The position numbers were made by a program, and so were the translations under genes. Positions 1 to 64,000 of a DNA stretch of 64,000 bases are shown piece after piece (position 1 is the first letter of the stretch; each line of letters begins with the position of its first letter). Origin of the DNA: a virus; IMG/VR virus record IMGVR_UViG_3300047276_000181, positions 3,256 through 67,255 of that record; one strand, 5' to 3'. A model generated the notes under the pieces. It searched no databases, was not told the DNA's origin, and saw only the letters and a program-made list of their open reading frames with translations.

Positions 1-19
1 ACGACCTGCCGTTCTAACA

Positions 20-421
20 ATGGAGAAAGCAATCGCAGCGTTGCTGTGTTTTGAGTGGGGTCTTGGGCTGTTAAACGCCCAGCCCCGCTTCTTCACACAC
101 ACCTCAAGAAAGGGAGGCGCAGTATCTACTCAGATAATCTTCGGTAAGATATCGGGTAAGAGCATCGAGCTAGACACGCTACCAAACCCAGAGCACTTCG
201 AATTCTCTGTGATTGTAATCCCTGAGAAGAAAGGAAATAACGTTGTGTTGGTAAACAATAAGGGTCTGCTCGAGGTAATGCACGACAAGTGGTTCGTATT
301 AGCGACCGACTTGGTAAAAGTAATCAGAGCAAAAACCGAAATGGAATTCACCAATGCATCCAATTTATTTTCTAGAAATCGAGGTGTCGTACAAGAAGGG
401 CAAGCAGAACCTCAAGCGTAA
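20..421 (+). CDS. hypothetical protein (frame open back to the window edge, may be 5'-truncated)
   Basis: ORF co-oriented with the downstream operon; no motif recognised. Confidence 0.5.
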   Translation: MEKAIAALLCFEWGLGLLNAQPRFFTHTSRKGGAVSTQIIFGKISGKSIELDTLPNPEHFEFSVIVIPEKKGNNVVLVNNKGLLEVMHDKWFVLATDLVKVIRAKTEMEFTNASNLFSRNRGVVQEGQAEPQA

Positions 422-593
422 GGAGTGGGCAGTATCTAAGTACGACACGCCGTCAGGCATTATGATGTACGACGAGAAGACCGCCGATAGTTTGAGAGAA
501 CGAATCTTCGGAGCTGGTTACAAGGGAGATAAGTCGTTTATGATAACCAAGGTTAATGAAAAAAAGATAGTCGGATATGCCGCGAATAAATAA
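354..593 (+). CDS. hypothetical phage protein
   Basis: Overlaps both neighbours in an operon-like way. Confidence 0.55.
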   Translation: MHPIYFLEIEVSYKKGKQNLKRKEWAVSKYDTPSGIMMYDEKTADSLRERIFGAGYKGDKSFMITKVNEKKIVGYAANK

Positions 594-792
594 CCAAGAC
601 GAGGTTCTCGATATGCTAAGGACACTGACCGACGAGTTCGGTATGAGTCAGACGGCAGTCGCTAAGAACCTAAGATTAAGTAGGACCTCAGTCATTAACG
701 TTATGAACGGTCGTACTGCCATCACACAAAACTTCATCGACAGGATGAACAACTTCATTGATAAACTTAAAAACGAAATTCAGTATGAATGA
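577..792 (+). CDS. XRE/Cro-type helix-turn-helix DNA-binding protein
   Basis: GMSQTAVAKNLRLSRTSVINVMNGR HTH pattern. Confidence 0.8.
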   Translation: MPRINNQDEVLDMLRTLTDEFGMSQTAVAKNLRLSRTSVINVMNGRTAITQNFIDRMNNFIDKLKNEIQYE

Positions 793-1210
793 ATTCCTCT
801 ACTGGGACGACCCAGGCGATAGCCAAGAGACCGTTGATAGGCAAGAGAAGAAACATCTTGTCGCCGTCTACGGAACGCTGAAGGTCGGCAAGTCAAACAA
901 TATCTATCTGCGCGACTCAGTGTATATGGGTACTGCTAAAACAAAAGACCCGATGCGTCTATGCGTGATATCGCTTCCGTATATGATTCGTGGTTCACAC
1001 GATGAAGGCAAGAACGTTATGCTAGATGTTTACTACGTAGACGACACCACACTCGCGGCCTTAGACAGACTCGAAGGCCATCCAATATACTACCGAAGAG
1101 AAAAGATTGCACTCACGCCTGACCAGTCAATGTTTAACAGCGACTTCGATGCTTGGGTGTATATGGTTGGTGAAGAATATGACAATAACAAATACTACGA
1201 TGAGTTCTAA
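785..1210 (+). CDS. gamma-glutamylcyclotransferase (AIG2-like) family protein
   Basis: VAVYGTLK and LDRLEGHP..YRR motifs; ATG at 785 preferred. Confidence 0.85.
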   Translation: MNEFLYWDDPGDSQETVDRQEKKHLVAVYGTLKVGKSNNIYLRDSVYMGTAKTKDPMRLCVISLPYMIRGSHDEGKNVMLDVYYVDDTTLAALDRLEGHPIYYRREKIALTPDQSMFNSDFDAWVYMVGEEYDNNKYYDEF

Positions 1211-1601
1211 AGACAAGATTATAGAGGAGGCAGACCGGGTAAAGAACCTACTACTCAGAAAGAACGCCTCATACGGAGACAGCGCACTCAAACCTGCAAA
1301 CGTCTTCGCCAAAGGTTCAGCAGTTGAGAATCTATGCTCACGTATAGATGACAAACTGATGCGTATCAAGAATCGAGGCATCAATGTAGACACTACGGAT
1401 ACTATAGATGACTTGATTGGTTACCTAATTCTTTTAAACATAGCACTCAAAGATGTTAAATCCGAATCTACTGAAGAGGCAGGTGACAATGTTCGCCAAC
1501 ATAACGGAAACCAAGACACCACACTCAGTGTCAGTGGAGCAAGTTATTGGACGGACTCAAACACCAAACGAAAGTACATCTGGCCTGATATCGAAGATTA
1601 G
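1200..1601 (+). CDS. DUF1599 / nucleotide-modification-associated domain (MazG-like helical) protein, copy 1
   Basis: LLLRKNASYGDS...RIDDKLMRI...DTIDDLIGYLIL pattern; C-terminal tail overlaps the primase gene. Confidence 0.75.
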   Translation: MSSKDKIIEEADRVKNLLLRKNASYGDSALKPANVFAKGSAVENLCSRIDDKLMRIKNRGINVDTTDTIDDLIGYLILLNIALKDVKSESTEEAGDNVRQHNGNQDTTLSVSGASYWTDSNTKRKYIWPDIED

Positions 1602-3312
1602 GAGCGGAGAAAACGTTTCTGAGAACAAGAAGAGACTCCCCGTCATTTTATGGTCGGGGATTTTTTCTGAGCGCTCCGATAGCGCAATCGAAGAACACTC
1701 CGGCCTAATCGTAATAGACTTCGACCACGTAGATGTAGAGAACGTAAAGGCGTCACTGGCCTACGATGAGTATACCTTTATATGCTATACGTCACCCAGT
1801 GGCAATGGCGTAAAGGCGGTAATACAAATCAGCAACCCAGAGCGTCACCGTGACCACTTCCGTGCCGCAGTCAAATACTACGAGAACCAGTACGGTCTAT
1901 CAGTTGATACATCAGGTGTTAACGAGTCTCGTGCCTGCTACGAGTCATACGACCCCGATGTTCTCGTAAACCCGAACGCTAAGGTCTTCGGTCATATGTT
2001 GACCGAGCGTGCCGAAGCGCAGAAGGTGGAGGCACCTAAGGATGTAGTCACTGATTACGACAACCTGAATATCGCCGTACGTATGATTCGTAAGGCGGCA
2101 GACGGCGAGAAGCATTCGGTACTGCTACGTGCGGCTAGGCTGTGCGGTGGATACATTGAGATTGGCCGTATGGAGGAAGACGAGGTTCACCGCGTCCTAC
2201 TTCGTGAGATTCAAAAGAAGAATATCGAGTCAGTCGAGAACGCCAAGCAGACCATTGACTATGGCATACAGGAGGGCCGTAAGATGCCCATCAAGGAACT
2301 GCTCGAGGAGAGAGACAAGGCCCAGCGAGAGATGAAAATCAACGACGGTGATATGTCATTCATATCATCGGACGATGAGGACTTCCGTTGGATTAACGAC
2401 TTCGCCGAGGGTAGAATCAAGATGGGTCTCGATACCGGTGTTCCAGCACTTGATGAGCACTTCAGATTCAAGAAGAACTTCTCAATCATCAATGGTCACT
2501 CAAACATTGGCAAGACTACGTTCGCAGCATACCTTCAGGTCGTGTCCGCTATGCGCCACGGATGGAAGTGGATGATGTATACGAGTGAGAACAAGACCGC
2601 GTCTCAGAAGATGAAACTGATGTCCTTCGCTATGGGGATGGCAGTTAATCAGATGAACTATCAGCAACGTAAGATGGCGTTCGAGTGGGTGAATAAACAC
2701 TTCACGTTCATCGACAACAAGTCGGTGTACTCATACTCAGACATATTATTGTTTGCCGAGAAACTGATGCGTAACCAGGAGCTTGATGGAATCTTTATTG
2801 ACCCATATAACTCACTTCGTCGTGACATCGGAGCAGGAAGCAAGCTCGGCGTACACGAATACGATTACGAGGCTACGAGTGAGATGCTTACGTTCTCCAA
2901 TGCCCATAACGTGGCATTGTGGTTGAACACTCACGCAGTAACTGAGGCTCAGCGTATGAAGGGTGACGATGGTCTACCCATCGCTCCGTTCGCAGAACAG
3001 ACAGAGGGTGGCGGTAAGTTTGTGAACCGTGCTGATGACTTCTTCACGTTCCACAGAAAAATCCAACACCCTGACCCGACGATGCGTAAGACGGTTGAGT
3101 TTCACGTTCGTAAGGTTCGCGAGACTGAGACTGGAGGTTCACCGACCCCTCTCGACGGTCCGATACTATTTGAGATGAACTATAACGGCTCGGCCTTCTA
3201 TCACGTAGGTTCAGGCTCTAAGATGTTCACTCCACTGCACGAAGCTCAGAACACCGTACAGCAATTGCAGACTACGGATTTCGAGGTTGGTAGTGTAGAT
3301 GACGCATTCTAA
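1453..3312 (+). CDS. primase-helicase (BT4734/VirE N-terminal primase-like domain + DnaB/RecA-type helicase), copy 1
   Basis: KKRLP..SG.F, SGLIVIDFDH, SPSGNGVK, D.SG...SRACY.SYDP; Walker A GHSNIGKT; FIDPYN. Confidence 0.88.
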   Translation: MLNPNLLKRQVTMFANITETKTPHSVSVEQVIGRTQTPNESTSGLISKIRSGENVSENKKRLPVILWSGIFSERSDSAIEEHSGLIVIDFDHVDVENVKASLAYDEYTFICYTSPSGNGVKAVIQISNPERHRDHFRAAVKYYENQYGLSVDTSGVNESRACYESYDPDVLVNPNAKVFGHMLTERAEAQKVEAPKDVVTDYDNLNIAVRMIRKAADGEKHSVLLRAARLCGGYIEIGRMEEDEVHRVLLREIQKKNIESVENAKQTIDYGIQEGRKMPIKELLEERDKAQREMKINDGDMSFISSDDEDFRWINDFAEGRIKMGLDTGVPALDEHFRFKKNFSIINGHSNIGKTTFAAYLQVVSAMRHGWKWMMYTSENKTASQKMKLMSFAMGMAVNQMNYQQRKMAFEWVNKHFTFIDNKSVYSYSDILLFAEKLMRNQELDGIFIDPYNSLRRDIGAGSKLGVHEYDYEATSEMLTFSNAHNVALWLNTHAVTEAQRMKGDDGLPIAPFAEQTEGGGKFVNRADDFFTFHRKIQHPDPTMRKTVEFHVRKVRETETGGSPTPLDGPILFEMNYNGSAFYHVGSGSKMFTPLHEAQNTVQQLQTTDFEVGSVDDAF

Positions 3313-3326
3313 TTATACATTTGAGA

Positions 3327-3770
3327 ATGCCACGCAAGAAAACAGGCGCAGTAAGGAGCAAGAAGAAGACTATTGACGGCATTACGTTCGCGTCAACGCT
3401 CGAATCGTATTGCTATACGTCTTTGAAATCCAACGGATTAGAATTCAAATACGAAGGCGAGTCGATAACTCTGATTCCCTCCTTCGCCCCTGTTGATGGA
3501 TACTATAAGTCAGTGCTAAAAAAGAAGAATCTTGTACACGCAGGCTCTAGGAAACTACTTCCTATAACCTATAAACCTGATTTTGTTTCTCATAGCCAGA
3601 AGTTTTATATCGAAACTAAAGGCTTCGTACCATCACAGCACACCTTCACTATTAGGTGGAAGCTGTTCCTTAAGTGGCTAAACGATAACAATATGTCCGA
3701 CTATAAGGTGTTCCTGGTGAAGAATCAGTCACAAGTAGATGAGGCAATAAAGATTATTACGAATGGATAA
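3327..3770 (+). CDS. T7 endonuclease I-like / PD-(D/E)XK resolvase
   Basis: DGITFASTLE, ITYKPDF, YIETKG motifs; TACATTTG promoter box at 3316-3323. Confidence 0.8.
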   Translation: MPRKKTGAVRSKKKTIDGITFASTLESYCYTSLKSNGLEFKYEGESITLIPSFAPVDGYYKSVLKKKNLVHAGSRKLLPITYKPDFVSHSQKFYIETKGFVPSQHTFTIRWKLFLKWLNDNNMSDYKVFLVKNQSQVDEAIKIITNG

Positions 3771-3972
3771 TAAGAAGCTATCACAGATGTACTTCTTGTC
3801 CTGCGACAGAATCCAACAGGAGGCTACGATTCTATACGAAGCGTTGCACGACTATGCTGGTAACGCAGTAGAGAAGGAGGATTTCGTGAGACACCTCTGT
3901 TCGAACTTCACACTGAAGGTTCGCGCTGAGCTCGAAGGAATCAAGGCAGCCTGTAAGGAAGTAAACGAATGA
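3763..3972 (+). CDS. hypothetical protein
   Basis: Overlapping start/stop with both neighbours. Confidence 0.6.
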   Translation: MDNKKLSQMYFLSCDRIQQEATILYEALHDYAGNAVEKEDFVRHLCSNFTLKVRAELEGIKAACKEVNE

Positions 3973-4454
3973 GGCTTTCAGGAAAGTATGGTGAGTCATT
4001 ATGGGCTGACTATATGAAATCTAAAGGGTACTCAGTTAAGAATGCTCCTACGGGTGCTCCATTCTACGATTGGGATATAGAGGCCACAAAAGATGGCAGA
4101 GTAGTAACCTTTGAAGTCAAATATGACGAGAAGGCTTATTGGTGGGCCAAACGGAGAGGTAAGCCAAATGAACCTAATCTATACATTGAATTCCGAAATA
4201 CGAACAAGGGTATGGATAGCGGAATACTTGCCTCTATAGCAGACTATTATATCTACATAATGAAGGAAGACAATGACAGGGCATACGTATTCCGAAGGGA
4301 AGAACTATGCTCGTTATGTATGGCGTCAGAGTTTAAGGTCGTAGGTAACGCTTCAACCGGAGACGATAATGCCGAGGGTTGGATACCTCCATTGAGTGAG
4401 ATATTAAAGCACGAAAATGTTTTTGTGAAGTCTATTTTGCTAAGCGAAGTTTAG
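3969..4454 (+). CDS. PD-(D/E)XK nuclease-fold protein
   Basis: WDI...TFEVKYD...NLYIEF...SGI..S.ADY pattern. Confidence 0.7.
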   Translation: MRLSGKYGESLWADYMKSKGYSVKNAPTGAPFYDWDIEATKDGRVVTFEVKYDEKAYWWAKRRGKPNEPNLYIEFRNTNKGMDSGILASIADYYIYIMKEDNDRAYVFRREELCSLCMASEFKVVGNASTGDDNAEGWIPPLSEILKHENVFVKSILLSEV

Positions 4455-4483
4455 ATAAGCTAACATATATTCGCACTCCTTTT

Positions 4484-4509
4484 GGGTCACTTCGCGTGGC
4501 CCTTTTTTG
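4484..4509 (+). terminator. intrinsic terminator-like hairpin upstream of nrdB
   Basis: GGGTCAC-TTCGC-GTGGCCC followed by a T-run. Confidence 0.6.
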
Positions 4510-4531
4510 TCTAACGTAAAAACCAGAGGCT

Positions 4532-5521
4532 ATGCTATTTGAAGAACGCATCCCCTACAAACCATTCGAATATCCAATCTATTACACTGAGGGCTGGTTG
4601 AAGCAGGCTCAGGCTTTCTGGCTCCATACGGAGATATCAATGCAGAACGACGTGAAGGACTTTCGCGAGAATCTTAGTGATAGTGAACGCAACCTCGTGG
4701 GGAATATCCTGCTAGGATTCGCTCAGACAGAGACGGCAGTTGGCGACTACTGGACAAGTATGGTGACGCGTTGGTTCCCCAAGCACGAGATTAAGCAGAT
4801 GGCTATGATGTTTGGCTCACAGGAGACAATCCACGCCGCCGCTTACAGCTACCTCAATGAGACACTCGGACTTGAGAACTTCGAGGCGTTCCTTCACGAG
4901 CCTGCGACCGCGGCACGTTTTGAGAACCTAGTAAACACTAAGGCTGGATACGACCACAATATGCTGGCAGTATGCCCGAAGTGCCGTGAGGATGTGGCTC
5001 GCTCGATTGCCGTGTTCTCTGCATTCGCTGAGGGTGTATCTCTGTACTCATCGTTCGCTGTGCTATACTCATTCCAGATGCGTAACCTACTCAAGGGCAT
5101 CGGTCAGCAGATGAAGTGGAGCGTGCGTGATGAATCGTTGCACTCTAAGATGGGATGTGCACTGTTCAATCACCTATGCGAGGAATACCCAACCATCCGC
5201 ATTCAGGTTCGTAAGAGCGTAGAGGAGGCGGCTCGAGTAGCAGTTGAGATGGAGATTAACTTCATTGAGAAGATGTTCGAGATGGGAGACCTCGAGAACT
5301 TGAAGTCTGATGACCTTAAGGAATTCATCAAGAAAAGAGCCAACGAAAAGTTGCAGGAGCTAGGGTACGAAAGTATCTTTGAGTTCGATAACAAGAAGGC
5401 AGCAGAGCTGGACTGGTTTTATCACCTCACAGGTGGACTGACGCACACTGACTTCTTCGCTATCCGCCCTACGGACTACTCGAAGGCTAACGAAGGTGAA
5501 GATTTTGAAGACATTTGGTAA
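4532..5521 (+). CDS. nrdB: ribonucleotide reductase class I beta subunit
   Basis: FW...EI, ETIHAAAY, EG..LYSSF and RDESLH dimetal motifs; C-terminal DFFAIRPTDY. Confidence 0.95.
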   Translation: MLFEERIPYKPFEYPIYYTEGWLKQAQAFWLHTEISMQNDVKDFRENLSDSERNLVGNILLGFAQTETAVGDYWTSMVTRWFPKHEIKQMAMMFGSQETIHAAAYSYLNETLGLENFEAFLHEPATAARFENLVNTKAGYDHNMLAVCPKCREDVARSIAVFSAFAEGVSLYSSFAVLYSFQMRNLLKGIGQQMKWSVRDESLHSKMGCALFNHLCEEYPTIRIQVRKSVEEAARVAVEMEINFIEKMFEMGDLENLKSDDLKEFIKKRANEKLQELGYESIFEFDNKKAAELDWFYHLTGGLTHTDFFAIRPTDYSKANEGEDFEDIW

Positions 5522-5531
5522 AACTAATTTT

Positions 5532-5840
5532 ATGAATAACAACATAATTGCTGGCATCGTATTCCGCGAGGTCAAGGCAGAGTACGGCGTAACTGCCGCT
5601 CAAATCAAAAGCAAAACTCGTATGGCCCACATCCGCGAGGCAAGACAAGTGTTCACTCAACTTATGCGTGAGCATTCGTCTATGACGCTAGAAGATATCG
5701 GTCTGATGGTAAATAGAGACCACTCAACCATATCTACTACGACTAAGGTTGTACAGGACCAGATTGACACGAACGCTGGATACAAAAAGCGCTACAATCG
5801 TATCAAGTCTAACATCAAATTTCAAATCGAAAATGTCTAA
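5532..5840 (+). CDS. DnaA C-terminal (domain IV)-like HTH protein
   Basis: KSKTR..HIREARQV...L..IG....RDHSTI matches the DnaA domain IV signature. Confidence 0.8.
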   Translation: MNNNIIAGIVFREVKAEYGVTAAQIKSKTRMAHIREARQVFTQLMREHSSMTLEDIGLMVNRDHSTISTTTKVVQDQIDTNAGYKKRYNRIKSNIKFQIENV

Positions 5841-7611
5841 GAATTTCGCGGAGCACCTCGGATGGGAGGTTGGAGTTGACTTCCCTGAGTGGGGCAATAC
5901 CGAAGAGTACGTAAAGACGATATCCAGAGGTTACCTCATCAACGATGAGAAGCCAAAGGATGCGTACCTGCGAGTCGCTAGAGCGGCCGCTAATCGTCTT
6001 AATCGTCCTGATTTGACGGACAAGTTCTATGAGTTCATCTGGAACAACTGGCTCGGTCTGGCCACGCCCGTATTAGCTAATATGGGAACAGACCGTGGAC
6101 TGCCTATCTCTTGTTTCGGTGTGGACGTTGGTGACAGCATCCACGATATCGGAATGAAGAATCTCGAGACTATGTTGCTGGCGAAGCACGGAGGCGGCGT
6201 CGGTATCGGAGTGAATATGCTCCGTCCGGCAGGTTCTCCTATCTCCAACAGCAACGGAACAACCGACGGTGTGGTTCCCTTCTGTAAGATTTATGACTCG
6301 ACAATCCTAGCAACGTCTCAGGGTAACGTTCGTCGCGGTGCGGCATCAGTAAACCTGAACATCGAACACGGCGACTTCTGGGAGTGGATTGAGATTCGTG
6401 AACCTAAAGGTGACGTTAACCGTCAGTGTCTCAACCTGCACCAATCAGTCATCGTATCGGATAAGTTTATGCGTAAGCTTGAAGAGGGTGACGATGAGGC
6501 TCGTAAGCGCTGGGCTAAGGTTCTACAGAAGCGTAAGGCTACAGGAGAGCCGTACATTATGTTCAGAGGCAACGTAAACAAGCAGAACCCGGAGATGTAC
6601 AAGCATAACGGACTTAAAGTCTTTATGACCAACATCTGCTCTGAGATTACGTTGTATACCGACGAGTCACACAGTTTCGTTTGCTGTTTGTCTTCACTCA
6701 ACCTCGCTAAGTACGACGAGTGGAAGGACACAGACGTTGTATACTACTCCACGTTGTTTCTAGATGGCGTGCTTGAGGAGTTCATTCAGAAAGCCAAGAA
6801 TATGAAGGGCTTCGAAAATTCGGTTCGCTCCGCTGAAAAGGGACGGGCACTTGGCCTGGGCGTACTTGGATGGCACACCTACTTGCAGCAACGTGGAATC
6901 CCATTTGAGGGCCTACAGGCTCAGATTGAGACGCGTAGAATCTTCTCGCAGATTAAGCTGGAATCAGAACGTGCTAGCCGTGATATGGCTAAGATGTTCG
7001 GAGAGCCGCTTTGGTGCCGTGGATTCGGTATGCGTAACACGCACCTTCGTGCCATCGCTCCGACTGTATCAAATAGTAAGCTGAGCGGTAACGTAAGTGC
7101 TGGAATCGAGCCGTGGGCCGCTAACGTATTCACTGAGCAGTCGGCTAAGGGTACGTTCATCAGAAAGAACCCTACGCTTGAGCGTGTGCTTCGTCGAGTA
7201 GGAATCAACAACAAGGAGACTTGGGACCAGATTCTCGCCGACGGAGGTTCAGTTCAAGGTATAGCCGCACTGGACGAGTGGTTCTACCAGAAAGGTAAAC
7301 TGGTTCACAAGAACGAGCTTGACCCTATGGTTGACCCTGTAGCAGTGAAGGACGTATATAAGACGTTCAAGGAGATAAATCAGTTGGATTTGATTAAGCA
7401 GGCGGGAATTCGTCAGCAGTACATCGACCAGTCTGTATCCCTGAACCTTGCGTTCCCTACTGAGGCCACACCTAAGTGGATTAATCAAGTCCATATGGAG
7501 GCGTGGAATCAGGGCATCAAAACGCTGTACTATATGCGTACAGAGTCGGTGCTGAGGGGCGATATCGCTACGAGAGCTATGGACCCTGATTGTGTTAGTT
7601 GTGATGGCTAG
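5833..7611 (+). CDS. nrdA: ribonucleotide reductase class I alpha subunit (no N-terminal ATP cone evident)
   Basis: PISCF, GGGVG, TNICSEI, VCCLSSLNL, AIAPTVS, KTLYY and C-terminal CVSCDG. Confidence 0.95.
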   Translation: MSKNFAEHLGWEVGVDFPEWGNTEEYVKTISRGYLINDEKPKDAYLRVARAAANRLNRPDLTDKFYEFIWNNWLGLATPVLANMGTDRGLPISCFGVDVGDSIHDIGMKNLETMLLAKHGGGVGIGVNMLRPAGSPISNSNGTTDGVVPFCKIYDSTILATSQGNVRRGAASVNLNIEHGDFWEWIEIREPKGDVNRQCLNLHQSVIVSDKFMRKLEEGDDEARKRWAKVLQKRKATGEPYIMFRGNVNKQNPEMYKHNGLKVFMTNICSEITLYTDESHSFVCCLSSLNLAKYDEWKDTDVVYYSTLFLDGVLEEFIQKAKNMKGFENSVRSAEKGRALGLGVLGWHTYLQQRGIPFEGLQAQIETRRIFSQIKLESERASRDMAKMFGEPLWCRGFGMRNTHLRAIAPTVSNSKLSGNVSAGIEPWAANVFTEQSAKGTFIRKNPTLERVLRRVGINNKETWDQILADGGSVQGIAALDEWFYQKGKLVHKNELDPMVDPVAVKDVYKTFKEINQLDLIKQAGIRQQYIDQSVSLNLAFPTEATPKWINQVHMEAWNQGIKTLYYMRTESVLRGDIATRAMDPDCVSCDG

Positions 7612-7744
7612 TCCCTGTAGTAATTACGATAGAGACTTCGACTGGGAAAAGGAAGAGGAGGAGCTGAACAAGAGGATGAATATCATCGGACAGAACGGCA
7701 ACACCGGCGAACATTACCCAGAGTTCGAAGACGAAGATAAATAG
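7604..7744 (+). CDS. small acidic phage protein (46 aa)
   Basis: Read from the sequence: MASPCSNYDRDFDWEKEEEELNKRMNIIGQNGNTGEHYPEFEDEDK; overlaps the nrdA stop. Confidence 0.6.
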   Translation: MASPCSNYDRDFDWEKEEEELNKRMNIIGQNGNTGEHYPEFEDEDK

Positions 7745-7890
7745 TGCCTTGTTTGTTTAAGATGCTTCTCGGATGTCTTCGGGAATGATGGGTATCCTCC
7801 CTTAATTGGGCAAATTGTCAACAAACCAAGGCTTCCTGATTCAACAGGCAATAAGGATATCAAAGACTGACCACTCGGAAAGACGAGTAT

Positions 7891-7963
<73 letters not shown>

Positions 7964-7966
7964 CTT

Positions 7967-8040
7967 GCCCCCATAGCTCAATTGGATAGAGCAACGCACT
8001 TCTAATGCGTAGGTTACAGGTTCGATTCCTGTTGGGGGTA
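7967..8040 (+). tRNA. tRNA-Arg(TCT)
   Basis: ACGCA-CTTCTAA-TGCGT anticodon arm, GGTTCGATTCC T loop, GCCCCCA/TGGGGGT acceptor. Confidence 0.92.
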
Positions 8041-8081
8041 CTATTGCATATGTGGACTACGTTAATTACCTTTGTTTCACT

Positions 8082-8291
8082 ATGAAGAAATGCAACAAGT
8101 GTGGAGTAGAACACCGCAACGAGTTCTTCGCTTGGAAGAACAAGGAGGAAGGTATTCGTCACTCAACCTGCAAATTCTGCTATGCGGAGTTCTCTAGAGA
8201 ATGGCGCAAGAAGCGGAAGAAGGAACTCGAAGACGAGGCAAGCTCACCTACCTTTTGGGAGCGTGTGGTTAGCTTCATTACAGGTTCCTGA
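8082..8291 (+). CDS. small Cys-rich (CxxC...CxxC) zinc-finger protein
   Basis: KKCNKC...TCKFC; TACCTTTG promoter box at 8067-8074. Confidence 0.65.
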   Translation: MKKCNKCGVEHRNEFFAWKNKEEGIRHSTCKFCYAEFSREWRKKRKKELEDEASSPTFWERVVSFITGS

Positions 8292-8337
8292 GCAGTTAGA
8301 GCGACACTCCACTGGCTTTACTGAACAATAACGGATA

Positions 8338-8368
8338 GGCCCCTCGTGTAGGGGCTCTTCGTGTTTTC
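8338..8368. terminator. hairpin between convergent transcription blocks
   Basis: GGCCCCT-CGTGT-AGGGGCT hairpin at the +/- strand switch. Confidence 0.55.
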
Positions 8369-8370
8369 TG

Positions 8371-8511
8371 TTAGCCCTGCCCACGGCTCGGCTTCTTGTA
8401 TAGCTTAGAAGACTTGAGCACTGAGGTCTTGTTTTTAGCGTGCACTCCTGGACGCTTCTTTTTGGGCTTGGCTTGGAATACCGTAGCAGTTTGAGCTTTT
8501 AGCTTTGCCAT
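8371..8511 (-). CDS. small basic protein (46 aa)
   Basis: Read from the sequence: MAKLKAQ...KKRPGVHAK...KKPSRGQG; start overlaps the upstream stop. Confidence 0.6.
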   Translation of the reverse strand: MAKLKAQTATVFQAKPKKKRPGVHAKNKTSVLKSSKLYKKPSRGQG

Positions 8512-8933
8512 TATCGTGTGAATCTATAAAGGAACATCATAACAGTTAGCCCGAAAGCAAGTAGTGCGATAAGGTAATTCTTCACCTTATCCATACCAGT
8601 CTCCGGCATAACAATCTGAGGAGGACACTCAGCCTGAACGCTGACCGGGACCTCTATCTCTTTTACTTGCGTCTTGACAATAAGTTTGTCCTGATACTTC
8701 GTGATAACAATACGGACCGTATCGTTCTCAATTACCGAAGAATCCGCGTCAGTTGGTACCGATACCGTATCAGTAAGATAAATCGGCGGAGTCACAATCG
8801 TATCCCATATCGTAACAACCGTGGGCTTCAAAATCGACGGGTCCTTGCGGACCGCTGTCTTTAGATGCCATCCTGCTGAGCATCCACTGAGCAAGAGGAC
8901 TGATAGACAAATCAAACATAACTTATTGAACAT
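8511..8933 (-). CDS. lipoprotein with C-terminal TM helix (spanin-like)
   Basis: Lipobox LLLSGC and hydrophobic C-terminus; promoter box 3 nt upstream of ATG 8933. Confidence 0.6.
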   Translation of the reverse strand: MFNKLCLICLSVLLLSGCSAGWHLKTAVRKDPSILKPTVVTIWDTIVTPPIYLTDTVSVPTDADSSVIENDTVRIVITKYQDKLIVKTQVKEIEVPVSVQAECPPQIVMPETGMDKVKNYLIALLAFGLTVMMFLYRFTR

Positions 8934-8944
8934 AAGCAAATTTA

Positions 8945-11900
8945 CTACTTTTTAGCGCTCCGTAGTTTGTCGTACTCGTACTTAAACTTAGGGCTGAATC
9001 GGTAGCCAGACTCGTTGTAAATCTGCTTCCTAAGGTCAAGCAGTTCCTCCTCGTTCATATCTCCGTAAAGCAAGTAGACCTTCTTGGCTCTAGCCTCCTC
9101 GTCCTTAGAGTATATGATTTCGTTTACGTTCTGACCTGCCGCACGCTTCTTCGCTGACGTAAGGAACGAGTCTCTGTAGTACATAGCGTCTACCTTATCC
9201 TCCTTAGCTATGTCAGCGGATGTAGCCTTAGCCTTGTCAAGGATTGCCTTCTTCTCAGCTTCAGTCTGAGCGGCCTTATACTCTAAACCTAACTCCTGTG
9301 CGGCATCGCGAATCTTCATACGCTTGCTTCCAGACTCTTGGTCTATCTTCATAAGCTCCTCCTTCTGGTTGTAAATCTTCCAGTCTGGGTTAGTCTCGCC
9401 CCATATTGACTTACTGATAGACAATCCATTCTTGCCTAAAGCATCCACGACCTTAGCAGCCGAAGCCTTGCTCTCCTGCGCCGACAACTCATTGTCGAGA
9501 GGGACAACTGATGTGATGAGGTCAAGCATACCATAGACCGCTCCAACCATCAACGACGAACTCGGGCTTGTTATTACCTTCTCAGTTGCTGCCTTCAAGC
9601 GAGCTGGAGACAATCCGCTCTTCTCTCCGGTAACTAGTTCCTGAGTCTCACCGAACACCTTGCCGATTACCTTGTAGAATCGCTCAACGTTCGGGTCGTT
9701 TATACCTTCATCCATAGGTAGAACCTCGTTGAAGTCCATAGTTACGGCACGCTTACGGAACGAGTCATAGTTGGTCTGGTACGTAATTGCGGCGCTAAGG
9801 AACGGTATGGATGACGTAATCTCTGAAAGAGACGCTCCAGTAGGCAGTGCATTGGTCACTCCCTTAATTGCGTATCCAATTAAGTCATCTGAAGGTAGAT
9901 ACTTATCTCCAAGTACCTGAGCCATAGCGTATCCATTTGCGATGTCCATCATAGCGAAGAATGGAACCATTTGCTGCGGCTTGGCAATCTTAATGTACGC
10001 CCTACGCTCCTTACCCTTCTCGTCTGTGTACTTGGTAGGCAAGAAGATGATGAAGTATCTGAGCTTAACGTCCTCAGGTATATCGTCTAAGTCGTCACCA
10101 CCAACTAGTGCGTTCATCATAGCAAGAACAAACATACCAGCCTGAGCCTGAAGGAACTTGCTAGCGAACTTCTTCGGGTTGTTCTTTATGTAATCTGCTG
10201 AAACTCTGAAACCTTGGAACGCAGAGTTAATGTATGGCTTAACTATCTCAAGACCTTTCGTTAGATTACCACCTTGAGCGAAGTCAATTATAGAGCGGGC
10301 GCGATTTACTGCTTGAGCCTTTATCAGTTCTAAATCATCACCTTTTGGCTCGCTTCCGTTCTTCTTTTTATATTCAGCTGCAGCTTCATCTCTAAACTTT
10401 TTGTAGACAGCGACACGGAATCCAACCTCGGAAAGCTCACCGATGCTAGACATCTTATCTACGAACTTGTCAATACTACTCTTATCTAACTTAAGGCTAC
10501 CAGGGCGGCCATCAGTTGACAAGAAGTCCATACCGCCACCCATCTCCATATACTCCTGGAAGTATTTGTCGTCAGCCTTAAATGATTTGACTCCAGAGAA
10601 GAAGTCACGCATAAGGTTGTACGATGCAAGATAAATGTTTTGATTATCGTATATATCGGTAAAGAACAAAATATGTCCGAAGTCACGAGGGAAGTTTCTT
10701 ACGATAAACAGTGGGTTAGCTCTAGTAGCTAAAAGTTTAAGTAGTGCAGAACCAGATGCATAGCTAATCCACTTATTCAGATTAGGCCCTAAATCAAACA
10801 ATCTGTTAGCTCCGTCCCACTCACGCTTTAAGTCAGTACGAAGCTGAAATTTAAATTGCTCTCCGTTCTGGTAGAAGTAGACAGTTTCAAAACCAACTGA
10901 AGCGCTTCCATCTGGGTCTTGTGGCTTAACCCACTCTTTGTTAGCCGGGTCTAGAGCAGCCTCAAATAACGCTTTATTTGCTCTGTTCTTGAGTATTCTA
11001 GATGACGCAGAAGCCGCATAAGCCGATAGCAAGAACTGAGAGTCCAAAATAATATCATCGTTACTGCCTTCGCGGATTCTTTTAACTTGGTCACCTGTAA
11101 GTCCATAGTCGCGAACAGCTACATCATTGTCACCAAAATCAAAGGCGTGATTCAAGAAAACTCTTGGTGAGTAATCGAAGTCTTTAATCTTATCGTAAAG
11201 CTCCTTGGTGATTAGGCCGTTCTTATATAGGTCATTTAGAATGTTTCTGAACTCGTTAAAGTATGCATCAGCTCTAGAGTTCAAAAGTTCGAAGTTTCCA
11301 ATCTTCTCAGACATCTTCTGAAGTTCTATTTCTGCCACCTCTTTGTTTGCGGTAACTCCAGACTTGCGGTCCATAGTATGCATAGGACGCTGAGTCTCGT
11401 CAAGCATCTTTGTAAGCCTGTCAACTTCAGCACTAGCTTTCGAAAGTTCATCTCTGAGCTTGTTTTTCTTATCTACACTGATGTTGCTAGCCATATTGTC
11501 AACTCGGTACTGAGCGTATTCTAGCTCAATGTTAGCTGTTGCTAGCTCATCAACAATAGCTGCTCTTCTGTCGTCAAAAGACTTATCGATTTCGATTACA
11601 CGACGGAGGAATATAATATCGTCAAGGTTGTCAATGTCTGACTTATTGAGGCCAGAGTATATAGCCCTATGAGCCTTGTTTACGAAATACTTAGCGCGAG
11701 CACTAGCACCGGATTTGTTTACCAAGTAATCATAAGCTCCTGATACTCTAGAATTCAGTATAGCTTTCTTGATGTTCGACTGCTTGTCAAATAGAGCAGT
11801 TCTGATATTATTCAGGTTAAATACTACTTTATACCAAGGCTTCTCCTTAACTCTCTCTTCGTACTGGCTTCTAACGTTAGCCATATTGAATTCAGACTCA

Positions 11901-14900
11901 CGTGCTTCATTAGCTCTGTCAAGGATATCTGCATATAAAGTCTTAGCAAGTATATCACTGATACCCATTTTGTTTGCCAACTCAACGAAGTCTTCCTCGC
12001 TAATTGAAGGGACATATTTTCCGTCTATTACTTCAGCACCGCTCAACAAATGTCTACGCAGTATGTCCATAAGTCCACGCTGCTGACGGAACATTCTACT
12101 GTTAGATATAAGCAGTTGAGAGTCAATCTTAGGCAGTCTGACTCTGAACATCTTCTGTAGTTGCAGAACTGCCGCATTGTATGTGTTAGGACTCCAGATA
12201 TTTAATGCTATGTCAAACCCGTTATTAAACGTGGCAACGCCATCATCAACATAAGTTTTCGCTCTAGATTCATCTGCTGGAACCGTATGGTCAGCAATTC
12301 GGAACATAAACTTAAACGTAGAACTGGTCTTGTTGATTCTGTTGACGAACTTAAGTTCAGCTTCGAAATATCTACTTTCGTCCCTGTCGCCACGTTCCTT
12401 ACGGCCCCTTACTTCGGTTACTACTGTTCCCTTCGGAGCAAAGAATCCCCACTCGTTGCCCGAGCCGTATGCAATCTCTCTTATAGCTCTGTGAAGGAAA
12501 TCAGCAGTTCTATAGGTGTTTACAAAGGATGTCTTTACTCCTTCTCTTCTGGCATCGAGGCGATTTCCGTTTTCTCCGGGCTTCCCAAGACCTGCCTGTT
12601 TTCTAACCACTGCGCTAGCAGGTTCAAGTCCTCCTGGGACAGTTCCATTGCTGGCGGCTTGAGTGTTACTCTGTAGTTCTGCTTCTTTTTCATTTGCTGT
12701 AAAAAATACGTTTGTCTCAACAAAGTTACGCTCAATGTACGAAATCTCTTCGTTTTTGCCAAACTTTGACTTTATTTCGTTTTCTGCTTTCTCGAAGATA
12801 ACCTCTCCTTCAGAAATAGGCTTACCCTCAAACTCACTAATGAACTGGGTTCTAATGCCAAGTACATTTCCTCTGCTATCTCTAGAAATAGTAAACCCTT
12901 TAACATCCATAGCTGCAAGAGCCTTCTTCACTTCATCAAGTGTCTTAGACTCCTTGGTAGGCTTCTTGAGTCCAATCTCGATAATTGGTGCAGCCTTAGA
13001 CGTTTTGATGTCACTAATCCTGCTAAAAAGAACTGCTTCTTGATTATAGCGCTTACCAATCTCTACGACCTTAGCTTCAACAGAAGACACATCAGTTCCC
13101 TCCTCTACAGAGAACTCAACGTCAAATGATGGTTCAGTGTATACATCGCCACTAGGAGAATAAAACTCACCTTCAGAGTCATTTACTCTAGCCACGACAA
13201 CGCCACTGATGTTTCTAATGCTATCTAGTAGCTCCTTCTTTGCTTTGTCATAATCTTTCTTGTCGAACGTTTCAAAGTCCTTGAATGTAGTAACACCTGC
13301 TTGATAACGCTCAGTTTTAAGCTTAGCCGCTTCTTCCTCAAATGAGGATTTCTTTTTACCTACAACTCCAGTCCATTCGTTCTTATCCCATACGTCCTTC
13401 TCCAAGAACCATAGGAATGCCTGAAGGTCATCGGCCTGCCATCCAAGTTTATTAGCGGCCTTTCTCATAACCGACTCTGCGAAGAAGTAATCCCCTCCGA
13501 GTTCTCCTTTAGTATTGACAGTATGCTCGACGGAGCCTTCCTGAGAAGGATGTATTCTCCAGCGCTCAACGTTACCCTGATAAGTTATTCTTCTAAGGTA
13601 TCTAGCTGCCCATACGTCAATCGTAGCTTCAGTAGAGCGTCCAGTTAGGTTACCAGCGAAGTTCTTAGTCTTTGGGCCCTGAGTCTGATTGAGCCAGTTA
13701 CCGTAAAGGGCTTGTAATACTTTAGCGCTGTTAGCGTTGAACTTCTTTCCGTTGCTCTGAAGTGGAACTTCAGTGAACTTGTTAATCAACTTTCTACGAG
13801 CATCAATTACATCTGCATCAGTGTGCGACTTCTTTTTAAATCCAGACGATTTAAGTGCCTCCTCATCGCTCATAGACTCGATACCACTAACGTAATCGTG
13901 GTATCTATTAAGTATATCATCGTACTTACCCAACGAGAATTGACGCATAGCATCGACTGACTGCCTGAAGTTTATGTCTACAGGAGTTCTTGCTGAAGTT
14001 GCGGCAAGCAGTTGACCGAATAACTCGATGTTAGCTCCAAACTTCTTCTGGAACCAATCTCTCATTTTCGAGTACCAGCCTATTCCATCACTAACCTCTT
14101 TGTTGCTTAGGTTTTCGTTTACGTCTTTTACTATCCTGTCTACTAGTACATCAGTTGCTGATTCACCAAAGAACTCCATTGCTCCAGACTCAAGACGGTA
14201 AGGCACTTGCTTAACTTCATAGTTGACGTACTTCTTTCCTCTTTTGTCTACAACCTCTTCGGCCTTAGTAACTTCTTGCTCTACGGCTTCGGGATACTTG
14301 TTATTTACATTGTTCGCGATAGCTCTGGCTGCCGCCATAACTTTATCGTCTGAAGGCTTAGACAGTTTTTGAGCTCTAGCTGCTTCGAAGTCCATTTGAC
14401 CAAGCTCTCCAGTTAGCTGAACGCCAGCACCCAACTCTTGGGCCATCTGATTTAGTCCATCAAATAGTTGAGCAGTAGACGGCTGAGTCTTGATTCCAGC
14501 CATACCCAGAATGCTCTTAACTGATTCAACGAATTTAGTAGCAAGGCTTCTCTTGATGTTTATATCAATATCTCCAGCAGCCACCAAAGAGGCCAACTCA
14601 GTCAGAAACTCGTCATTGGTGTTATCAGTGACATCGTATCCGCCAAGGAACTTATCCATACGTGCTTGAAGCTGTGGGTCTCTCTTGACGGCTCTCTTGA
14701 GTTTATTAGCAAGACTGTTTACACCTTCAGCTCCCATTGTTCTTGGGATTATCTCGTGGATAGCTTCGTGGTATGCTGTATTCGAAAGCAAAGATGGAAT
14801 GTATACGTGGACCTCATTAGGCTTACCATCTTTGTAAGATATATGAACACCACGCTCCAACTGACCAGTTTGCTCCTGCATACTTTCAGGAGTAGTGTGT

Positions 14901-16960
14901 GCGACAAAGTTTACGTCAACGTTTGACTTAGCAAATGAATCAATAACGTTTTGAATACTTTGAATTCCAAGACCTACATTCTCCCTAGTTGTTTCATAAG
15001 AGGAGATTACCTCGTCAGAAAGATTAGACAAGAACGTATTCATAGAATCAATTGCCTCACTAACAGTTTTTTGATTCAGCTTGAATCTCTTAACTTTAAA
15101 GCCTAGATTTTCTGCGGCTTGAGTTACTTCTTGTGGCGCTTGAACCACTCCACTTGCCGGAGCCGCTTGACTGCTTCCTCCTTCGACAGGTTGGGTTTGC
15201 TCAATGGTTTGCCCTTCGACGACAGGACTTGGTACTTGTTGTTTCGCTTTGCTATCATATTTCTGTTCGATTTTAGCCTTCTCGGCCATAGCATTCTTAA
15301 TGTCGGTAACAGCCTGTGCCTTAGCTTCAGCGCTAGTAAGGCTGCCGTAATTCTTCATACCACTTGATATGGCCTGATTAAGCTTAACGGTCTGCTGTAG
15401 GTCCTCCTCTGAGAAGTTAGAGTAGAAAGACTCGGCATCTTTCTGCATCTTACGCTCTTTGGATATGTAGTCATTCAGTCTAGTCTTAAGCAGTTCCTTC
15501 TCTCCTTCAGATACTGAGGGGTCAGCAATGAGGGCGTTGATTTCAGATATCTTATTTCTGATTTCAATCCTGTCCTTGAATATAGGAGTCTGTAGAAGTG
15601 CCGATGGTCCGGTAGTAACCACACCGACAGAGCCACCCATAGCCGCGCCCACAAATGCTGACTCGGCGATGTTCATATAGTCTACCTTGTCTCCGGCTAA
15701 AACCTTTTGGAGAACCTCTTGCGTAGTAGCAACGATGGCCTCTTCCATACCTTCCTCGAGTGGTTGACGTGCCAACGCTGGAAGCTTTCCGAAGATTAAG
15801 TCTCCGAACTCCTTCTTAGACATACTGGCAACCGCATCAGCACTCTTAAACAGCCCCCTAACTGCTTTCAAGTCGGAAGCAAATATCTTCTCAGTGGCGT
15901 ATTCAGCTAGACCTGAACCGACGGCATACAGTAGCTTTTCAGCTTGTGAATACCTGTTGTCGTCCATCACTTCAGTCCAAGCACTACCTGCTGCGGTAGC
16001 ACCCAACGCCACAAGACCAACACCACCAGATAAAGCTCCAACACCAAGGTTGACCGTCTGGTCCAGCATATCAATACCGAGAAGACGGAAGTCTCCCTCA
16101 AGTGCCATACTCAATGCACCTCTCTCGATTTGCTCTGGAGTATAGCCTAGATTGAACTTCTCGGCATAGTTCTCTAATGATACTTTCTTCGACAAGCTCT
16201 TAGCCTCCTCTCCGAATGGACTATATCCAGATATAGCAAACTGATTTACTCCACCGGGACCTGGAAGATTCTTTACGGTCATATCCAAGAATCCATTGAT
16301 TCCAGAAACCATAGCGTCAAGACCTCTAGATACGAACGTGCTGTTCTCAGCTAATCGCTTCTGCTCCTCTCTGAATCGCTCCATTGAAGCCTTAACGTCA
16401 GAGTCTAGCAGCGAAGTGGCCGCAACATTAAACGAACCATCTTCGTTAAATATAGACTCCGGAGCCAAGTTGTCTACATCGAACTCTTTATATTTTACGT
16501 AAGTCTTCTCGAGCTCAGGTCTGATTTTCTCAAGGTCCTCTACGCTACTTATGTTAGACAGCTTAGATGCTATCTCAGAACTGATTTCACCTCGCTGAAC
16601 TTCGGCATTCTCTCTCTTTATACCCTCGGATACGAGTTTACCTGTTGGTGTTGCAAATAAATCAACGGGTTTGCCAGTCTCCATTGCCTGCATACGAGCC
16701 TGCTGGAAGTCGCGCTCCCAGGAATCAGGCTTAGGCATAGAGCTCTTAGATACTGGTAACTCCGAAGAAGTAGGCTCTTGAGCCGAAGTGGACTGTGATT
16801 CCCCACCGTCCGTTCTTTTTTTTTTACCCGAGTAGAAGCTTGATGCAAACGCAATGTCTTCGTTAGAGAAGCCGTTGTCCTTCATAGCCTTAGATATCTG
16901 GTCTAAGGACTTTCCGCTGGCGTACGCCTTCTCTAAGATTGCCTTAAGTTCTTCGTTCAT
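8945..16960 (-). CDS. large polyvalent virion/ejected protein (zincin HExxH, TIDVW-motif domain, SAM-lyase-like segment, C-terminal LPD38-like domain)
   Basis: 2671 aa; YHEAIHE; PKTKNFAGNL..ATIDVWAARY; EPSFDV..RYNQEAVLF; DFAQGG...PYINSAFQG...YIKIAKP. Confidence 0.7.
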   Translation of the reverse strand: MNEELKAILEKAYASGKSLDQISKAMKDNGFSNEDIAFASSFYSGKKKRTDGGESQSTSAQEPTSSELPVSKSSMPKPDSWERDFQQARMQAMETGKPVDLFATPTGKLVSEGIKRENAEVQRGEISSEIASKLSNISSVEDLEKIRPELEKTYVKYKEFDVDNLAPESIFNEDGSFNVAATSLLDSDVKASMERFREEQKRLAENSTFVSRGLDAMVSGINGFLDMTVKNLPGPGGVNQFAISGYSPFGEEAKSLSKKVSLENYAEKFNLGYTPEQIERGALSMALEGDFRLLGIDMLDQTVNLGVGALSGGVGLVALGATAAGSAWTEVMDDNRYSQAEKLLYAVGSGLAEYATEKIFASDLKAVRGLFKSADAVASMSKKEFGDLIFGKLPALARQPLEEGMEEAIVATTQEVLQKVLAGDKVDYMNIAESAFVGAAMGGSVGVVTTGPSALLQTPIFKDRIEIRNKISEINALIADPSVSEGEKELLKTRLNDYISKERKMQKDAESFYSNFSEEDLQQTVKLNQAISSGMKNYGSLTSAEAKAQAVTDIKNAMAEKAKIEQKYDSKAKQQVPSPVVEGQTIEQTQPVEGGSSQAAPASGVVQAPQEVTQAAENLGFKVKRFKLNQKTVSEAIDSMNTFLSNLSDEVISSYETTRENVGLGIQSIQNVIDSFAKSNVDVNFVAHTTPESMQEQTGQLERGVHISYKDGKPNEVHVYIPSLLSNTAYHEAIHEIIPRTMGAEGVNSLANKLKRAVKRDPQLQARMDKFLGGYDVTDNTNDEFLTELASLVAAGDIDINIKRSLATKFVESVKSILGMAGIKTQPSTAQLFDGLNQMAQELGAGVQLTGELGQMDFEAARAQKLSKPSDDKVMAAARAIANNVNNKYPEAVEQEVTKAEEVVDKRGKKYVNYEVKQVPYRLESGAMEFFGESATDVLVDRIVKDVNENLSNKEVSDGIGWYSKMRDWFQKKFGANIELFGQLLAATSARTPVDINFRQSVDAMRQFSLGKYDDILNRYHDYVSGIESMSDEEALKSSGFKKKSHTDADVIDARRKLINKFTEVPLQSNGKKFNANSAKVLQALYGNWLNQTQGPKTKNFAGNLTGRSTEATIDVWAARYLRRITYQGNVERWRIHPSQEGSVEHTVNTKGELGGDYFFAESVMRKAANKLGWQADDLQAFLWFLEKDVWDKNEWTGVVGKKKSSFEEEAAKLKTERYQAGVTTFKDFETFDKKDYDKAKKELLDSIRNISGVVVARVNDSEGEFYSPSGDVYTEPSFDVEFSVEEGTDVSSVEAKVVEIGKRYNQEAVLFSRISDIKTSKAAPIIEIGLKKPTKESKTLDEVKKALAAMDVKGFTISRDSRGNVLGIRTQFISEFEGKPISEGEVIFEKAENEIKSKFGKNEEISYIERNFVETNVFFTANEKEAELQSNTQAASNGTVPGGLEPASAVVRKQAGLGKPGENGNRLDARREGVKTSFVNTYRTADFLHRAIREIAYGSGNEWGFFAPKGTVVTEVRGRKERGDRDESRYFEAELKFVNRINKTSSTFKFMFRIADHTVPADESRAKTYVDDGVATFNNGFDIALNIWSPNTYNAAVLQLQKMFRVRLPKIDSQLLISNSRMFRQQRGLMDILRRHLLSGAEVIDGKYVPSISEEDFVELANKMGISDILAKTLYADILDRANEARESEFNMANVRSQYEERVKEKPWYKVVFNLNNIRTALFDKQSNIKKAILNSRVSGAYDYLVNKSGASARAKYFVNKAHRAIYSGLNKSDIDNLDDIIFLRRVIEIDKSFDDRRAAIVDELATANIELEYAQYRVDNMASNISVDKKNKLRDELSKASAEVDRLTKMLDETQRPMHTMDRKSGVTANKEVAEIELQKMSEKIGNFELLNSRADAYFNEFRNILNDLYKNGLITKELYDKIKDFDYSPRVFLNHAFDFGDNDVAVRDYGLTGDQVKRIREGSNDDIILDSQFLLSAYAASASSRILKNRANKALFEAALDPANKEWVKPQDPDGSASVGFETVYFYQNGEQFKFQLRTDLKREWDGANRLFDLGPNLNKWISYASGSALLKLLATRANPLFIVRNFPRDFGHILFFTDIYDNQNIYLASYNLMRDFFSGVKSFKADDKYFQEYMEMGGGMDFLSTDGRPGSLKLDKSSIDKFVDKMSSIGELSEVGFRVAVYKKFRDEAAAEYKKKNGSEPKGDDLELIKAQAVNRARSIIDFAQGGNLTKGLEIVKPYINSAFQGFRVSADYIKNNPKKFASKFLQAQAGMFVLAMMNALVGGDDLDDIPEDVKLRYFIIFLPTKYTDEKGKERRAYIKIAKPQQMVPFFAMMDIANGYAMAQVLGDKYLPSDDLIGYAIKGVTNALPTGASLSEITSSIPFLSAAITYQTNYDSFRKRAVTMDFNEVLPMDEGINDPNVERFYKVIGKVFGETQELVTGEKSGLSPARLKAATEKVITSPSSSLMVGAVYGMLDLITSVVPLDNELSAQESKASAAKVVDALGKNGLSISKSIWGETNPDWKIYNQKEELMKIDQESGSKRMKIRDAAQELGLEYKAAQTEAEKKAILDKAKATSADIAKEDKVDAMYYRDSFLTSAKKRAAGQNVNEIIYSKDEEARAKKVYLLYGDMNEEELLDLRKQIYNESGYRFSPKFKYEYDKLRSAKK

Positions 16961-16998
16961 AGCATAGTATATCTGCGATATGCAAATATACTAAACTA

Positions 16999-18348
16999 TT
17001 AAAGGTTAAGAGACGCGGCTAGAGCGTCGTAGTTCGGTAGAGATTGAGCCGATACAGCTCTCATATTGTCATACAAACCTCTAGATATCAACTCAGACTT
17101 CAATCCAGACATTTGAGACTTGGTTATCAGTCCGCCCGTAACCTCTTCCTTCTTTGCATTTTCCCATCCGGCGTCAATACCTCCTCCTGAAGTTTTGTAC
17201 AGCTTATAGTTGACGATGTTGCCCTTGGAGTCCATCGTCACGTCGGTGATGTACAGGTCGTTAGAGTCGGTAAGTTTAATCGGATTGTTAGCCAGAGAGA
17301 ATCCAGCACCGTATACCTTCTTGCCGCTCTGTCTCTGCGTCTGAACACCAGTGCTAGCAGTTCTTAGTACACCGGAAGCCTCACGCTCGTCCTTAGTAAG
17401 TTTGCCTCCACCAGAAGGTGCACCCACTTGAGATGCTGGCTTCTGTGCCTTGATAGCGTCAGAATACTGCTTCTCAAAATCTTGAAGCGCGGCCTCCATA
17501 AAGGCGGGGTCGTTCTTCATAAGGTTGTCAATCTGTGCGGAATCAGAGAATCCGAGACGGTTCTTATCGAGTCCGTTAGACTGAGCGTACCAGCGCGTTG
17601 CAATCATACGCTTAACCTCTGGGTCAGACTCATAGCGCATCTTGAGTTGTGCGATACCCTTGTCTGCGGCAGCATTGGCGTTGTAGCTAACACCAGTGCC
17701 AGTATCAACACGTACACCGCTGAGGTTGTATATGTTCTTAGCATCCTGCTGAGCTACAGCTACCGGGTCTACGAACTTGATGTTCGGGTCTACCTTATCG
17801 AGTACGAATGAGTTGTATGGGTTCTGCTCCTGCTGAAAGTACACAGATTGAGATAATGGAACCATAGCGCCGTCAGGGTCCTTAACCATTACGGTGCCAT
17901 TCTCCACCTTAGTCTCGATACGGCCAGTAGCAAACTGAGTGTACTTCTGCTTAGCCGAATCTGGAGTGTCAATGTATCCAACACCCTTAGATGCGTTCAT
18001 CTTGTTAATCTCCTCAGTCGCCGTTGCGGACACGCCGAGACCTATACCGAATGCTTGGTTGAACTGATTACGAGCAGCCTCCATCTTAGCCTTGGATGCC
18101 TGTGAGCCGCTCGTCTCGAATTCGATTGCTGACTCTTTCCACGCGTTGTACGCAGCCTGAGTCACGTCCTTGTGTACACCGAGCAGTTTGTATTGATTCT
18201 CAGCGAACTTCTGGTCGATGCCCATAGCAGACGTGAGCTTCTCGCGCTTCTCGGCTTCTTCCTTTCTTTTCTGAGCGGCCTGTGCCTCCATAGCAGCACC
18301 CTGTGCCGCCCACTCTGGAACTTTAAATACTGTGGTGCTTAGAGCCAT
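16999..18348 (-). CDS. putative internal virion/ejection protein
   Basis: Helical Ala/Gln-rich ORF between tail genes and the giant protein. Confidence 0.55.
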   Translation of the reverse strand: MALSTTVFKVPEWAAQGAAMEAQAAQKRKEEAEKREKLTSAMGIDQKFAENQYKLLGVHKDVTQAAYNAWKESAIEFETSGSQASKAKMEAARNQFNQAFGIGLGVSATATEEINKMNASKGVGYIDTPDSAKQKYTQFATGRIETKVENGTVMVKDPDGAMVPLSQSVYFQQEQNPYNSFVLDKVDPNIKFVDPVAVAQQDAKNIYNLSGVRVDTGTGVSYNANAAADKGIAQLKMRYESDPEVKRMIATRWYAQSNGLDKNRLGFSDSAQIDNLMKNDPAFMEAALQDFEKQYSDAIKAQKPASQVGAPSGGGKLTKDEREASGVLRTASTGVQTQRQSGKKVYGAGFSLANNPIKLTDSNDLYITDVTMDSKGNIVNYKLYKTSGGGIDAGWENAKKEEVTGGLITKSQMSGLKSELISRGLYDNMRAVSAQSLPNYDALAASLNL

Positions 18349-19241
18349 TACTTCTCGAACTTCTTAATTAAACTCTTCACGTATGCGTGTAGTTTCTCTT
18401 TGTCTCCATTTGATGTGAACTTCTTGATGTTCTCCATCTGCTTCGGGTTGAAGATGTATTCTCCACCAGTCATCTCGCCAATCTTAGCACCATCCTTCAT
18501 AATGTCGATGGGATTCTTTTCGTGCGAGAATTTGCCAGGTGTCTTCTTGACTGATGCGCCACCCTTAGCAACTCTAGGCCTTACGTCGCCCGGCATACCA
18601 ATCTTTACTCCTTGTGGTGTGACTGCGCGCTGAGTAGCCATAGATGGAAGTTCTATCTTACCACCATTCTCTTTCTTTCCTACACTACCAGCGAGTGCCA
18701 TACCGGCTCCTCCAATGGCACCGATTCCACCAGCGATGTTCTGTACCGCGGCCTCCTTAGCGGCCTGAGCGAATCCAAGCTCCTGCTGGTAGCGTCCTTC
18801 CTTGCGTCCCATCGTTGCCTCCTGAGCGCCTGCCAACTGAGACAGTGCCGCGGTCTGACGCTGCTGTTGCATATCGGCCAAGCTCTGCTGTTGTTGAGCT
18901 GCACCTTCAGTTAGTGCACCAAGTCCACCGAGAAGCGCACGACCGCCTGCCGCACCGAGAGCCTGAGTACCTCCAGAAAGAGCACGATTGACGTTCTCCA
19001 TTTGGCGATTCATAATGTTCTGGTCGTAAGACTCTTTGTATGCCTTGTAGTATTCAGACGGAGTATCGAGTGAAGGAGCCGAAGCCTTTACACGCTCAAG
19101 CTCTTTGTTAGCCTTCTTATTGGCGGCGATACCGTAGGCCAGTTGACCGATTCCAGCGGCTGCTTGTAAGCCAGCACCAATTGCTGCGGTTGGACCTATT
19201 CCTCCTCCAGCGTATTTCTTGTATGACTTCTTGGACTTCAT
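18348..19241 (-). CDS. putative internal virion/ejection (DNA pilot-like) protein
   Basis: Gly/Ala-rich hydrophobic stretches, coiled-coil, GEFSHxxNPI-like motif near the C-terminus. Confidence 0.6.
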   Translation of the reverse strand: MKSKKSYKKYAGGGIGPTAAIGAGLQAAAGIGQLAYGIAANKKANKELERVKASAPSLDTPSEYYKAYKESYDQNIMNRQMENVNRALSGGTQALGAAGGRALLGGLGALTEGAAQQQQSLADMQQQRQTAALSQLAGAQEATMGRKEGRYQQELGFAQAAKEAAVQNIAGGIGAIGGAGMALAGSVGKKENGGKIELPSMATQRAVTPQGVKIGMPGDVRPRVAKGGASVKKTPGKFSHEKNPIDIMKDGAKIGEMTGGEYIFNPKQMENIKKFTSNGDKEKLHAYVKSLIKKFEK

Positions 19242-19257
19242 AATACAAAGATACCTA

Positions 19258-22200
19258 TTAGTTAACTAATTCATTGTGAAGCATAGAACGATTAAAGTAA
19301 GCGTTAAATGCGTAAGTTTCAGTTGGGGTCGTTAAGTTGCTTGTGAAAGTAAACACAGCGTACGGACCTCTTATCTTGTCTCCATCTACCTGACTATTAG
19401 ATACTGCAGCAATTAAACTATTCGCAGTAATCGTTGAGGTTCCAGAGACGAATATCTTGTTTCTATCTACGATGCTAGATATAGATAAATCAGTTGAGTT
19501 AAACAATCCTCCAGATGCAATCTTGACTGATGAGCCAAGAGAGAACGGCATATTGTATACATCATTGAAGAACTCAATGTAGAACCCACCAGTGGCTGAA
19601 GTTACAGTCTTGACCTTACCTAACGGAGTAATGTTAGATGTAGACACTGTAGCAGTTGGTACCGAAGAGTAGTACATACCTTCGCGCTTGTCCATAGAAT
19701 CTATAGTCACAGTTGACTGCTCTCTGGTTTCCGCAGAGAAACTCCAAGGTGAGTTGCCTTCCACACTAATCGCTTCGTACACCTTAACCATAGAGTTATT
19801 CTGAGAAGATACGACCTTAATGATTGAGCCACCGTTAACGCCATAGAAGGTGTTTCTTGCGGCATCATTAGAGTGCTTCCACATAACACCGTCCTTGAAG
19901 GTGAACAAGATATTATCAATATGCGCTGAAGACTCTGGCATATATGAATATCTGGTACTCCATAAGTTGGAACCAATCTCTAATGCGATAGTGTCGTCCT
20001 CAAACGAACCAGAACCAAATCTCTTCTGAATAGAGAGTATGTATTCATCGTGTCTGGGGTCCAAAGAGCCTACAAGTTTAAAGTTTGACTCGCCAAGCTG
20101 AACGGCCTTAGAGAATTTCTCTTTCGTGTATGAGTCCATACCGTGCTCACTCACTACATCAAGTCCATCGCCTCCGATTCTAATAACCTTTCCAGAGCGT
20201 ATATCAGCGTAGAACGTTCTACCCAAGAAAGTAACAACTGACTCTGGGTTCGTTCCCACACCGTAATCTCCAGCGTAGAAGCTTTGCGTTCCTATGAAAT
20301 TTGTAGAAACAGTTACACCTGCGCCACCGCTGATGTATTCGATTAGGTTTCTGTTTATTGGAGCAATCGAAGCCTTTCGTTCCTGCAATATGATGATGGA
20401 GTCTCCATTGTCTACCACGTACTGAATGGAACCATAAACCGACGCCAGGTCTATAAAGTTAGCCTGACCGAGGTTGAATGATGATAGTGACAATACTTGA
20501 GAGTCTAAAACGTAAGGCTCAGAATAAGTAATTGTAGACTTGCGATAAATTCTACCAGCGGTAGGGGCGGGAGCGTTTGGTCTTCCTACACTGATAAAAT
20601 TAGAATCCTTAAAGTCACTTATTGAGTTATCCTCCACAAACATATTCTCGTATGTGGTGGTCATCAATGGTGTGCTGCTGTAAACAGTTACAACATTCAT
20701 CTGACGAAGCCTGTAGTAGGCATCCCCATTGAATGTCTCTATTACTGCCTCATTTAAGTTATCTATGCTAGCCAGGTAGTAGCTACCATCTGGTGGTGTA
20801 ACGGTTGATATTCCGCCAACCTCGTTTGCGTTAGTAACGGAGAACGACAGGTTTGAGCCTACTCTTTTAATCTTGTCTACTCTTACTTCATACGACGTGA
20901 GAACGCCAAGAATAGTCGCGCTAATGACTAAAGCATCTCCAGAGCGAATGTCAAGAGATGTCGTGGCGACCCCTCCCGATATAGATATATTCGTAAGACT
21001 TGAAGTCCAGGTGTAGGAGTAGTCTCTAGCGCCCTTGTGTTTGTAGCTACCGGATGCATTAACGACATCATAAACTTCAGATATCTCCCTGTATATATTT
21101 ACATCAGACTGCTTTATCGGTCTGTATATCTCAATTACGGTATTCTTATTCCACAGGTCGGTATCGGCGATAACTTCAGCCTTAGTGAATCCAATAGCGT
21201 CAAGATTATTCTTAAGCTTCAGGAACCAACCAGTCTTTCTGTCGTCGGATAGTCCAGCTATGCCTCCGATTGGCGTATCAGATGTGCTGTAGTATTCATA
21301 ACCTACAACATCAAACTCGTGTGAAACATAGTTATTAACGCCTCCCGGGAGTGTTCCGGTTTCATACTTTATAATTCTAACCTTGTCTCCATCTCCGAAA
21401 ACATACTGAACGTTAGAATCCTTGAAGTCTATGTAAGAGTATGGCTTACCCTCAAGCGTGCTCATAGACACGTATATAATGTCATCAGTGCTGAGCGCAA
21501 AGGCTTCAGCCACACTGTATTGAAGGCAGTAATTGTAAGATGAGAACGGGGCGTAAACTAATTGCCACTTCTTTGCCCAGCTCGGCGGATTATGCTTCAC
21601 ACGGAACTGCATAGATACAGGGCCGCGCTCTCCAGATGCACGCTCTGAGTACCAAGTAACTTCCTTAGAGCCAATCTCGTTTACCGCGCCACTCCTGTTG
21701 AATGCGTCGTAATAGACGATGCCAAACTTATGCTCCTGGCCAGCCTTAAATGTAGTATTGGCTGACACATAGTATTGTCTTGAGTTGTAGTTCTTGTAGG
21801 CTCTAAATCCAACGAATTGAGTGGAATACGTTGTATTTAACAGCGTTGGGTCGAGCGAGAAGGATATGTATTGAGTCGAATCAACAGGAACGCCAGTAAA
21901 CGTTTCAGTCGCTGATACGGTCTCTAAACTTACAGACTTGACCTTAACCAAGAACGAAATCTGAGTGCTACCATAGTTTATTGAATCAAGAGAAATGTTG
22001 ACTACAGCTGTTCCCTTGAAGTTGTGAGTGGTAGACGAAGACGGAAGGTCTGCCCAAGCGTCCGTAATAGTTATAGGATAGTCACCTATGATGTTGTTAA
22101 CGAAATAAGAGTACACATCAGGACTTCCAGATGTAAGGTCGCTGTATGCCGGCAGATTGAACTGCTTTGCGATATCAATGTATATCGGACCAAGATTTAG

Positions 22201-23505
22201 GTCGTTAGTTGCCTCAACGTCAGTTAGGTCGATAGTTCCAGCAGTTCCAGGCAACACACTTATATCGCCGTAGACTTGGAAATCTAGAATCACACTGCTA
22301 TCGTATGAGGTTGAGTTAACGGTGTCACCTACAACAAATCCAAACTTTGAAGTGACTACACTGCCTGATGGGTTGTAGTAAACCGTTGAGGCTGATGTTG
22401 GATTCACGCTTAGGTATACAGATTGCCCGTCAGCGTTGTTTATTTCGCTTATAGATACTGAAGTGTCTACATTATCATAGAACTCAGTGTATCCACCATA
22501 TAGGAGTCTATTGCCGGCGATTGCTTGGGTGTTTGCTTTCTGTGGCACGTTGTCATACATCTTGTTTTGCTCAAGAGCTGATATGTATGAACGAAGTTTA
22601 CTATTGGTGAACGTTATTGTCTCAGAGGTTAGTGCTCTGTTGTTGTTTATCTCCTCAGCGACGAAGAATCCAGATATACTTGCGGACTTCGCTAGTAGTC
22701 TAATCTTAGATACGTCTCCCTTGCTATGCTTTACCGTTACGTTGATAGCATTGAAAATGTTCTTAGCTGATTCAGTAACGAAGCCATCAAGCAGCTGATA
22801 TACACTTATACCTATCTCACTGTACGGAGACAGGGCTGAAACTTCACCATCCTCATATACGTATTGATATGCGAACTGAAAGAACTCGTCATAGACAAAA
22901 TTGTCTTGATTTGCTACGGTCGCAAAGGCAACAGTTGGAGGAGCCAGTGGTGGTTGTTTCAATGCAGCGATTGACAAGATTTTCTCGTCATCCGTGTAAT
23001 TGTATGCGCCTACTGATTTGTATGGATATCCGCTACCAGACAGTGCCTTAGTTACGTTAATCTTCTTGGGGTCAGTATTTCCATCAGTGAAGTACAGGAG
23101 CGTATCACCGTTCTCCTTCACGATGCAGTCAGCCTTAACGAATGCATCCTCCGTGAATCCCAACACAGAGTCTCTATATATCAACTTCGCCTTGTTAGTT
23201 AGCGTAGTGTAGTAGTATATACTGTGAGCTCCAGTTGAGTTGTATACGAAGAATATCAGTTCACTCTTCTCTTTGGCTACCGTTGAGCCAACAACTACAT
23301 TCTTGATTCCCGAACCTGTAACTAGTTCAGAACCCGTCTCAAAAGCAACCGCTTCATTACCCCAGGCATTCTTTAGAACGCCAGCGTCACCCTCGGCATC
23401 ATTAGATATGTGCACATTAAGTGCGTCTACCATCTCTACCGAACGGACCAACAAGAAATCATCGTCCTTGTTTAAGTAACGAGGTGTTATTTTGTCTACG
23501 GGCAT
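19258..23505 (-). CDS. tail stabilization/muzzle protein (crAss-like)
   Basis: 1415 aa; LNKDDD N-terminus, LYFTDG..PKKIN, FAYQYVY.DGE.S..SPYS; position next to the ring proteins. Confidence 0.8.
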   Translation of the reverse strand: MPVDKITPRYLNKDDDFLLVRSVEMVDALNVHISNDAEGDAGVLKNAWGNEAVAFETGSELVTGSGIKNVVVGSTVAKEKSELIFFVYNSTGAHSIYYYTTLTNKAKLIYRDSVLGFTEDAFVKADCIVKENGDTLLYFTDGNTDPKKINVTKALSGSGYPYKSVGAYNYTDDEKILSIAALKQPPLAPPTVAFATVANQDNFVYDEFFQFAYQYVYEDGEVSALSPYSEIGISVYQLLDGFVTESAKNIFNAINVTVKHSKGDVSKIRLLAKSASISGFFVAEEINNNRALTSETITFTNSKLRSYISALEQNKMYDNVPQKANTQAIAGNRLLYGGYTEFYDNVDTSVSISEINNADGQSVYLSVNPTSASTVYYNPSGSVVTSKFGFVVGDTVNSTSYDSSVILDFQVYGDISVLPGTAGTIDLTDVEATNDLNLGPIYIDIAKQFNLPAYSDLTSGSPDVYSYFVNNIIGDYPITITDAWADLPSSSTTHNFKGTAVVNISLDSINYGSTQISFLVKVKSVSLETVSATETFTGVPVDSTQYISFSLDPTLLNTTYSTQFVGFRAYKNYNSRQYYVSANTTFKAGQEHKFGIVYYDAFNRSGAVNEIGSKEVTWYSERASGERGPVSMQFRVKHNPPSWAKKWQLVYAPFSSYNYCLQYSVAEAFALSTDDIIYVSMSTLEGKPYSYIDFKDSNVQYVFGDGDKVRIIKYETGTLPGGVNNYVSHEFDVVGYEYYSTSDTPIGGIAGLSDDRKTGWFLKLKNNLDAIGFTKAEVIADTDLWNKNTVIEIYRPIKQSDVNIYREISEVYDVVNASGSYKHKGARDYSYTWTSSLTNISISGGVATTSLDIRSGDALVISATILGVLTSYEVRVDKIKRVGSNLSFSVTNANEVGGISTVTPPDGSYYLASIDNLNEAVIETFNGDAYYRLRQMNVVTVYSSTPLMTTTYENMFVEDNSISDFKDSNFISVGRPNAPAPTAGRIYRKSTITYSEPYVLDSQVLSLSSFNLGQANFIDLASVYGSIQYVVDNGDSIIILQERKASIAPINRNLIEYISGGAGVTVSTNFIGTQSFYAGDYGVGTNPESVVTFLGRTFYADIRSGKVIRIGGDGLDVVSEHGMDSYTKEKFSKAVQLGESNFKLVGSLDPRHDEYILSIQKRFGSGSFEDDTIALEIGSNLWSTRYSYMPESSAHIDNILFTFKDGVMWKHSNDAARNTFYGVNGGSIIKVVSSQNNSMVKVYEAISVEGNSPWSFSAETREQSTVTIDSMDKREGMYYSSVPTATVSTSNITPLGKVKTVTSATGGFYIEFFNDVYNMPFSLGSSVKIASGGLFNSTDLSISSIVDRNKIFVSGTSTITANSLIAAVSNSQVDGDKIRGPYAVFTFTSNLTTPTETYAFNAYFNRSMLHNELVN

Positions 23506-23510
23506 ATGCC

Positions 23511-24323
23511 TTAGTATTTAGGTGACTGCTTGAAGTTCTTGCGGATAGTCTTAAGTGCCTCGTCTTTATTGAAGCTCTTCAGTCTAGCATTAGCAAGTCT
23601 TCTTTCGTTGTAGTATTCCTGTCTAGCTCTGGCTTTCTCGCCAAGAGGGACCGTGTTTTTGCGCTCTATCAGACGGTAGTAGATATATGAGCGCAGGGCA
23701 GGCTCTGCATAGATGTGCACTGATGGGTTAGAGCTACGAGCTTCGTCAGCTACGTATTCAATTACCACATAGTCAATGTTAGAACCAACAGCGAGCTCAA
23801 TGCGATTCTGCTCGTGGTTCATACGGTACTCACCGTTGTAGTGACCTCCACCAAGTCCGTAAACAGCTCCGTACGAGTTGTCGTACAAGAAGTTTCTGAA
23901 GATGTATTGGTCGTATCCCTTTACGGATTGAGTCAGTTCAATCTGACCCTTAGCGTCGATTCTGTCGTACACGCCGTCCCCGTCTGAGTCGATGGGATTA
24001 CCTGCGGCATCCTTGAGGTACTCCTGTGAGTAGTTAATATTCTTATTGTGTCCGAAGATGTAGACGAGTCCATCAGTTCCGACATAGCCAATCTTAACTA
24101 AGTCAACGAAGTCATCAGGCAGGTCAACAGTTCTGAGTGACTGATTAACTGGAAGCTTGATACTCTTAACGATTTTAAGCATATCAAACCCAAATTCGCG
24201 CAAGCCACGTAAGGCAAGGTTGCGAACCAGCGTATCAGTAGCGTCAGATGCAAAGTCGTCCTGAGCTACACCCAAGATGAAGTCATTGACTACCTCGTCG
24301 ATTGTAATTAGATTCCTAGACAT
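23511..24323 (-). CDS. tail ring/tubular protein
   Basis: LPDDFVDLVKI pattern; synteny between capsid and muzzle genes. Confidence 0.65.
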   Translation of the reverse strand: MSRNLITIDEVVNDFILGVAQDDFASDATDTLVRNLALRGLREFGFDMLKIVKSIKLPVNQSLRTVDLPDDFVDLVKIGYVGTDGLVYIFGHNKNINYSQEYLKDAAGNPIDSDGDGVYDRIDAKGQIELTQSVKGYDQYIFRNFLYDNSYGAVYGLGGGHYNGEYRMNHEQNRIELAVGSNIDYVVIEYVADEARSSNPSVHIYAEPALRSYIYYRLIERKNTVPLGEKARARQEYYNERRLANARLKSFNKDEALKTIRKNFKQSPKY

Positions 24324-24325
24324 CC

Positions 24326-25057
24326 TTACTGCTTAGTTTGTTCAGACGACGCATACGAGAAGATGTCGCTGTCTTTAATATTTACACCAATCATCTTAGC
24401 CAACTCCATAACAAGCTGAGGAGTATAGTGCTCCGGAAGTTCAAAGTCAACACTCGTCGTTACGTCGTATACCTCCTTGTTTGCTACCGTTGTATATCCA
24501 AACTTTGGTAGAGACACAACTCTGGCTTTCGTTATTGGGTCGATTCCAGATGGTTGTTTGTAATACTTAAGCTTAATCTTCTTTACGCTGGTGGGATACA
24601 CGGTGATACTGTCCGAAACCACAGCGATAGGGTTATTCTCAGTCGGACGAGACAGCGTACTTCTGAAGATGTATTCAGCCTTAAGCTCGTCGTATACGAG
24701 GTCAATAGGAATAGACGTTGTCTGACCCAGGATAAACGTACCGAACGTCTTAGCGGAGATGATTCTAGCCAAATCAGCGGGCTTAGCGAACGTACCGTCA
24801 GCCTGAGAGATAGTGGACTCCTTAGAGAAGAACGCTAGGTCCTCCCTTAACTGCTTGCTTAGGGCCATATCTCTATGCCCGTCAAGACCTCTGCTCTTGG
24901 AAGTAGACGACAGCATATTCTTAGAGAACAAGCTATTGAATACATTCTGCTGAGCCAGCGCAGCAAATGCGTTGAAGGTTGACGGTGTGACGAATCCGCG
25001 CTCGTCTTTGTTCGCCAAATCCTTCAAAGTAGAATATACTGTATAGACGCTAGCCAT
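24326..25057 (-). CDS. tail ring/head-tail adaptor protein
   Basis: NK..RGF.TP..FN..A..AQ and DFELPE motifs; synteny. Confidence 0.65.
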   Translation of the reverse strand: MASVYTVYSTLKDLANKDERGFVTPSTFNAFAALAQQNVFNSLFSKNMLSSTSKSRGLDGHRDMALSKQLREDLAFFSKESTISQADGTFAKPADLARIISAKTFGTFILGQTTSIPIDLVYDELKAEYIFRSTLSRPTENNPIAVVSDSITVYPTSVKKIKLKYYKQPSGIDPITKARVVSLPKFGYTTVANKEVYDVTTSVDFELPEHYTPQLVMELAKMIGVNIKDSDIFSYASSEQTKQ

Positions 25058-25087
25058 TATAGGTTACTTTATGTGCAAATATACCAA

Positions 25088-25116
25088 TAAAAAAGGGGCC
25101 ACTCTCGTAGCCCCTC
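25088..25116 (-). terminator. intrinsic terminator
   Basis: GGGG stem with a T-run on the minus strand after the 279-aa gene. Confidence 0.6.
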
Positions 25117-25135
25117 TGTTAGTCAAGCAGTTAGG

Positions 25136-25975
25136 TTATGCTAAGTGCTCGAGTCTGTTTACCAGTTCATCGTAGATGGGTGCGCCCTTCTCCGTCATAC
25201 AGTAACGGCTCAGTACATCAATCGGCTCCTGACCTGCAGGCGATGCGATGATGAGTCGGTTGGTGTCGTACCAGTAGATGCCGTCGGGCCGCTCACGAAG
25301 AATCTGGAAGTCAACCGCCTGCTTAACCGCAGAGCGAATCTTGACGATAGGATTGTCGAACATCTCGATAAATGCCTTCGGGTTAGCCTTAGCCTCCACG
25401 AGAAGCTCACGGCGAATCTCCTGGTTCTTCTGCTCGATATTGATGCCGAGGTACATAGCGACAGATAGCAGTTCGTCGATTGCCTTGTCACGAACCAATG
25501 AGATGGCATCGTGGAGCAAGAACTCTCTATCCAAATCCTCCTCGGCCTTACGTGAAGAGTCTACCTCAAAGAATACATTACCACCGTTCTTCTTGTTGTC
25601 GGGGTGAGCGTCGAGGTAATCTTGCAGGTTCGGCTTGTTTGCGGCAACTGCTAGGTATCCATCACGGAACACGATGTGCTCACGCATAGCGTTAACCGAC
25701 TGCTCGTCAGTATAGATTGAAGGCTCGTTAGCGCAATAGCGAATTGCCCTTACAGTGTCCTTCTCAGCGTCGTAGATGGTAATGTTGTTTTGGTTCAGTT
25801 TGAACCAGATGCCTCCTCCAGAGATTACGGAGTAGACCTTTTGTTTTCTGCCCTCTTTCTGCTTCTCAATCTGACGCTTGGGTCTGAATGAAGCTGCCAC
25901 GGGTGCAGGTGTGGATACGTGGGTTTCGGGTGCGTCAAGGATAGCTTCCTCTCGGCGGATTGCTGGACGTGCCAT
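25136..25975 (-). CDS. conserved virion-module protein downstream of the capsid gene
   Basis: Long ORF with genome-typical codon bias. Confidence 0.7.
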   Translation of the reverse strand: MARPAIRREEAILDAPETHVSTPAPVAASFRPKRQIEKQKEGRKQKVYSVISGGGIWFKLNQNNITIYDAEKDTVRAIRYCANEPSIYTDEQSVNAMREHIVFRDGYLAVAANKPNLQDYLDAHPDNKKNGGNVFFEVDSSRKAEEDLDREFLLHDAISLVRDKAIDELLSVAMYLGINIEQKNQEIRRELLVEAKANPKAFIEMFDNPIVKIRSAVKQAVDFQILRERPDGIYWYDTNRLIIASPAGQEPIDVLSRYCMTEKGAPIYDELVNRLEHLA

Positions 25976-25995
25976 AATGAATAGAATTAACGATT

Positions 25996-26038
25996 AAAAA
26001 TAGAAAGGGCTAGGGGGGCCCGAAGACCCCCCGTCCCT
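25996..26038 (-). terminator. intrinsic terminator after the major capsid gene
   Basis: GGGGGG..TTCGG..CCCCCC hairpin followed by a T-rich tail on the minus strand. Confidence 0.65.
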
Positions 26039-26049
26039 TAACCTAATGA

Positions 26050-27390
26050 TTAGGCCTTCTTGAGGAGCACGTGGCGGTTAGCGCCGCGCGTTACAAGAGC
26101 GATTTCAGACAGGTAGTTGAACTGAACCAAGTCCTTGGTATCGTTCGAAGCACCCATAAATGAACCGGTCAACCAGTGGTGCATCTCACGGCTAACACCG
26201 TTCGTTGCCTTGTAGTTGATTTCCAGTGACGGATTGCGGTCGCCCGACTTCGGGTCAACTACAGTAGCCATCGGGATAGCAACACCAGCGAAGTTAGCAC
26301 CAGCCAACAAGGTGGGGTCGTTCAGAAGCTTCCAATCGTGCTTGTGGAAGGTGTAACCACCACGGCCGAATGATTTGAATCCGAGTTGGATAGCCATATC
26401 AGCGCTGTTGTTGAAAGCACCGAACTGGGTAGCAACACCAGAGGTCAATGAACCAGAGTTACCCTTGGCAACCAGGTCGTCGAGCAACAGGTCTTGCGTG
26501 CGGTCAACGTACAGAGCGTACTCGGGAGAAGCACCCTGCTTGTCAAGCTCCTTGATGATGAGGTCAAGGTCAGACAACTCAGTGATGTAACCGTTGGTAA
26601 CCAAGCCACGGTCCTCGATGGCAGCGAAGTAACCTTCAGAGCCTTCTACAGATACGTTAGCGGTGTTGGTAACCTTCTGGCCCAGCAACATCATCATCTC
26701 ACGCTTGTCGAGGAAGCGCTGACGCGTGTCGGCCTCACCCTTCATAAACCAACGGTAGTCACCATTGCCAAGGTCAATCCAGCCGAGGTTCGTAGCTTGT
26801 GAGCCAGTCACCTTGAAGATTTCCTTAACAATCATATACGGGTTGGTGCGCTGAACAACGTTCGACTCGAGGTACTCGCTCGGTTGGTCAGTGCCTTGTC
26901 CGTACAGGTTACCGATAATCGGGAACTCGTAAGTGCCAGCAGCGATAACGGTAAGGTTAGCGTCCTCGAGGTTAGCTACCGTGAATGAGGTAGTACCCGT
27001 GATGGCCGTAACGATAGCACGCTCCTTGCCGCTCAACAGAACTACGTCGTTAACGCGAACAACGGGAGCCTGAGCACCGAAGGCAATAACCATAGTCTTG
27101 CCAGCGGTCGTGTCAGCAGCCAGAACGACTTTCTGAGTTTGGTGGAGGCGAACCTCTTCCCACCACTGAACTTTATCAGCAGTTCCAGCGCTCTTAACAG
27201 CACCTACCATCTGCAGGAAGCCAGTGATACCCTGAGCACCGAAAGCCTTAACGAGGGCGTCGCGGTTGTCGGGCTTGTTAACCTCGTTGAAGTAGTCACC
27301 CAAAGCGACGTACTTGGCGGGGTCGAGACGCTTGATAGCGTTTGCACCAGAGAAGAAAGTTCCCTGAGTTGCGGAAGTCATATTTGCCAT
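26050..27390 (-). CDS. major capsid protein
   Basis: 446 aa, strongest codon bias, downstream of an acidic scaffold gene and followed by a terminator; LGFKSF.RGGYTFHK.DWK.LND. Confidence 0.85.
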   Translation of the reverse strand: MANMTSATQGTFFSGANAIKRLDPAKYVALGDYFNEVNKPDNRDALVKAFGAQGITGFLQMVGAVKSAGTADKVQWWEEVRLHQTQKVVLAADTTAGKTMVIAFGAQAPVVRVNDVVLLSGKERAIVTAITGTTSFTVANLEDANLTVIAAGTYEFPIIGNLYGQGTDQPSEYLESNVVQRTNPYMIVKEIFKVTGSQATNLGWIDLGNGDYRWFMKGEADTRQRFLDKREMMMLLGQKVTNTANVSVEGSEGYFAAIEDRGLVTNGYITELSDLDLIIKELDKQGASPEYALYVDRTQDLLLDDLVAKGNSGSLTSGVATQFGAFNNSADMAIQLGFKSFGRGGYTFHKHDWKLLNDPTLLAGANFAGVAIPMATVVDPKSGDRNPSLEINYKATNGVSREMHHWLTGSFMGASNDTKDLVQFNYLSEIALVTRGANRHVLLKKA

Positions 27391-27417
27391 TTTCTTTTAG
27401 TTTTTAGGCGTTAGACG

Positions 27418-28611
27418 TTAAAATCGGAATCTCATCATCGAGTCAGACTCTCCGATGATTTGGCGAAGCTGCTCCTCTATATTGTTGCCCGGTTGTACGT
27501 TGCCTACGTTAGGTGTGTTCACCTTCACGTTCGCTGCGGTCTCTACAACCTTTCTCTGTCCGTCGCTCATACCTTGCTGATAAACTGCTTTGACAATTTC
27601 GTCTATGTTATCAACTACGGTGCGATGCATACTGAACAGTTCGTGGTTCCATTTACCGTTGCGGTCAACGTACTGGTCGAAGTAACTCTCCAGATTAGCG
27701 TTTTTGCTTTTGATTGTCTCGCGGTACTTGTCGTTGATTCCGAACGTGAACAACTTCTCTCCAGGGAGTTCGAAGTCAATTCCATCCAGAGCGTCAACTT
27801 CTTGTTCCATCTCTGACAACCATTGCTCGTCAACAAACGACTCAGCCTGAGGTTCCTCCTGAGCAGTCCTTTCGACTGGCTTCAAGTATGAGCTTCTGAG
27901 TGAATCAATCTGCTTTCTAGCGTTACCCGCGTCAATCTTAAGCTGAAGGCTCGCCATCTTCTGCTCCTTCTCGTCCATAAATTCGGAATCAGTCTTGTAC
28001 TTCGCCGATACAAGCATATCAACCTCCTCACTAGACAAGTCGGGGTAATCGTTCTGCATCTGGAGCTTAATCACTGATAGGTCATCCATTTCGGACGGAT
28101 TCAGTGATTGGTACAGGAACCAGTCCTGCGGGTCGCGCCCAGTCTCTTGAACGAATTTCAGAATCGGCTCTAGCCGTTCATCAATCGACGCTGGTGTATT
28201 GATACGGGATAGAATGTCCTCGAGGCCAAGTCCCAACTGCTCCTGCAGGTAGTCATTGACAAACGATTGGACTTCCTCCTCCGTTGGTTCGTCGGTGGAC
28301 GACTCTACATCGTCCGTGTCTTGCTGGCGGTACACGTATCTATTATCGTCAGACTCATCAGTTGAGTTGTCCTCAGATACTGGCTCACTGGGTGTCTCAA
28401 CAGTTGGCTCCTCGATTTGTGCTGTCTCGTCAGCTAAAGAACTTTCGCTAGCTTCTTCAGTGGTAGCGTCACTGTTTTGTATTGCGTCAGGTGAATCAAC
28501 AATCTGCGGATTTACTGACTGATTATCTTGAAAGTCTTCTCCGGGCTGGTCCACAATGTTGAGTCCCATATCCCTTACGAGGTCTTCCAAGTTGGAAATT
28601 CCGTCTGCCAT
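27418..28611 (-). CDS. capsid scaffolding protein
   Basis: Highly acidic disordered N-terminus; directly upstream of the capsid gene. Confidence 0.7.
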   Translation of the reverse strand: MADGISNLEDLVRDMGLNIVDQPGEDFQDNQSVNPQIVDSPDAIQNSDATTEEASESSLADETAQIEEPTVETPSEPVSEDNSTDESDDNRYVYRQQDTDDVESSTDEPTEEEVQSFVNDYLQEQLGLGLEDILSRINTPASIDERLEPILKFVQETGRDPQDWFLYQSLNPSEMDDLSVIKLQMQNDYPDLSSEEVDMLVSAKYKTDSEFMDEKEQKMASLQLKIDAGNARKQIDSLRSSYLKPVERTAQEEPQAESFVDEQWLSEMEQEVDALDGIDFELPGEKLFTFGINDKYRETIKSKNANLESYFDQYVDRNGKWNHELFSMHRTVVDNIDEIVKAVYQQGMSDGQRKVVETAANVKVNTPNVGNVQPGNNIEEQLRQIIGESDSMMRFRF

Positions 28612-28720
28612 AATGAGTTGAATTAAAGTTCTTTACAAAATTATCAAGTCTTGTTCTCACCAAAGTTTGCAGAATTGAAAACTATTTCGTATATTTGAAT
28701 CAAATAACAAACTAATTCTT

Positions 28721-29035
28721 ATGAAAACATCAATTGCATCACTGTTATTAGTCCTGTCTCTAGGGCTGTTCGCACAAGAGCCTCCTAAGTTCTTAGACGG
28801 GTTCAACTACACAAAGGAAGTAGGGACATCATCTGAAGGAGAGCTGTTTGACTTCTTCGAGGTTCGTGAAGATAACTTCAAGGAACTAAAGCGAGTAGTC
28901 AATAAGCTAGGCAAGCACAAGAAGGTATGGGTAGATAGCTCAGGACTTCTAATCACGCACCGAGAAGTAGACGGATGGGTGGTTATGACATTCAGTGGTT
29001 TCGGATTCAAACGAATCAGTGTATTCCAAGAATGA
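28721..29035 (+). CDS. secreted/periplasmic protein, moron-like unit
   Basis: Signal peptide MKTSIASLLLVLSLGLFA; own TATATTTG promoter (28690-28697) and terminator; opposite strand to the neighbours. Confidence 0.75.
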   Translation: MKTSIASLLLVLSLGLFAQEPPKFLDGFNYTKEVGTSSEGELFDFFEVREDNFKELKRVVNKLGKHKKVWVDSSGLLITHREVDGWVVMTFSGFGFKRISVFQE

Positions 29036-29036
29036 A

Positions 29037-29062
29037 GAAGGGGGCCTGAGCCCCCTTTTTTA
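29037..29062 (+). terminator. intrinsic terminator
   Basis: AAGGGGGC-CTGA-GCCCCCTT followed by a T-run. Confidence 0.75.
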
Positions 29063-29542
29063 TTTCCTTCTAGGAATCATTCCTCCGTTCTTGAGTTTGA
29101 TGCCTCGCTTACGTGCGTCAGACATCGTGTACTCTCCAACTTCTCTAGATATCTTAGCGGCTCTATCCTCAGCGCTGGCTCCAGCGGCAGGCATCTCTGC
29201 TTTAGACTCAAAGGTTCCAACACCACTAGTTCTGCGCTTAACTGCTGCCTCTGCGCTAGCACCGGGTCCGGCTACTCCCATAGTTCTCGTCTGAGCAGAT
29301 GATGTGGGGATGCCACGTCCCGTAGCATTCTCTTCGATTCTACGAGCACGCTCTGTCTCTCCCATAGCCTCAGCTGATGCTGCTCTATTGTAAACACCTT
29401 GAGCTCTAAGGGTCTGAGCTTTCTCTTCGCGTTCCTTGCGAGTCTTCTCTCTATTGAGTTCGTAAGCTGACTTCTTGTCTTTAGCTTGTCCTTTACCTTT
29501 AGGACCGATAGGTCCACCCTGGGCGTATTTTCTAGCTTTCAT
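29060..29542 (-). CDS. basic low-complexity hypothetical protein
   Basis: MKARKYAQGG...KNGG; promoter box at 29560-29567. Confidence 0.6.
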   Translation of the reverse strand: MKARKYAQGGPIGPKGKGQAKDKKSAYELNREKTRKEREEKAQTLRAQGVYNRAASAEAMGETERARRIEENATGRGIPTSSAQTRTMGVAGPGASAEAAVKRRTSGVGTFESKAEMPAAGASAEDRAAKISREVGEYTMSDARKRGIKLKNGGMIPRRK

Positions 29543-29579
29543 AATTGTGAAACTTTGTACAAATATAGAAATCAATCAG

Positions 29580-30116
29580 TTACCATTTGACCTTGTCAGC
29601 CACAGCGTTACACATTTGAATAAACTCTTCCTGAGAGTATTGTTGCTTACACATATTTACCATCTTGTGCACCCATTGTACATTACCTTCTTCATATCCA
29701 ATAGATGAATCTATTCTATCAAGTGACGCCGTGTTATTATTAGAGTCCATAGCATCTATATCCCATCCAGTTAGAGAACACTTAAAGTCTTGATTAATCA
29801 AAAGGTCAGCCAAGTATTCATAATCAAGCGACCAGGACAAATCTCTTAGTAATGCGCTAGCTTCGTATTTCTTAGCAAACGATAGCCTAAGCACTCCTTT
29901 AACCCATCCCTTATGTGCGTTATTTTCTGGTATTGAGTTAGAGCAAGACTTACACAATTTGTTTTCGTTGAACGATAAGACTGCGTAATTCCTTCTTAGA
30001 TATGATTGTTCAACACCACAAGATGGACAAGGTTTATACCACCTTCCATCATTGCCTTTGTATACCGAATCTGGTACGTTCAACAAATAAGGCATAGGAA
30101 CGGTACGAGAGCCCAT
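29580..30116 (-). CDS. HNH-like (homing) endonuclease
   Basis: CPSC, CKSC, CSLTG, ASLDRIDSSIGYEEGNVQWVHKMVNMCK; AT-rich relative to the flanks. Confidence 0.8.
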   Translation of the reverse strand: MGSRTVPMPYLLNVPDSVYKGNDGRWYKPCPSCGVEQSYLRRNYAVLSFNENKLCKSCSNSIPENNAHKGWVKGVLRLSFAKKYEASALLRDLSWSLDYEYLADLLINQDFKCSLTGWDIDAMDSNNNTASLDRIDSSIGYEEGNVQWVHKMVNMCKQQYSQEEFIQMCNAVADKVKW

Positions 30117-30394
30117 TTATATTTATTAGCCCACCACGCTGCGCTCATCTTACCCTTAGCGATATTCTTAGCGTGACGTGCCTTGAAGCTTGCACGCTTC
30201 TTAGCTCTAGCGGGTGATGGATTGCTTTCAGTTACCGTATCGGCACCCTTCTCTCCGAATCTAATCAGTTTGGTTTTGTTACCCTCCTTAGCTAACACGA
30301 TATGCGACTTCTTAGGATGCGACGGAGTAGCCTTCGGCTTGTTTACTCCAGCGAGACCATTCTTCTTTATTAGGTTCTTGATTCTATTATCCAT
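30080..30394 (-). CDS. small basic conserved phage protein
   Basis: KLIRFG...RASFKARH...KMSAAWWANKYKW. Confidence 0.7.
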   Translation of the reverse strand: MDNRIKNLIKKNGLAGVNKPKATPSHPKKSHIVLAKEGNKTKLIRFGEKGADTVTESNPSPARAKKRASFKARHAKNIAKGKMSAAWWANKYKWALVPFLCLIC

Positions 30395-30762
30395 CACTTG
30401 AAGTTTACATAGAATAGAGCAGTCGAGAATATCACAAAGTAAGTAGACATAAAAATGTCCTGCCGAGTCATTCTTTTGAATGTGGGCTTGACTTTGAGTT
30501 GTCGATTGAGTTCACCAATGATTGAATCTTGCTTAGCCATATCTTGGCGAGCTTGATGTAACTGATAATATTTGAACTTGTAAGCTTCATCGTATGCCTT
30601 TATTGTTGAATCCATAGCCAGGAATCGCTTGTTCATAGCGACCGCCTGCGTTAATTTCATTACGACAACAGTGTCGTTATTTTCTACTCGTTGTATCGGG
30701 TACGCCGATTGCGAGTACATTGAAAGGCTGCACAGTAGCAGACTTAATAGTAACAATCTCAT
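30394..30762 (-). CDS. lysis-cassette membrane protein (spanin-like)
   Basis: Signal peptide, coiled-coil and C-terminal TM; overlaps the upstream gene. Confidence 0.5.
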   Translation of the reverse strand: MRLLLLSLLLCSLSMYSQSAYPIQRVENNDTVVVMKLTQAVAMNKRFLAMDSTIKAYDEAYKFKYYQLHQARQDMAKQDSIIGELNRQLKVKPTFKRMTRQDIFMSTYFVIFSTALFYVNFK

Positions 30763-31018
30763 CCTCCATCACTTTTACTTGTTCCACCAGCATTTCCTTC
30801 TCCTCAGCCAAAACCTCGATGGTCTGCTTCATCTCCGTAATCCTTTCCGATACAGCTTGGTCAGCCATCGCCGATACTTGGCTCGCTTGTTGCATCGTCT
30901 GCTTAGACTTCTCAATGATTAAGTCAACAGGGTCTGGAGTGACTTCGGGCTCATTTTGCTTGGCAATCAAAGCGCCGACAGCAATACCGGCTGCGAGGAG
31001 TAGGATAGTACGTGTCAT
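30677..31018 (-). CDS. membrane-anchored coiled-coil protein (i-spanin-like)
   Basis: N-terminal TM followed by coiled-coil. Confidence 0.5.
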   Translation of the reverse strand: MTRTILLLAAGIAVGALIAKQNEPEVTPDPVDLIIEKSKQTMQQASQVSAMADQAVSERITEMKQTIEVLAEEKEMLVEQVKVMEDEIVTIKSATVQPFNVLAIGVPDTTSRK

Positions 31019-31266
31019 CTTGTTTGAAGAAGCATTTCGTTTTTAGCGCTAGTGTAGGCGAGGGCAGAGTCAAGTCTACGGATGTGCTCGGTGTACTTAT
31101 CCACCTTCACTTCCAGTTCGTTTACACGAGTCTGACATCTGTCGTCTACCTTAGTGTTCATCATCTTTTGGTCTACGTAAAGATAGCCTATGGCGACAAG
31201 GCCAATGAAAGCAATCGCTGCGACAGGGTTCTTTTGGAACTGGTCAAAAGAGACGGGCATTTTCAT
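31015..31266 (-). CDS. membrane protein, holin/antiholin-like
   Basis: Single TM plus coiled-coil; ATGA overlaps. Confidence 0.5.
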   Translation of the reverse strand: MKMPVSFDQFQKNPVAAIAFIGLVAIGYLYVDQKMMNTKVDDRCQTRVNELEVKVDKYTEHIRRLDSALAYTSAKNEMLLQTR

Positions 31267-31517
31267 TTCTTCGCAAACTTCTCAAGTCCAGCAATACCGA
31301 AAGAACCGAGCGTAATAATTACGAATGAGTTGTATGTAAACTCATTGATGACAAGGTCTTTACCCATAAATCCAGATACAACGTCGGCAATCATAACGAT
31401 TACCATCACTGCGAATGACATAAAGCCGATAACGGTCTTCTCGTTGTAGTCATTGCTGTCCTTAAAGATGGCGGTAAAGCCCATAATCTTGTCTCTTACG
31501 TAGGTGAATAATTTCAT
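31263..31517 (-). CDS. putative holin
   Basis: Two TM helices and a basic C-terminus (EKFAKK). Confidence 0.6.
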   Translation of the reverse strand: MKLFTYVRDKIMGFTAIFKDSNDYNEKTVIGFMSFAVMVIVMIADVVSGFMGKDLVINEFTYNSFVIITLGSFGIAGLEKFAKK

Positions 31518-31562
31518 CGCTTAAGTAAATGGGTTTCAACTGGTTACAAAAGTAAGTCAAAA

Positions 31563-31586
31563 AGAAAAGCCCCACGAGGGGGCTCA
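31563..31586 (-). terminator. intrinsic terminator
   Basis: GCCCCC/GGGGC hairpin with a T-rich tail on the minus strand. Confidence 0.55.
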
Positions 31587-31610
31587 ACTTGCTTCACGTA
31601 GTAGGCTGTG

Positions 31611-31889
31611 TTACTTCACAACCTTCAGTTCCGGGGTAGCCTCTTGCTCTTGAACGGTGAACTCACCAGTCTCAAGGTTGAGGGTTCCGTGTCCGTGCTC
31701 TTCGGCAAGTTCGTTCATCAGAGACTGAATCTCTTCACCGCTCTTGCGAAGTTCAGCTACGAGAGACTCTTGGCGTGCGGCGAGGTCTTTCTCGCTTACG
31801 TAGAGGGCTCCGAGCTCCATTTGAATTTGCTGCTGTTTGGCACGAATCTCACGTGCACTGTTTAATTGGGCTTCAGAAATCTGTGCCAT
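31611..31889 (-). CDS. coiled-coil hypothetical protein
   Basis: ELGAL...HGHGTLNLETGEF. Confidence 0.65.
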   Translation of the reverse strand: MAQISEAQLNSAREIRAKQQQIQMELGALYVSEKDLAARQESLVAELRKSGEEIQSLMNELAEEHGHGTLNLETGEFTVQEQEATPELKVVK

Positions 31890-31918
31890 AGTGAATTAAA
31901 ATTTGAGTTAGTAATTGA

Positions 31919-32281
31919 TTAGCAGTCTACAGCGTCTTCGTAACCAGCTTGGGCCTTGAGGTGGTCGTAGGCTTGTACGAGGATGTCAGCAGCCTCAGCT
32001 TCAAGACTAGGCTCAAAGGTAAGGAAGGTGCGGTAGATAGGTTCAGCGTGAGCTTCACGAGTAGCTTCAGATGCGTAGGTAGCTACTTCAAAGCCACAGT
32101 GTACTTTCTTTACCCAAGACTCAGTAGGAGGAACCATAACGGGCTCTCCGTTCTCGTCTACTTCGGGTTCAGCATATACGTATGTCTTCTGGTCAGAAGA
32201 CTCGTAGTTCATACGGGTAATCTTGTGGTAGGCATCGGTAAAGGTCATACCGAATTTTTCTACAGTTGCGGTTACAGCCAT
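31919..32281 (-). CDS. tail-fibre-associated small protein (paralog A)
   Basis: EKFG.TF..AY.KI ... YDHLK ... AVD shared with the adjacent gene. Confidence 0.65.
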   Translation of the reverse strand: MAVTATVEKFGMTFTDAYHKITRMNYESSDQKTYVYAEPEVDENGEPVMVPPTESWVKKVHCGFEVATYASEATREAHAEPIYRTFLTFEPSLEAEAADILVQAYDHLKAQAGYEDAVDC

Positions 32282-32315
32282 TGTGTTCTAATTAGAGTTA
32301 CAAATATACAAAACA

Positions 32316-32633
32316 TTAAGCGTCAACAGCACCATCAAACTTAGGAAGGGTCTTTAGGTAGTCATAGCAAGACTCAATAAGGCTATCTCCAGTGGGGAAT
32401 ACCTCGTGGTAAGTCTCAGAATGAAGAGTATCAGTAGACGTGACTGACGGATATGTTACTGCATCAAATTTAATCTTCAATGCTTTATTCATAACCTTTT
32501 GCGGCGGTACGTTAGGGTCTTCAGACATAACCCACTCCTCAACAAAAGAGTTTGAGTATTCTACGTTAAGAATCTTGGTGTACGCGTTTTCAAACGTAAC
32601 ACCGAATTTTTCAAAGTTGCTTATTAGTGCCAT
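32316..32633 (-). CDS. tail-fibre-associated small protein (paralog B)
   Basis: EKFGVTFENAYTKI ... CYDYLKTLP.F.GAVDA. Confidence 0.65.
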   Translation of the reverse strand: MALISNFEKFGVTFENAYTKILNVEYSNSFVEEWVMSEDPNVPPQKVMNKALKIKFDAVTYPSVTSTDTLHSETYHEVFPTGDSLIESCYDYLKTLPKFDGAVDA

Positions 32634-32645
32634 AGTGCAAATTTA

Positions 32646-35600
32646 TTATTTATTTTCTAGTGCTTCAATACGTGCAGTTAACGAATCAATCATTTCTTGT
32701 TGCTCCTTTACCGCCTTCATAAGTAATCCTATGAGAGCCGCTGGTTTTACAGCATAGCCTTTTTCTTCGCTACCGCTAACACCCTCAGGAAGAACAGCAA
32801 GAACATCTTGAGCTATTACGCCAGCTTCACGAACCTCAGAACCTTTCTTCCAGTAAGTGTATCCACTGATAGACTTTACTTTGTCTACAGCGTTATCTAT
32901 TTCAACAATTGCTGACTTAGACCTTCTGTCAGAGTAATCTGAGAATCCAAATGTTAAGAAAGAACCTCTGTTTACAGTCTTCCATTCTCTTGGTTCACCT
33001 CCGATGCCCCAGTTGTCTCCCCAGGGGTCTACGTCAAAGAGAAGGTAAGACATATAGTCTCCAAAGATTACTCTTTGAGCAGACCAGATGGTAACCATCT
33101 CACGAACAGAGTATTTGTATCTAACATCAAATACGCCATCGCCACCGTTGTGGTGAATTCGGTAATCGTTTACGCTAACTCCTTTAATGTACAGGTTGTT
33201 TCCTGTGGTGTATACTTTACCGTTGTTTACATCGGTAGCAGTCATTGCCATTGATGCAGAGTAAGCCAAGTTTGCGGTATTTGCAAAACCAGCGTACGTG
33301 TCTGCGTGACCAGTGTCTCCATTGTAACCGTAGAGTCTCCAGTAAGAGCCAGTCCAGTAAGTCTGTACAGAATAGTCAGAATTGTCATCTCTTCTGTACA
33401 AACGAGTTACGCCTCTTGTGTTTCTTGAGTCACTGTTTAACGAAGAATTGTTTGCTGTGGTTACCTGAGCAGCGTTAGACACATTACCCAATCCAACCTG
33501 AGATGGAGAGTGAGTGTGTGATGATGCTGCATAGTCTCCAGATGGCTGCTTTGAGTTAAGTTGCTCTTGAAGTCCTTCAATGTTGTCTATTGCGTGGAAG
33601 TGAACTTCAGAAGCATAAGCTCCAGCAGGTTGTGCCCAAGAACTAAAGTTGCTTGAGTCAAGAACTGTTCTCCATCCTGTCCAAGTTCCGTTGTTTCTAC
33701 CTCTGACTGCTATTTGACCAGAACGATAGTCTCCAGCTATTTGATGCTGCCAAGAAGTGCTGTATCTCTGTGAATAAAGAGCGCCATCTGTTGCGTTTCC
33801 AGAAAAGTTTGATACACCAGCCGTGTAGTATGTAATACCATTGCTATCAATAGTGTCAGCGTTAGTTCCAGCATTACTACCAGTATTTCTAAATCCTACA
33901 CCGTCAATATTATCGGCAGTTCCAGCACTTGCAGCATAGTTTACAGACTGGCTTCCAATATTTCCAGTTGTTATTAAACCAAGTACCGAAATAAAGTTTG
34001 CAGGAGTATAGTATCTAATGTATCCATCTTGAGATGCATATATTCTAGATATTCCAGTAGTACCATTATCTCCAGATGTAGTGTTTATCCACCCAGCCTG
34101 AATGTATCCGTTACCATCAGTACGTACAACTTTGTTAGCTTCGTTATTTCTACCTCCGTGAACAGCAAGTCCGCCAACAGTATTAGAGTTGCCTCCATTT
34201 GCAGGTGCCGAGCCAGCAGTAGCCGCATAGCTTACAGATTGGGAACCAATGTTCTGGCTACTAATTGCGTACGCCCAGGACTGGAATGTTCCACTACCCT
34301 GATAACTCCTAAACCATAGATTGTTATCGTAATAGCTCATAGCAATTTGGAAACCGTGGTAGTTGCCTTGGTTGCTATGTCTTACGTTGATTGAGTTATA
34401 CCAAGTCTGAGATGGCCAGTTAGAACCACCACCATCATTTTCATAAAAACCGCTATCTCTCCAATCATTAGCATTAGAATGACTGCTTATCTTACTTGCT
34501 CCGCCACCATATACAATTCTAGAAGAGTCTATTCCGTCAATAAGCTCAGAGTCGGCAGCCTTACCAGATGTGGTTAGGTATGAACCTGCGGCCTGCTTAC
34601 CGTCTAGCGCTGCTTGCAATCCAGTTACGTTGGCAATGGTATGGGTGTGGCTAGCTGCAGCGTAAGAGCCTGCAGCTTGTTTGCCGTCAAGTGCTGATTG
34701 GAGACCTGTTACGTTGGCAATAGTGTGTGTGTGCGAAGCAGCAGCATAGCTTCCCGCTCTCTGGAAGTAATCGTGTAACCAGCCATATGTATTAGTCCAC
34801 AAGTTTCCTGAAGTGTCCATTAACATTCTTCTGTTGCTAGCAGAGCTGCCACCGTATGTCCACACAAAAGGGTATGCACCTATTCCGCTATATGCTTCTG
34901 AAGCTCCGTCTGTTCTCCAGGTAATCTGGTAAGTATTACCGTAAAACTTAACAGGATTATTATCGGCAGTTGCTCTAAACCAATCGTCAGCTGTATAATC
35001 AGCACCTAAATTAGTAGCTGTAGTAGCAGTTGCTGCATTACCGCTAATATTTGTTACACTCTTAAGGTATCCAGCACTAGCGTGATTTCCCCATCCATAA
35101 GCGGTATCCCAGTTTACATCTTTCCTTGTATCACCGATGTAAAATGCGCCTGCGCTCAAATCTCCATCTCTAGCAGCTCCTGATTCATATTTTCTTACTC
35201 TAATGCCACGATATCTTCCGTTAGCAACATTTGAATCTTGCTGACCAAAAAATGCCCAAGTTCCATTATCAGAACCATCGGTGCCAAGGCTTAATCTAAA
35301 TGATTGAGTCCAATCGTGACCATTGCCCCAAATAAATTGACCACTTGAACGTATATACCAAGTTGTGCTTGAGCCATAATCAGCAATTACACGATATGCA
35401 CCGTTTGTGTAATCATTTAGATGTGATGCTGTAATCCAGCTTCCGTAGTTACCTAGGTCATTTGTAAATGAAGATAGCGCCGTTGGTCTTCCAGTTATTG
35501 TTGTCCAAGCGTGCGTATGCGATGCGGCAGCATAGCTTCCCGCAGCCTGCTTACCAGCAAGTAGCGTGTTTATCTCGGTTTCAGTGTAGTACCTGTCATC

Positions 35601-35801
35601 GTGCGTGTGAGCAGACGGGGTAAACGTAGACGGCTTGCTAGTAATAGAATCCCAAGATGCAGCTCCACCAAAGGTGCTTACCTCGTTACCAGCCGCATCA
35701 GTTTCCACAAGACGACCGTCCGTAGCAATCTTATACTTAGACTCGTAAGTTCCGTCTTCTTTTTGAAACTGCCAGATACCTCTGCTAATACGAAATGCCA
35801 T
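32646..35801 (-). CDS. tail fibre with C-terminal peptidase S74-type intramolecular chaperone
   Basis: SHTHTIANVTGLQ repeats; SDRRSK...GYTY...GVIAQDV..VLPE.V followed by coiled-coil. Confidence 0.85.
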   Translation of the reverse strand: MAFRISRGIWQFQKEDGTYESKYKIATDGRLVETDAAGNEVSTFGGAASWDSITSKPSTFTPSAHTHDDRYYTETEINTLLAGKQAAGSYAAASHTHAWTTITGRPTALSSFTNDLGNYGSWITASHLNDYTNGAYRVIADYGSSTTWYIRSSGQFIWGNGHDWTQSFRLSLGTDGSDNGTWAFFGQQDSNVANGRYRGIRVRKYESGAARDGDLSAGAFYIGDTRKDVNWDTAYGWGNHASAGYLKSVTNISGNAATATTATNLGADYTADDWFRATADNNPVKFYGNTYQITWRTDGASEAYSGIGAYPFVWTYGGSSASNRRMLMDTSGNLWTNTYGWLHDYFQRAGSYAAASHTHTIANVTGLQSALDGKQAAGSYAAASHTHTIANVTGLQAALDGKQAAGSYLTTSGKAADSELIDGIDSSRIVYGGGASKISSHSNANDWRDSGFYENDGGGSNWPSQTWYNSINVRHSNQGNYHGFQIAMSYYDNNLWFRSYQGSGTFQSWAYAISSQNIGSQSVSYAATAGSAPANGGNSNTVGGLAVHGGRNNEANKVVRTDGNGYIQAGWINTTSGDNGTTGISRIYASQDGYIRYYTPANFISVLGLITTGNIGSQSVNYAASAGTADNIDGVGFRNTGSNAGTNADTIDSNGITYYTAGVSNFSGNATDGALYSQRYSTSWQHQIAGDYRSGQIAVRGRNNGTWTGWRTVLDSSNFSSWAQPAGAYASEVHFHAIDNIEGLQEQLNSKQPSGDYAASSHTHSPSQVGLGNVSNAAQVTTANNSSLNSDSRNTRGVTRLYRRDDNSDYSVQTYWTGSYWRLYGYNGDTGHADTYAGFANTANLAYSASMAMTATDVNNGKVYTTGNNLYIKGVSVNDYRIHHNGGDGVFDVRYKYSVREMVTIWSAQRVIFGDYMSYLLFDVDPWGDNWGIGGEPREWKTVNRGSFLTFGFSDYSDRRSKSAIVEIDNAVDKVKSISGYTYWKKGSEVREAGVIAQDVLAVLPEGVSGSEEKGYAVKPAALIGLLMKAVKEQQEMIDSLTARIEALENK

Positions 35802-35811
35802 ATCTTAATGA

Positions 35812-38800
35812 TTAAATGTTTACCCAAGTTTTTACTATGAAGCTGTCTCCAGAGCCACTCTCTAGAGCCTTACCAATTACGCAGTCAAACAACTGATGTT
35901 CAACCACGTAGCTTCTGTCTACGCCTACTGCGTGTCCAATGGTTTCTGATGTTACAAGATATTGACCTTCAGTAACATCGCCAGTGCAGAGAACAGGTTC
36001 AGCACCCTGTACAAGCGGAGAGCTGTTTCCTTTTACTGCAACACCCATTCTCATATGGTCAGCAAATTTACTGCACGGAACCATCTTACCATTTTGCCAA
36101 GACATAACGGTTCCAGTCTCCTGCTCTGATATTTCTTTATCAGCAAGGTTGCTTTCGTGTAGACCAGCAGAATCTAAAGTCTGACAGTATATAATATCCC
36201 AACGGTTTGATTCAGCACCAAGACTTTGGAGTCTATCTGTATTTGGTAAAACGTTTCCTCCGTTAAACCAAGCATTACCATTAGAGGCATCAAGCTCAAA
36301 GCGAGTAATACCAGTAGAGCCAACGAACTGCCATCCCTGACCAGCTGCGGCAGCTGCAATAAACTGAAGCGTATTTGAAGTAAGGTTGTTACTAGATTCA
36401 GTTACGATGTTTCTACCAATTCTCCAGTTGGTGTCTGCTAGACCACTAAATAGTAAGCTGATGCCAGTGTTTAGAGAAGTGTTTCCAGTAAGTGCGCCAC
36501 CAGTAAGAGCAAGAGCTCCGATTTCAGCAATGCTCCAAGAGACGTTAGCTGAACCGTTTACAGACTTGCCAGTATTACCAATCGTAAGAGTGCGAGCCGT
36601 ACCCCAGTTTGCTGTAGTGATGTTAGCAGAACCATTAAAAGAAGTTCCGTTGATAGTTCTAGCTGTTTGCAGTGTGGTAGCCGTACCAGCATTACCCGTA
36701 GTAGTTGTAGCCGTAGTTGCGGTCGTAGCTGAGCCAGCACTAGTTGCGTATGATACAGACTGAGCTCCAATGTTGTCTGAGTCTATTACTGTTTTCCATC
36801 CAGTCCATCCAGCATTATTGTAAACTCCAAGTCTATAGCGCATTGAAGAGCCACCATATGTTGGGCTGTACGGGAAATAGAGTTCAGCAGTTCCTCCGTC
36901 GTTTAAACCACTATATGTTGCAATTCTTACAACTGAACCGTATTCAGGATATCCTTGAGATGCACTAACAAATGATGTTTGGATTCCTCTAGAGAAACTT
37001 CTACCATTTGTTGATGCCGTAAATATATAATCATCAAGCGCCGACAATAAAGGAGAACTTCCAGCTGTGGTTGCAGATGTTGCCGTAGTAGCTGAAGTTG
37101 CGCTTGTAGCCGTAGCTGCGTTACCACTAACGCTAATAGGCCAAGTACCCGTAGGAGTTCCGCCAAGAGTTATGTTTCCAGACGTAGTTACTGTTCCAGA
37201 AAGAGTAAGTCCACCATAGCCTCCAGTTCCAGCAACAGATGTTACCGTACCAGTGTTGCTAGTGAATCCACTAGGGTTAGTTGCTGCGTATGCCCCAATC
37301 TCTGCGAGAGACCAGCTAACGTTGGCACTACCATTAAAAGTCTTTCCAGTGTTGCCAATGGTCAAAGTTCTGGCCGTGGCAAGCGTAGTAGCTGTAGTGG
37401 CATTTCCCGAAAGAGCTCCGCTAAACGTAGGCGCAGTTACAGTGCCTGGGAATGAAGTGTTTCCAGAGCCATCAAGAAGCGTAGCCGTTCTAAGGAGGGT
37501 TGAGAATACGCCAGTGTATTGGCGGACGTGAATAGGCTCAGTACCATCGTCAGCCGTAGCTATCTCAAGGTATCCAGCGTTAGATGCTGTAGCACCAACC
37601 AAGATTCTAGCTTGGTCGTTGTCACCCATATTACCACGTACAAGCTCAGCAGACGTAGTTCCAGTTACTGTTCTTACAACTCCAGCAGATGTTCCCGTAA
37701 TGTTAGACGAAGACGTGATGTATCCGCTAGGGTTGCTTGCTAGGTAGTAAGATGATGCGGCAAGACCTCCAAGCTTGTTAGAGTCTACGGCAGTATCAGA
37801 TACACCTAAATACAAGCCAGCGTGGTCACCCCAGCCGTATGCCGTATCCCAGTTAGACTTATTGTATCCTGATGCGGTTAGTGTTCCAGTAATAGTAAGG
37901 TTGCTTGAACTATCAAGCGTCATAGCTACAGTTCCGCCAGTTCCTGCATTGTTTTGAGAATCACTATGTACTCCACCCCTAAACCAAGAAAATCTACCGT
38001 CACTCCTAAAGTATGTAGTGCTTGACTGAACACCAATACCATAACCTGTAGCCCATAGATTTATCATCTGACGAGTAGATGAACCAAAGCTCAAGTTACC
38101 AGTCATAGTATCTCCAGTCTTAGAGACCTTACCGCCAATAGTTGTAGATATTGTGCTTGCAAAGTTGGGGTCGTCACCAAGTGCAGCAGCAAGTTCATTG
38201 AGCGTGTCTAGCGTAGCAGGAGCAGAGTCTATAAGATTAGATACTGCGGTCTGTACAAACGCAGTAGTTGCGATTTGCGTGGTATTCGTACCTGCGGTGG
38301 CAGTGGGAGCGGTAGGAACCCCAGTAAGTGCAGGAGATGCAAGCGGAGCGTACCCAGCAGAGGCGTGGTTGCCCCAGCCGTAGGCAGTGTTCCAGTTAGC
38401 TGAGTTATTTGCAAAATCCTGAGATGTCCAAACGGTAGCCCAAGCGCTCCAAGCTGAGCCATTATCATTCATACCTCTGACCCTAAGTCCTCCAGCGGTA
38501 TTTAGTCTTTCGTGGGCTAGTTGAAATCCAAAAGTGGCTCCATCTTTATTGCTTCCAACGACAAGCATTGTTCCGTAAGGAAACCCAGGTGAGTTTGTTG
38601 AGCCAGTATTGGTATTGTATAAATTATAAAATCCGCTTCTTGATATATTATCAAAATTCTGAGCTCCATTTAAAAGTATTGCGTCACTCTTAAAGCCAGC
38701 ATCAAATAGTATTTCGCCAGTAGCTGTATCTGCAGCATCGCTACGTAAAAATGATGAGCTATCAAGACCATCTAATAAGTTTGAATCCGCAGCCTTCGCT

Positions 38801-39984
38801 GTTGCTCCAAGTGCGCCAATTTCAGCCAAAGACCAGCTTACGTTAGCAGAGCCATTGAAGGTTTTACCAGTAGCTCCAATAGTAAGCGTTCTAGCGGTCT
38901 GTAAAACAGTTGCGCTACCTGCGTTGCCAGTAATAGTTGATATAGTCCAGCTTCTGTTCGCACTGAGGTCAAATGCCGTTCCGTTTATGGTCAACGTTCT
39001 TGCGTTGGTTACAGGAGTATATCCCAACGCCGTGGTCACCATAGACGAGTTGATGCTCGTTAAATAGTTAGGAGTCCAGTTCTCCCATCTGTTGCTATTA
39101 TATCGAAGGAGTTGTCCTGTAGTCGCAGATGACTGATAAACATCGTGGAGCTCACCCAAGTGATAACCAGGGTTAACACGAACTGCGAGAGTTCCATTAA
39201 CTGCACTTGATACAACAAATGCAATAGGTATGTTTAGATTAGGAGCTGCAGGTTGCGTTTCCGTTAGACCTCCAGGTGCCGCTGGGTCACAGTACAAAAC
39301 AGCTCCATCGGAGAATGAAGTTGTATTCAGGCCTCTTACCTTACCGAAAGAAGTTACGTGGCCAAAGCTTCCGTTTGTGATAGCTGTAGTAGCAATACCT
39401 AAAATGTATCTCTCTTCTACGGAGCCATCGGCAATCATAGGTGCAACTAGGATATGCCCAGAGTTTCCATCTGTACCAACAGCCATAACAACCGTTCCGT
39501 TGGTAATGGTAGAACCAGTAGAGTTCTTTACGTACCAGTGTTGCTCTTGACCAAGCTGAAGTGATGCTCCGCTTGCCAGCTGAAGGTTTGCCGTATCTTC
39601 GGCGGTGTTCCAAGAGAACATACCAGTAACAGGCGTAGGCGTAGCGGCAGTATCAAGAGTAACGTAATCTGACTTAACGCCACCAACGTCAATAGTGTTA
39701 GTGGTTACGTTGCCTCTCGTAGTAACGGTGGCTAACGTGTCTGTCTCAACAGTTGATACGGTCCAGCTTCTGTTAGCACTCAGGTCGTACGTGGTGCCGT
39801 TAATCGTGAGCGTTCTCGTCGTGGGCACCGGAGTGTATCCCAATGCGGTCGTAATCATAGACGAGTTGATGCTCGATAGGTAGTCGGTTCCTGCTACAGC
39901 TGCTACGATTACACCATTTGCGTCGGTCTTCAAAATAGAAGACGTAACGAGGAGGTCTACGCTACTTAAATACTTGATTGCCAT
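35812..39984 (-). CDS. long tail fibre protein
   Basis: Repeated ARTLTIG..GK.FNGSANVSWS.AEIGA; APATLDTLNELAAALGDDPNF; C-terminal ..IGKALE autocleavage-like domain. Confidence 0.85.
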   Translation of the reverse strand: MAIKYLSSVDLLVTSSILKTDANGVIVAAVAGTDYLSSINSSMITTALGYTPVPTTRTLTINGTTYDLSANRSWTVSTVETDTLATVTTRGNVTTNTIDVGGVKSDYVTLDTAATPTPVTGMFSWNTAEDTANLQLASGASLQLGQEQHWYVKNSTGSTITNGTVVMAVGTDGNSGHILVAPMIADGSVEERYILGIATTAITNGSFGHVTSFGKVRGLNTTSFSDGAVLYCDPAAPGGLTETQPAAPNLNIPIAFVVSSAVNGTLAVRVNPGYHLGELHDVYQSSATTGQLLRYNSNRWENWTPNYLTSINSSMVTTALGYTPVTNARTLTINGTAFDLSANRSWTISTITGNAGSATVLQTARTLTIGATGKTFNGSANVSWSLAEIGALGATAKAADSNLLDGLDSSSFLRSDAADTATGEILFDAGFKSDAILLNGAQNFDNISRSGFYNLYNTNTGSTNSPGFPYGTMLVVGSNKDGATFGFQLAHERLNTAGGLRVRGMNDNGSAWSAWATVWTSQDFANNSANWNTAYGWGNHASAGYAPLASPALTGVPTAPTATAGTNTTQIATTAFVQTAVSNLIDSAPATLDTLNELAAALGDDPNFASTISTTIGGKVSKTGDTMTGNLSFGSSTRQMINLWATGYGIGVQSSTTYFRSDGRFSWFRGGVHSDSQNNAGTGGTVAMTLDSSSNLTITGTLTASGYNKSNWDTAYGWGDHAGLYLGVSDTAVDSNKLGGLAASSYYLASNPSGYITSSSNITGTSAGVVRTVTGTTSAELVRGNMGDNDQARILVGATASNAGYLEIATADDGTEPIHVRQYTGVFSTLLRTATLLDGSGNTSFPGTVTAPTFSGALSGNATTATTLATARTLTIGNTGKTFNGSANVSWSLAEIGAYAATNPSGFTSNTGTVTSVAGTGGYGGLTLSGTVTTSGNITLGGTPTGTWPISVSGNAATATSATSATTATSATTAGSSPLLSALDDYIFTASTNGRSFSRGIQTSFVSASQGYPEYGSVVRIATYSGLNDGGTAELYFPYSPTYGGSSMRYRLGVYNNAGWTGWKTVIDSDNIGAQSVSYATSAGSATTATTATTTTGNAGTATTLQTARTINGTSFNGSANITTANWGTARTLTIGNTGKSVNGSANVSWSIAEIGALALTGGALTGNTSLNTGISLLFSGLADTNWRIGRNIVTESSNNLTSNTLQFIAAAAAGQGWQFVGSTGITRFELDASNGNAWFNGGNVLPNTDRLQSLGAESNRWDIIYCQTLDSAGLHESNLADKEISEQETGTVMSWQNGKMVPCSKFADHMRMGVAVKGNSSPLVQGAEPVLCTGDVTEGQYLVTSETIGHAVGVDRSYVVEHQLFDCVIGKALESGSGDSFIVKTWVNI

Positions 39985-40011
39985 TCTGCGCTATTTTACA
40001 CAAAAATACAA

Positions 40012-40045
40012 AAAGAAAAAGGGTCAGCCGTTAAGCCAACCCTTT
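40012..40045 (-). terminator. intrinsic terminator
   Basis: AAAGGGTTGGC...GCTGACCCTTTTT on the minus strand. Confidence 0.6.
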
Positions 40046-40064
40046 CGTCATTAGACATTAACAC

Positions 40065-41549
40065 TTAAAGTATTTTCTGAATCACAACACGGTATGCGTT
40101 GAGCGTAGGAGCTACAGCAAACGTAAGTGTTACCACGTTGGTGCTGGTTCTTACAGTGTCAACAAATACGGTTTCGTAAGTTGCGTTATCGTATACCTGA
40201 ACCACAACGTCTCTTGTTCCGAGGTTGTGAGTCACTGCGTAGACAGTGTTGGTGGCGTCACCCACACTAGCTGCGAAGCCAGTTGTAGCAAGAGATGCGT
40301 CAATTGCGGCCTTAACACCGGCGGGGTGAACCGCAAGAGTCGTAGATGTGCCAGTTACCGTCTCAGCGCTCGTAGCGAGCTCAACGATACCCTTGTTAGA
40401 CTCCGTAGCGTCCTCACCGCTGATGGTGATATTAGAGCCAACACCAGAGGTATTGATGCCCTCTCCTGCCAAGATTGACAGCCCTCCAGATGCAGGACTA
40501 GCAGAGCCAGTCTCGGTAGCGACAACCAAGAGGTCGATTAGGTCAGACGCTACTTGCTTCTTAACTACACCTCCATCACTGAAAAGTACAGTGGAGCTGT
40601 CAGAGATAGCAAGGTCAGCAATGCTACCGATATGGAATGCTTGGTCTACAGTAGAGAAGTAGTCGCTAGCCTCGTTCCATATGAACGATACGTTGGCGGA
40701 AGTACCACGCTCAACCTCAAAGCCTGCGTTCTGCGAAGGAGTTCCAGTCTCGTCACGGTTCAACAAGATGATGTTGTCACCAATCTCAACCGTGTTAGAG
40801 TTTACATAGGTAATAGTTCCAGTTACGGTGAGGTTACCACCGATGGTTACCGTAGTACCATCATCAGTGATGGTCGTATTCTTGAGCTGCGTACCGTCCC
40901 ACTTGAGCACCGTGTCAGCAACAAGAGCAGCGTAGTTGGCGAGCTCAATTGCGTTAGCTCCAACAGTAATACCACTGTTAGCGGTAGCTGCGACATTAAG
41001 AGTCGTGTTTCCGCCGAGCTGAGGAGAGCCACCGCCAGTCAAACCATCTCCAGCTATAATCTGAATGCTGTTGTTGGTGAGTGAGGAATTAGGGATTGCG
41101 TTAAGGTCAAGCGTGGTTCCGTTGATGCGTACACCCGTAGCAGAGTCTACAGTCAACCAAGCCGAAGAGCTAGCCGAATCGTCCCAGAAGAAGATGCGGT
41201 CTGCATTCGGGTCAGTCAAGCTTTCAAGACCGAGGTGGTCAAGCTCAATGCTGTCTGCGTTTACTTGGATACCAGTTCCAGCTCCAACGTTAAGGGTTAC
41301 AGCGCCAGAAGAACCGCCACCGGTTAGACCGGCACCAGCGATTACAGACTGGATGTCTCCGGACATATCAACCCACGCACTTCCGTTGTAGAAATACATC
41401 GTAGATGATGCCGTGTCGTAGTAGATTTGACCTGCTACGGGCGATGCCGGGGCAACAGCAAGGTTCTGAATCCGCGCGTTGCTAAGTTGCTTCTGCTGGA
41501 GGTCAATTCCAGCGGTTGCTAAAATCTGAGATAGATATTTTACAGCCAT
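40065..41549 (-). CDS. tail fibre/structural protein
   Basis: AGAGLTGGG repeats, DNIILLN..NAGFEVERG, C-terminal THNLGT domain. Confidence 0.75.
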   Translation of the reverse strand: MAVKYLSQILATAGIDLQQKQLSNARIQNLAVAPASPVAGQIYYDTASSTMYFYNGSAWVDMSGDIQSVIAGAGLTGGGSSGAVTLNVGAGTGIQVNADSIELDHLGLESLTDPNADRIFFWDDSASSSAWLTVDSATGVRINGTTLDLNAIPNSSLTNNSIQIIAGDGLTGGGSPQLGGNTTLNVAATANSGITVGANAIELANYAALVADTVLKWDGTQLKNTTITDDGTTVTIGGNLTVTGTITYVNSNTVEIGDNIILLNRDETGTPSQNAGFEVERGTSANVSFIWNEASDYFSTVDQAFHIGSIADLAISDSSTVLFSDGGVVKKQVASDLIDLLVVATETGSASPASGGLSILAGEGINTSGVGSNITISGEDATESNKGIVELATSAETVTGTSTTLAVHPAGVKAAIDASLATTGFAASVGDATNTVYAVTHNLGTRDVVVQVYDNATYETVFVDTVRTSTNVVTLTFAVAPTLNAYRVVIQKIL

Positions 41550-41555
41550 TGTTTC

Positions 41556-41849
41556 TTAGTTAAAGTATGCCTTACCGCTAAATGCAGCGGCAAAAGTTAG
41601 TTGTACAGAGTTATTGTCTATGTATTCAACCTCGCCGATTACAACAGTATCAGCAGAGTCAACTACTGTTATAGCCGGTTTTTTACCGAGATTGTGTGTT
41701 ATTGTCCATACAGCCTCTGGGTCGAGCTGGATATGTTCGTAGAAAGCGTCGCCGCCACCGCCTGTAACACCAGTTACAGTTAGTGATGCTACGGGCTTAG
41801 CTACTAAAAGTATAGAGCTCGTTTCGTTATTTATACTTATGTTACTCAT
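41556..41849 (-). CDS. small structural protein (WTITHNLG domain)
   Basis: WTITHNLGKKP.ITVVDS..F.AAFSGKAY.N. Confidence 0.7.
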   Translation of the reverse strand: MSNISINNETSSILLVAKPVASLTVTGVTGGGGDAFYEHIQLDPEAVWTITHNLGKKPAITVVDSADTVVIGEVEYIDNNSVQLTFAAAFSGKAYFN

Positions 41850-42205
41850 AACGTAACGTCCTCATTTACTTTAAATATACCGTATAGCCAAGTCTTGACT
41901 GAACCTGCGTTAGTGCTCTGAAGGTCATACACGTATATACCTCCATCTATTGCAGCCATAGTGTTTGGGGTTGCCTCGACAACTAACAAGCCAGAAGAAT
42001 TTCCATCGTAGGAAAACTCAGTGTCTTCAATTATGGCCTGTGATGACGTATCTGTCTCTCTTACATCCAGCTTCCATTCATAACCTGTAAGGTCCATTGA
42101 CTCATTGTTTGTGTCCCTGAAAGTTATTTCAAGGCGAAATGAATCACCCTTTCGGCAGGTGATGTCTACTCTCTGTGCGGTATCTAGGTTAATCTGGGAT
42201 GCCAT
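41846..42205 (-). CDS. BppU-like/baseplate-type structural protein
   Basis: KGDSF...DLTGY...YVYDLQ...G.F.V..DVT. Confidence 0.65.
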   Translation of the reverse strand: MASQINLDTAQRVDITCRKGDSFRLEITFRDTNNESMDLTGYEWKLDVRETDTSSQAIIEDTEFSYDGNSSGLLVVEATPNTMAAIDGGIYVYDLQSTNAGSVKTWLYGIFKVNEDVTL

Positions 42206-42222
42206 AGTGCAAATATACCAAC

Positions 42223-44658
42223 TTATTGATTGCCAAGAATTTGCGTCAGGAGGTCATTCTCCTCGTCGGTAAGCTCGCCTCGCTCTCCCTTTCTCTGAGA
42301 GATTAGCTTGGATTGTTCGACCGCCTGCTTCTTCACGCGCTCATCCTTAGCCTGCTCGCGCTTGCTTTCGATGCCCATACGGAAGTCTCTATCCTCCTGA
42401 TTCACGACCATACGTGCCTCAGCCTCAGCCTTTGCTAGCTCAATCTTCAACTGATACTCTCTCTCGAGTAGTTGCATCTTAATCTGAGCCTCGGCCTGTA
42501 GTCTCTGCAATTCGAGCTGAGCCTTAACCTCTTCCGTCTGAGCCTCAGCCTGTGCGCTAGCCTGAGCCGTCTGCTGGTTCATCTGGGCCTGCATCTGACT
42601 GTTCTGGGCTGCGATGTCCTGCTTCATCTTGATACGCTTCTTACGGCGTACTATAAGCAGCTGCTCGGCTTGGTCTACGTCCTTAAGGCGGCGGATTGCC
42701 ATAGCATCCTCGAGGTCAATCTCTCCTTGAGCGATGGACTGCTGAATGTTAGCCTCCAAGTATGCCTTGTCGGTGTCCGACATCTCAGGAACCACACGCA
42801 CACCGAAGTTGTACATAGGTAGGTCCTTGAACGATGCCAGCACGTCCATATTGGACTTACCGATAGCGTTCTCGTACACGCGGTAGATTACCGACTGTGG
42901 AGGCATAATCTGCACACACTTGACGATGTATTCGACTACCTTCTTGTAGAGCATCATAGATGCGTGAGTGATATCGTACGTTGCGTTGTTAGAAGCCTCG
43001 ATGGCCTGCTGACGTACACCTACCAGAGCGTCACCCTTAGGCGTTGATGCGTCAACGACCTCGTTGATTCCCGTAGCGTCGCGAATCATACGCAGGTAGT
43101 GATTGTACGTATTTACGTACGCCTCGATGTTGCGGATGGCGTTACCAATCTCACGAATCGGCGGGTTCTGGAATCCTCCCTCGGGGTTCTTAGAGCGGTA
43201 GTAGAAGATACCGGTCTGCTCGTAGATGTCCTGAATCTCCAGAGGCTGAAGCTCTCCACCCTGTCCGAGCTGCACGTTCTCCAATCCCTCGATGTCAATG
43301 ATGAGTCCGTCAGGCTTAGCCTTTGCGATGGACTGCTGAATCTTCAGGTGAGTGATTTGCAGTTGGTCTGCGAAGCCTACGATACCACTAACCATCGACT
43401 TAGGAATCATCCGACGCATATTCACAGCCACTGCGCTGTACGAAAGGCGTGTTCTGGTGATGTCGTGGATGTTTCTCGGCTGGTTGTTCTTCATACCGTA
43501 GCCGTAAATCTTATTCGTACCTACAATGTAGCTACCTCCGTAGAGTGTAACGAATGACATACGGATGGGCTTGCGGTCGAATACGGACTCCTTGGGCGGC
43601 TGATATACCATACCCTTGTAGTAGAATCCTACGTTACCGAAGCGAGACTCCTTAGACTCGTAGAACACATCATCAACTGACAGGAACTCGAAGTCCATAA
43701 CCTCAACGATGTACTCGTCGTAACCGAAGATGGTGCGCTGAAGGTTTCTATCGTAGTAAGAGTGCGACAGCTTGTTGGGGTCGTTGGCGTACTTGTTCTG
43801 CACGTTCGTAGCCATCTGGCGGTACTCCTCCTCAGTGAACTCGTCACCAGCAAGGCGGCGTAGCTCAGAGATGGTGATACGCTTGATGTGTCCTGCGTAC
43901 GTGAGGTCGTTCATCAGCGGGTCCTCGGTGTACGAGTGAATGAAGTATGCCGGGTCTACGTACTTTGTAACTAGTCCATAGTTGGGGTCATAGTCATTTT
44001 TAGTAACGCCCATACCTACACTCACGAGGTCCGTTACGGCACGGCGGTGTACGGTGTGGTTGTATTCGTTCCACTCAAGCGTGAGGTTCGCGGCAATCTG
44101 TGCTGCAATCTCAGCGTTGGTCTTAATGTTAGACTCAAGGAAAATCTCGGCCTCCTCTGGGGTGTCGGGAATCTTCTCAATATCAGCGCCGACCTCGAGA
44201 CCTGCCATTTTAGCCTGCTGGAGCATATCCTTGTTCTCAACGTTGAACTTAAGTTCTGCCTTCTTGCGCTCCTTCTCTGTGATACTCAGCGGGTCGATTG
44301 CCTCAACGTTGGGGTATGGGTTCTTGGATAGAATCTTGTTGACGACAATCTTAACGAACTTGGGGATGATGGGTACAGGTGACCAGTCGATGTTGAGCAG
44401 TGAACCGTCGCCATTGTTGGGGTCAAGCGAGTTAAGTATCTGCTTGTAAATCTTAGTGTCCTGAGTTCCGTTCGCGTAGTCACGGTAGCGCTCAAACTCG
44501 TCGAGTCGCTTGCGGAATATACTTCCGTGGTCGTCAGTGTGACCCCACTGCGACTCAATAGCCTTCGCGTACTTCATCCCGTAGGACTTTGAAGCCTTCG
44601 CATCAGGTGAAGCTAGAGGGTCAGGGAAGTTGCCCTGCTTGTTGTACTTACTATCCAT
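42223..44658 (-). CDS. portal protein (crAss-like)
   Basis: 811 aa directly downstream of the terminase; PIIPKFV.IVVN, IRDATGINE, C-terminal coiled-coil. Confidence 0.88.
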   Translation of the reverse strand: MDSKYNKQGNFPDPLASPDAKASKSYGMKYAKAIESQWGHTDDHGSIFRKRLDEFERYRDYANGTQDTKIYKQILNSLDPNNGDGSLLNIDWSPVPIIPKFVKIVVNKILSKNPYPNVEAIDPLSITEKERKKAELKFNVENKDMLQQAKMAGLEVGADIEKIPDTPEEAEIFLESNIKTNAEIAAQIAANLTLEWNEYNHTVHRRAVTDLVSVGMGVTKNDYDPNYGLVTKYVDPAYFIHSYTEDPLMNDLTYAGHIKRITISELRRLAGDEFTEEEYRQMATNVQNKYANDPNKLSHSYYDRNLQRTIFGYDEYIVEVMDFEFLSVDDVFYESKESRFGNVGFYYKGMVYQPPKESVFDRKPIRMSFVTLYGGSYIVGTNKIYGYGMKNNQPRNIHDITRTRLSYSAVAVNMRRMIPKSMVSGIVGFADQLQITHLKIQQSIAKAKPDGLIIDIEGLENVQLGQGGELQPLEIQDIYEQTGIFYYRSKNPEGGFQNPPIREIGNAIRNIEAYVNTYNHYLRMIRDATGINEVVDASTPKGDALVGVRQQAIEASNNATYDITHASMMLYKKVVEYIVKCVQIMPPQSVIYRVYENAIGKSNMDVLASFKDLPMYNFGVRVVPEMSDTDKAYLEANIQQSIAQGEIDLEDAMAIRRLKDVDQAEQLLIVRRKKRIKMKQDIAAQNSQMQAQMNQQTAQASAQAEAQTEEVKAQLELQRLQAEAQIKMQLLEREYQLKIELAKAEAEARMVVNQEDRDFRMGIESKREQAKDERVKKQAVEQSKLISQRKGERGELTDEENDLLTQILGNQ

Positions 44659-44712
44659 ACCTATTCTTTATCCCCAGTTTATGTGCAAATATACCCAATA
44701 ATACATTGTGGG

Positions 44713-46839
44713 TTAGCGAGTTATCTCCTTGAACCTCCTGAGGAACACTTTATTGGACATATCAGCCTTCTTAGCCTCCTGTTTTACACGCTGTGCGGCG
44801 AGCAGTGCGAGACCTGAACTGATGGTCAAGTCAAACTTCGTTCTGTCGTCTATCCTATATCCAATCCAATCCTCCAGAGTTCTATCGAAGTACATCCTAC
44901 CGTAATTACCGGTCTCAGCGTGCATACCAACGTGTTCGTGCACGTATGCCTCGATGGCCTGTGCGTGCGCCTGTATCACATCCTGAGAGTTTGAAGGTAT
45001 ACCCTTGGTCTTAACGTTGGAGCTAGAGCCCGGAGGTCTTAGGTGCTCGGGTCTGTCCATAATGTACCCATCGTAGCCCCTAGACTCAAAGTAACGCACT
45101 ATCCCGTACTTGTTGTTCTCTATGAGCAGCGGATATCCGTAGAACACGGCGGCCATCAGCACGTCCTCGTAGAATATCCTAGCGAGCGGTGGACGGTTGG
45201 CGTACTCAGCCACGAACATATTGCTCGGATAGCTCATATTGAACTTGTTGTAAAGGTGGCACGCACCCTTAGAGCCCCTACCGTCCATCGTATTATCAAG
45301 GTCATAGGAGTCGACACCGCCTGTACCAAGGAAGTCATTGGCTGGGTATACCTTACCGAATTCTTGCTTTCGTTTATTTCGAATATCATCGGGCGGCAGC
45401 CACGATACTAACCAGCGTCCGTTAGCGTCAGGCACCCAAAGCACCTCGCTGTCTTGTTTGCCGTCCTTCCACACAAAGTTTCCCTTGATGATTGGGCTCG
45501 GATACATCTCTCTGTTGTGCTGCAACTGCTCGTATATCTTACCGACGTTGAAGTGCGATGACTTCGTTGAGTCGCGGAACGCTTCCTCCTCACTCCAAGG
45601 GAACTGACGTATCACCTCGTTTAGTTCGTACGGGTCGTGCATCAGTGCCTTGCGCTCGTTCGATAGATAAGTCTTCGCTCCGATGCTGATGATGTCACCA
45701 TCCATAGTTAGCGTAGGCTCCTCAGGGTCATCCATTATGGGTAGTCCGTAGATATCAAAGAATCCTTCCAGGGCCTCGTATGCTGGTATAAATATCTTGT
45801 ACAGTCCAGACTTCGTCCGTCCGTTCTCGTTACGCTTGGTGGGGTCTGAGTCGTAATACAATTTCTTGTAATTTGCGCCCCCCTTATCGAGCGGGTTAAC
45901 AGTTGACCCGACCATAGCCTTACCTACAATCTTCTTACCTACCAGTAGACACGTTCTGTGGATACGCCACACCTCGTTAATGTCAAGCGGATTCTCCCAC
46001 TTACCGGCCTCGTCGAGGTACAGATAGTGAAGCTTCTCACCGTCATAGGCGTTGGCGACTGAGTTCTTCCAGTTGACCACCGTATCTAAAGCCTCCGTCT
46101 GTCCGCTAACTTTGTTAGTCTTTGTGATTCTCTTTGCAGGCTCACGGAACGCCAGCTCGACACGTGGGTTTGTGGTACCATCCTGTATCGGCTTGAAGAA
46201 GAACGGATAGCTACGGAACATCGGTAGGAGCTTCTTCATAAAGATGTTCTCCTGTGCGTCCTTACCGGTCTTGGACATAATGCCCAGTACCTTGTTAGAC
46301 ACCTGAGTGCCCTCGTCGGCCAGTGCCGCACCACAGATATTTGTGTATCCAGAGCGTCGACACTTGGTATATATCTGTCCTACGCAGCGTGGGTCCTGCT
46401 TGCAGGCCTCGAAGTGGATGTATAGCTTACGCTGGAAGTCTAGATAGCTCGCATATCCGATATCCATCTGGCTCCATTGCAGTAGCATATAGTGGTGGCC
46501 GGTGATGTATGTTGGCACACCGTTATTGTAGAACCATATACCATCGCGTCTGCGGGAGAACTCCTGCTCGATGTACTGTGAATACTTAGCGCGGAACTCT
46601 TTCGGTTGCTCCAGCCACTCATCCATAGAGCGCACACGCAGGAGGTCTTGAGGCACTGGTAATCTCTTCCAGAACTGCTCAGCTTTCGGCTTGTCGTGGA
46701 ATAGTATATCCTTCTTAGCTGGGACCTTAGGTAACTGAATGAAGACATCGGATAGCTCAATGACCTCGCCTTCCGTCCCGTTTGGGCAGATGTTTACAAC
46801 GAAGTCCTTGTATCCGTCTATCTTCTTCAGTCCAGCCAT
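44713..46839 (-). CDS. terL: terminase large subunit
   Basis: KCRRSGYT Walker A, YLDEAGK Walker B, GVDSYD nuclease, LIENNK. Confidence 0.9.
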   Translation of the reverse strand: MAGLKKIDGYKDFVVNICPNGTEGEVIELSDVFIQLPKVPAKKDILFHDKPKAEQFWKRLPVPQDLLRVRSMDEWLEQPKEFRAKYSQYIEQEFSRRRDGIWFYNNGVPTYITGHHYMLLQWSQMDIGYASYLDFQRKLYIHFEACKQDPRCVGQIYTKCRRSGYTNICGAALADEGTQVSNKVLGIMSKTGKDAQENIFMKKLLPMFRSYPFFFKPIQDGTTNPRVELAFREPAKRITKTNKVSGQTEALDTVVNWKNSVANAYDGEKLHYLYLDEAGKWENPLDINEVWRIHRTCLLVGKKIVGKAMVGSTVNPLDKGGANYKKLYYDSDPTKRNENGRTKSGLYKIFIPAYEALEGFFDIYGLPIMDDPEEPTLTMDGDIISIGAKTYLSNERKALMHDPYELNEVIRQFPWSEEEAFRDSTKSSHFNVGKIYEQLQHNREMYPSPIIKGNFVWKDGKQDSEVLWVPDANGRWLVSWLPPDDIRNKRKQEFGKVYPANDFLGTGGVDSYDLDNTMDGRGSKGACHLYNKFNMSYPSNMFVAEYANRPPLARIFYEDVLMAAVFYGYPLLIENNKYGIVRYFESRGYDGYIMDRPEHLRPPGSSSNVKTKGIPSNSQDVIQAHAQAIEAYVHEHVGMHAETGNYGRMYFDRTLEDWIGYRIDDRTKFDLTISSGLALLAAQRVKQEAKKADMSNKVFLRRFKEITR

Positions 46840-47135
46840 TATCGTCTAAATTTCTCAGCGAAACCACCGGAGAAGTCCGACTGCTCGCCCATACTACCGC
46901 TCTCGGACAGATTCTTAATCATATCCTCCAGACGTTGTCTTTCTTGCAACAGTTCACGCGCATCCACGGCCGTCTGTTTGATGGACTGTAGCTCCGCCTT
47001 GCGTGCCGAACCGTTGATTTCGGGGTCGACGGGCTTCTTAATCTCCTCAATCATATTGTTGATGGCTACCTCCATAGAGTCCATCAGTCGCTGTGCAGCG
47101 TCAATCGTGGTAAATTCAGACTTCCTCCTTGACAT
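46839..47135 (-). CDS. putative terminase small subunit
   Basis: Helical ORF translationally coupled to terL, ending GGFAEKF. Confidence 0.55.
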   Translation of the reverse strand: MSRRKSEFTTIDAAQRLMDSMEVAINNMIEEIKKPVDPEINGSARKAELQSIKQTAVDARELLQERQRLEDMIKNLSESGSMGEQSDFSGGFAEKFRR

Positions 47136-47691
47136 ACAATAGGTCGTTAGGTGTCATTCTCCATAGTTTCTCACCGTTCACTTCCATCGTATAGTCAGAT
47201 TCCTTGCTGAAGCCCACCCTATCACCGGCCTTGACTCCCATCTCGGTAAGCTCGGGGGTATCGAAGCGGACGACGCCCTCCATCTTTACCTCCTTCTTGG
47301 TTGAGATAATCAGTCCAGACTCCGACTTAGGCTCCTCGCCGTACTCTGGGATGAGGAACACCCATCCGGGTAGCACCTTAACCTCTCCGTCGGTACCCTT
47401 GTAGGCGTACGCCTGTGAGCCGTAGCCTCCCTCAGGGTCGAACTTGACGCGGTATAGCTCCTTGTCTATCTCAGCACGCTTGTCGAGCACCACGTGGTGG
47501 TGGAAGTATAGCGTATCGCCCTCGTTAGCCCCGGTAGGGAACTTAACTGGTGTAGCAACAATCTCCGCCTCGCTGATTCGGTTGGCGAACTCGTCGAATC
47601 TTGAGTCAAGGAATATCTCCGTGTCACCGAACTTAATGGTGTCCTTGAACTTCTTGGGCATCCTTACGATGAACTCGTGCAGAACTCTCAT
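47116..47691 (-). CDS. GroES-like co-chaperonin (tandem domains)
   Basis: SESGLII...GVV...GVKAGDRVGF...VNGEKL. Confidence 0.7.
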   Translation of the reverse strand: MRVLHEFIVRMPKKFKDTIKFGDTEIFLDSRFDEFANRISEAEIVATPVKFPTGANEGDTLYFHHHVVLDKRAEIDKELYRVKFDPEGGYGSQAYAYKGTDGEVKVLPGWVFLIPEYGEEPKSESGLIISTKKEVKMEGVVRFDTPELTEMGVKAGDRVGFSKESDYTMEVNGEKLWRMTPNDLLYVKEEV

Positions 47692-47921
47692 TAGAACTTA
47701 CAGTCGTTTTCAATTACTACGGGCATACCCACCACTTCCTTCCAGGCGGACGTTCCCTCCTGGTTCTGGATGTAGATGGTATAGTCCTTACGGCCGTACT
47801 TCATAAATGTACGCTCGTCCAGCTCGATTGCCACGATGACTCCGTCATTGCCGGCGGGGTTGCCTACGACATACGCCAAGGCATCCTTCGGGTTTTGCCC
47901 GATGATAATCTTTCTAATCAT
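47691..47921 (-). CDS. conserved hypothetical phage protein
   Basis: IRKI.IG..PKDA..Y.VG...WK....MPV.IE. Confidence 0.65.
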   Translation of the reverse strand: MIRKIIIGQNPKDALAYVVGNPAGNDGVIVAIELDERTFMKYGRKDYTIYIQNQEGTSAWKEVVGMPVVIENDCKF

Positions 47922-47925
47922 TGTT

Positions 47926-48249
47926 TTACTCTTTGTCGGGGTCTCCTCCGGCTCTGCGAATCCAGTAATCCACCTTGCTGGTGTCGTTACGCTCCTGATG
48001 CTGATATCCAGAGATGATTAGCCCTACGACTTCATCTAACTCCTCCTCGTCAGCTACATTGACGGAGAAGGCGATATCCATCGTGGGGTCATCGTCCTCA
48101 TCAAGTTGGTCGTAATCAACGCTACCTATGGCGGCTACTACAAATCCAGTCTCCTCGAGGCCATATTTGATAATCAAGGTGTTCATCTCGTACACGAGGT
48201 CGGAGAACTCCTTGTACATCTCCTCTTGGTTTTCCTTAGATAGACCCAT
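47926..48249 (-). CDS. acidic hypothetical protein
   Basis: ORF in operon context; internal ATG preferred. Confidence 0.55.
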   Translation of the reverse strand: MGLSKENQEEMYKEFSDLVYEMNTLIIKYGLEETGFVVAAIGSVDYDQLDEDDDPTMDIAFSVNVADEEELDEVVGLIISGYQHQERNDTSKVDYWIRRAGGDPDKE

Positions 48250-48300
48250 TGTTATGAATTTTTGTATGAAATTTGTTACGAATTTACGAAACAATATAAT

Positions 48301-48741
48301 ATGAGACCTGGAGCCAATACGCGTAGGATGCGTGAGTACGCAATCTTACCCGCCAAGAACATACTCCGCAACTATCTGAAGTACCTAAGACACGTGCAGG
48401 TGGACATATGTACGCAGTATGAGCTCACACCGTCTCAGTTTCAGTTCCTACTGTTCATCTACGACCTGGAGTTCTTCACTCTGGTGTACGCACGCACGCA
48501 CTTCGCCCCGATATCGGACAATAAGATGCGACTAATCTACACGAAGCCCCTGATGAATAAGGGACTGATTGACGTATACATCAGCAGACAGTCCGTCACT
48601 GAGGAGGATAAGCAGTTGTTTATGCTCGATAAGGGTATAGGTTACGGTGCGAGGCTTGCGCTATCCCAGAAGGGTAGGCTGCTCGTGCAGAAGATTTACC
48701 GTAAGCTCGAGGGTAAGGAGGCTATCAATGCTCCCGAATAA
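48301..48741 (+). CDS. winged-helix (MarR-like) regulator candidate
   Basis: ELTPSQFQFLLFI...L..KGLI...ALSQKGR pattern; divergent orientation. Confidence 0.6.
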   Translation: MRPGANTRRMREYAILPAKNILRNYLKYLRHVQVDICTQYELTPSQFQFLLFIYDLEFFTLVYARTHFAPISDNKMRLIYTKPLMNKGLIDVYISRQSVTEEDKQLFMLDKGIGYGARLALSQKGRLLVQKIYRKLEGKEAINAPE

Positions 48742-49184
48742 CCTTGAACGGCATCTCCATCGCTGCGTTGGTGTGCGGTACGAACTCACCGGTGTGCGCC
48801 ATCAGGTAGTAACGTCCACCTTTGCTCATCCAGTGGTATCCCTTCGGTGCCCTTACCATCACCTCGTTGGGTCTCTTTAGGTCAGTCCTTCTCTTAGCCT
48901 TCATTGGATAGACGATTTACTATCTCAAGGTTAGATACACCAGTCAACGCACGCTTTGCACTGACTCTCTTCACTCCACGAGTGTTCGCCACTCTCTTCT
49001 TCGCTGACTTAGCCATTCCAGTTGATGTAGTGGGTGATAATCTTGATATCTCTCGACTTCAGGAACTTTCCCTGTGGGATTTCCTTCCCGTTGAAGTAAT
49101 CGTTGTAGTGCTCACGTACCACGGCGTTCCACTCCTGCTCGTATGGGTTGTAGTGGAATACCCAGTCGTTAAATGCTTCGTTCT

Positions 49185-49415
49185 TCATTTCTTGCTTCTA
49201 TTGCGACGTGCCATAATCATACGTGCCTCGTCGTGGTCGTAATCCTTACCGTCTCCGTTACCGTACGTGCCGGCGTCTCTATTCTTCTTATTTAGGAACG
49301 CACGGTACTTCCTCCGCTCCTCTGTGGAGTGGTATTCCGTATCGTACGCCTTCTTCTTCTCCCGAGCCTTCGGGTTGTTGGCGTAGAACTCTGCTGAACG
49401 GCTACGAGCTTTCAT
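49185..49415 (-). CDS. small basic degenerate HNH-like protein
   Basis: GNGDGKDYDH...RRNRS. Confidence 0.55.
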   Translation of the reverse strand: MKARSRSAEFYANNPKAREKKKAYDTEYHSTEERRKYRAFLNKKNRDAGTYGNGDGKDYDHDEARMIMARRNRSKK

Positions 49416-49870
49416 TATCCGAGGAATTCAATCTTGTACTTGGTGGAGGCTATGAGTTGAATGATTGTATCAATCTGATTCTGCAGGTAGCTATCGTCGA
49501 TAGCTTCACGTGCCGACTCAAGCTCCTCGTGCAATCCCATAAAGTATTTAATCAGTTGAGCTTTGCTAGAGTAGCTATCAACTGCTGGGATAGAGTATGC
49601 GGGTATAACACCGTAGCATCCCTGGAATGATTCGACCAGTCCATCCACCAGCTCCTCGATTTCTTCATAGTACGTACCGAGGGCCATATGCTCAGAGAAT
49701 GACTTGGTCTGCAGGTGGAAGATGTGAGTCTGTATCTGACTACCGAAGAGCATAGATGCAATCTTAGACATAGCATCGGTCTCCATACCCTTCTCCATCT
49801 TCTCCATCTTAGGAGTCTCCTTGCTCATACGGGCCTTAATTGCGGCCTTAAGGATTCTTTCGTTTTTCAC
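49415..49870 (-). CDS. ferritin/Dps-like protein
   Basis: HIFHLQT.SFSEH.ALG.YYE.....D.LVE..QG four-helix pattern. Confidence 0.7.
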   Translation of the reverse strand: MKNERILKAAIKARMSKETPKMEKMEKGMETDAMSKIASMLFGSQIQTHIFHLQTKSFSEHMALGTYYEEIEELVDGLVESFQGCYGVIPAYSIPAVDSYSSKAQLIKYFMGLHEELESAREAIDDSYLQNQIDTIIQLIASTKYKIEFLG

Positions 49871-49981
49871 GTTTCTTTTTGTTTATGACTTTTGACATAT
49901 CAAATTTAACCAACTTCGGCCTGTTGTCAGGACGTGGTTCAGGCTTAGCGCCTGTGTTATCAGTTGGTCTCTTGACTGCTA

Positions 49982-50443
49982 TCACGGCTTCCAGTGTCTG
50001 TATGCGGTCTTACCGTGGTGCTTGTACGCCTCGAGAATCTCCTTGCGGTTGCCCTTGGCGGAGTAGCTCACGTGTACCCAGTCAGGATTCTCCTTGGTAC
50101 CAAACTCCCATATCATCTGGTCGAACACGAGGTTCTCTCTGATGTAGTGGAAAAGCAGTGCATTCCCGTTCTTCACTGACTTGAGGCTAAGGTCAGCCGC
50201 CTCACCCTTACAGTGCTGCGACGTGGTGGACCCACCGATGGCCTTATTCAGTGCGTTGCCTCTGAGTCCTGAGTTAATCTTAATCGGCTTACCGATTCCC
50301 TCACGCAGGGGTTGCAGTACCTTCTCGGCGAGCAGTTGCAGTGCAGCGAGCTGCTTCTCGTCTGGGTCGTTCTTGATTCCAAGCTTAGTTGCCGTGGGGC
50401 TATCAGTGAGCTCCTTGAGCGTAAAGTTCTCTGTCAGTTGCAT
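49982..50443 (-). CDS. peptidase M15A endolysin
   Basis: NFTLKEL, INSGLR..LN.AIGGS..SQHCKGEAADL, WVHVSY. Confidence 0.88.
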   Translation of the reverse strand: MQLTENFTLKELTDSPTATKLGIKNDPDEKQLAALQLLAEKVLQPLREGIGKPIKINSGLRGNALNKAIGGSTTSQHCKGEAADLSLKSVKNGNALLFHYIRENLVFDQMIWEFGTKENPDWVHVSYSAKGNRKEILEAYKHHGKTAYRHWKP

Positions 50444-50520
50444 AACTATCTGTGTTGTAGACACAAAGATACTATTATATGTGTTTCCGATATCTTACCG
50501 GTACTATGTATCGCATACTA

Positions 50521-50551
50521 TTGATTATGTCATTTTTTTGCCGTAACTTTG
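50521..50551 (+). promoter_or_regulatory. Bacteroidota-type promoter facing non-coding DNA
   Basis: TTG-N20-TAACTTTG; near-identical copy at 57068-57098. Confidence 0.55.
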
Positions 50552-51317
50552 CCAGCAAGTGCACTAGCACGTATACATACAAACAGTGCACGTGAACGAC
50601 CGTTAGTCGGAAATACGGTAGCGATGCAAGGGCGAAGAGCCAACAGCGTCACTCGCCCGCGCAAACATAGGTCGCAAGACATAAACGGACTGCGTATCAC
50701 GGGTGGCGTGTGCTTAGACGAATCCAAGCAGTCATTCCTCCCATTCTCTACTATTTTAACTGCTATTTTCCCTACCGTGTACGGTTCCGGGGCCTCCATT
50801 TGTTTTTGTGATGAGTTGTATACTCCGTGGGGAGAATTATACAAGAGAGCCGCTGCGACCACGAACCCGAAACGTAATCCCGAACCCAACCCCCTCGTTA
50901 TCAGCGCGTTACGTTCGAACTTTTTAGCGTTTCCTGTTGGGGTGGGTGAGTAAGTAGTATGCCTACTTTGCGTCGCTATTCGGTTGTTTTCCCATATCGA
51001 TTCGGTTCGTTCGCTGTCAGAAAACTAGGCGAAAACGTGTCACCGATTCCGTGCTTTTTTTCGGTGGTGGATTTGGTCGTAGACCTGCATCAATCCCCCC
51101 TACGTTTTACCCTATAATTCGTCCCCTATTTATTACGCCAATCTTGGTACGTTAGGTACGCATAATTGTGTACTCTTATTCGTATGCTATTTAGTATACT
51201 ATAGTAGACGGGGTTTCCTGTGGTTTACTAATAAGAAAACCCCTAGATTTTATGTAGGCTATTTATTAAACGAAAAAAGTATGCTTTGTGCCGTATTCCG
51301 TACATATTGGCGTCAGT

Positions 51318-51570
51318 TAAGTCGCTGTCTTGTAGGCTGTTAGGTGCTGAAATACGTGCATACGATTTCTTAAATGGTGCTGATTATCAAGGAGTTACGT
51401 TAACTAGTTGTATTTCAGTACGTTGTAACTTGCTGAGTTTTAGGTAGTTAGTAACTATCTGATTTTCAGCGGATTACTAACTCGTTGATTATCAGGTACT
51501 TTTATTTAGAACGATTCTAAATTTCACCTCGACTAAAACTTTTTTTTGTGCGCTGATTATCAAGCAGTTA
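51318..51570. repeat. array of 25-bp imperfect palindromes TAAC-N3-YTG-N5-YAR-N3-GTTA
   Basis: Copies at 51318, 51373, 51401, 51426, 51452, 51478 and 51546, plus an outlier at 50887. Confidence 0.8.
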
Positions 51571-51625
51571 GCCCTATATATTCCTTATAGGCGAGCGGGG
51601 AGTCCAAACTTTTTTGGGGTTAGAG

Positions 51626-51656
51626 TTTGCAGATTTGTAAAGTCGCCGTATGTTTG
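51626..51656 (+). promoter_or_regulatory. Bacteroidota sigma-A promoter for the large ncRNA/early operon
   Basis: TTTG-N19-TATGTTTG. Confidence 0.7.
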
Positions 51657-51659
51657 TGG

Positions 51660-52328
51660 TGTCGAAAGGCCAACGGGCCCCCCACCACGACGAATTGAAA
51701 TAACAACCGAAACGCGAACTCAGAGTCGGAGACAAGAGCAGAGCGCGGTAGGCAGGAAAGTCCCAAGTGACGATAGGCGGAGAGATGCTAGCGAAAGCGC
51801 CTCCCAAAAATCGGAAACCCACCTTGTGAACCCTGTACGATTCAGTCAGTAGGCCGCGGCCTACGGGCTGTCGGGCGTTAGGGAGCGGAGTAGCAGGTCA
51901 GGTCTGATTGAGTAGGCGATGTAATCCAAGTGAGTAGCGTAAGTAGGCTAGCACATTCCGACCGAAAGTAGCGAGGGCAGGTAGACGAGACGAGCGAAGC
52001 CAAGTATGGCGGCCGTAAGAAACCGAGCACGAACCTAACTAGACCGAGCGCCGCGGCGCTTAGGTCTTGAGCAGTTCGGATGAGGCCAATGAACACCGCA
52101 CGAACACCAAAGCAAATCAAGTCAAAACAAGCCGAGAACAACGACAGCGAAAGACAGCGTATGCGGTGCGTAAACAGCGCCGCCAAAGGATAGCAGTCGT
52201 GGAGGAACTAACAGCGTATGCGGTAGATGTTGCGAGCAACAACGCCGCCAAAAATGTTCACCTGTTCAAGGCAAACTACTGCCGCTTGGAGTGCCGCAAG
52301 GCATAGGGTTCGAGTCCCTACGGCAGTC
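51660..52328 (+). ncRNA. large structured ncRNA (GOLLD/ROOL-like) with a 3' tRNA-like element
   Basis: No credible ORF; many short hairpins, several with GNRA loops; long-range stems; duplicated internal module; T-loop minihelix at 52278-52328. Confidence 0.7.
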
Positions 52329-52377
52329 AAATTTTAACCCAATTCTATTAACCAAAACCCCTTAATTCGTTTCAGTT

Positions 52378-53871
52378 ATGAAAGTCACCAACATCGTATC
52401 AGGCCGCAAGATTGAATACTACCGCTCATACTACAACGAGCAGTTCGACTTCTACTTCGGAATCAACAACGATTACTTCGTGTACAAGTACCTCGCTAGC
52501 GACGGAACCACGCAACGCACTCGCTTCCCAAAAGCGCTCAACCACGAGCAGTACGGAATCGACTTATTGCTTCGCTGTCACGAGTCAATGTTTATCACAA
52601 TCGGTGCGCTCCGCGCTGAAGCCGGCGTTTACTACCGCCGTGCCGACGGACAGCGCAACCCGAACCGCATCGAGGGTTTCCCTCACCTTGAACTCAGCGA
52701 CGCTACGTTTGAGGCTGTGCCTATGAACGAGCGCAACGCCGACTTTGTTTGCGTTGTTATCGACGGCCAATTGTACACCACCGACCTGTGTGCGTCCTCC
52801 AATTACCCCACCTCAGAGTACCCACTATTCGGTGCAAACTTCGCCGCTCAGGAGATACGACTGCACGACCAATACCGCCACGAGTACATCAACCAAATCC
52901 GTCGTAGCGACAGCGAGTTGGTTATTGGTGAATGGGGCGGTCGCACCGCAATCTTCGAGAACGCCGAAATCGGTCGTCGCCACGGAGACGCACCCAACCT
53001 GTCAGGCTACCACGGCCCTGCGCGAACTATGGACATCCTCAACGACGAGAGCGTTGATTGGTTCGTAGGCATCGAGGTTGAGAAAGAAGACCAAGAGGCA
53101 CGCAACCGCTGTGCTTGGGCTAACTGCGACCTCGGCAACGGATGGATTGTAGAGCGTGACGGCTCACTCGATAGCCGCACAGGTTTCGAGGCCGTGTCAC
53201 CTGTACTCGACCTGCTCAACACCAAGTCGCTGTTCGACGAGTTCGACCGCCTCGATTGGATGCTGAACTCGACATACTCACGCCGTTGCGGTGGTCACAT
53301 CACCATCAGCCGTCGCGGCCTGTCGACCGACCAATTGGTTGAGAAACTGATGCCGTTCGTACCGATGCTGTTCAGCCTGTACGAGGGTCGCCTCAACAAC
53401 GGCTACAGCGGTGTGCAGAGCAAGGACGAAATCGAGCGCGGTTCACGCCGTGCCATTCACCGCAAGAGCAACGGCGCTGTCGAGATTCGTATCTTCAGCG
53501 CAGTGCCTAGCGTTCAGGGCTTGCAGTTCCGCATCAAGTTGGTGCAGTGGATTGCCAAGCACATCGACAAAGGCACGTTCACCACGTTCGCCGAGGTTGC
53601 CGACGCAATGTTCACCGACAAAAAGTTGAACAAGTTGCTTCGCACGCAGTACAGCGCCGAGAAACTTGCACGCAAGCAAGCCTTGGCCTACGTATTCGGC
53701 GGATGCATCGAGGGTCAGTCAGCCACTGACTTCCTCAAGAACGCTAAGGATTACGACCGCACGATTGAGCGCCTACAGCGCGCATACTCAAGCGTGTCTT
53801 CGTTCGTACGCCGTGAGGTTGAGGGTCGCTTCTCAACGCACACCATCCGCAAGGCTATCGGCCAAGCGTAA
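52378..53871 (+). CDS. putative amidoligase (COOH-NH2 ligase, Amidoligase_2-like)
   Basis: GIEVE, ERDGSL...GFEAVSP, CGGHI, VEIRIF motifs. Confidence 0.8.
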   Translation: MKVTNIVSGRKIEYYRSYYNEQFDFYFGINNDYFVYKYLASDGTTQRTRFPKALNHEQYGIDLLLRCHESMFITIGALRAEAGVYYRRADGQRNPNRIEGFPHLELSDATFEAVPMNERNADFVCVVIDGQLYTTDLCASSNYPTSEYPLFGANFAAQEIRLHDQYRHEYINQIRRSDSELVIGEWGGRTAIFENAEIGRRHGDAPNLSGYHGPARTMDILNDESVDWFVGIEVEKEDQEARNRCAWANCDLGNGWIVERDGSLDSRTGFEAVSPVLDLLNTKSLFDEFDRLDWMLNSTYSRRCGGHITISRRGLSTDQLVEKLMPFVPMLFSLYEGRLNNGYSGVQSKDEIERGSRRAIHRKSNGAVEIRIFSAVPSVQGLQFRIKLVQWIAKHIDKGTFTTFAEVADAMFTDKKLNKLLRTQYSAEKLARKQALAYVFGGCIEGQSATDFLKNAKDYDRTIERLQRAYSSVSSFVRREVEGRFSTHTIRKAIGQA

Positions 53872-53953
53872 AATGTACCCTCCGTACAAGGGTGTGGTTA
53901 AAACGACAGGTCGCGGTACGGCGCGGCCTTTCTTTCCACTATCACAAAACAAG

Positions 53954-54154
53954 ATGAAACACGAACTCAAGCAAATGATGCGAGCCTACGAGAACTACTT
54001 AAGTAGTGTGTCTAGGTTCATCGAAGCCACCGACGAAACCGAGCGCTACAAACTGATTGCGTTCGATATAATCGAGCGGCAGTCCCTCGAACTCGAGGAG
54101 AACTTAAATGCGGCGGACGAGGTGCTGACGCAGTACATAAACGAGCAAGGTTAA
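53954..54154 (+). CDS. hypothetical protein
   Basis: ATG after an A-rich leader. Confidence 0.6.
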   Translation: MKHELKQMMRAYENYLSSVSRFIEATDETERYKLIAFDIIERQSLELEENLNAADEVLTQYINEQG

Positions 54155-54199
54155 CTGACGATGGCTTGAGTAGCCGAAACGCCGCGAGGCGTCTTAACC
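54149..54199 (+). ncRNA. type I hammerhead ribozyme
   Basis: GGTTAA-CTGACGA-T-GGCT(TGAGT)AGCC-GAAA-CGCC(GCGA)GGCG-TC-TTAACC: full catalytic core, three stems, GUC cleavage triplet. Confidence 0.88.
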
Positions 54200-54216
54200 A
54201 TAAAAAAAACTTCAAG

Positions 54217-54609
54217 ATGAACTCTTACAAATTCACCATTACAATCACCAACTCCGAAGATTTTATTATCCAAGCGGAGGACTACGATAAGGCCAAGGAA
54301 ATAGCATACGAAAAGGCTTACAGCCGAAAAACTATCAAAAACCTTTGCGACCCCACAGGCGTAGACGTAGAGGTAACTTCAACCGAAGACACAAAACAAG
54401 AAGACCTACTCCGCGTATGGACATACTTCGACGGAGACAACTCAGATATGACTGACTTCGTTCGCGAATGGGAGACGCTACTAGGTACAATCGTAACCGC
54501 AGACGTAAACTTCGACAACGATGAAGGCTCTTGGTACTGCGAGGCGTTCGTAACGCAAGCGCAAATCGACGAGTTCAATATGGACGAGGATTGGTTCACT
54601 ATTCAGTAA
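54217..54609 (+). CDS. acidic hypothetical protein
   Basis: ATG after an A-rich leader downstream of the ribozyme. Confidence 0.65.
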   Translation: MNSYKFTITITNSEDFIIQAEDYDKAKEIAYEKAYSRKTIKNLCDPTGVDVEVTSTEDTKQEDLLRVWTYFDGDNSDMTDFVREWETLLGTIVTADVNFDNDEGSWYCEAFVTQAQIDEFNMDEDWFTIQ

Positions 54610-54898
54610 ACAAAAAAACTACAATAAGATGTACGAACTTTCAATTAACACCAACGCAAGCGAGGCACTAATCATAGCCGTCGCAGTTTCTTTAGCCGTC
54701 GTTATCGTGTCGGCGCTCTTGTCTAATCTACAATTCAATCAAAATGTTTAAGGAAATCTTCAAACCTGCACCAACGCTCTACAAGGTCTACGCCTACTAC
54801 GGAGGCGAGTACAAAGACCGCGTCGCTTTATTCCTCACCTATGACGAGGCAGTGAACTTCGCAATCGGAGCCGAACACTACGAAATACTGAAGGTAAA

Positions 54899-55099
54899 AT
54901 GAGTCAGGTAGACCTAATCATTCAGTACGAGAACGGAGAACTAGACGACCAACAGGTTGTCTTCCTGTTCGCGGACCTAATCGCGACAGGTCAGGCTTGG
55001 GCATTACAAGGCTCATACGGACGCACCGCTCGAAAACTAATCGAGGCGGGTTGGATTGATAGCAAAGGAAATGTTTCACTTAATGTATTTGAACTATGA
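54899..55099 (+). CDS. conserved small phage protein
   Basis: YE.GEL...LF..LI.TG.AW.LQGSYGRTA..LIEAG. Confidence 0.7.
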   Translation: MSQVDLIIQYENGELDDQQVVFLFADLIATGQAWALQGSYGRTARKLIEAGWIDSKGNVSLNVFEL

Positions 55100-55284
55100 A
55101 CGACGACAAAAAATTCTTTCGCGGCGGTATGTACGCATCCGCAACTATGATTGTAATCGGAGCCACGGCACGAATCAGTCAGGGTCACCCAAGTGAGTCC
55201 ACAGGGATTCTATTAGTGGGGGGCATCCTAATCTTCCTCGTATCCGCATTCGGATACATCGTTAACTACAGCAACAACCAATAA
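55096..55284 (+). CDS. small two-TM membrane protein
   Basis: Hydrophobic segments; ATGA overlap. Confidence 0.55.
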   Translation: MNDDKKFFRGGMYASATMIVIGATARISQGHPSESTGILLVGGILIFLVSAFGYIVNYSNNQ

Positions 55285-55296
55285 TTTATTTCAGTT

Positions 55297-56079
55297 ATGT
55301 GTATCGCAATCGTAAACCAACCGAACTCTTTTCTCACCAAGAAACAACTCAAGAATGCTTGGGATAACAACAACCACGGCGCAGGCATCGCCTATGTCGA
55401 CAACGGCAAGGTAATGACCTACCACGAGGGTTACAACTTCGAGGACTTCTTCGAGGAGTACGAGTTCATACGTGAACTCACCGACACCCCAATCCTGATT
55501 CACTTCCGCATCGCAACGCACGGCAAGGGAAAGGATATGCTCCATCCGCACAGCGTTACCGAGGGTCGTGTGTCACTGATTCACAACGGCGTAATCTCGG
55601 GGCTAGGTGACCACAAGGTCAGCGACACCCGTGAGTTCGCTCAGATTCTAGCAAAGTTCTACCCCGACAACGTTGACTTCATCGACCACGCCGGTATCCG
55701 CGCTATGGCTCTGACGATTCTAGGCAAGTCGAACAAGGTAGCGTTCCTTGATTGGCGCGGAGAGGTTCGTATCCTCAACGACCAACTAGGTCACTACGAT
55801 GCCGACGGCAATTGGTTCAGCAACGACTCTTACAAACGCGTGAACGACTACGTTTGGGCGGGCAGTAAGAAAGTGTACAAGACAGGTGCGGCCGCCAAGG
55901 CGGTATCACAGCCCACGTTTTGGGACAGTGAGCGCAAGGTTGCAATACCTAAGGCACCTAAGTACACGGATTACCTCGATGACTTCGATGACGAGCCGTC
56001 GTACAAGTGGAACGCAAGTCAGCACGAACTTCGTAGCGAATACCTACGAGGCACGTTAGACGAAGACGGAATTTGGTAG
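55297..56079 (+). CDS. class II (Ntn) glutamine amidotransferase
   Basis: N-terminal MCI nucleophile, N.HG.G, HFRIATHG, HP, HNG, SDT. Confidence 0.88.
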   Translation: MCIAIVNQPNSFLTKKQLKNAWDNNNHGAGIAYVDNGKVMTYHEGYNFEDFFEEYEFIRELTDTPILIHFRIATHGKGKDMLHPHSVTEGRVSLIHNGVISGLGDHKVSDTREFAQILAKFYPDNVDFIDHAGIRAMALTILGKSNKVAFLDWRGEVRILNDQLGHYDADGNWFSNDSYKRVNDYVWAGSKKVYKTGAAAKAVSQPTFWDSERKVAIPKAPKYTDYLDDFDDEPSYKWNASQHELRSEYLRGTLDEDGIW

Positions 56080-56082
56080 GCT

Positions 56083-56631
56083 ATGTTGTACAAGTTTAAC
56101 AGGCACGACCTAACGTTCCGACCTGTGGTTACCTTGAGAGGTGTCGCGACCGCTTCGGTGGTTGCGGCATCCCTCTTGGGCATCGCAGTCAATACAATCA
56201 GCAACGTAGACGAAATAATCTACGAGGACATACTGCACATCAACGTAACCGAGAGAGCCTTTACTGAGGCACGCCTCGTTGAGAAGATTCAGCAGTTAAA
56301 CATTCGATTCCCGCACATCGCATTGGCTCAGGCTAAACTCGAGAGCGGAGGATATAAGTCGACGATATTCCAAGAGAACAACAACCTCTACGGAATGAAG
56401 GAGGCACGCGTTCGTATCAATGTTGCGACAGGTACGAGCCGTGGACACGCGACCTACTCACATTGGGAGGACAGCGTGACTGATTATGCCTTTTGGTGTG
56501 CGACCTACGCATCGCAGTGCAAGACGGAGGAGCAGTTCTATGCTCTACTTGCTCGGTATGCTGAGGACGTGTGCTACGAGGCGAAACTTCGCGAGGTCAT
56601 CGAGCGCGACGGCCTGCGCGATTTTTTTTAG
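56083..56631 (+). CDS. glucosaminidase (GH73-like) with N-terminal membrane anchor
   Basis: LAQAKLESG...NNLYGMK...YA.D..Y. Confidence 0.8.
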   Translation: MLYKFNRHDLTFRPVVTLRGVATASVVAASLLGIAVNTISNVDEIIYEDILHINVTERAFTEARLVEKIQQLNIRFPHIALAQAKLESGGYKSTIFQENNNLYGMKEARVRINVATGTSRGHATYSHWEDSVTDYAFWCATYASQCKTEEQFYALLARYAEDVCYEAKLREVIERDGLRDFF

Positions 56632-56860
56632 CGTCCACTATCACGGGGCGCATCCGAGACCGAAAATTTTTAATCTACCAAACAATGAAATCAGTTATCA
56701 TAACAACCAATGTCTTCGTAACCTCTAAGTTGGGATTCGAGACACCCGCACTACTCACGTCAATCAAAACTGACAAGAGATGCCTCGGCAATCAACGTGC
56801 AGAAATTGTCGACTCGTTCGGCAGAAAACGTAACACCCCAATCCGTAACATCCGATTCGT

Positions 56861-57061
56861 ATGACCTACAACCAAGATATGATTCTATTCCTACAGCACC
56901 GCATTCAGGCGATGGAGAAGGAAATGACTACGCTACGTGAGCAGTTAGACAAGGCAAACGAACGTTGCGAATACCTTGACGCTGAGAAAGAACATCTTCT
57001 GAATCAGTTACTTGACAAGCCGTATTTGCGACTACGCAGTGAGTTACCAACAGGACTTTAG
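56861..57061 (+). CDS. coiled-coil hypothetical protein
   Basis: Heptad pattern; ATGA overlap. Confidence 0.55.
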   Translation: MTYNQDMILFLQHRIQAMEKEMTTLREQLDKANERCEYLDAEKEHLLNQLLDKPYLRLRSELPTGL

Positions 57062-57391
57062 TAACCATTGATTATGTCATCGGTGAGCGCTAACTTCGCC
57101 TCATCGGAGAAGCCGATAACGCAAACAATAGATGGCGGTGCGGGGGCTTTAAGGGCCCCCCTCCCGCCTACCTAACGACTCAAGACGACGAAACGGTCGT
57201 ATACAAGCGCAATCGGGGCGCACTATATCCTAAACGCAAAGCATTTTAACTGATGAAAAATAACGATAAGGAAACGCGTGAGTCGTTCGTACGAATCGCA
57301 ATGGCTCGCATCAAGTCCGACTATCCATTCTACCCACAGCGTATCGCAGTAGCCGCAAGTATGTATCGTCGATGGCTAGACAAGAAATAAG

Positions 57392-57649
57392 ATGAGTAAG
57401 TACACCAACCGATACGGAGACGAGTTCACGTTTGAGAAAAACGAGAACGGGAATGTTGACTGGAAGGGGAACTTCAAGTACACACGATTCGGATGGGACA
57501 ACGATGACAACATCATATTCGTTGACCCAAGCGGAGGACCATTCATACCTGTCGGCACAAAGATGTCGCTGTATGGACTTGATGGAATCGCATCAGGATT
57601 CGTTGACCACGACGACTATTGGGAGATATTGATTGAGGATAATGTGTAA
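57392..57649 (+). CDS. hypothetical phage protein
   Basis: NRYGD...FVDPSGGPFI motif. Confidence 0.65.
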   Translation: MSKYTNRYGDEFTFEKNENGNVDWKGNFKYTRFGWDNDDNIIFVDPSGGPFIPVGTKMSLYGLDGIASGFVDHDDYWEILIEDNV

Positions 57650-57668
57650 TATGTTGTATATTTGTGTA

Positions 57669-58394
57669 ATGAAAGAGAACTTAATATACGGCCTGCGTGA
57701 CCCACGCAATGATGTTTATAGATACATAGGTAAGACAACAGTCGGTGTTGGCCGTCCGCTTAGCCACCTAGTAAAGTCCCACAATGTGTTCGTTAACAAT
57801 TGGGTTGACGAGCTGAGTCTTATTGGTTTTCATCCTCACGTTGACGTGATTGAAAGAGACATAGAGCTTGAAAACCTATCAACAAGAGAATCATATTGGA
57901 TAGCATACTACTCAGACCTTCACGGTGAATTGTTCAATGGAGGCGACAACGTATACGAGTCTATAGTTGAGCCTTCAATCCTTTCGTGCGATGACATTGC
58001 CAAGACTTATCGTTCATTGCTAAACGTGGGCGAGATATACAAGAAGGTAAAAGTACAATATAGCCTATCTGATGAAGAGATAGCTTCTTTACTAAATGTC
58101 TCAAGAGGTACTGTTTATCTTATCAGGCGGGGCGGTATGAAGACAACATTAGAAACAATAGCAAGGCTTTGCTTCTTCGCTAGTAAAACTATGGATGATT
58201 TTGCTACATTTTACATTAGTAAAACCAATGAATTTAAAGGAGCAATCCCAGACACTAAGGAGGAATTTATTACAGAGTGTCTTAGCAACGAAGAATTTCT
58301 AAGAACTTGGGCCAACAAATACTTCAGTGCTGATTGTCAAGTCAACAAGTTGAAGTATAATAAGAGAGCACCACGCAAGAGGAAAGCGCTATGA
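57669..58394 (+). CDS. GIY-YIG endonuclease-like protein with C-terminal HTH
   Basis: LIYGLRDPR...RYIGKT..R...H...RESYWI; SDEEIASLLNVSRGTV; TATATTTG box just upstream. Confidence 0.75.
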   Translation: MKENLIYGLRDPRNDVYRYIGKTTVGVGRPLSHLVKSHNVFVNNWVDELSLIGFHPHVDVIERDIELENLSTRESYWIAYYSDLHGELFNGGDNVYESIVEPSILSCDDIAKTYRSLLNVGEIYKKVKVQYSLSDEEIASLLNVSRGTVYLIRRGGMKTTLETIARLCFFASKTMDDFATFYISKTNEFKGAIPDTKEEFITECLSNEEFLRTWANKYFSADCQVNKLKYNKRAPRKRKAL

Positions 58395-58539
58395 AACAAG
58401 ACGCAATTCACAAGAGAGGCAAGCAGTTCTGCTTACACTGCCAAAAGGATACGATGCATACGCCAAAACTCGGACTCGTTATGCAGAACAAGCGTCTATG
58501 TGAAGAGTGTCATAGGTCTAACTATTTCAACACTGAAGA

Positions 58540-58854
58540 ATGAAACGACTAACAAGAGAACAAAAGAAAGAGAAGGCAATCGTTGACATCGTCAATAAGA
58601 TGTTTGAGATTGCTGGACACGACGTAACCTACGACGACATCGTAGGCGTAGACGAGTGGTGGCAGAAGTACACTATGACTGTTGCTCAGGGCGATGAACT
58701 TGAGGAGTGGGGCAAGCAGTACCTTATGCGAGAACTTAAGTTGCGTGCAGCGTACGCAGAGAAGGAGATGATGTGGTTCAGTGTAATGTGGGGGCTGAAG
58801 TATTCAGACTTTGACGAACACATTAAATCAAAAATTAAAACCAACGAGAAATGA
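58540..58854 (+). CDS. hypothetical protein, first member of the TNEK junction array
   Basis: Ends KTNEK with an ATGA overlap. Confidence 0.65.
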   Translation: MKRLTREQKKEKAIVDIVNKMFEIAGHDVTYDDIVGVDEWWQKYTMTVAQGDELEEWGKQYLMRELKLRAAYAEKEMMWFSVMWGLKYSDFDEHIKSKIKTNEK

Positions 58855-59048
58855 AAGGAGCCTTTATATGTCCATATTGTAAGACCAGAAACGCTTGTGA
58901 TTGTAAATCTTGCAAAGAATACATTCAAGAAGGTGAGTTTGTAATAACTTTTTCAGAAGATGGGGAATATATGCTGTGCGGCAAATGCAATAGACCATTT
59001 TCATTTGACCAAGCAACTGATGAAGAATACAAAACAAACGAGAAATGA
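58851..59048 (+). CDS. Cys-rich zinc-ribbon protein (cassette)
   Basis: CPYC, CDCKSC, CGKC; ends TNEK. Confidence 0.65.
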   Translation: MKGAFICPYCKTRNACDCKSCKEYIQEGEFVITFSEDGEYMLCGKCNRPFSFDQATDEEYKTNEK

Positions 59049-59099
59049 AAACCGAGTATCCGCCTGCGGTTAAGTGGTGGAAAATAAATAAAGATAGAA

Positions 59100-59273
59100 A
59101 TGAAAAACAACTTATTTGTAATCCTATTGACAGCATTGTTTATCACGCTCAAACTGACCTCCGTTATTGATTGGTCTTGGTTTTGGGTATTCTCTCCTGC
59201 GCCAATTAGTTTTGGTATTGGATTCGTTCGTGGAATGGTAAAGGCTATAGTTAATCACACCAACGAGAAATGA
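59100..59273 (+). CDS. small membrane protein with LKL..VIDWSWFWV motif (cassette)
   Basis: Read from the sequence; 57 aa ending HTNEK. Confidence 0.65.
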   Translation: MKNNLFVILLTALFITLKLTSVIDWSWFWVFSPAPISFGIGFVRGMVKAIVNHTNEK

Positions 59274-59479
59274 AAACACCAATGCAAGAGTTGATTGATA
59301 AACTCAACAATGTAAAGCCAACAGAGTTCTGTTCTATTGAAACAATCAAAAGATGGGCAGAGTCACTACTTGAGAAAGAGAAGGAGCAGATGATTGATTG
59401 GTATGCTACGGGGCAGGCAGATACAGTAAATATGTATGAGCAACACCTCAAAAAACCTTCTAACACCAAAGAGAAATGA
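59270..59479 (+). CDS. MKTP.QELI...EKEKEQ family protein (cassette)
   Basis: Paralogous to the next two ORFs. Confidence 0.7.
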   Translation: MKTPMQELIDKLNNVKPTEFCSIETIKRWAESLLEKEKEQMIDWYATGQADTVNMYEQHLKKPSNTKEK

Positions 59480-59724
59480 AAACACCAGTGCAAGAGTTGA
59501 TTGATAAGTTGGAGTATTTACAGCGTACAAATCCTAACAAGCTTTTTATAGAACAAGGAATCCATCACGGTCTAGAAGCAGCAATAAAAGAGGCAAAATC
59601 AATGCTTGAGAAAGAGAAGAATATGATTGAAGATGTGTATGTTGTCGGTTATTCAGATGGAGATAATGGTTTTTATTTTAACGATGATTACTACAACAAA
59701 ACCTTTAACACCAACGAGAAATGA
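59476..59724 (+). CDS. MKTP.QELI...EKEK family protein (cassette)
   Basis: Ends YYNKTFNTNEK. Confidence 0.7.
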   Translation: MKTPVQELIDKLEYLQRTNPNKLFIEQGIHHGLEAAIKEAKSMLEKEKNMIEDVYVVGYSDGDNGFYFNDDYYNKTFNTNEK

Positions 59725-59972
59725 AACAGACAGCAGTAAGGTGGCTTGAGAATGTGCTAATCTGGGACCCTATTTCAGAAGAAGAATTTGAGCATAATAT
59801 GAATTGCTGGGAGCAAGCCAAAGAAATGGAGAAGGAGCAGATGTTAAAAACATTTGCTGAATCAAGAGTCATTTCCGTTGAATGTGCAGTTTGGAATTGC
59901 GAAGGTGACAGAAGAAAATGGGAATCATTTGAACAATACTACAACGAAACCTTTAACACCAACGAGCAATGA
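59721..59972 (+). CDS. MKQTAV.WL...AKEMEKEQ family protein (cassette)
   Basis: Ends QYYNETFNTNEQ. Confidence 0.7.
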   Translation: MKQTAVRWLENVLIWDPISEEEFEHNMNCWEQAKEMEKEQMLKTFAESRVISVECAVWNCEGDRRKWESFEQYYNETFNTNEQ

Positions 59973-60172
59973 CACCAAAAGAAAAAGCACAAGAGTTGGT
60001 AAGCGAAATGCTATCTGTCAAAATGCTATTTATGCGATATGAACACGCTAAGCAATTCGCATTGATTGCAACGGATGAGATGTTGAGTCTTGGCGCAATG
60101 GTTGGTAGTGATTTGTCAGACTCATTTTACATCTATTGGGAAGAAGTAAAACAAGAGATTAAAAACCTTTAA
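59969..60172 (+). CDS. MTPKEKA.EL...YW.EVKQEI family protein (cassette)
   Basis: Starts inside one junction repeat and stops inside the next. Confidence 0.7.
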   Translation: MTPKEKAQELVSEMLSVKMLFMRYEHAKQFALIATDEMLSLGAMVGSDLSDSFYIYWEEVKQEIKNL

Positions 60173-60184
60173 CACCAACGAGAA

Positions 60185-60325
60185 ATGAAAAGGATACTTG
60201 AAATTATAGAAATAGGAATGTCTCAAAGTTTAATACATCGGGAGGATGAACCAACTGATGAACTCATTGACACATTTGAATTGATGCTTGAATTAAACGA
60301 AATGCTTAAAACCAACGAGAAATGA
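60185..60325 (+). CDS. 46-aa acidic protein (cassette)
   Basis: Read from the sequence; MKRILEI...LKTNEK. Confidence 0.6.
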   Translation: MKRILEIIEIGMSQSLIHREDEPTDELIDTFELMLELNEMLKTNEK

Positions 60326-60555
60326 ACGAGGTTGACATCTTCATTAATCGTATGAAGCGTATTGGTATTGAGCTTGAGCTGATGGGTAACGTCCCTTGGA
60401 TATACCTACGTAGCGTCAATGGTAACAAAATAGACCGCATAGACTGGTCTTCCGACTGGGGATATGTCATCGCTTGGCTACCAGTATATGACAAGAAGCC
60501 AATCCTTGACGAAGACATCAAGAGAACATTTGAAGTAATCCGTAAGTACAAATGA
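60322..60555 (+). CDS. hypothetical protein
   Basis: IGI..EL.GN.PWIYL..VNG pattern. Confidence 0.65.
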   Translation: MNEVDIFINRMKRIGIELELMGNVPWIYLRSVNGNKIDRIDWSSDWGYVIAWLPVYDKKPILDEDIKRTFEVIRKYK

Positions 60556-60752
60556 GAACAGAAGAAGAACAATGGGACGTTGCAAAGAAGTTGGTATACG
60601 ATAAGATTCGTCGTGCGTTTCACTCTAACAGCTATTTCCTAAACAAACAGCAGTGCGAGAAGGTCGCTGACTTTATCGTAGAGTTGTCAAAAAATGAACC
60701 TCAACTCGGAGAATATCCGAATAACCAAACAAAATCTGACAATGGAAATTAA
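60552..60752 (+). CDS. hypothetical protein
   Basis: ATGA overlap. Confidence 0.55.
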   Translation: MRTEEEQWDVAKKLVYDKIRRAFHSNSYFLNKQQCEKVADFIVELSKNEPQLGEYPNNQTKSDNGN

Positions 60753-61071
60753 AACAGGAAAGTACTACTCACAGTGGGGACTTGGTGTGTCATTCATCAA
60801 CTACACCAGAGGTATGTGGTCAATCGTGGTAGACCTCGGTCCGTACTACATTGACTTCTACAATATGAACGGCAACGAAGGAGACAACCTCGAGGCATTC
60901 AACGAGTTCTACAAGAACATCGACGACGACTTTGGTCCAGCTCCTGACTGCTCTAAGTGCGGCAAGGAGAGCAAGTCTTGGGATGATCTTATGTTCAACA
61001 TAGAGTCCGGAGAGAACTGGGAATTGTGGTGCCACGAATGTTTAGCCAACAAAAAACAAACTGATTTATGA
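60742..61071 (+). CDS. hypothetical protein with CxxC...CxxC
   Basis: CSKC and CHEC. Confidence 0.55.
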   Translation: MEIKTGKYYSQWGLGVSFINYTRGMWSIVVDLGPYYIDFYNMNGNEGDNLEAFNEFYKNIDDDFGPAPDCSKCGKESKSWDDLMFNIESGENWELWCHECLANKKQTDL

Positions 61072-61194
61072 AAAATCCACGACTGATTGCTGAACAATAC
61101 AAAAAGGCGCAGTACTTTCGCAACGTCTGCAAGTACAACCGTAACGAACCTGAAGAGAAGTACTGGTCTGGCTACCTTGCGGCATTAAGTTTAA

Positions 61195-61488
61195 TTGACA
61201 GTGTCAACCACAGAGCTTAAGCTGGTTAAGCTGTTGATTGTTATGCAGGTTCACCTTGAAATGCTTGATGAGCTACAGACGACGCCAATTTATCGTCACA
61301 ACATCAAACGATCAGTCAACAATCTTGTAAAGGATCTTGAGTTACAGCTAAATGGCATCTACAAAACTATGAAGACAGACAACGACGTAGAGGAAGCATA
61401 CAACGCAGTTAAGAACGGCGTTGATATGCTCCTGTCTGCTGACACAGAAACATTGTACAACATCGGATATCGTCCAACTAATAACTAA
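61195..61488 (+). CDS. hypothetical helical protein
   Basis: ORF in operon context; start uncertain. Confidence 0.55.
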   Translation: MTVSTTELKLVKLLIVMQVHLEMLDELQTTPIYRHNIKRSVNNLVKDLELQLNGIYKTMKTDNDVEEAYNAVKNGVDMLLSADTETLYNIGYRPTNN

Positions 61489-61494
61489 AAACAA

Positions 61495-61794
61495 ATGACA
61501 ACAGGAGAACTGTTCCTCGCAGTAGAGGACTGGGCACGCGAGCGTAACCTGCTCGAGCCAGAGTACCGCAACCGCCAAGCGCTTAAGGTAATGGAAGAAG
61601 TCGGAGAGACTATGGCGGCACTTGCCCGCGGAAAGAAATCCGAGCTTGCCGATGGTATCGGTGACTCTATCGTAACATTGATCATCTTGGCATCGCAGTC
61701 AGGACTCAGTGCACACGACTGTTTGCAGTTGGCATACAACGAGATCAAGGATCGTAAGGGTCGTATGGTTGACGGAGTATTCGTAAAGGAATGA
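61495..61794 (+). CDS. MazG-like nucleotide pyrophosphohydrolase
   Basis: WA.ERNL...KVMEEVGE...DGIGD..VTL...AYNEIKDRKG.MVDG.FVKE. Confidence 0.88.
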   Translation: MTTGELFLAVEDWARERNLLEPEYRNRQALKVMEEVGETMAALARGKKSELADGIGDSIVTLIILASQSGLSAHDCLQLAYNEIKDRKGRMVDGVFVKE

Positions 61795-62234
61795 CATCAG
61801 CAGATAAAATCAGAGAGATTGCAAACGGAGTTCGTGATCTCTTGCTTGAAAAGAATGCAGCATACGGAGACTCAGCGCTCAAGCCCGCCAATATCTTTGC
61901 CAAAGGTTCTGCTGTTGAGAATCTAGCCTGCCGTATCGACGATAAGCTGATGCGCATCAAGAACCGCGGCATTACTGGAGACACAGAAGACACCATCCAA
62001 GACCTCATTGGATACCTTATCCTACTTAAAATTGCAATTGAAAATGAGCGTAACCAACCAACAAGTAACAATCTTTCCGAGCGTAACACAAACGGACACT
62101 CCCAGTTATATAACAGTGAAGTCCGCTTTGTCAAGAATCTCGACTGGTGGGAAACACCTACCGCTGGTACAGCAAGTAAGATCAGGCCAGAAAGAAGCGA
62201 AGAAAAAGCTTCCGGTGATCCTATGGGCGGGTAA
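61791..62234 (+). CDS. DUF1599 / nucleotide-modification-associated domain protein, copy 2
   Basis: Core nearly identical to 1200-1601 (YGDSALKPAN.FAKGSAVENL..RIDDKLMRIKNRGI). Confidence 0.75.
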   Translation: MTSADKIREIANGVRDLLLEKNAAYGDSALKPANIFAKGSAVENLACRIDDKLMRIKNRGITGDTEDTIQDLIGYLILLKIAIENERNQPTSNNLSERNTNGHSQLYNSEVRFVKNLDWWETPTAGTASKIRPERSEEKASGDPMGG

Positions 62235-63867
62235 GTTTGAGACGCGTCGTGACGACGCAATAACTGACCACTCTGGTCTAATTGTACTCGACTTCGACCA
62301 CATTGATGTTGAGGGCAGCAAGAACGTACTATCAACAGACCCATACGTCTTTGCCTGCTGGATATCTCCATCAGGAGAAGGACTCAAAGCATTGGTCCGT
62401 GTGTCCAATCCTAGCCTCCATAGAGACCATTTCCGGGCACTTCAGTCGTACTTCGATACCGAGTATGGTCTCGAGGTAGATCCTTCTGGAATCAACGAAT
62501 CTCGAGCTTGCTTTGACAGCTACGACCCAGAGCTTGTACTTAACGAAGACTCTAAAGTTTTTGGGCAGATGCTTTCTGAAAAAGCAATCGCCCAAAAAGC
62601 TGAGCAGAAAGGACAATACACTGACTACAACAAGCTCGCCATCGTATCATCTATGGTGCGACGCGCAGAAGACGGAGAGAAGCACGCAACACTTCTGAAG
62701 GCAGCTATCCTTTGTGGTGGATATATTGCTGTTGGACGTATGGAGGAAGAAGAAGCCTTCCACGTTCTCGAGCGAGAGATCCTCAAGCGAGATGTCGACT
62801 CAATCGTTACTGCTCGGAATACTATACGTGACGGAATCGAGAAGGGCAAGACAATGCCCATCCGCGAAGTATTAGAAAACGAGAACTCCGTCAAGCTTGA
62901 GATGATGATCAACGACGGCGATATGTCGTTCATCTCTTCTGACGACGAGGACTATCGTTGGATTCAGGACTACATCGACGGCAAGCTTATCCTTGGCCTG
63001 TCTACCGGATGTGAAGCTTTGGATAAACACTTCTTGTTCAAGCGAGACTTCACCATCATCAACGGTATTTCAAACATCGGTAAGTCTACGTTTGCCCTGT
63101 ATATGATTACTGCGTCAGCAATACGTCATAACTGGCGGTGGATTATTTACTCCGCTGAGAACCGCACGGCGGCTGTTAAGATGAAGCTCATCCAGTTTGC
63201 TACTGATATGCAGGTGAAGGATATGAACTCCAGCCAACTTAAGCAGGCATACCAGTGGGTCAACGAGCACTTCACCATCATTAGCAACAAGAACATCTAC
63301 TCATACACAGACCTAATGGTCTTTGCTGAGAAGCTTGTGCGCCAAGGAAACTACGATGGATACTTTATTGACCCGTACAATAGCTTGAAGATTCAGATGT
63401 CCACAGGTACTGCATTGTCTACGCACGACTACCACTACGAGGCAGCATCTGAATTCCTAACGTTCACACAGTCACACAATATGGCTTTGTGGCTATCGAC
63501 ACACGCCATCACAGAGGCTCAACGTCGAAAAGGAGAGGATGGTTTACCTCAGGCTCCGTATGCTGAAGACACTGAAGGTGGTGGAAAGTTTGTTAATAAG
63601 AGTGATAACTTCTTGACATTCCACAGAAAAATTCAGGCGCCAGATCATAGCATCCGGAGAACTGTTGAGTTGCACGTTCGCAAAGTTCGAGAGGTAGAAT
63701 CTGGAGGAGAGCCAACGAGTTTAGACTATCCTGTGCTGTTCGAAATGAACCACACTAACACAGGTTTTGTAAACAAGTTTACCAGCAAACCATTATTCAA
63801 TTCAATACTAAAACCAATTGTTAAAAAGTTAGACTTTGAATCTGGCAATTATTCAGATGCCTTCTAG
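62044..63867 (+). CDS. primase-helicase, copy 2
   Basis: Collinear with 1453-3312: SGLIVLDFDH, SPSGEGLK, GISNIGKS, FIDPYN, EGGGKFVN. Confidence 0.88.
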   Translation: MSVTNQQVTIFPSVTQTDTPSYITVKSALSRISTGGKHLPLVQQVRSGQKEAKKKLPVILWAGKFETRRDDAITDHSGLIVLDFDHIDVEGSKNVLSTDPYVFACWISPSGEGLKALVRVSNPSLHRDHFRALQSYFDTEYGLEVDPSGINESRACFDSYDPELVLNEDSKVFGQMLSEKAIAQKAEQKGQYTDYNKLAIVSSMVRRAEDGEKHATLLKAAILCGGYIAVGRMEEEEAFHVLEREILKRDVDSIVTARNTIRDGIEKGKTMPIREVLENENSVKLEMMINDGDMSFISSDDEDYRWIQDYIDGKLILGLSTGCEALDKHFLFKRDFTIINGISNIGKSTFALYMITASAIRHNWRWIIYSAENRTAAVKMKLIQFATDMQVKDMNSSQLKQAYQWVNEHFTIISNKNIYSYTDLMVFAEKLVRQGNYDGYFIDPYNSLKIQMSTGTALSTHDYHYEAASEFLTFTQSHNMALWLSTHAITEAQRRKGEDGLPQAPYAEDTEGGGKFVNKSDNFLTFHRKIQAPDHSIRRTVELHVRKVREVESGGEPTSLDYPVLFEMNHTNTGFVNKFTSKPLFNSILKPIVKKLDFESGNYSDAF

Positions 63868-63879
63868 TATATTTGGATA

Positions 63880-64000
63880 ATGACAATTGATTATAATGAA
63901 ATTGAAATATCAATACCGAAACCTCCGTCACTTAATCAGCTCTACGCTGGTAAGTTTTGGACGTACCGCCACGGCCAAAAAGAAAAGTATTTTTCTGGCA
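63880..64000 (+). CDS. RusA-like resolvase, N-terminal fragment truncated by the window end
   Basis: MTIDYNEIEISIPKPPSLNQLY; TATATTTG box at 63868-63875. Confidence 0.55.
   Translation, partial: MTIDYNEIEISIPKPPSLNQLYAGKFWTYRHGQKEKYFSG

What the first reader, a model, noticed from the sequence alone, without database searches (positions are those of the whole stretch)
58540..60555. Gene-cassette array joined by a conserved coding junction repeat (...TNEK-stop/Met)
Eight copies of (AAACCTTTAAC)ACCAACGAGAAATGA are spaced ~135-250 bp apart, each marking a gene boundary. The repeat encodes the last residues of one gene (T-N-E-K) and, through the ATGA overlap, the start of the next. Cargo genes are partly unrelated (zinc ribbon, membrane protein, acidic peptide) and partly paralogous, and look AT-richer than the flanks. 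At 60163-60188 the repeat is conserved although the upstream ORF reads it in another frame, so selection seems to act on the DNA or RNA rather than the peptide. Inference: an integron-like plug-in system in which any cassette inserted at a junction is automatically translationally coupled. No integrase is visible in the window; a GIY-YIG/HTH gene lies just upstream.
Basis: partly seen in the sequence, partly recalled or inferred. Interest (0 to 1): 0.85.

Follow-up and report, generated by a model that had tools for sequence, protein, structure and literature searches.

The report
Shared junction shuffles phage gene cassettes
A 27-base sequence that ends one small gene and starts the next sits at almost every joint of a row of accessory genes in this phage and in over a hundred related uncultured phages, and whole genes are gained, lost and reordered at it, as in an integron but with no dedicated enzyme in sight.

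Summary
Eight copies of ACCAACGAGAAATGA (at most 1 mismatch) lie at 58840-60325, against 0.18 expected by chance. A ninth, decayed copy has its ATG at 59100.

The full unit is about 27 nt: AAAcctTtAAcACCAACGAGAAATGAAA. I found 343 copies in the window plus 119 IMG/VR stretches, always on one strand. 278 of 301 gene starts inside arrays carry it; gene starts elsewhere do not.

It is kept at the nucleotide level. Upstream genes end in it in frame 1 (205), frame 3 (70) or read through (18).

Cassettes of fixed length occur in different orders in related phages with the same backbone. Cassette-specific sequence stops at about -22 and restarts at +6. One public run holds an exact one-cassette deletion.

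There is no integrase, no hairpin, no promoter and no terminator.

Best reading: a portable stop/start joint that is also a short-homology crossover site. It works like PeSLs of T4-type phages but is built differently, so it is a new variant of a known kind. Integron-like in outcome, not in mechanism.

Earlier notes of this scan describe similar joints, with other sequences, on other Bacteroidota-phage DNA.

The parts
58540..58854 (+). Backbone gene g34 (104 aa), conserved in relatives. Its last codons (..TNEK-stop) are the first junction.
   Evidence: It is 95.6% identical to L044 up to +5 of the junction, where homology stops.
58829..58856 (+). Junction copy 1 (-22..+5 around ATG 58851)
   Evidence: 0 mismatches; PWM score 36.6
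58851..59048 (+). Cassette 1: zinc-ribbon protein, 65 aa (family g113)
   Evidence: It is 96.2% identical to L106/L116, and the HSP ends at -12/+6 of junctions on both sides in both contigs.
59023..59050 (+). Junction copy 2 (ATG 59045), followed by a 55-nt remnant
   Evidence: 1 mismatch; PWM 29.4; alignment
59078..59105 (+). Decayed ninth junction copy (ATG 59100)
   Evidence: family D3, 74%; PWM -5.7. In G003/L058 the same cassette starts at a full junction.
59100..59273 (+). Cassette 2: membrane protein, 57 aa (phrog_1374), a paralogue of a backbone membrane protein
59248..59275 (+). Junction copy 3 (ATG 59270)
   Evidence: PWM 31.3
59270..59479 (+). Cassette 3: g0-family protein, 69 aa. 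A public run holds a variant that lacks it.
   Evidence: In one search a joint 59264->59471 skips 206 nt, with 17 nt shared at the joint (run X3, record 10).
59454..59481 (+). Junction copy 4 (ATG 59476)
   Evidence: 1 mismatch; PWM 36.3
59476..59724 (+). Cassette 4: g0-family protein, 82 aa
59699..59726 (+). Junction copy 5 (ATG 59721), full consensus
   Evidence: PWM 45.0
59721..59972 (+). Cassette 5: g0-family protein, 83 aa. It has 311 metagenomic homologues, all unnamed or given generic names.
59947..59974 (+). Junction copy 6 (ATG 59969)
   Evidence: 1 mismatch; PWM 35.9
59969..60172 (+). Cassette 6: 67-aa protein (phrog_21441). It ends at the TAA inside the next junction, in another frame.
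60163..60190 (+). Junction copy 7 (ATG 60185), full consensus although the upstream gene reads it in frame 3
   Evidence: PWM 45.0
60185..60325 (+). Cassette 7: acidic 46-aa peptide
   Evidence: no family found
60300..60327 (+). Junction copy 8 (ATG 60322)
   Evidence: PWM 35.4
60322..60555 (+). Cassette 8: 77-aa protein (phrog_38683, family g70). It is joined to the next gene by a plain ATGA without the motif.
   Evidence: The same g70 plus next-gene pair occurs in L047/L122.
60552..60752 (+). First gene after the array (66 aa). Its homologues in L044 and L038 start at a junction ATG.
   Evidence: HSP offsets -2 and +0; junction ATGs at 8768 and 7450
59378..59392 (+). Internal 15-mer (EKEQM) of g0 genes, repeated at 59829-59843. 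A second place where homology blocks begin and end.
   Evidence: family D5

Best explanation
The repeat is the shared joint of a cassette array in the variable accessory-gene region of a large group of related, uncultured phages, probably of Bacteroidota.

Anatomy. Each joint is about 27 nt, from -21/-22 to +5 around the ATG. It carries a TAA in one frame, a TGA in a second frame and ATG-AAA for the next gene. So a gene body placed between two joints is closed in two of three frames and is followed at once by a start.

Shown here:
- The joint is conserved as nucleotides.
- It is confined to the arrays.
- Gene bodies between joints are exchanged, lost, gained and reordered among phages, with the borders of exchange inside the joint.

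Inferred:
(a) The joint's job in expression is translation restart or initiation in a host that does not use Shine-Dalgarno sites. It is A-rich at -14..-11, unstructured, and has AAA as second codon.
(b) Exchange happens by homology-dependent recombination between joints, within one genome and between co-infecting phages. The phages' own Rad52-like annealing protein and RecE/YqaJ-type exonuclease probably help.
(c) The joint stays uniform because only cassettes with an intact joint keep circulating, and because frequent exchange homogenises it.
For: Scale and strand.
These make 115 contigs by my count.
- A PWM threshold of 14 gave 338 hits on the motif strand and 0 on the other strand.
- 88 of 119 loci hold 2 or more copies. 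Median spacing is 218 nt.
- A second complete genome, G003, has 16 copies on one strand.

Nucleotide-level conservation.
- Of 343 copies, the upstream ORF ends at the TGA in 205, ends at the TAA at -15 in 70, reads through in 18, and is absent or under 30 codons in 50.
- 58 frame-3 copies behind 21 unrelated families keep AAccTTTAACACCAACGAGAAATGAAA.
- Synonymous sites are fixed: -3 is G in 97% and -9 is C in 94% of 213 unique copies.

Specific to arrays. 278 of 301 gene starts inside arrays carry the joint. 1306 gene starts outside have a median PWM score of -31.

Shuffling.
- 310 cassette proteins fall into 88 families. Cassettes of fixed length occur in different orders: F5-F6 in L110, L047, L095 and L057; F6-F5 in L126, L022 and L117. 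Each order comes from separate data sets.
- One family (g5) has 10 different upstream and 7 different downstream neighbour families in 16 instances.
- The backbone g38-g53-g34-[array]-g25-g26-MazG...primase is syntenic, while array content differs in W, L046, L044, L038, L055, L099, L013, L106 and L047.
- W's zinc-ribbon cassette is 96.2% identical to L106/L116, with HSP ends at -12/+6 of joints on both sides. The primases of the same contigs are 63% identical.

Borders of exchange.
- Pairs with the same upstream but a different downstream family are alike up to about -18 and fall to background at +6. The converse pairs are at background until -22 and alike from +6.
- In-array HSP ends fall within [-30,+8] of a joint for 797 of 1238 left ends and 652 of 1501 right ends, against 12.9% of positions.
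- 264 of 280 joints have a homology-block end nearby, against 741 of 1275 other gene starts.
- Among contig pairs at least 93% identical there are single-cassette indels with both ends in joints: L012/L090, L020/L061, L048/L109 and L095/L117.
- A Logan contig of run X3 joins 59264 to 59471. This is an exact 206-nt one-cassette loss with 17 shared nt and 0-4 mismatches in the flanks.

Homology rather than a fixed site.
- Variants at -12 and -9 travel with the upstream cassette and those at +4/+5 with the downstream one, so there is no single sharp crossover point.
- A second class of breakpoints lies at an internal conserved 15-mer of g0 genes (W examples).

Recombination genes.
- The exonuclease matches PDDEXK DUF3799 (E 6e-21) and phrog_412 'exonuclease VIII'. 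It is the most widespread backbone family, present in 55 loci.
- The gene overlapping its start folds (pLDDT 70) most like Mgm101 and RAD52: Foldseek E 1.5e-3, prob 1.0, TM 0.39-0.43.
- Other contigs carry YqaJ and ERF.

Expression role.
- There are no SD sites before the phage's genes.
- In F. johnsoniae, A at -11..-14 and low structure favour initiation (Baez et al. 2019, PMC6847099, passages read). The joint has A at -14, -13 and -11.
- Its mean predicted pairing is 0.30-0.37, against 0.42-0.53 at 300 control gene starts.
Against: - No experiment or transcript data; translation restart is inferred from anatomy.
- The joint has G at -3 and C at -6, where Baez et al. found A to be best.
- Other genes of the same operon use plain ATGA overlaps without the motif. 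So translation alone does not need this exact sequence.
- 27 nt is short for annealing-type recombination. By recalled knowledge, phage Red/RecET systems work poorly below about 30 nt.
- Near-total fixation of synonymous sites may point to a sequence-specific reader that I did not find.
- 1053 of 2739 in-array HSP ends lie at neither the joint nor the internal block. Ordinary gene starts are also breakpoint-rich at 58%.
- The annealing-protein call rests on a medium-confidence model and weak fold scores. The sequence searches found nothing.
- All relatives are metagenome assemblies. Some adjacencies could be chimeric, although five pairs of separate data sets give the same arrays.
Confidence: 0.6

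Rival explanations
1. The joint is first of all a sequence-specific regulatory site. It could be an operator for a phage translational repressor, or a target of an RNA-cutting enzyme that switches the whole accessory set on or off together. It could also be a promoter read by a phage factor giving near-leaderless mRNAs. Recombination at it would then be a by-product.
For: - The exact sequence is kept at synonymous sites, in three reading frames, and across contigs whose backbones are only 63-75% identical.
- It is confined to array genes and is not the phage's general start context.
- Its length of about 27 nt and its fixed distance to the ATG suit a protein or RNA reader.
Against: - No reader was identified.
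- No Sigma70_r2 domain in G000 or G003 (control positive in 10 of 14 genomes). No T7-type RNA polymerase either, though that control rang nowhere and so is uninformative.
- No sigma-70-like or Bacteroidota-type promoter pattern at the joints.
- No special pairing with a Bacteroidales 16S rRNA: 334 of 500 shuffles pair as well.
- Joints between unrelated cassettes are about as alike (0.84-1.0 per core position) as orthologous cassette bodies (0.74-1.0). A young, circulating pool could therefore explain the uniformity.
Confidence: 0.2
2. The joint is the site of a dedicated site-specific recombination system, an integron-like or otherwise new one, whose enzyme is encoded elsewhere or by the host.
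For: - Co-directional single-gene cassettes occur in permuted order with exact unit lengths.
- Borders of exchange lie inside a 27-nt site.
- There is a precise one-cassette deletion.
Against: - PF00589 and PF00239 were found in 0 of 5 records, including two complete genomes. Controls were positive in 14 of 14 and 12 of 14 genomes.
- No inverted repeats at joints.
- Single-strand DNA folds are no better than shuffles, with z from -0.27 to +1.82. Predicted pairing is low.
- There is no single crossover point.
- Breakpoints also occur at another short conserved block inside genes, as expected for homology and not for a site.
Confidence: 0.1
3. The repeats are only the conserved gene ends of a tandemly duplicated paralogue family (g0, ending ..YYNETFNTNEK). 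Nothing is exchanged at them.
For: - g0 is the largest cassette family: 77 of the 186 frame-1 copies whose upstream gene could be assigned to a family follow a g0 gene.
- The upstream part of the motif (-22..-15) encodes the family's conserved ..ETF.
- Three g0 genes stand in a row in the window.
Against: - 109 frame-1 copies follow genes of 44 other families, and 58 frame-3 copies follow 21 other families.
- g0 homologues of other lineages end ..ETF followed by different tails (KSE, NQ, KQQEQ). So the core NTNEK-stop/ATG is not part of the family.
- Cassettes move between contexts.
Confidence: 0.05
4. The apparent shuffling is an artefact of metagenome assembly across shared repeats.
For: - All relatives are assembled contigs.
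- Cassettes 90-96% identical are shared by co-occurring phages.
- The window's own record has diverged duplicate modules at its two ends.
Against: - The same arrays were recovered from separate data sets: L021/L064, L032/L103, L106/L116, L036/L118 and L045/L092. Both orders F5-F6 and F6-F5 were each seen in three or more data sets.
- The joint (27 nt) and the 17 nt shared at the X3 deletion joint are shorter than the 31-mers of Logan contigs (word length recalled). So words spanning the joint must exist in reads.
Confidence: 0.04

Closest known systems
PeSLs (promoter-early stem-loops) of T4-type phages (Arbiol et al. 2010, PMC2839356: abstract and sections 13 and 16 read; Comeau et al. 2014, PMC4122927: abstract read)
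   Same: A short conserved expression element repeated before ORFan genes in hyperplastic regions. Indels and replacements between related phages have their ends in the element. The proposed mechanism is homologous recombination between copies, so each moved gene brings its own expression signal.
   Different: - PeSLs are intergenic, with conservation spread over about 100 bp. They combine a sigma-70 promoter, a stem-loop terminator, an SD site and the start codon.
- This joint is about 27 nt and has no promoter, terminator, stem-loop or SD.
- It lies inside coding sequence, supplying the last codons and stop of one gene and the first two codons of the next.
- It acts at the level of translation in one polycistronic row.
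- Mini-circles are shown for PeSLs and not tested here.
Integrons and attC clusters without integrase (CALINs), including those reported in phages (Qi et al. 2023, PMC9892861: abstract read)
   Same: A co-directional row of mostly single, promoterless, unrelated small genes separated by a repeated site. The cassettes are permuted, gained and lost as units.
   Different: - No IntI-type or serine recombinase.
- The site is a 27-nt direct repeat without the imperfect inverted repeats or single-strand hairpin of attC.
- The site overlaps both neighbouring coding sequences.
- There is no fixed crossover point.
Translational coupling by overlapping stop and start codons (ATGA), termination-reinitiation
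   Same: 205 of 343 joints overlap stop and start as ATGA, and 70 have a stop 12 nt before the start.
   Different: Ordinary coupled genes do not share about 20 conserved nucleotides upstream of the overlap. Here the overlap is part of a portable, lineage-wide module.
Boundary or linker sequences proposed for lambdoid phage mosaics (Susskind and Botstein 1978; Clark et al. 2001; recalled, not read here)
   Same: The idea that short conserved sequences at gene borders guide homologous exchange of modules.
   Different: By recall, those sequences are few, weakly conserved and debated. Here there are hundreds of near-identical copies, with measured borders of exchange.
SD-independent translation initiation regions of Bacteroidota (Baez et al. 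2019, PMC6847099: passages read)
   Same: A-rich -14..-11, ATG start, low local structure, no SD.
   Different: The host-type context is a loose preference. The joint is an exact sequence, with G at -3 and C at -6 instead of the favoured A.

Membership tests
Integron / CALIN | Integron integrase (tyrosine recombinase, IntI) next to the array. CALINs lack it but derive from integrons. | tested here: not met
   PF00589 found in 0 of 5 records, including complete genomes G000 and G003; control positive in 14 of 14 genomes. PF00239 likewise found in 0 of 5.
Integron / CALIN | attC sites: imperfect inverted repeats that fold as a single-strand hairpin | tested here: not met
   No inverted repeat at any joint. 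Single-strand DNA folds of 6 joint stretches give z from -0.27 to +1.82. Mean pairing probability is 0.30-0.37 over the joint.
Integron / CALIN | Co-directional, mostly single-gene cassettes that are reordered, gained and lost as units | tested here: met
PeSL | Strong host-type early promoter inside the element | tested here: not met
   The sigma-70 scan found 16 sites against 19.8 expected, none recurring at joints. The Bacteroidota -33/-7 pattern (consensus recalled) gave 4 matches in the window, none at a joint.
PeSL | Stem-loop terminator or attenuator inside the element | tested here: not met
   Terminator scan found 14 sites against 16.4 expected, none in the array on the + strand. Predicted pairing is low.
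PeSL | Intergenic position, with conservation spread over about 100 bp | tested here: not met
   The joint is about 27 nt and overlaps both coding sequences.
PeSL | Sits before ORFans in hyperplastic regions; differences between related phages begin and end in it | tested here: met
PeSL | Mini-circles formed by exchange between neighbouring copies | not testable with these tools
   Only Logan contigs were available. The 'goes back' joints are ambiguous.
Stop/start translational coupling | Stop codon of the upstream gene overlaps or closely precedes the start of the next | tested here: met
   205 ATGA overlaps, and 70 copies with a TAA 12 nt before the ATG, of 343
Stop/start translational coupling | Downstream translation depends on upstream termination | not testable with these tools
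   Needs a reporter assay
Intronless homing by a free-standing endonuclease | An endonuclease gene travels with the variable segment | tested here: not met
   Among the 16 contigs laid out, the GIY-YIG/HTH gene is present only in the window. HNH_3 occurs in 2 of the 147 large gene families scanned.

The most novel reading that the evidence does not exclude
The joint is an address tag of a recombinase-free gene-cassette exchange network. It would be a phage counterpart of the integron in which a 27-nt dual-coding adaptor gives any gene body a stop, a start and a ticket for transfer between genomes. It would be kept uniform because a dedicated phage factor reads it, either a nuclease that starts exchange or an RNA-level switch for the whole accessory set.
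Probability: 0.2. Interest if true: 0.85.

Novelty: new variant of a known kind. Interest (0 to 1): 0.62.

Why it matters
It gives a concrete, countable example of how phages trade small accessory genes without dedicated enzymes. These are the class that holds most anti-defence and host-takeover functions.

A short dual-coding joint makes every exchange in-frame, translated and viable. The joint also defines a shared pool of at least 88 small protein families whose borders are known to the base. That pool can be mined for anti-defence genes and copied as a design for stackable gene arrays in hosts that lack Shine-Dalgarno sites.

Together with the scan's earlier notes of similar joints with other sequences, it suggests a general habit of Bacteroidota phages that I did not find described in print. 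Searches found nothing on it.

Tried and rejected
- GenBank phage collection, distant blastn of 57600-61100: no match.
- Relatives of the GIY-YIG/HTH protein in IMG/VR: none.
- Scan of 185,579 prokaryote genomes with a 20-mer of the joint: 2 single copies (Parabacteroides faecalis, a Bacteroidaceae MAG), each before an ordinary ORF and without arrays. I estimate about 2 hits by chance, so these do not name a host.
- Rfam on 57000-61500: nothing at E up to 1.
- Pairing of the joint with 16S rRNA, a TURBS-like idea. I used a Parabacteroides 16S as a stand-in for the unknown host. 334 of 500 shuffles pair as well, and 192 of 500 for the 3' tail. Rejected.
- T7-type RNA polymerase (control uninformative) and Sigma70_r2: none.
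- The 2671-aa protein is of the 'large polyvalent protein' type (LPD38, DUF7178), not a recognisable polymerase.
- Pfam scan of 147 large gene families from the loci: only the first 25 of 75 matched families are listed, so an integrase in one contig could have gone unseen. Only motif-strand ORFs were scanned.
- Circles: 'goes back' joints of Logan contigs could not be told apart from further joint copies. No conclusion.
- Cargo function: Pfam and PHROGs gave only families of unknown function. The Atlas gave viral hypothetical clusters.
- Supplements of the papers were not open to me.
Full report
**1. The observation**

The region 58540-60555 holds eight + strand copies of ACCAACGAGAAATGA with at most one mismatch. 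They start at 58840, 59034, 59259, 59465, 59710, 59958, 60174 and 60311. 100 dinucleotide-preserving shuffles gave 0.18 matches on average, even at two mismatches.

Each copy is a gene border. At seven copies the ATGA is both the stop of the upstream ORF and the start of the next.

A ninth, decayed copy (ATG 59100) starts the membrane-protein gene, 55 nt behind the full copy at 59045.

GC falls from about 0.47 to 0.35-0.39 inside the array.

The cargo is a zinc ribbon, a membrane protein, three members of one family, two small proteins of PHROG families without function, and an acidic peptide.

**2. Context**

The window is bases 3256-67255 of a 67,255-base IMG/VR virus record rated 100% complete. 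It is a tailed phage with portal, large terminase, tail fibres, ribonucleotide reductase and primase/helicase.

Its genes have no Shine-Dalgarno sites. Several operon heads carry tatatttgca-type boxes. By recalled knowledge of the Bacteroidota promoter these point to a Bacteroidota host. No host genome was identified.

The array lies in a + strand row of small genes between a terminator-like site at 56604 and the replication genes. It contains no promoter-like or terminator-like site beyond chance.

**3. The repeat is widespread and longer than described**

By my count these belong to 115 contigs.

Aligning 213 unique copies gives the unit AAAcctTtAAcACCAACGAGAAATGAAA, from -22 to +5 around the ATG. 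TAA at -15..-13 is kept in 78-92% of copies although it lay outside the search word.

- A weight matrix finds 338 copies on the motif strand and none on the other strand in the 120 sequences.
- 88 of 119 loci hold two or more copies.
- Clusters hold up to 10 copies at a median spacing of 218 nt.
- Another complete 67-kb genome (G003) has 16 copies on one strand, in three places.
- 105 of the 120 sequences are linked by shared backbone gene families, so this is essentially one large phage group.

**4. Selection is on nucleotides**

Of 343 copies, the upstream ORF ends at the TGA (..TNEK) in 205. It ends at the internal TAA (..NL) in 70, reads through in the third frame in 18, and is absent or short in 50.

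Fifty-eight frame-3 copies behind 21 unrelated families keep the whole 27-mer.

Synonymous positions are fixed. GAG rather than GAA is used in 97% of copies and ACC in 94%, in AT-rich genes.

The upstream third of the unit encodes ..ETF, the conserved end of the largest cargo family (g0). Homologues of g0 in other lineages carry other tails after ETF (KSE, NQ, KQQEQ). So the core is a lineage-specific joint, not a family feature, although the unit may have started as a g0 gene end.

**5. The joint belongs to the arrays, not to the phage's genes in general**

Inside arrays 278 of 301 called gene starts carry it. Outside arrays 1306 gene starts score a median of -31, with a 95th percentile of -5. 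Neighbouring genes in the window overlap by plain ATGA without it.

**6. Cassettes are exchanged at the joint**

The 310 proteins that start at a joint fall into 88 families. Units of fixed length recur in different orders:

- F5-F6 in L110, L047, L095 and L057.
- F6-F5 in L126, L022 and L117.
- F6-F28-F5 in L034.

Each order comes from separate data sets, and five pairs of separate data sets give identical arrays. One family has 10 different upstream and 7 different downstream neighbour families in 16 instances.

Relatives share the backbone g38-g53-g34-[array]-g25-g26-MazG...primase, but each has a different array.

The window's own cassettes show the same pattern:

- The zinc-ribbon cassette is 96.2% identical to L106/L116, and the match ends at -12 and +6 of joints on both sides in both contigs. 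The primases of the same contigs are 63% identical.
- The upstream backbone gene matches L044 at 95.6% up to +5 of the first joint, after which L044 carries another cassette.

Pair statistics place the borders:

- With the same upstream but a different downstream family, identity stays at 0.55-0.9 to about -18 and is at background from +6.
- With a different upstream but the same downstream family, identity is at background to -22 and at 0.75-1.0 from +6.

Homology-block ends inside arrays fall within [-30,+8] of a joint for 797 of 1238 left ends and 652 of 1501 right ends, against 12.9% of positions. 264 of 280 joints have such an end, compared with 741 of 1275 ordinary gene starts. Gene borders in these mosaic phages are therefore breakpoint-rich anyway, and joints are close to saturated.

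Among contig pairs at least 93% identical I found 53 distinct indel or replacement events. Thirteen have both ends in joints, among them clean single-cassette indels. The others lie in the backbone or have only one end at a joint.

Logan contigs of four public runs break and diverge at joints. One contig (run X3, depth 69) joins 59264 to 59471. This is a 206-nt loss of exactly cassette 3, with 17 shared bases at the joint and 0-4 mismatches in 423 flanking bases.

**7. What it is not**

- *Integron.* No tyrosine or serine recombinase in five records, including two complete genomes, with positive controls. No inverted repeats. No single-strand hairpin.
- *PeSL.* No promoter, terminator or stem-loop, and the unit is coding and 27 nt rather than intergenic and about 100 bp.
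- *Known RNA family.* None found.
- *rRNA-pairing site.* Not supported.
- *Homing cassette.* The GIY-YIG/HTH gene (57642..58394) is an insertion present only in this phage, between genes that adjoin in relatives.

**8. How it most likely works**

*Shown:* the anatomy, the conservation and the exchange.

*Inferred, expression.* The joint closes two reading frames and offers ATG-AAA at once. It is A-rich at -14..-11 and predicted to be unpaired, at 0.30-0.37 against 0.42-0.53 at control starts. These are the features that favour initiation in Flavobacterium johnsoniae (Baez et al. 2019, passages read). It would let any inserted gene body be translated by restart within a polycistronic row.

*Inferred, exchange.* Exchange is homology-driven.

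- There is no single crossover point.
- A second breakpoint class sits at an internal conserved 15-mer (EKEQM) of g0 genes.
- Half-gene matches at 81-90% identity occur among g0 homologues.
- The phages encode a RecE/YqaJ-type exonuclease. The gene overlapping its start has a model (pLDDT 70) that matches Mgm101 and RAD52 best, weakly. Other members carry YqaJ and ERF.

The uniformity of the joint would follow from frequent exchange and from selection at the level of the cassette.

*Against this reading.*

- 27 nt is short for annealing.
- The exact sequence is not needed for translation elsewhere in the operon.
- -3 and -6 are not the favoured A.

A sequence-specific reader, such as a repressor, an RNA-cutting enzyme or a nuclease, therefore remains a live rival or addition.

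**9. Novelty**

The closest described system is the PeSL of T4-type phages (PMC2839356, PMC4122927). This works like it but fails its defining features. Phage integrons and CALINs (PMC9892861, abstract read) resemble it in outcome only.

My searches found no description of such joints in Bacteroidota phages, nor the sequence itself. Subscription journals and supplements were not searched.

Earlier AI notes of this scan report similar stop/start joints with other sequences in other Bacteroidota-type phages. I did not test those.

I file this as a new variant of a known kind: real, large in scale, with an untested mechanism.

Noticed in passing
window 57642-58394: The GIY-YIG plus helix-turn-helix gene is inserted between backbone genes g38 and g53, which adjoin in relatives L046, L099, L106 and L055 (and, with other inserts, L038 and L044). 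It looks like a free-standing homing endonuclease gene unique to this phage.
   Followed up: partly
window 60694-63867 and G000:74-3272 (L128), window 1453-3312: The two ends of the virus record carry diverged copies of one module (g25, g26, MazG, primase/helicase). The g25 pair is 79% identical at protein level, the MazG pair 51% and the 619-aa primase pair 55%. This is either a real tandem of diverged modules across the genome ends, or an assembly that ran from one phage into a relative.
   Followed up: partly
window 60694-60745: The first 16 codons of gene 60694..61071 are, in L044, L038 and L047, the start of a separate 78-aa membrane-protein gene that lies before it. The window phage has lost that gene and fused the starts. 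The true start may be the internal ATG near 60742.
   Followed up: partly
window 59045-59099: A 55-nt remnant lies between a full joint and the decayed joint of the membrane-protein cassette. The same remnant sequence recurs in L074, L041 and L077. In G003 the cassette starts at a full joint.
   Followed up: partly
window 59378-59392 and 59829-59843: An identical 15-mer encoding EKEQM lies inside two g0 genes. Homology blocks to other contigs begin or end at it, so g0 proteins are themselves chimeras of halves.
   Followed up: yes
G000:1645-2972 (just before the window): A 178-aa protein with a weak Rad52/Mgm101-like fold, overlapping the start of a PDDEXK (DUF3799, exonuclease VIII-like) gene. 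This is a likely two-gene recombination module, and the exonuclease is the most widespread backbone family among the loci.
   Followed up: partly
window 8945-16960 (- strand): A 2671-aa protein with LPD38 and DUF7178 domains, the 'large polyvalent protein' type, in the structural module. No solved relative was found.
   Followed up: partly
window 7891-8041: tRNA-Met (CAT) and tRNA-Arg (TCT) genes lie side by side after the ribonucleotide reductase genes.
   Followed up: no
L044, L047, L074 (ends of g25 homologues): The backbone protein g25 ends ..TNEKS or ..KNEKS in these relatives. This may be a decayed joint at its 3' end.
   Followed up: no
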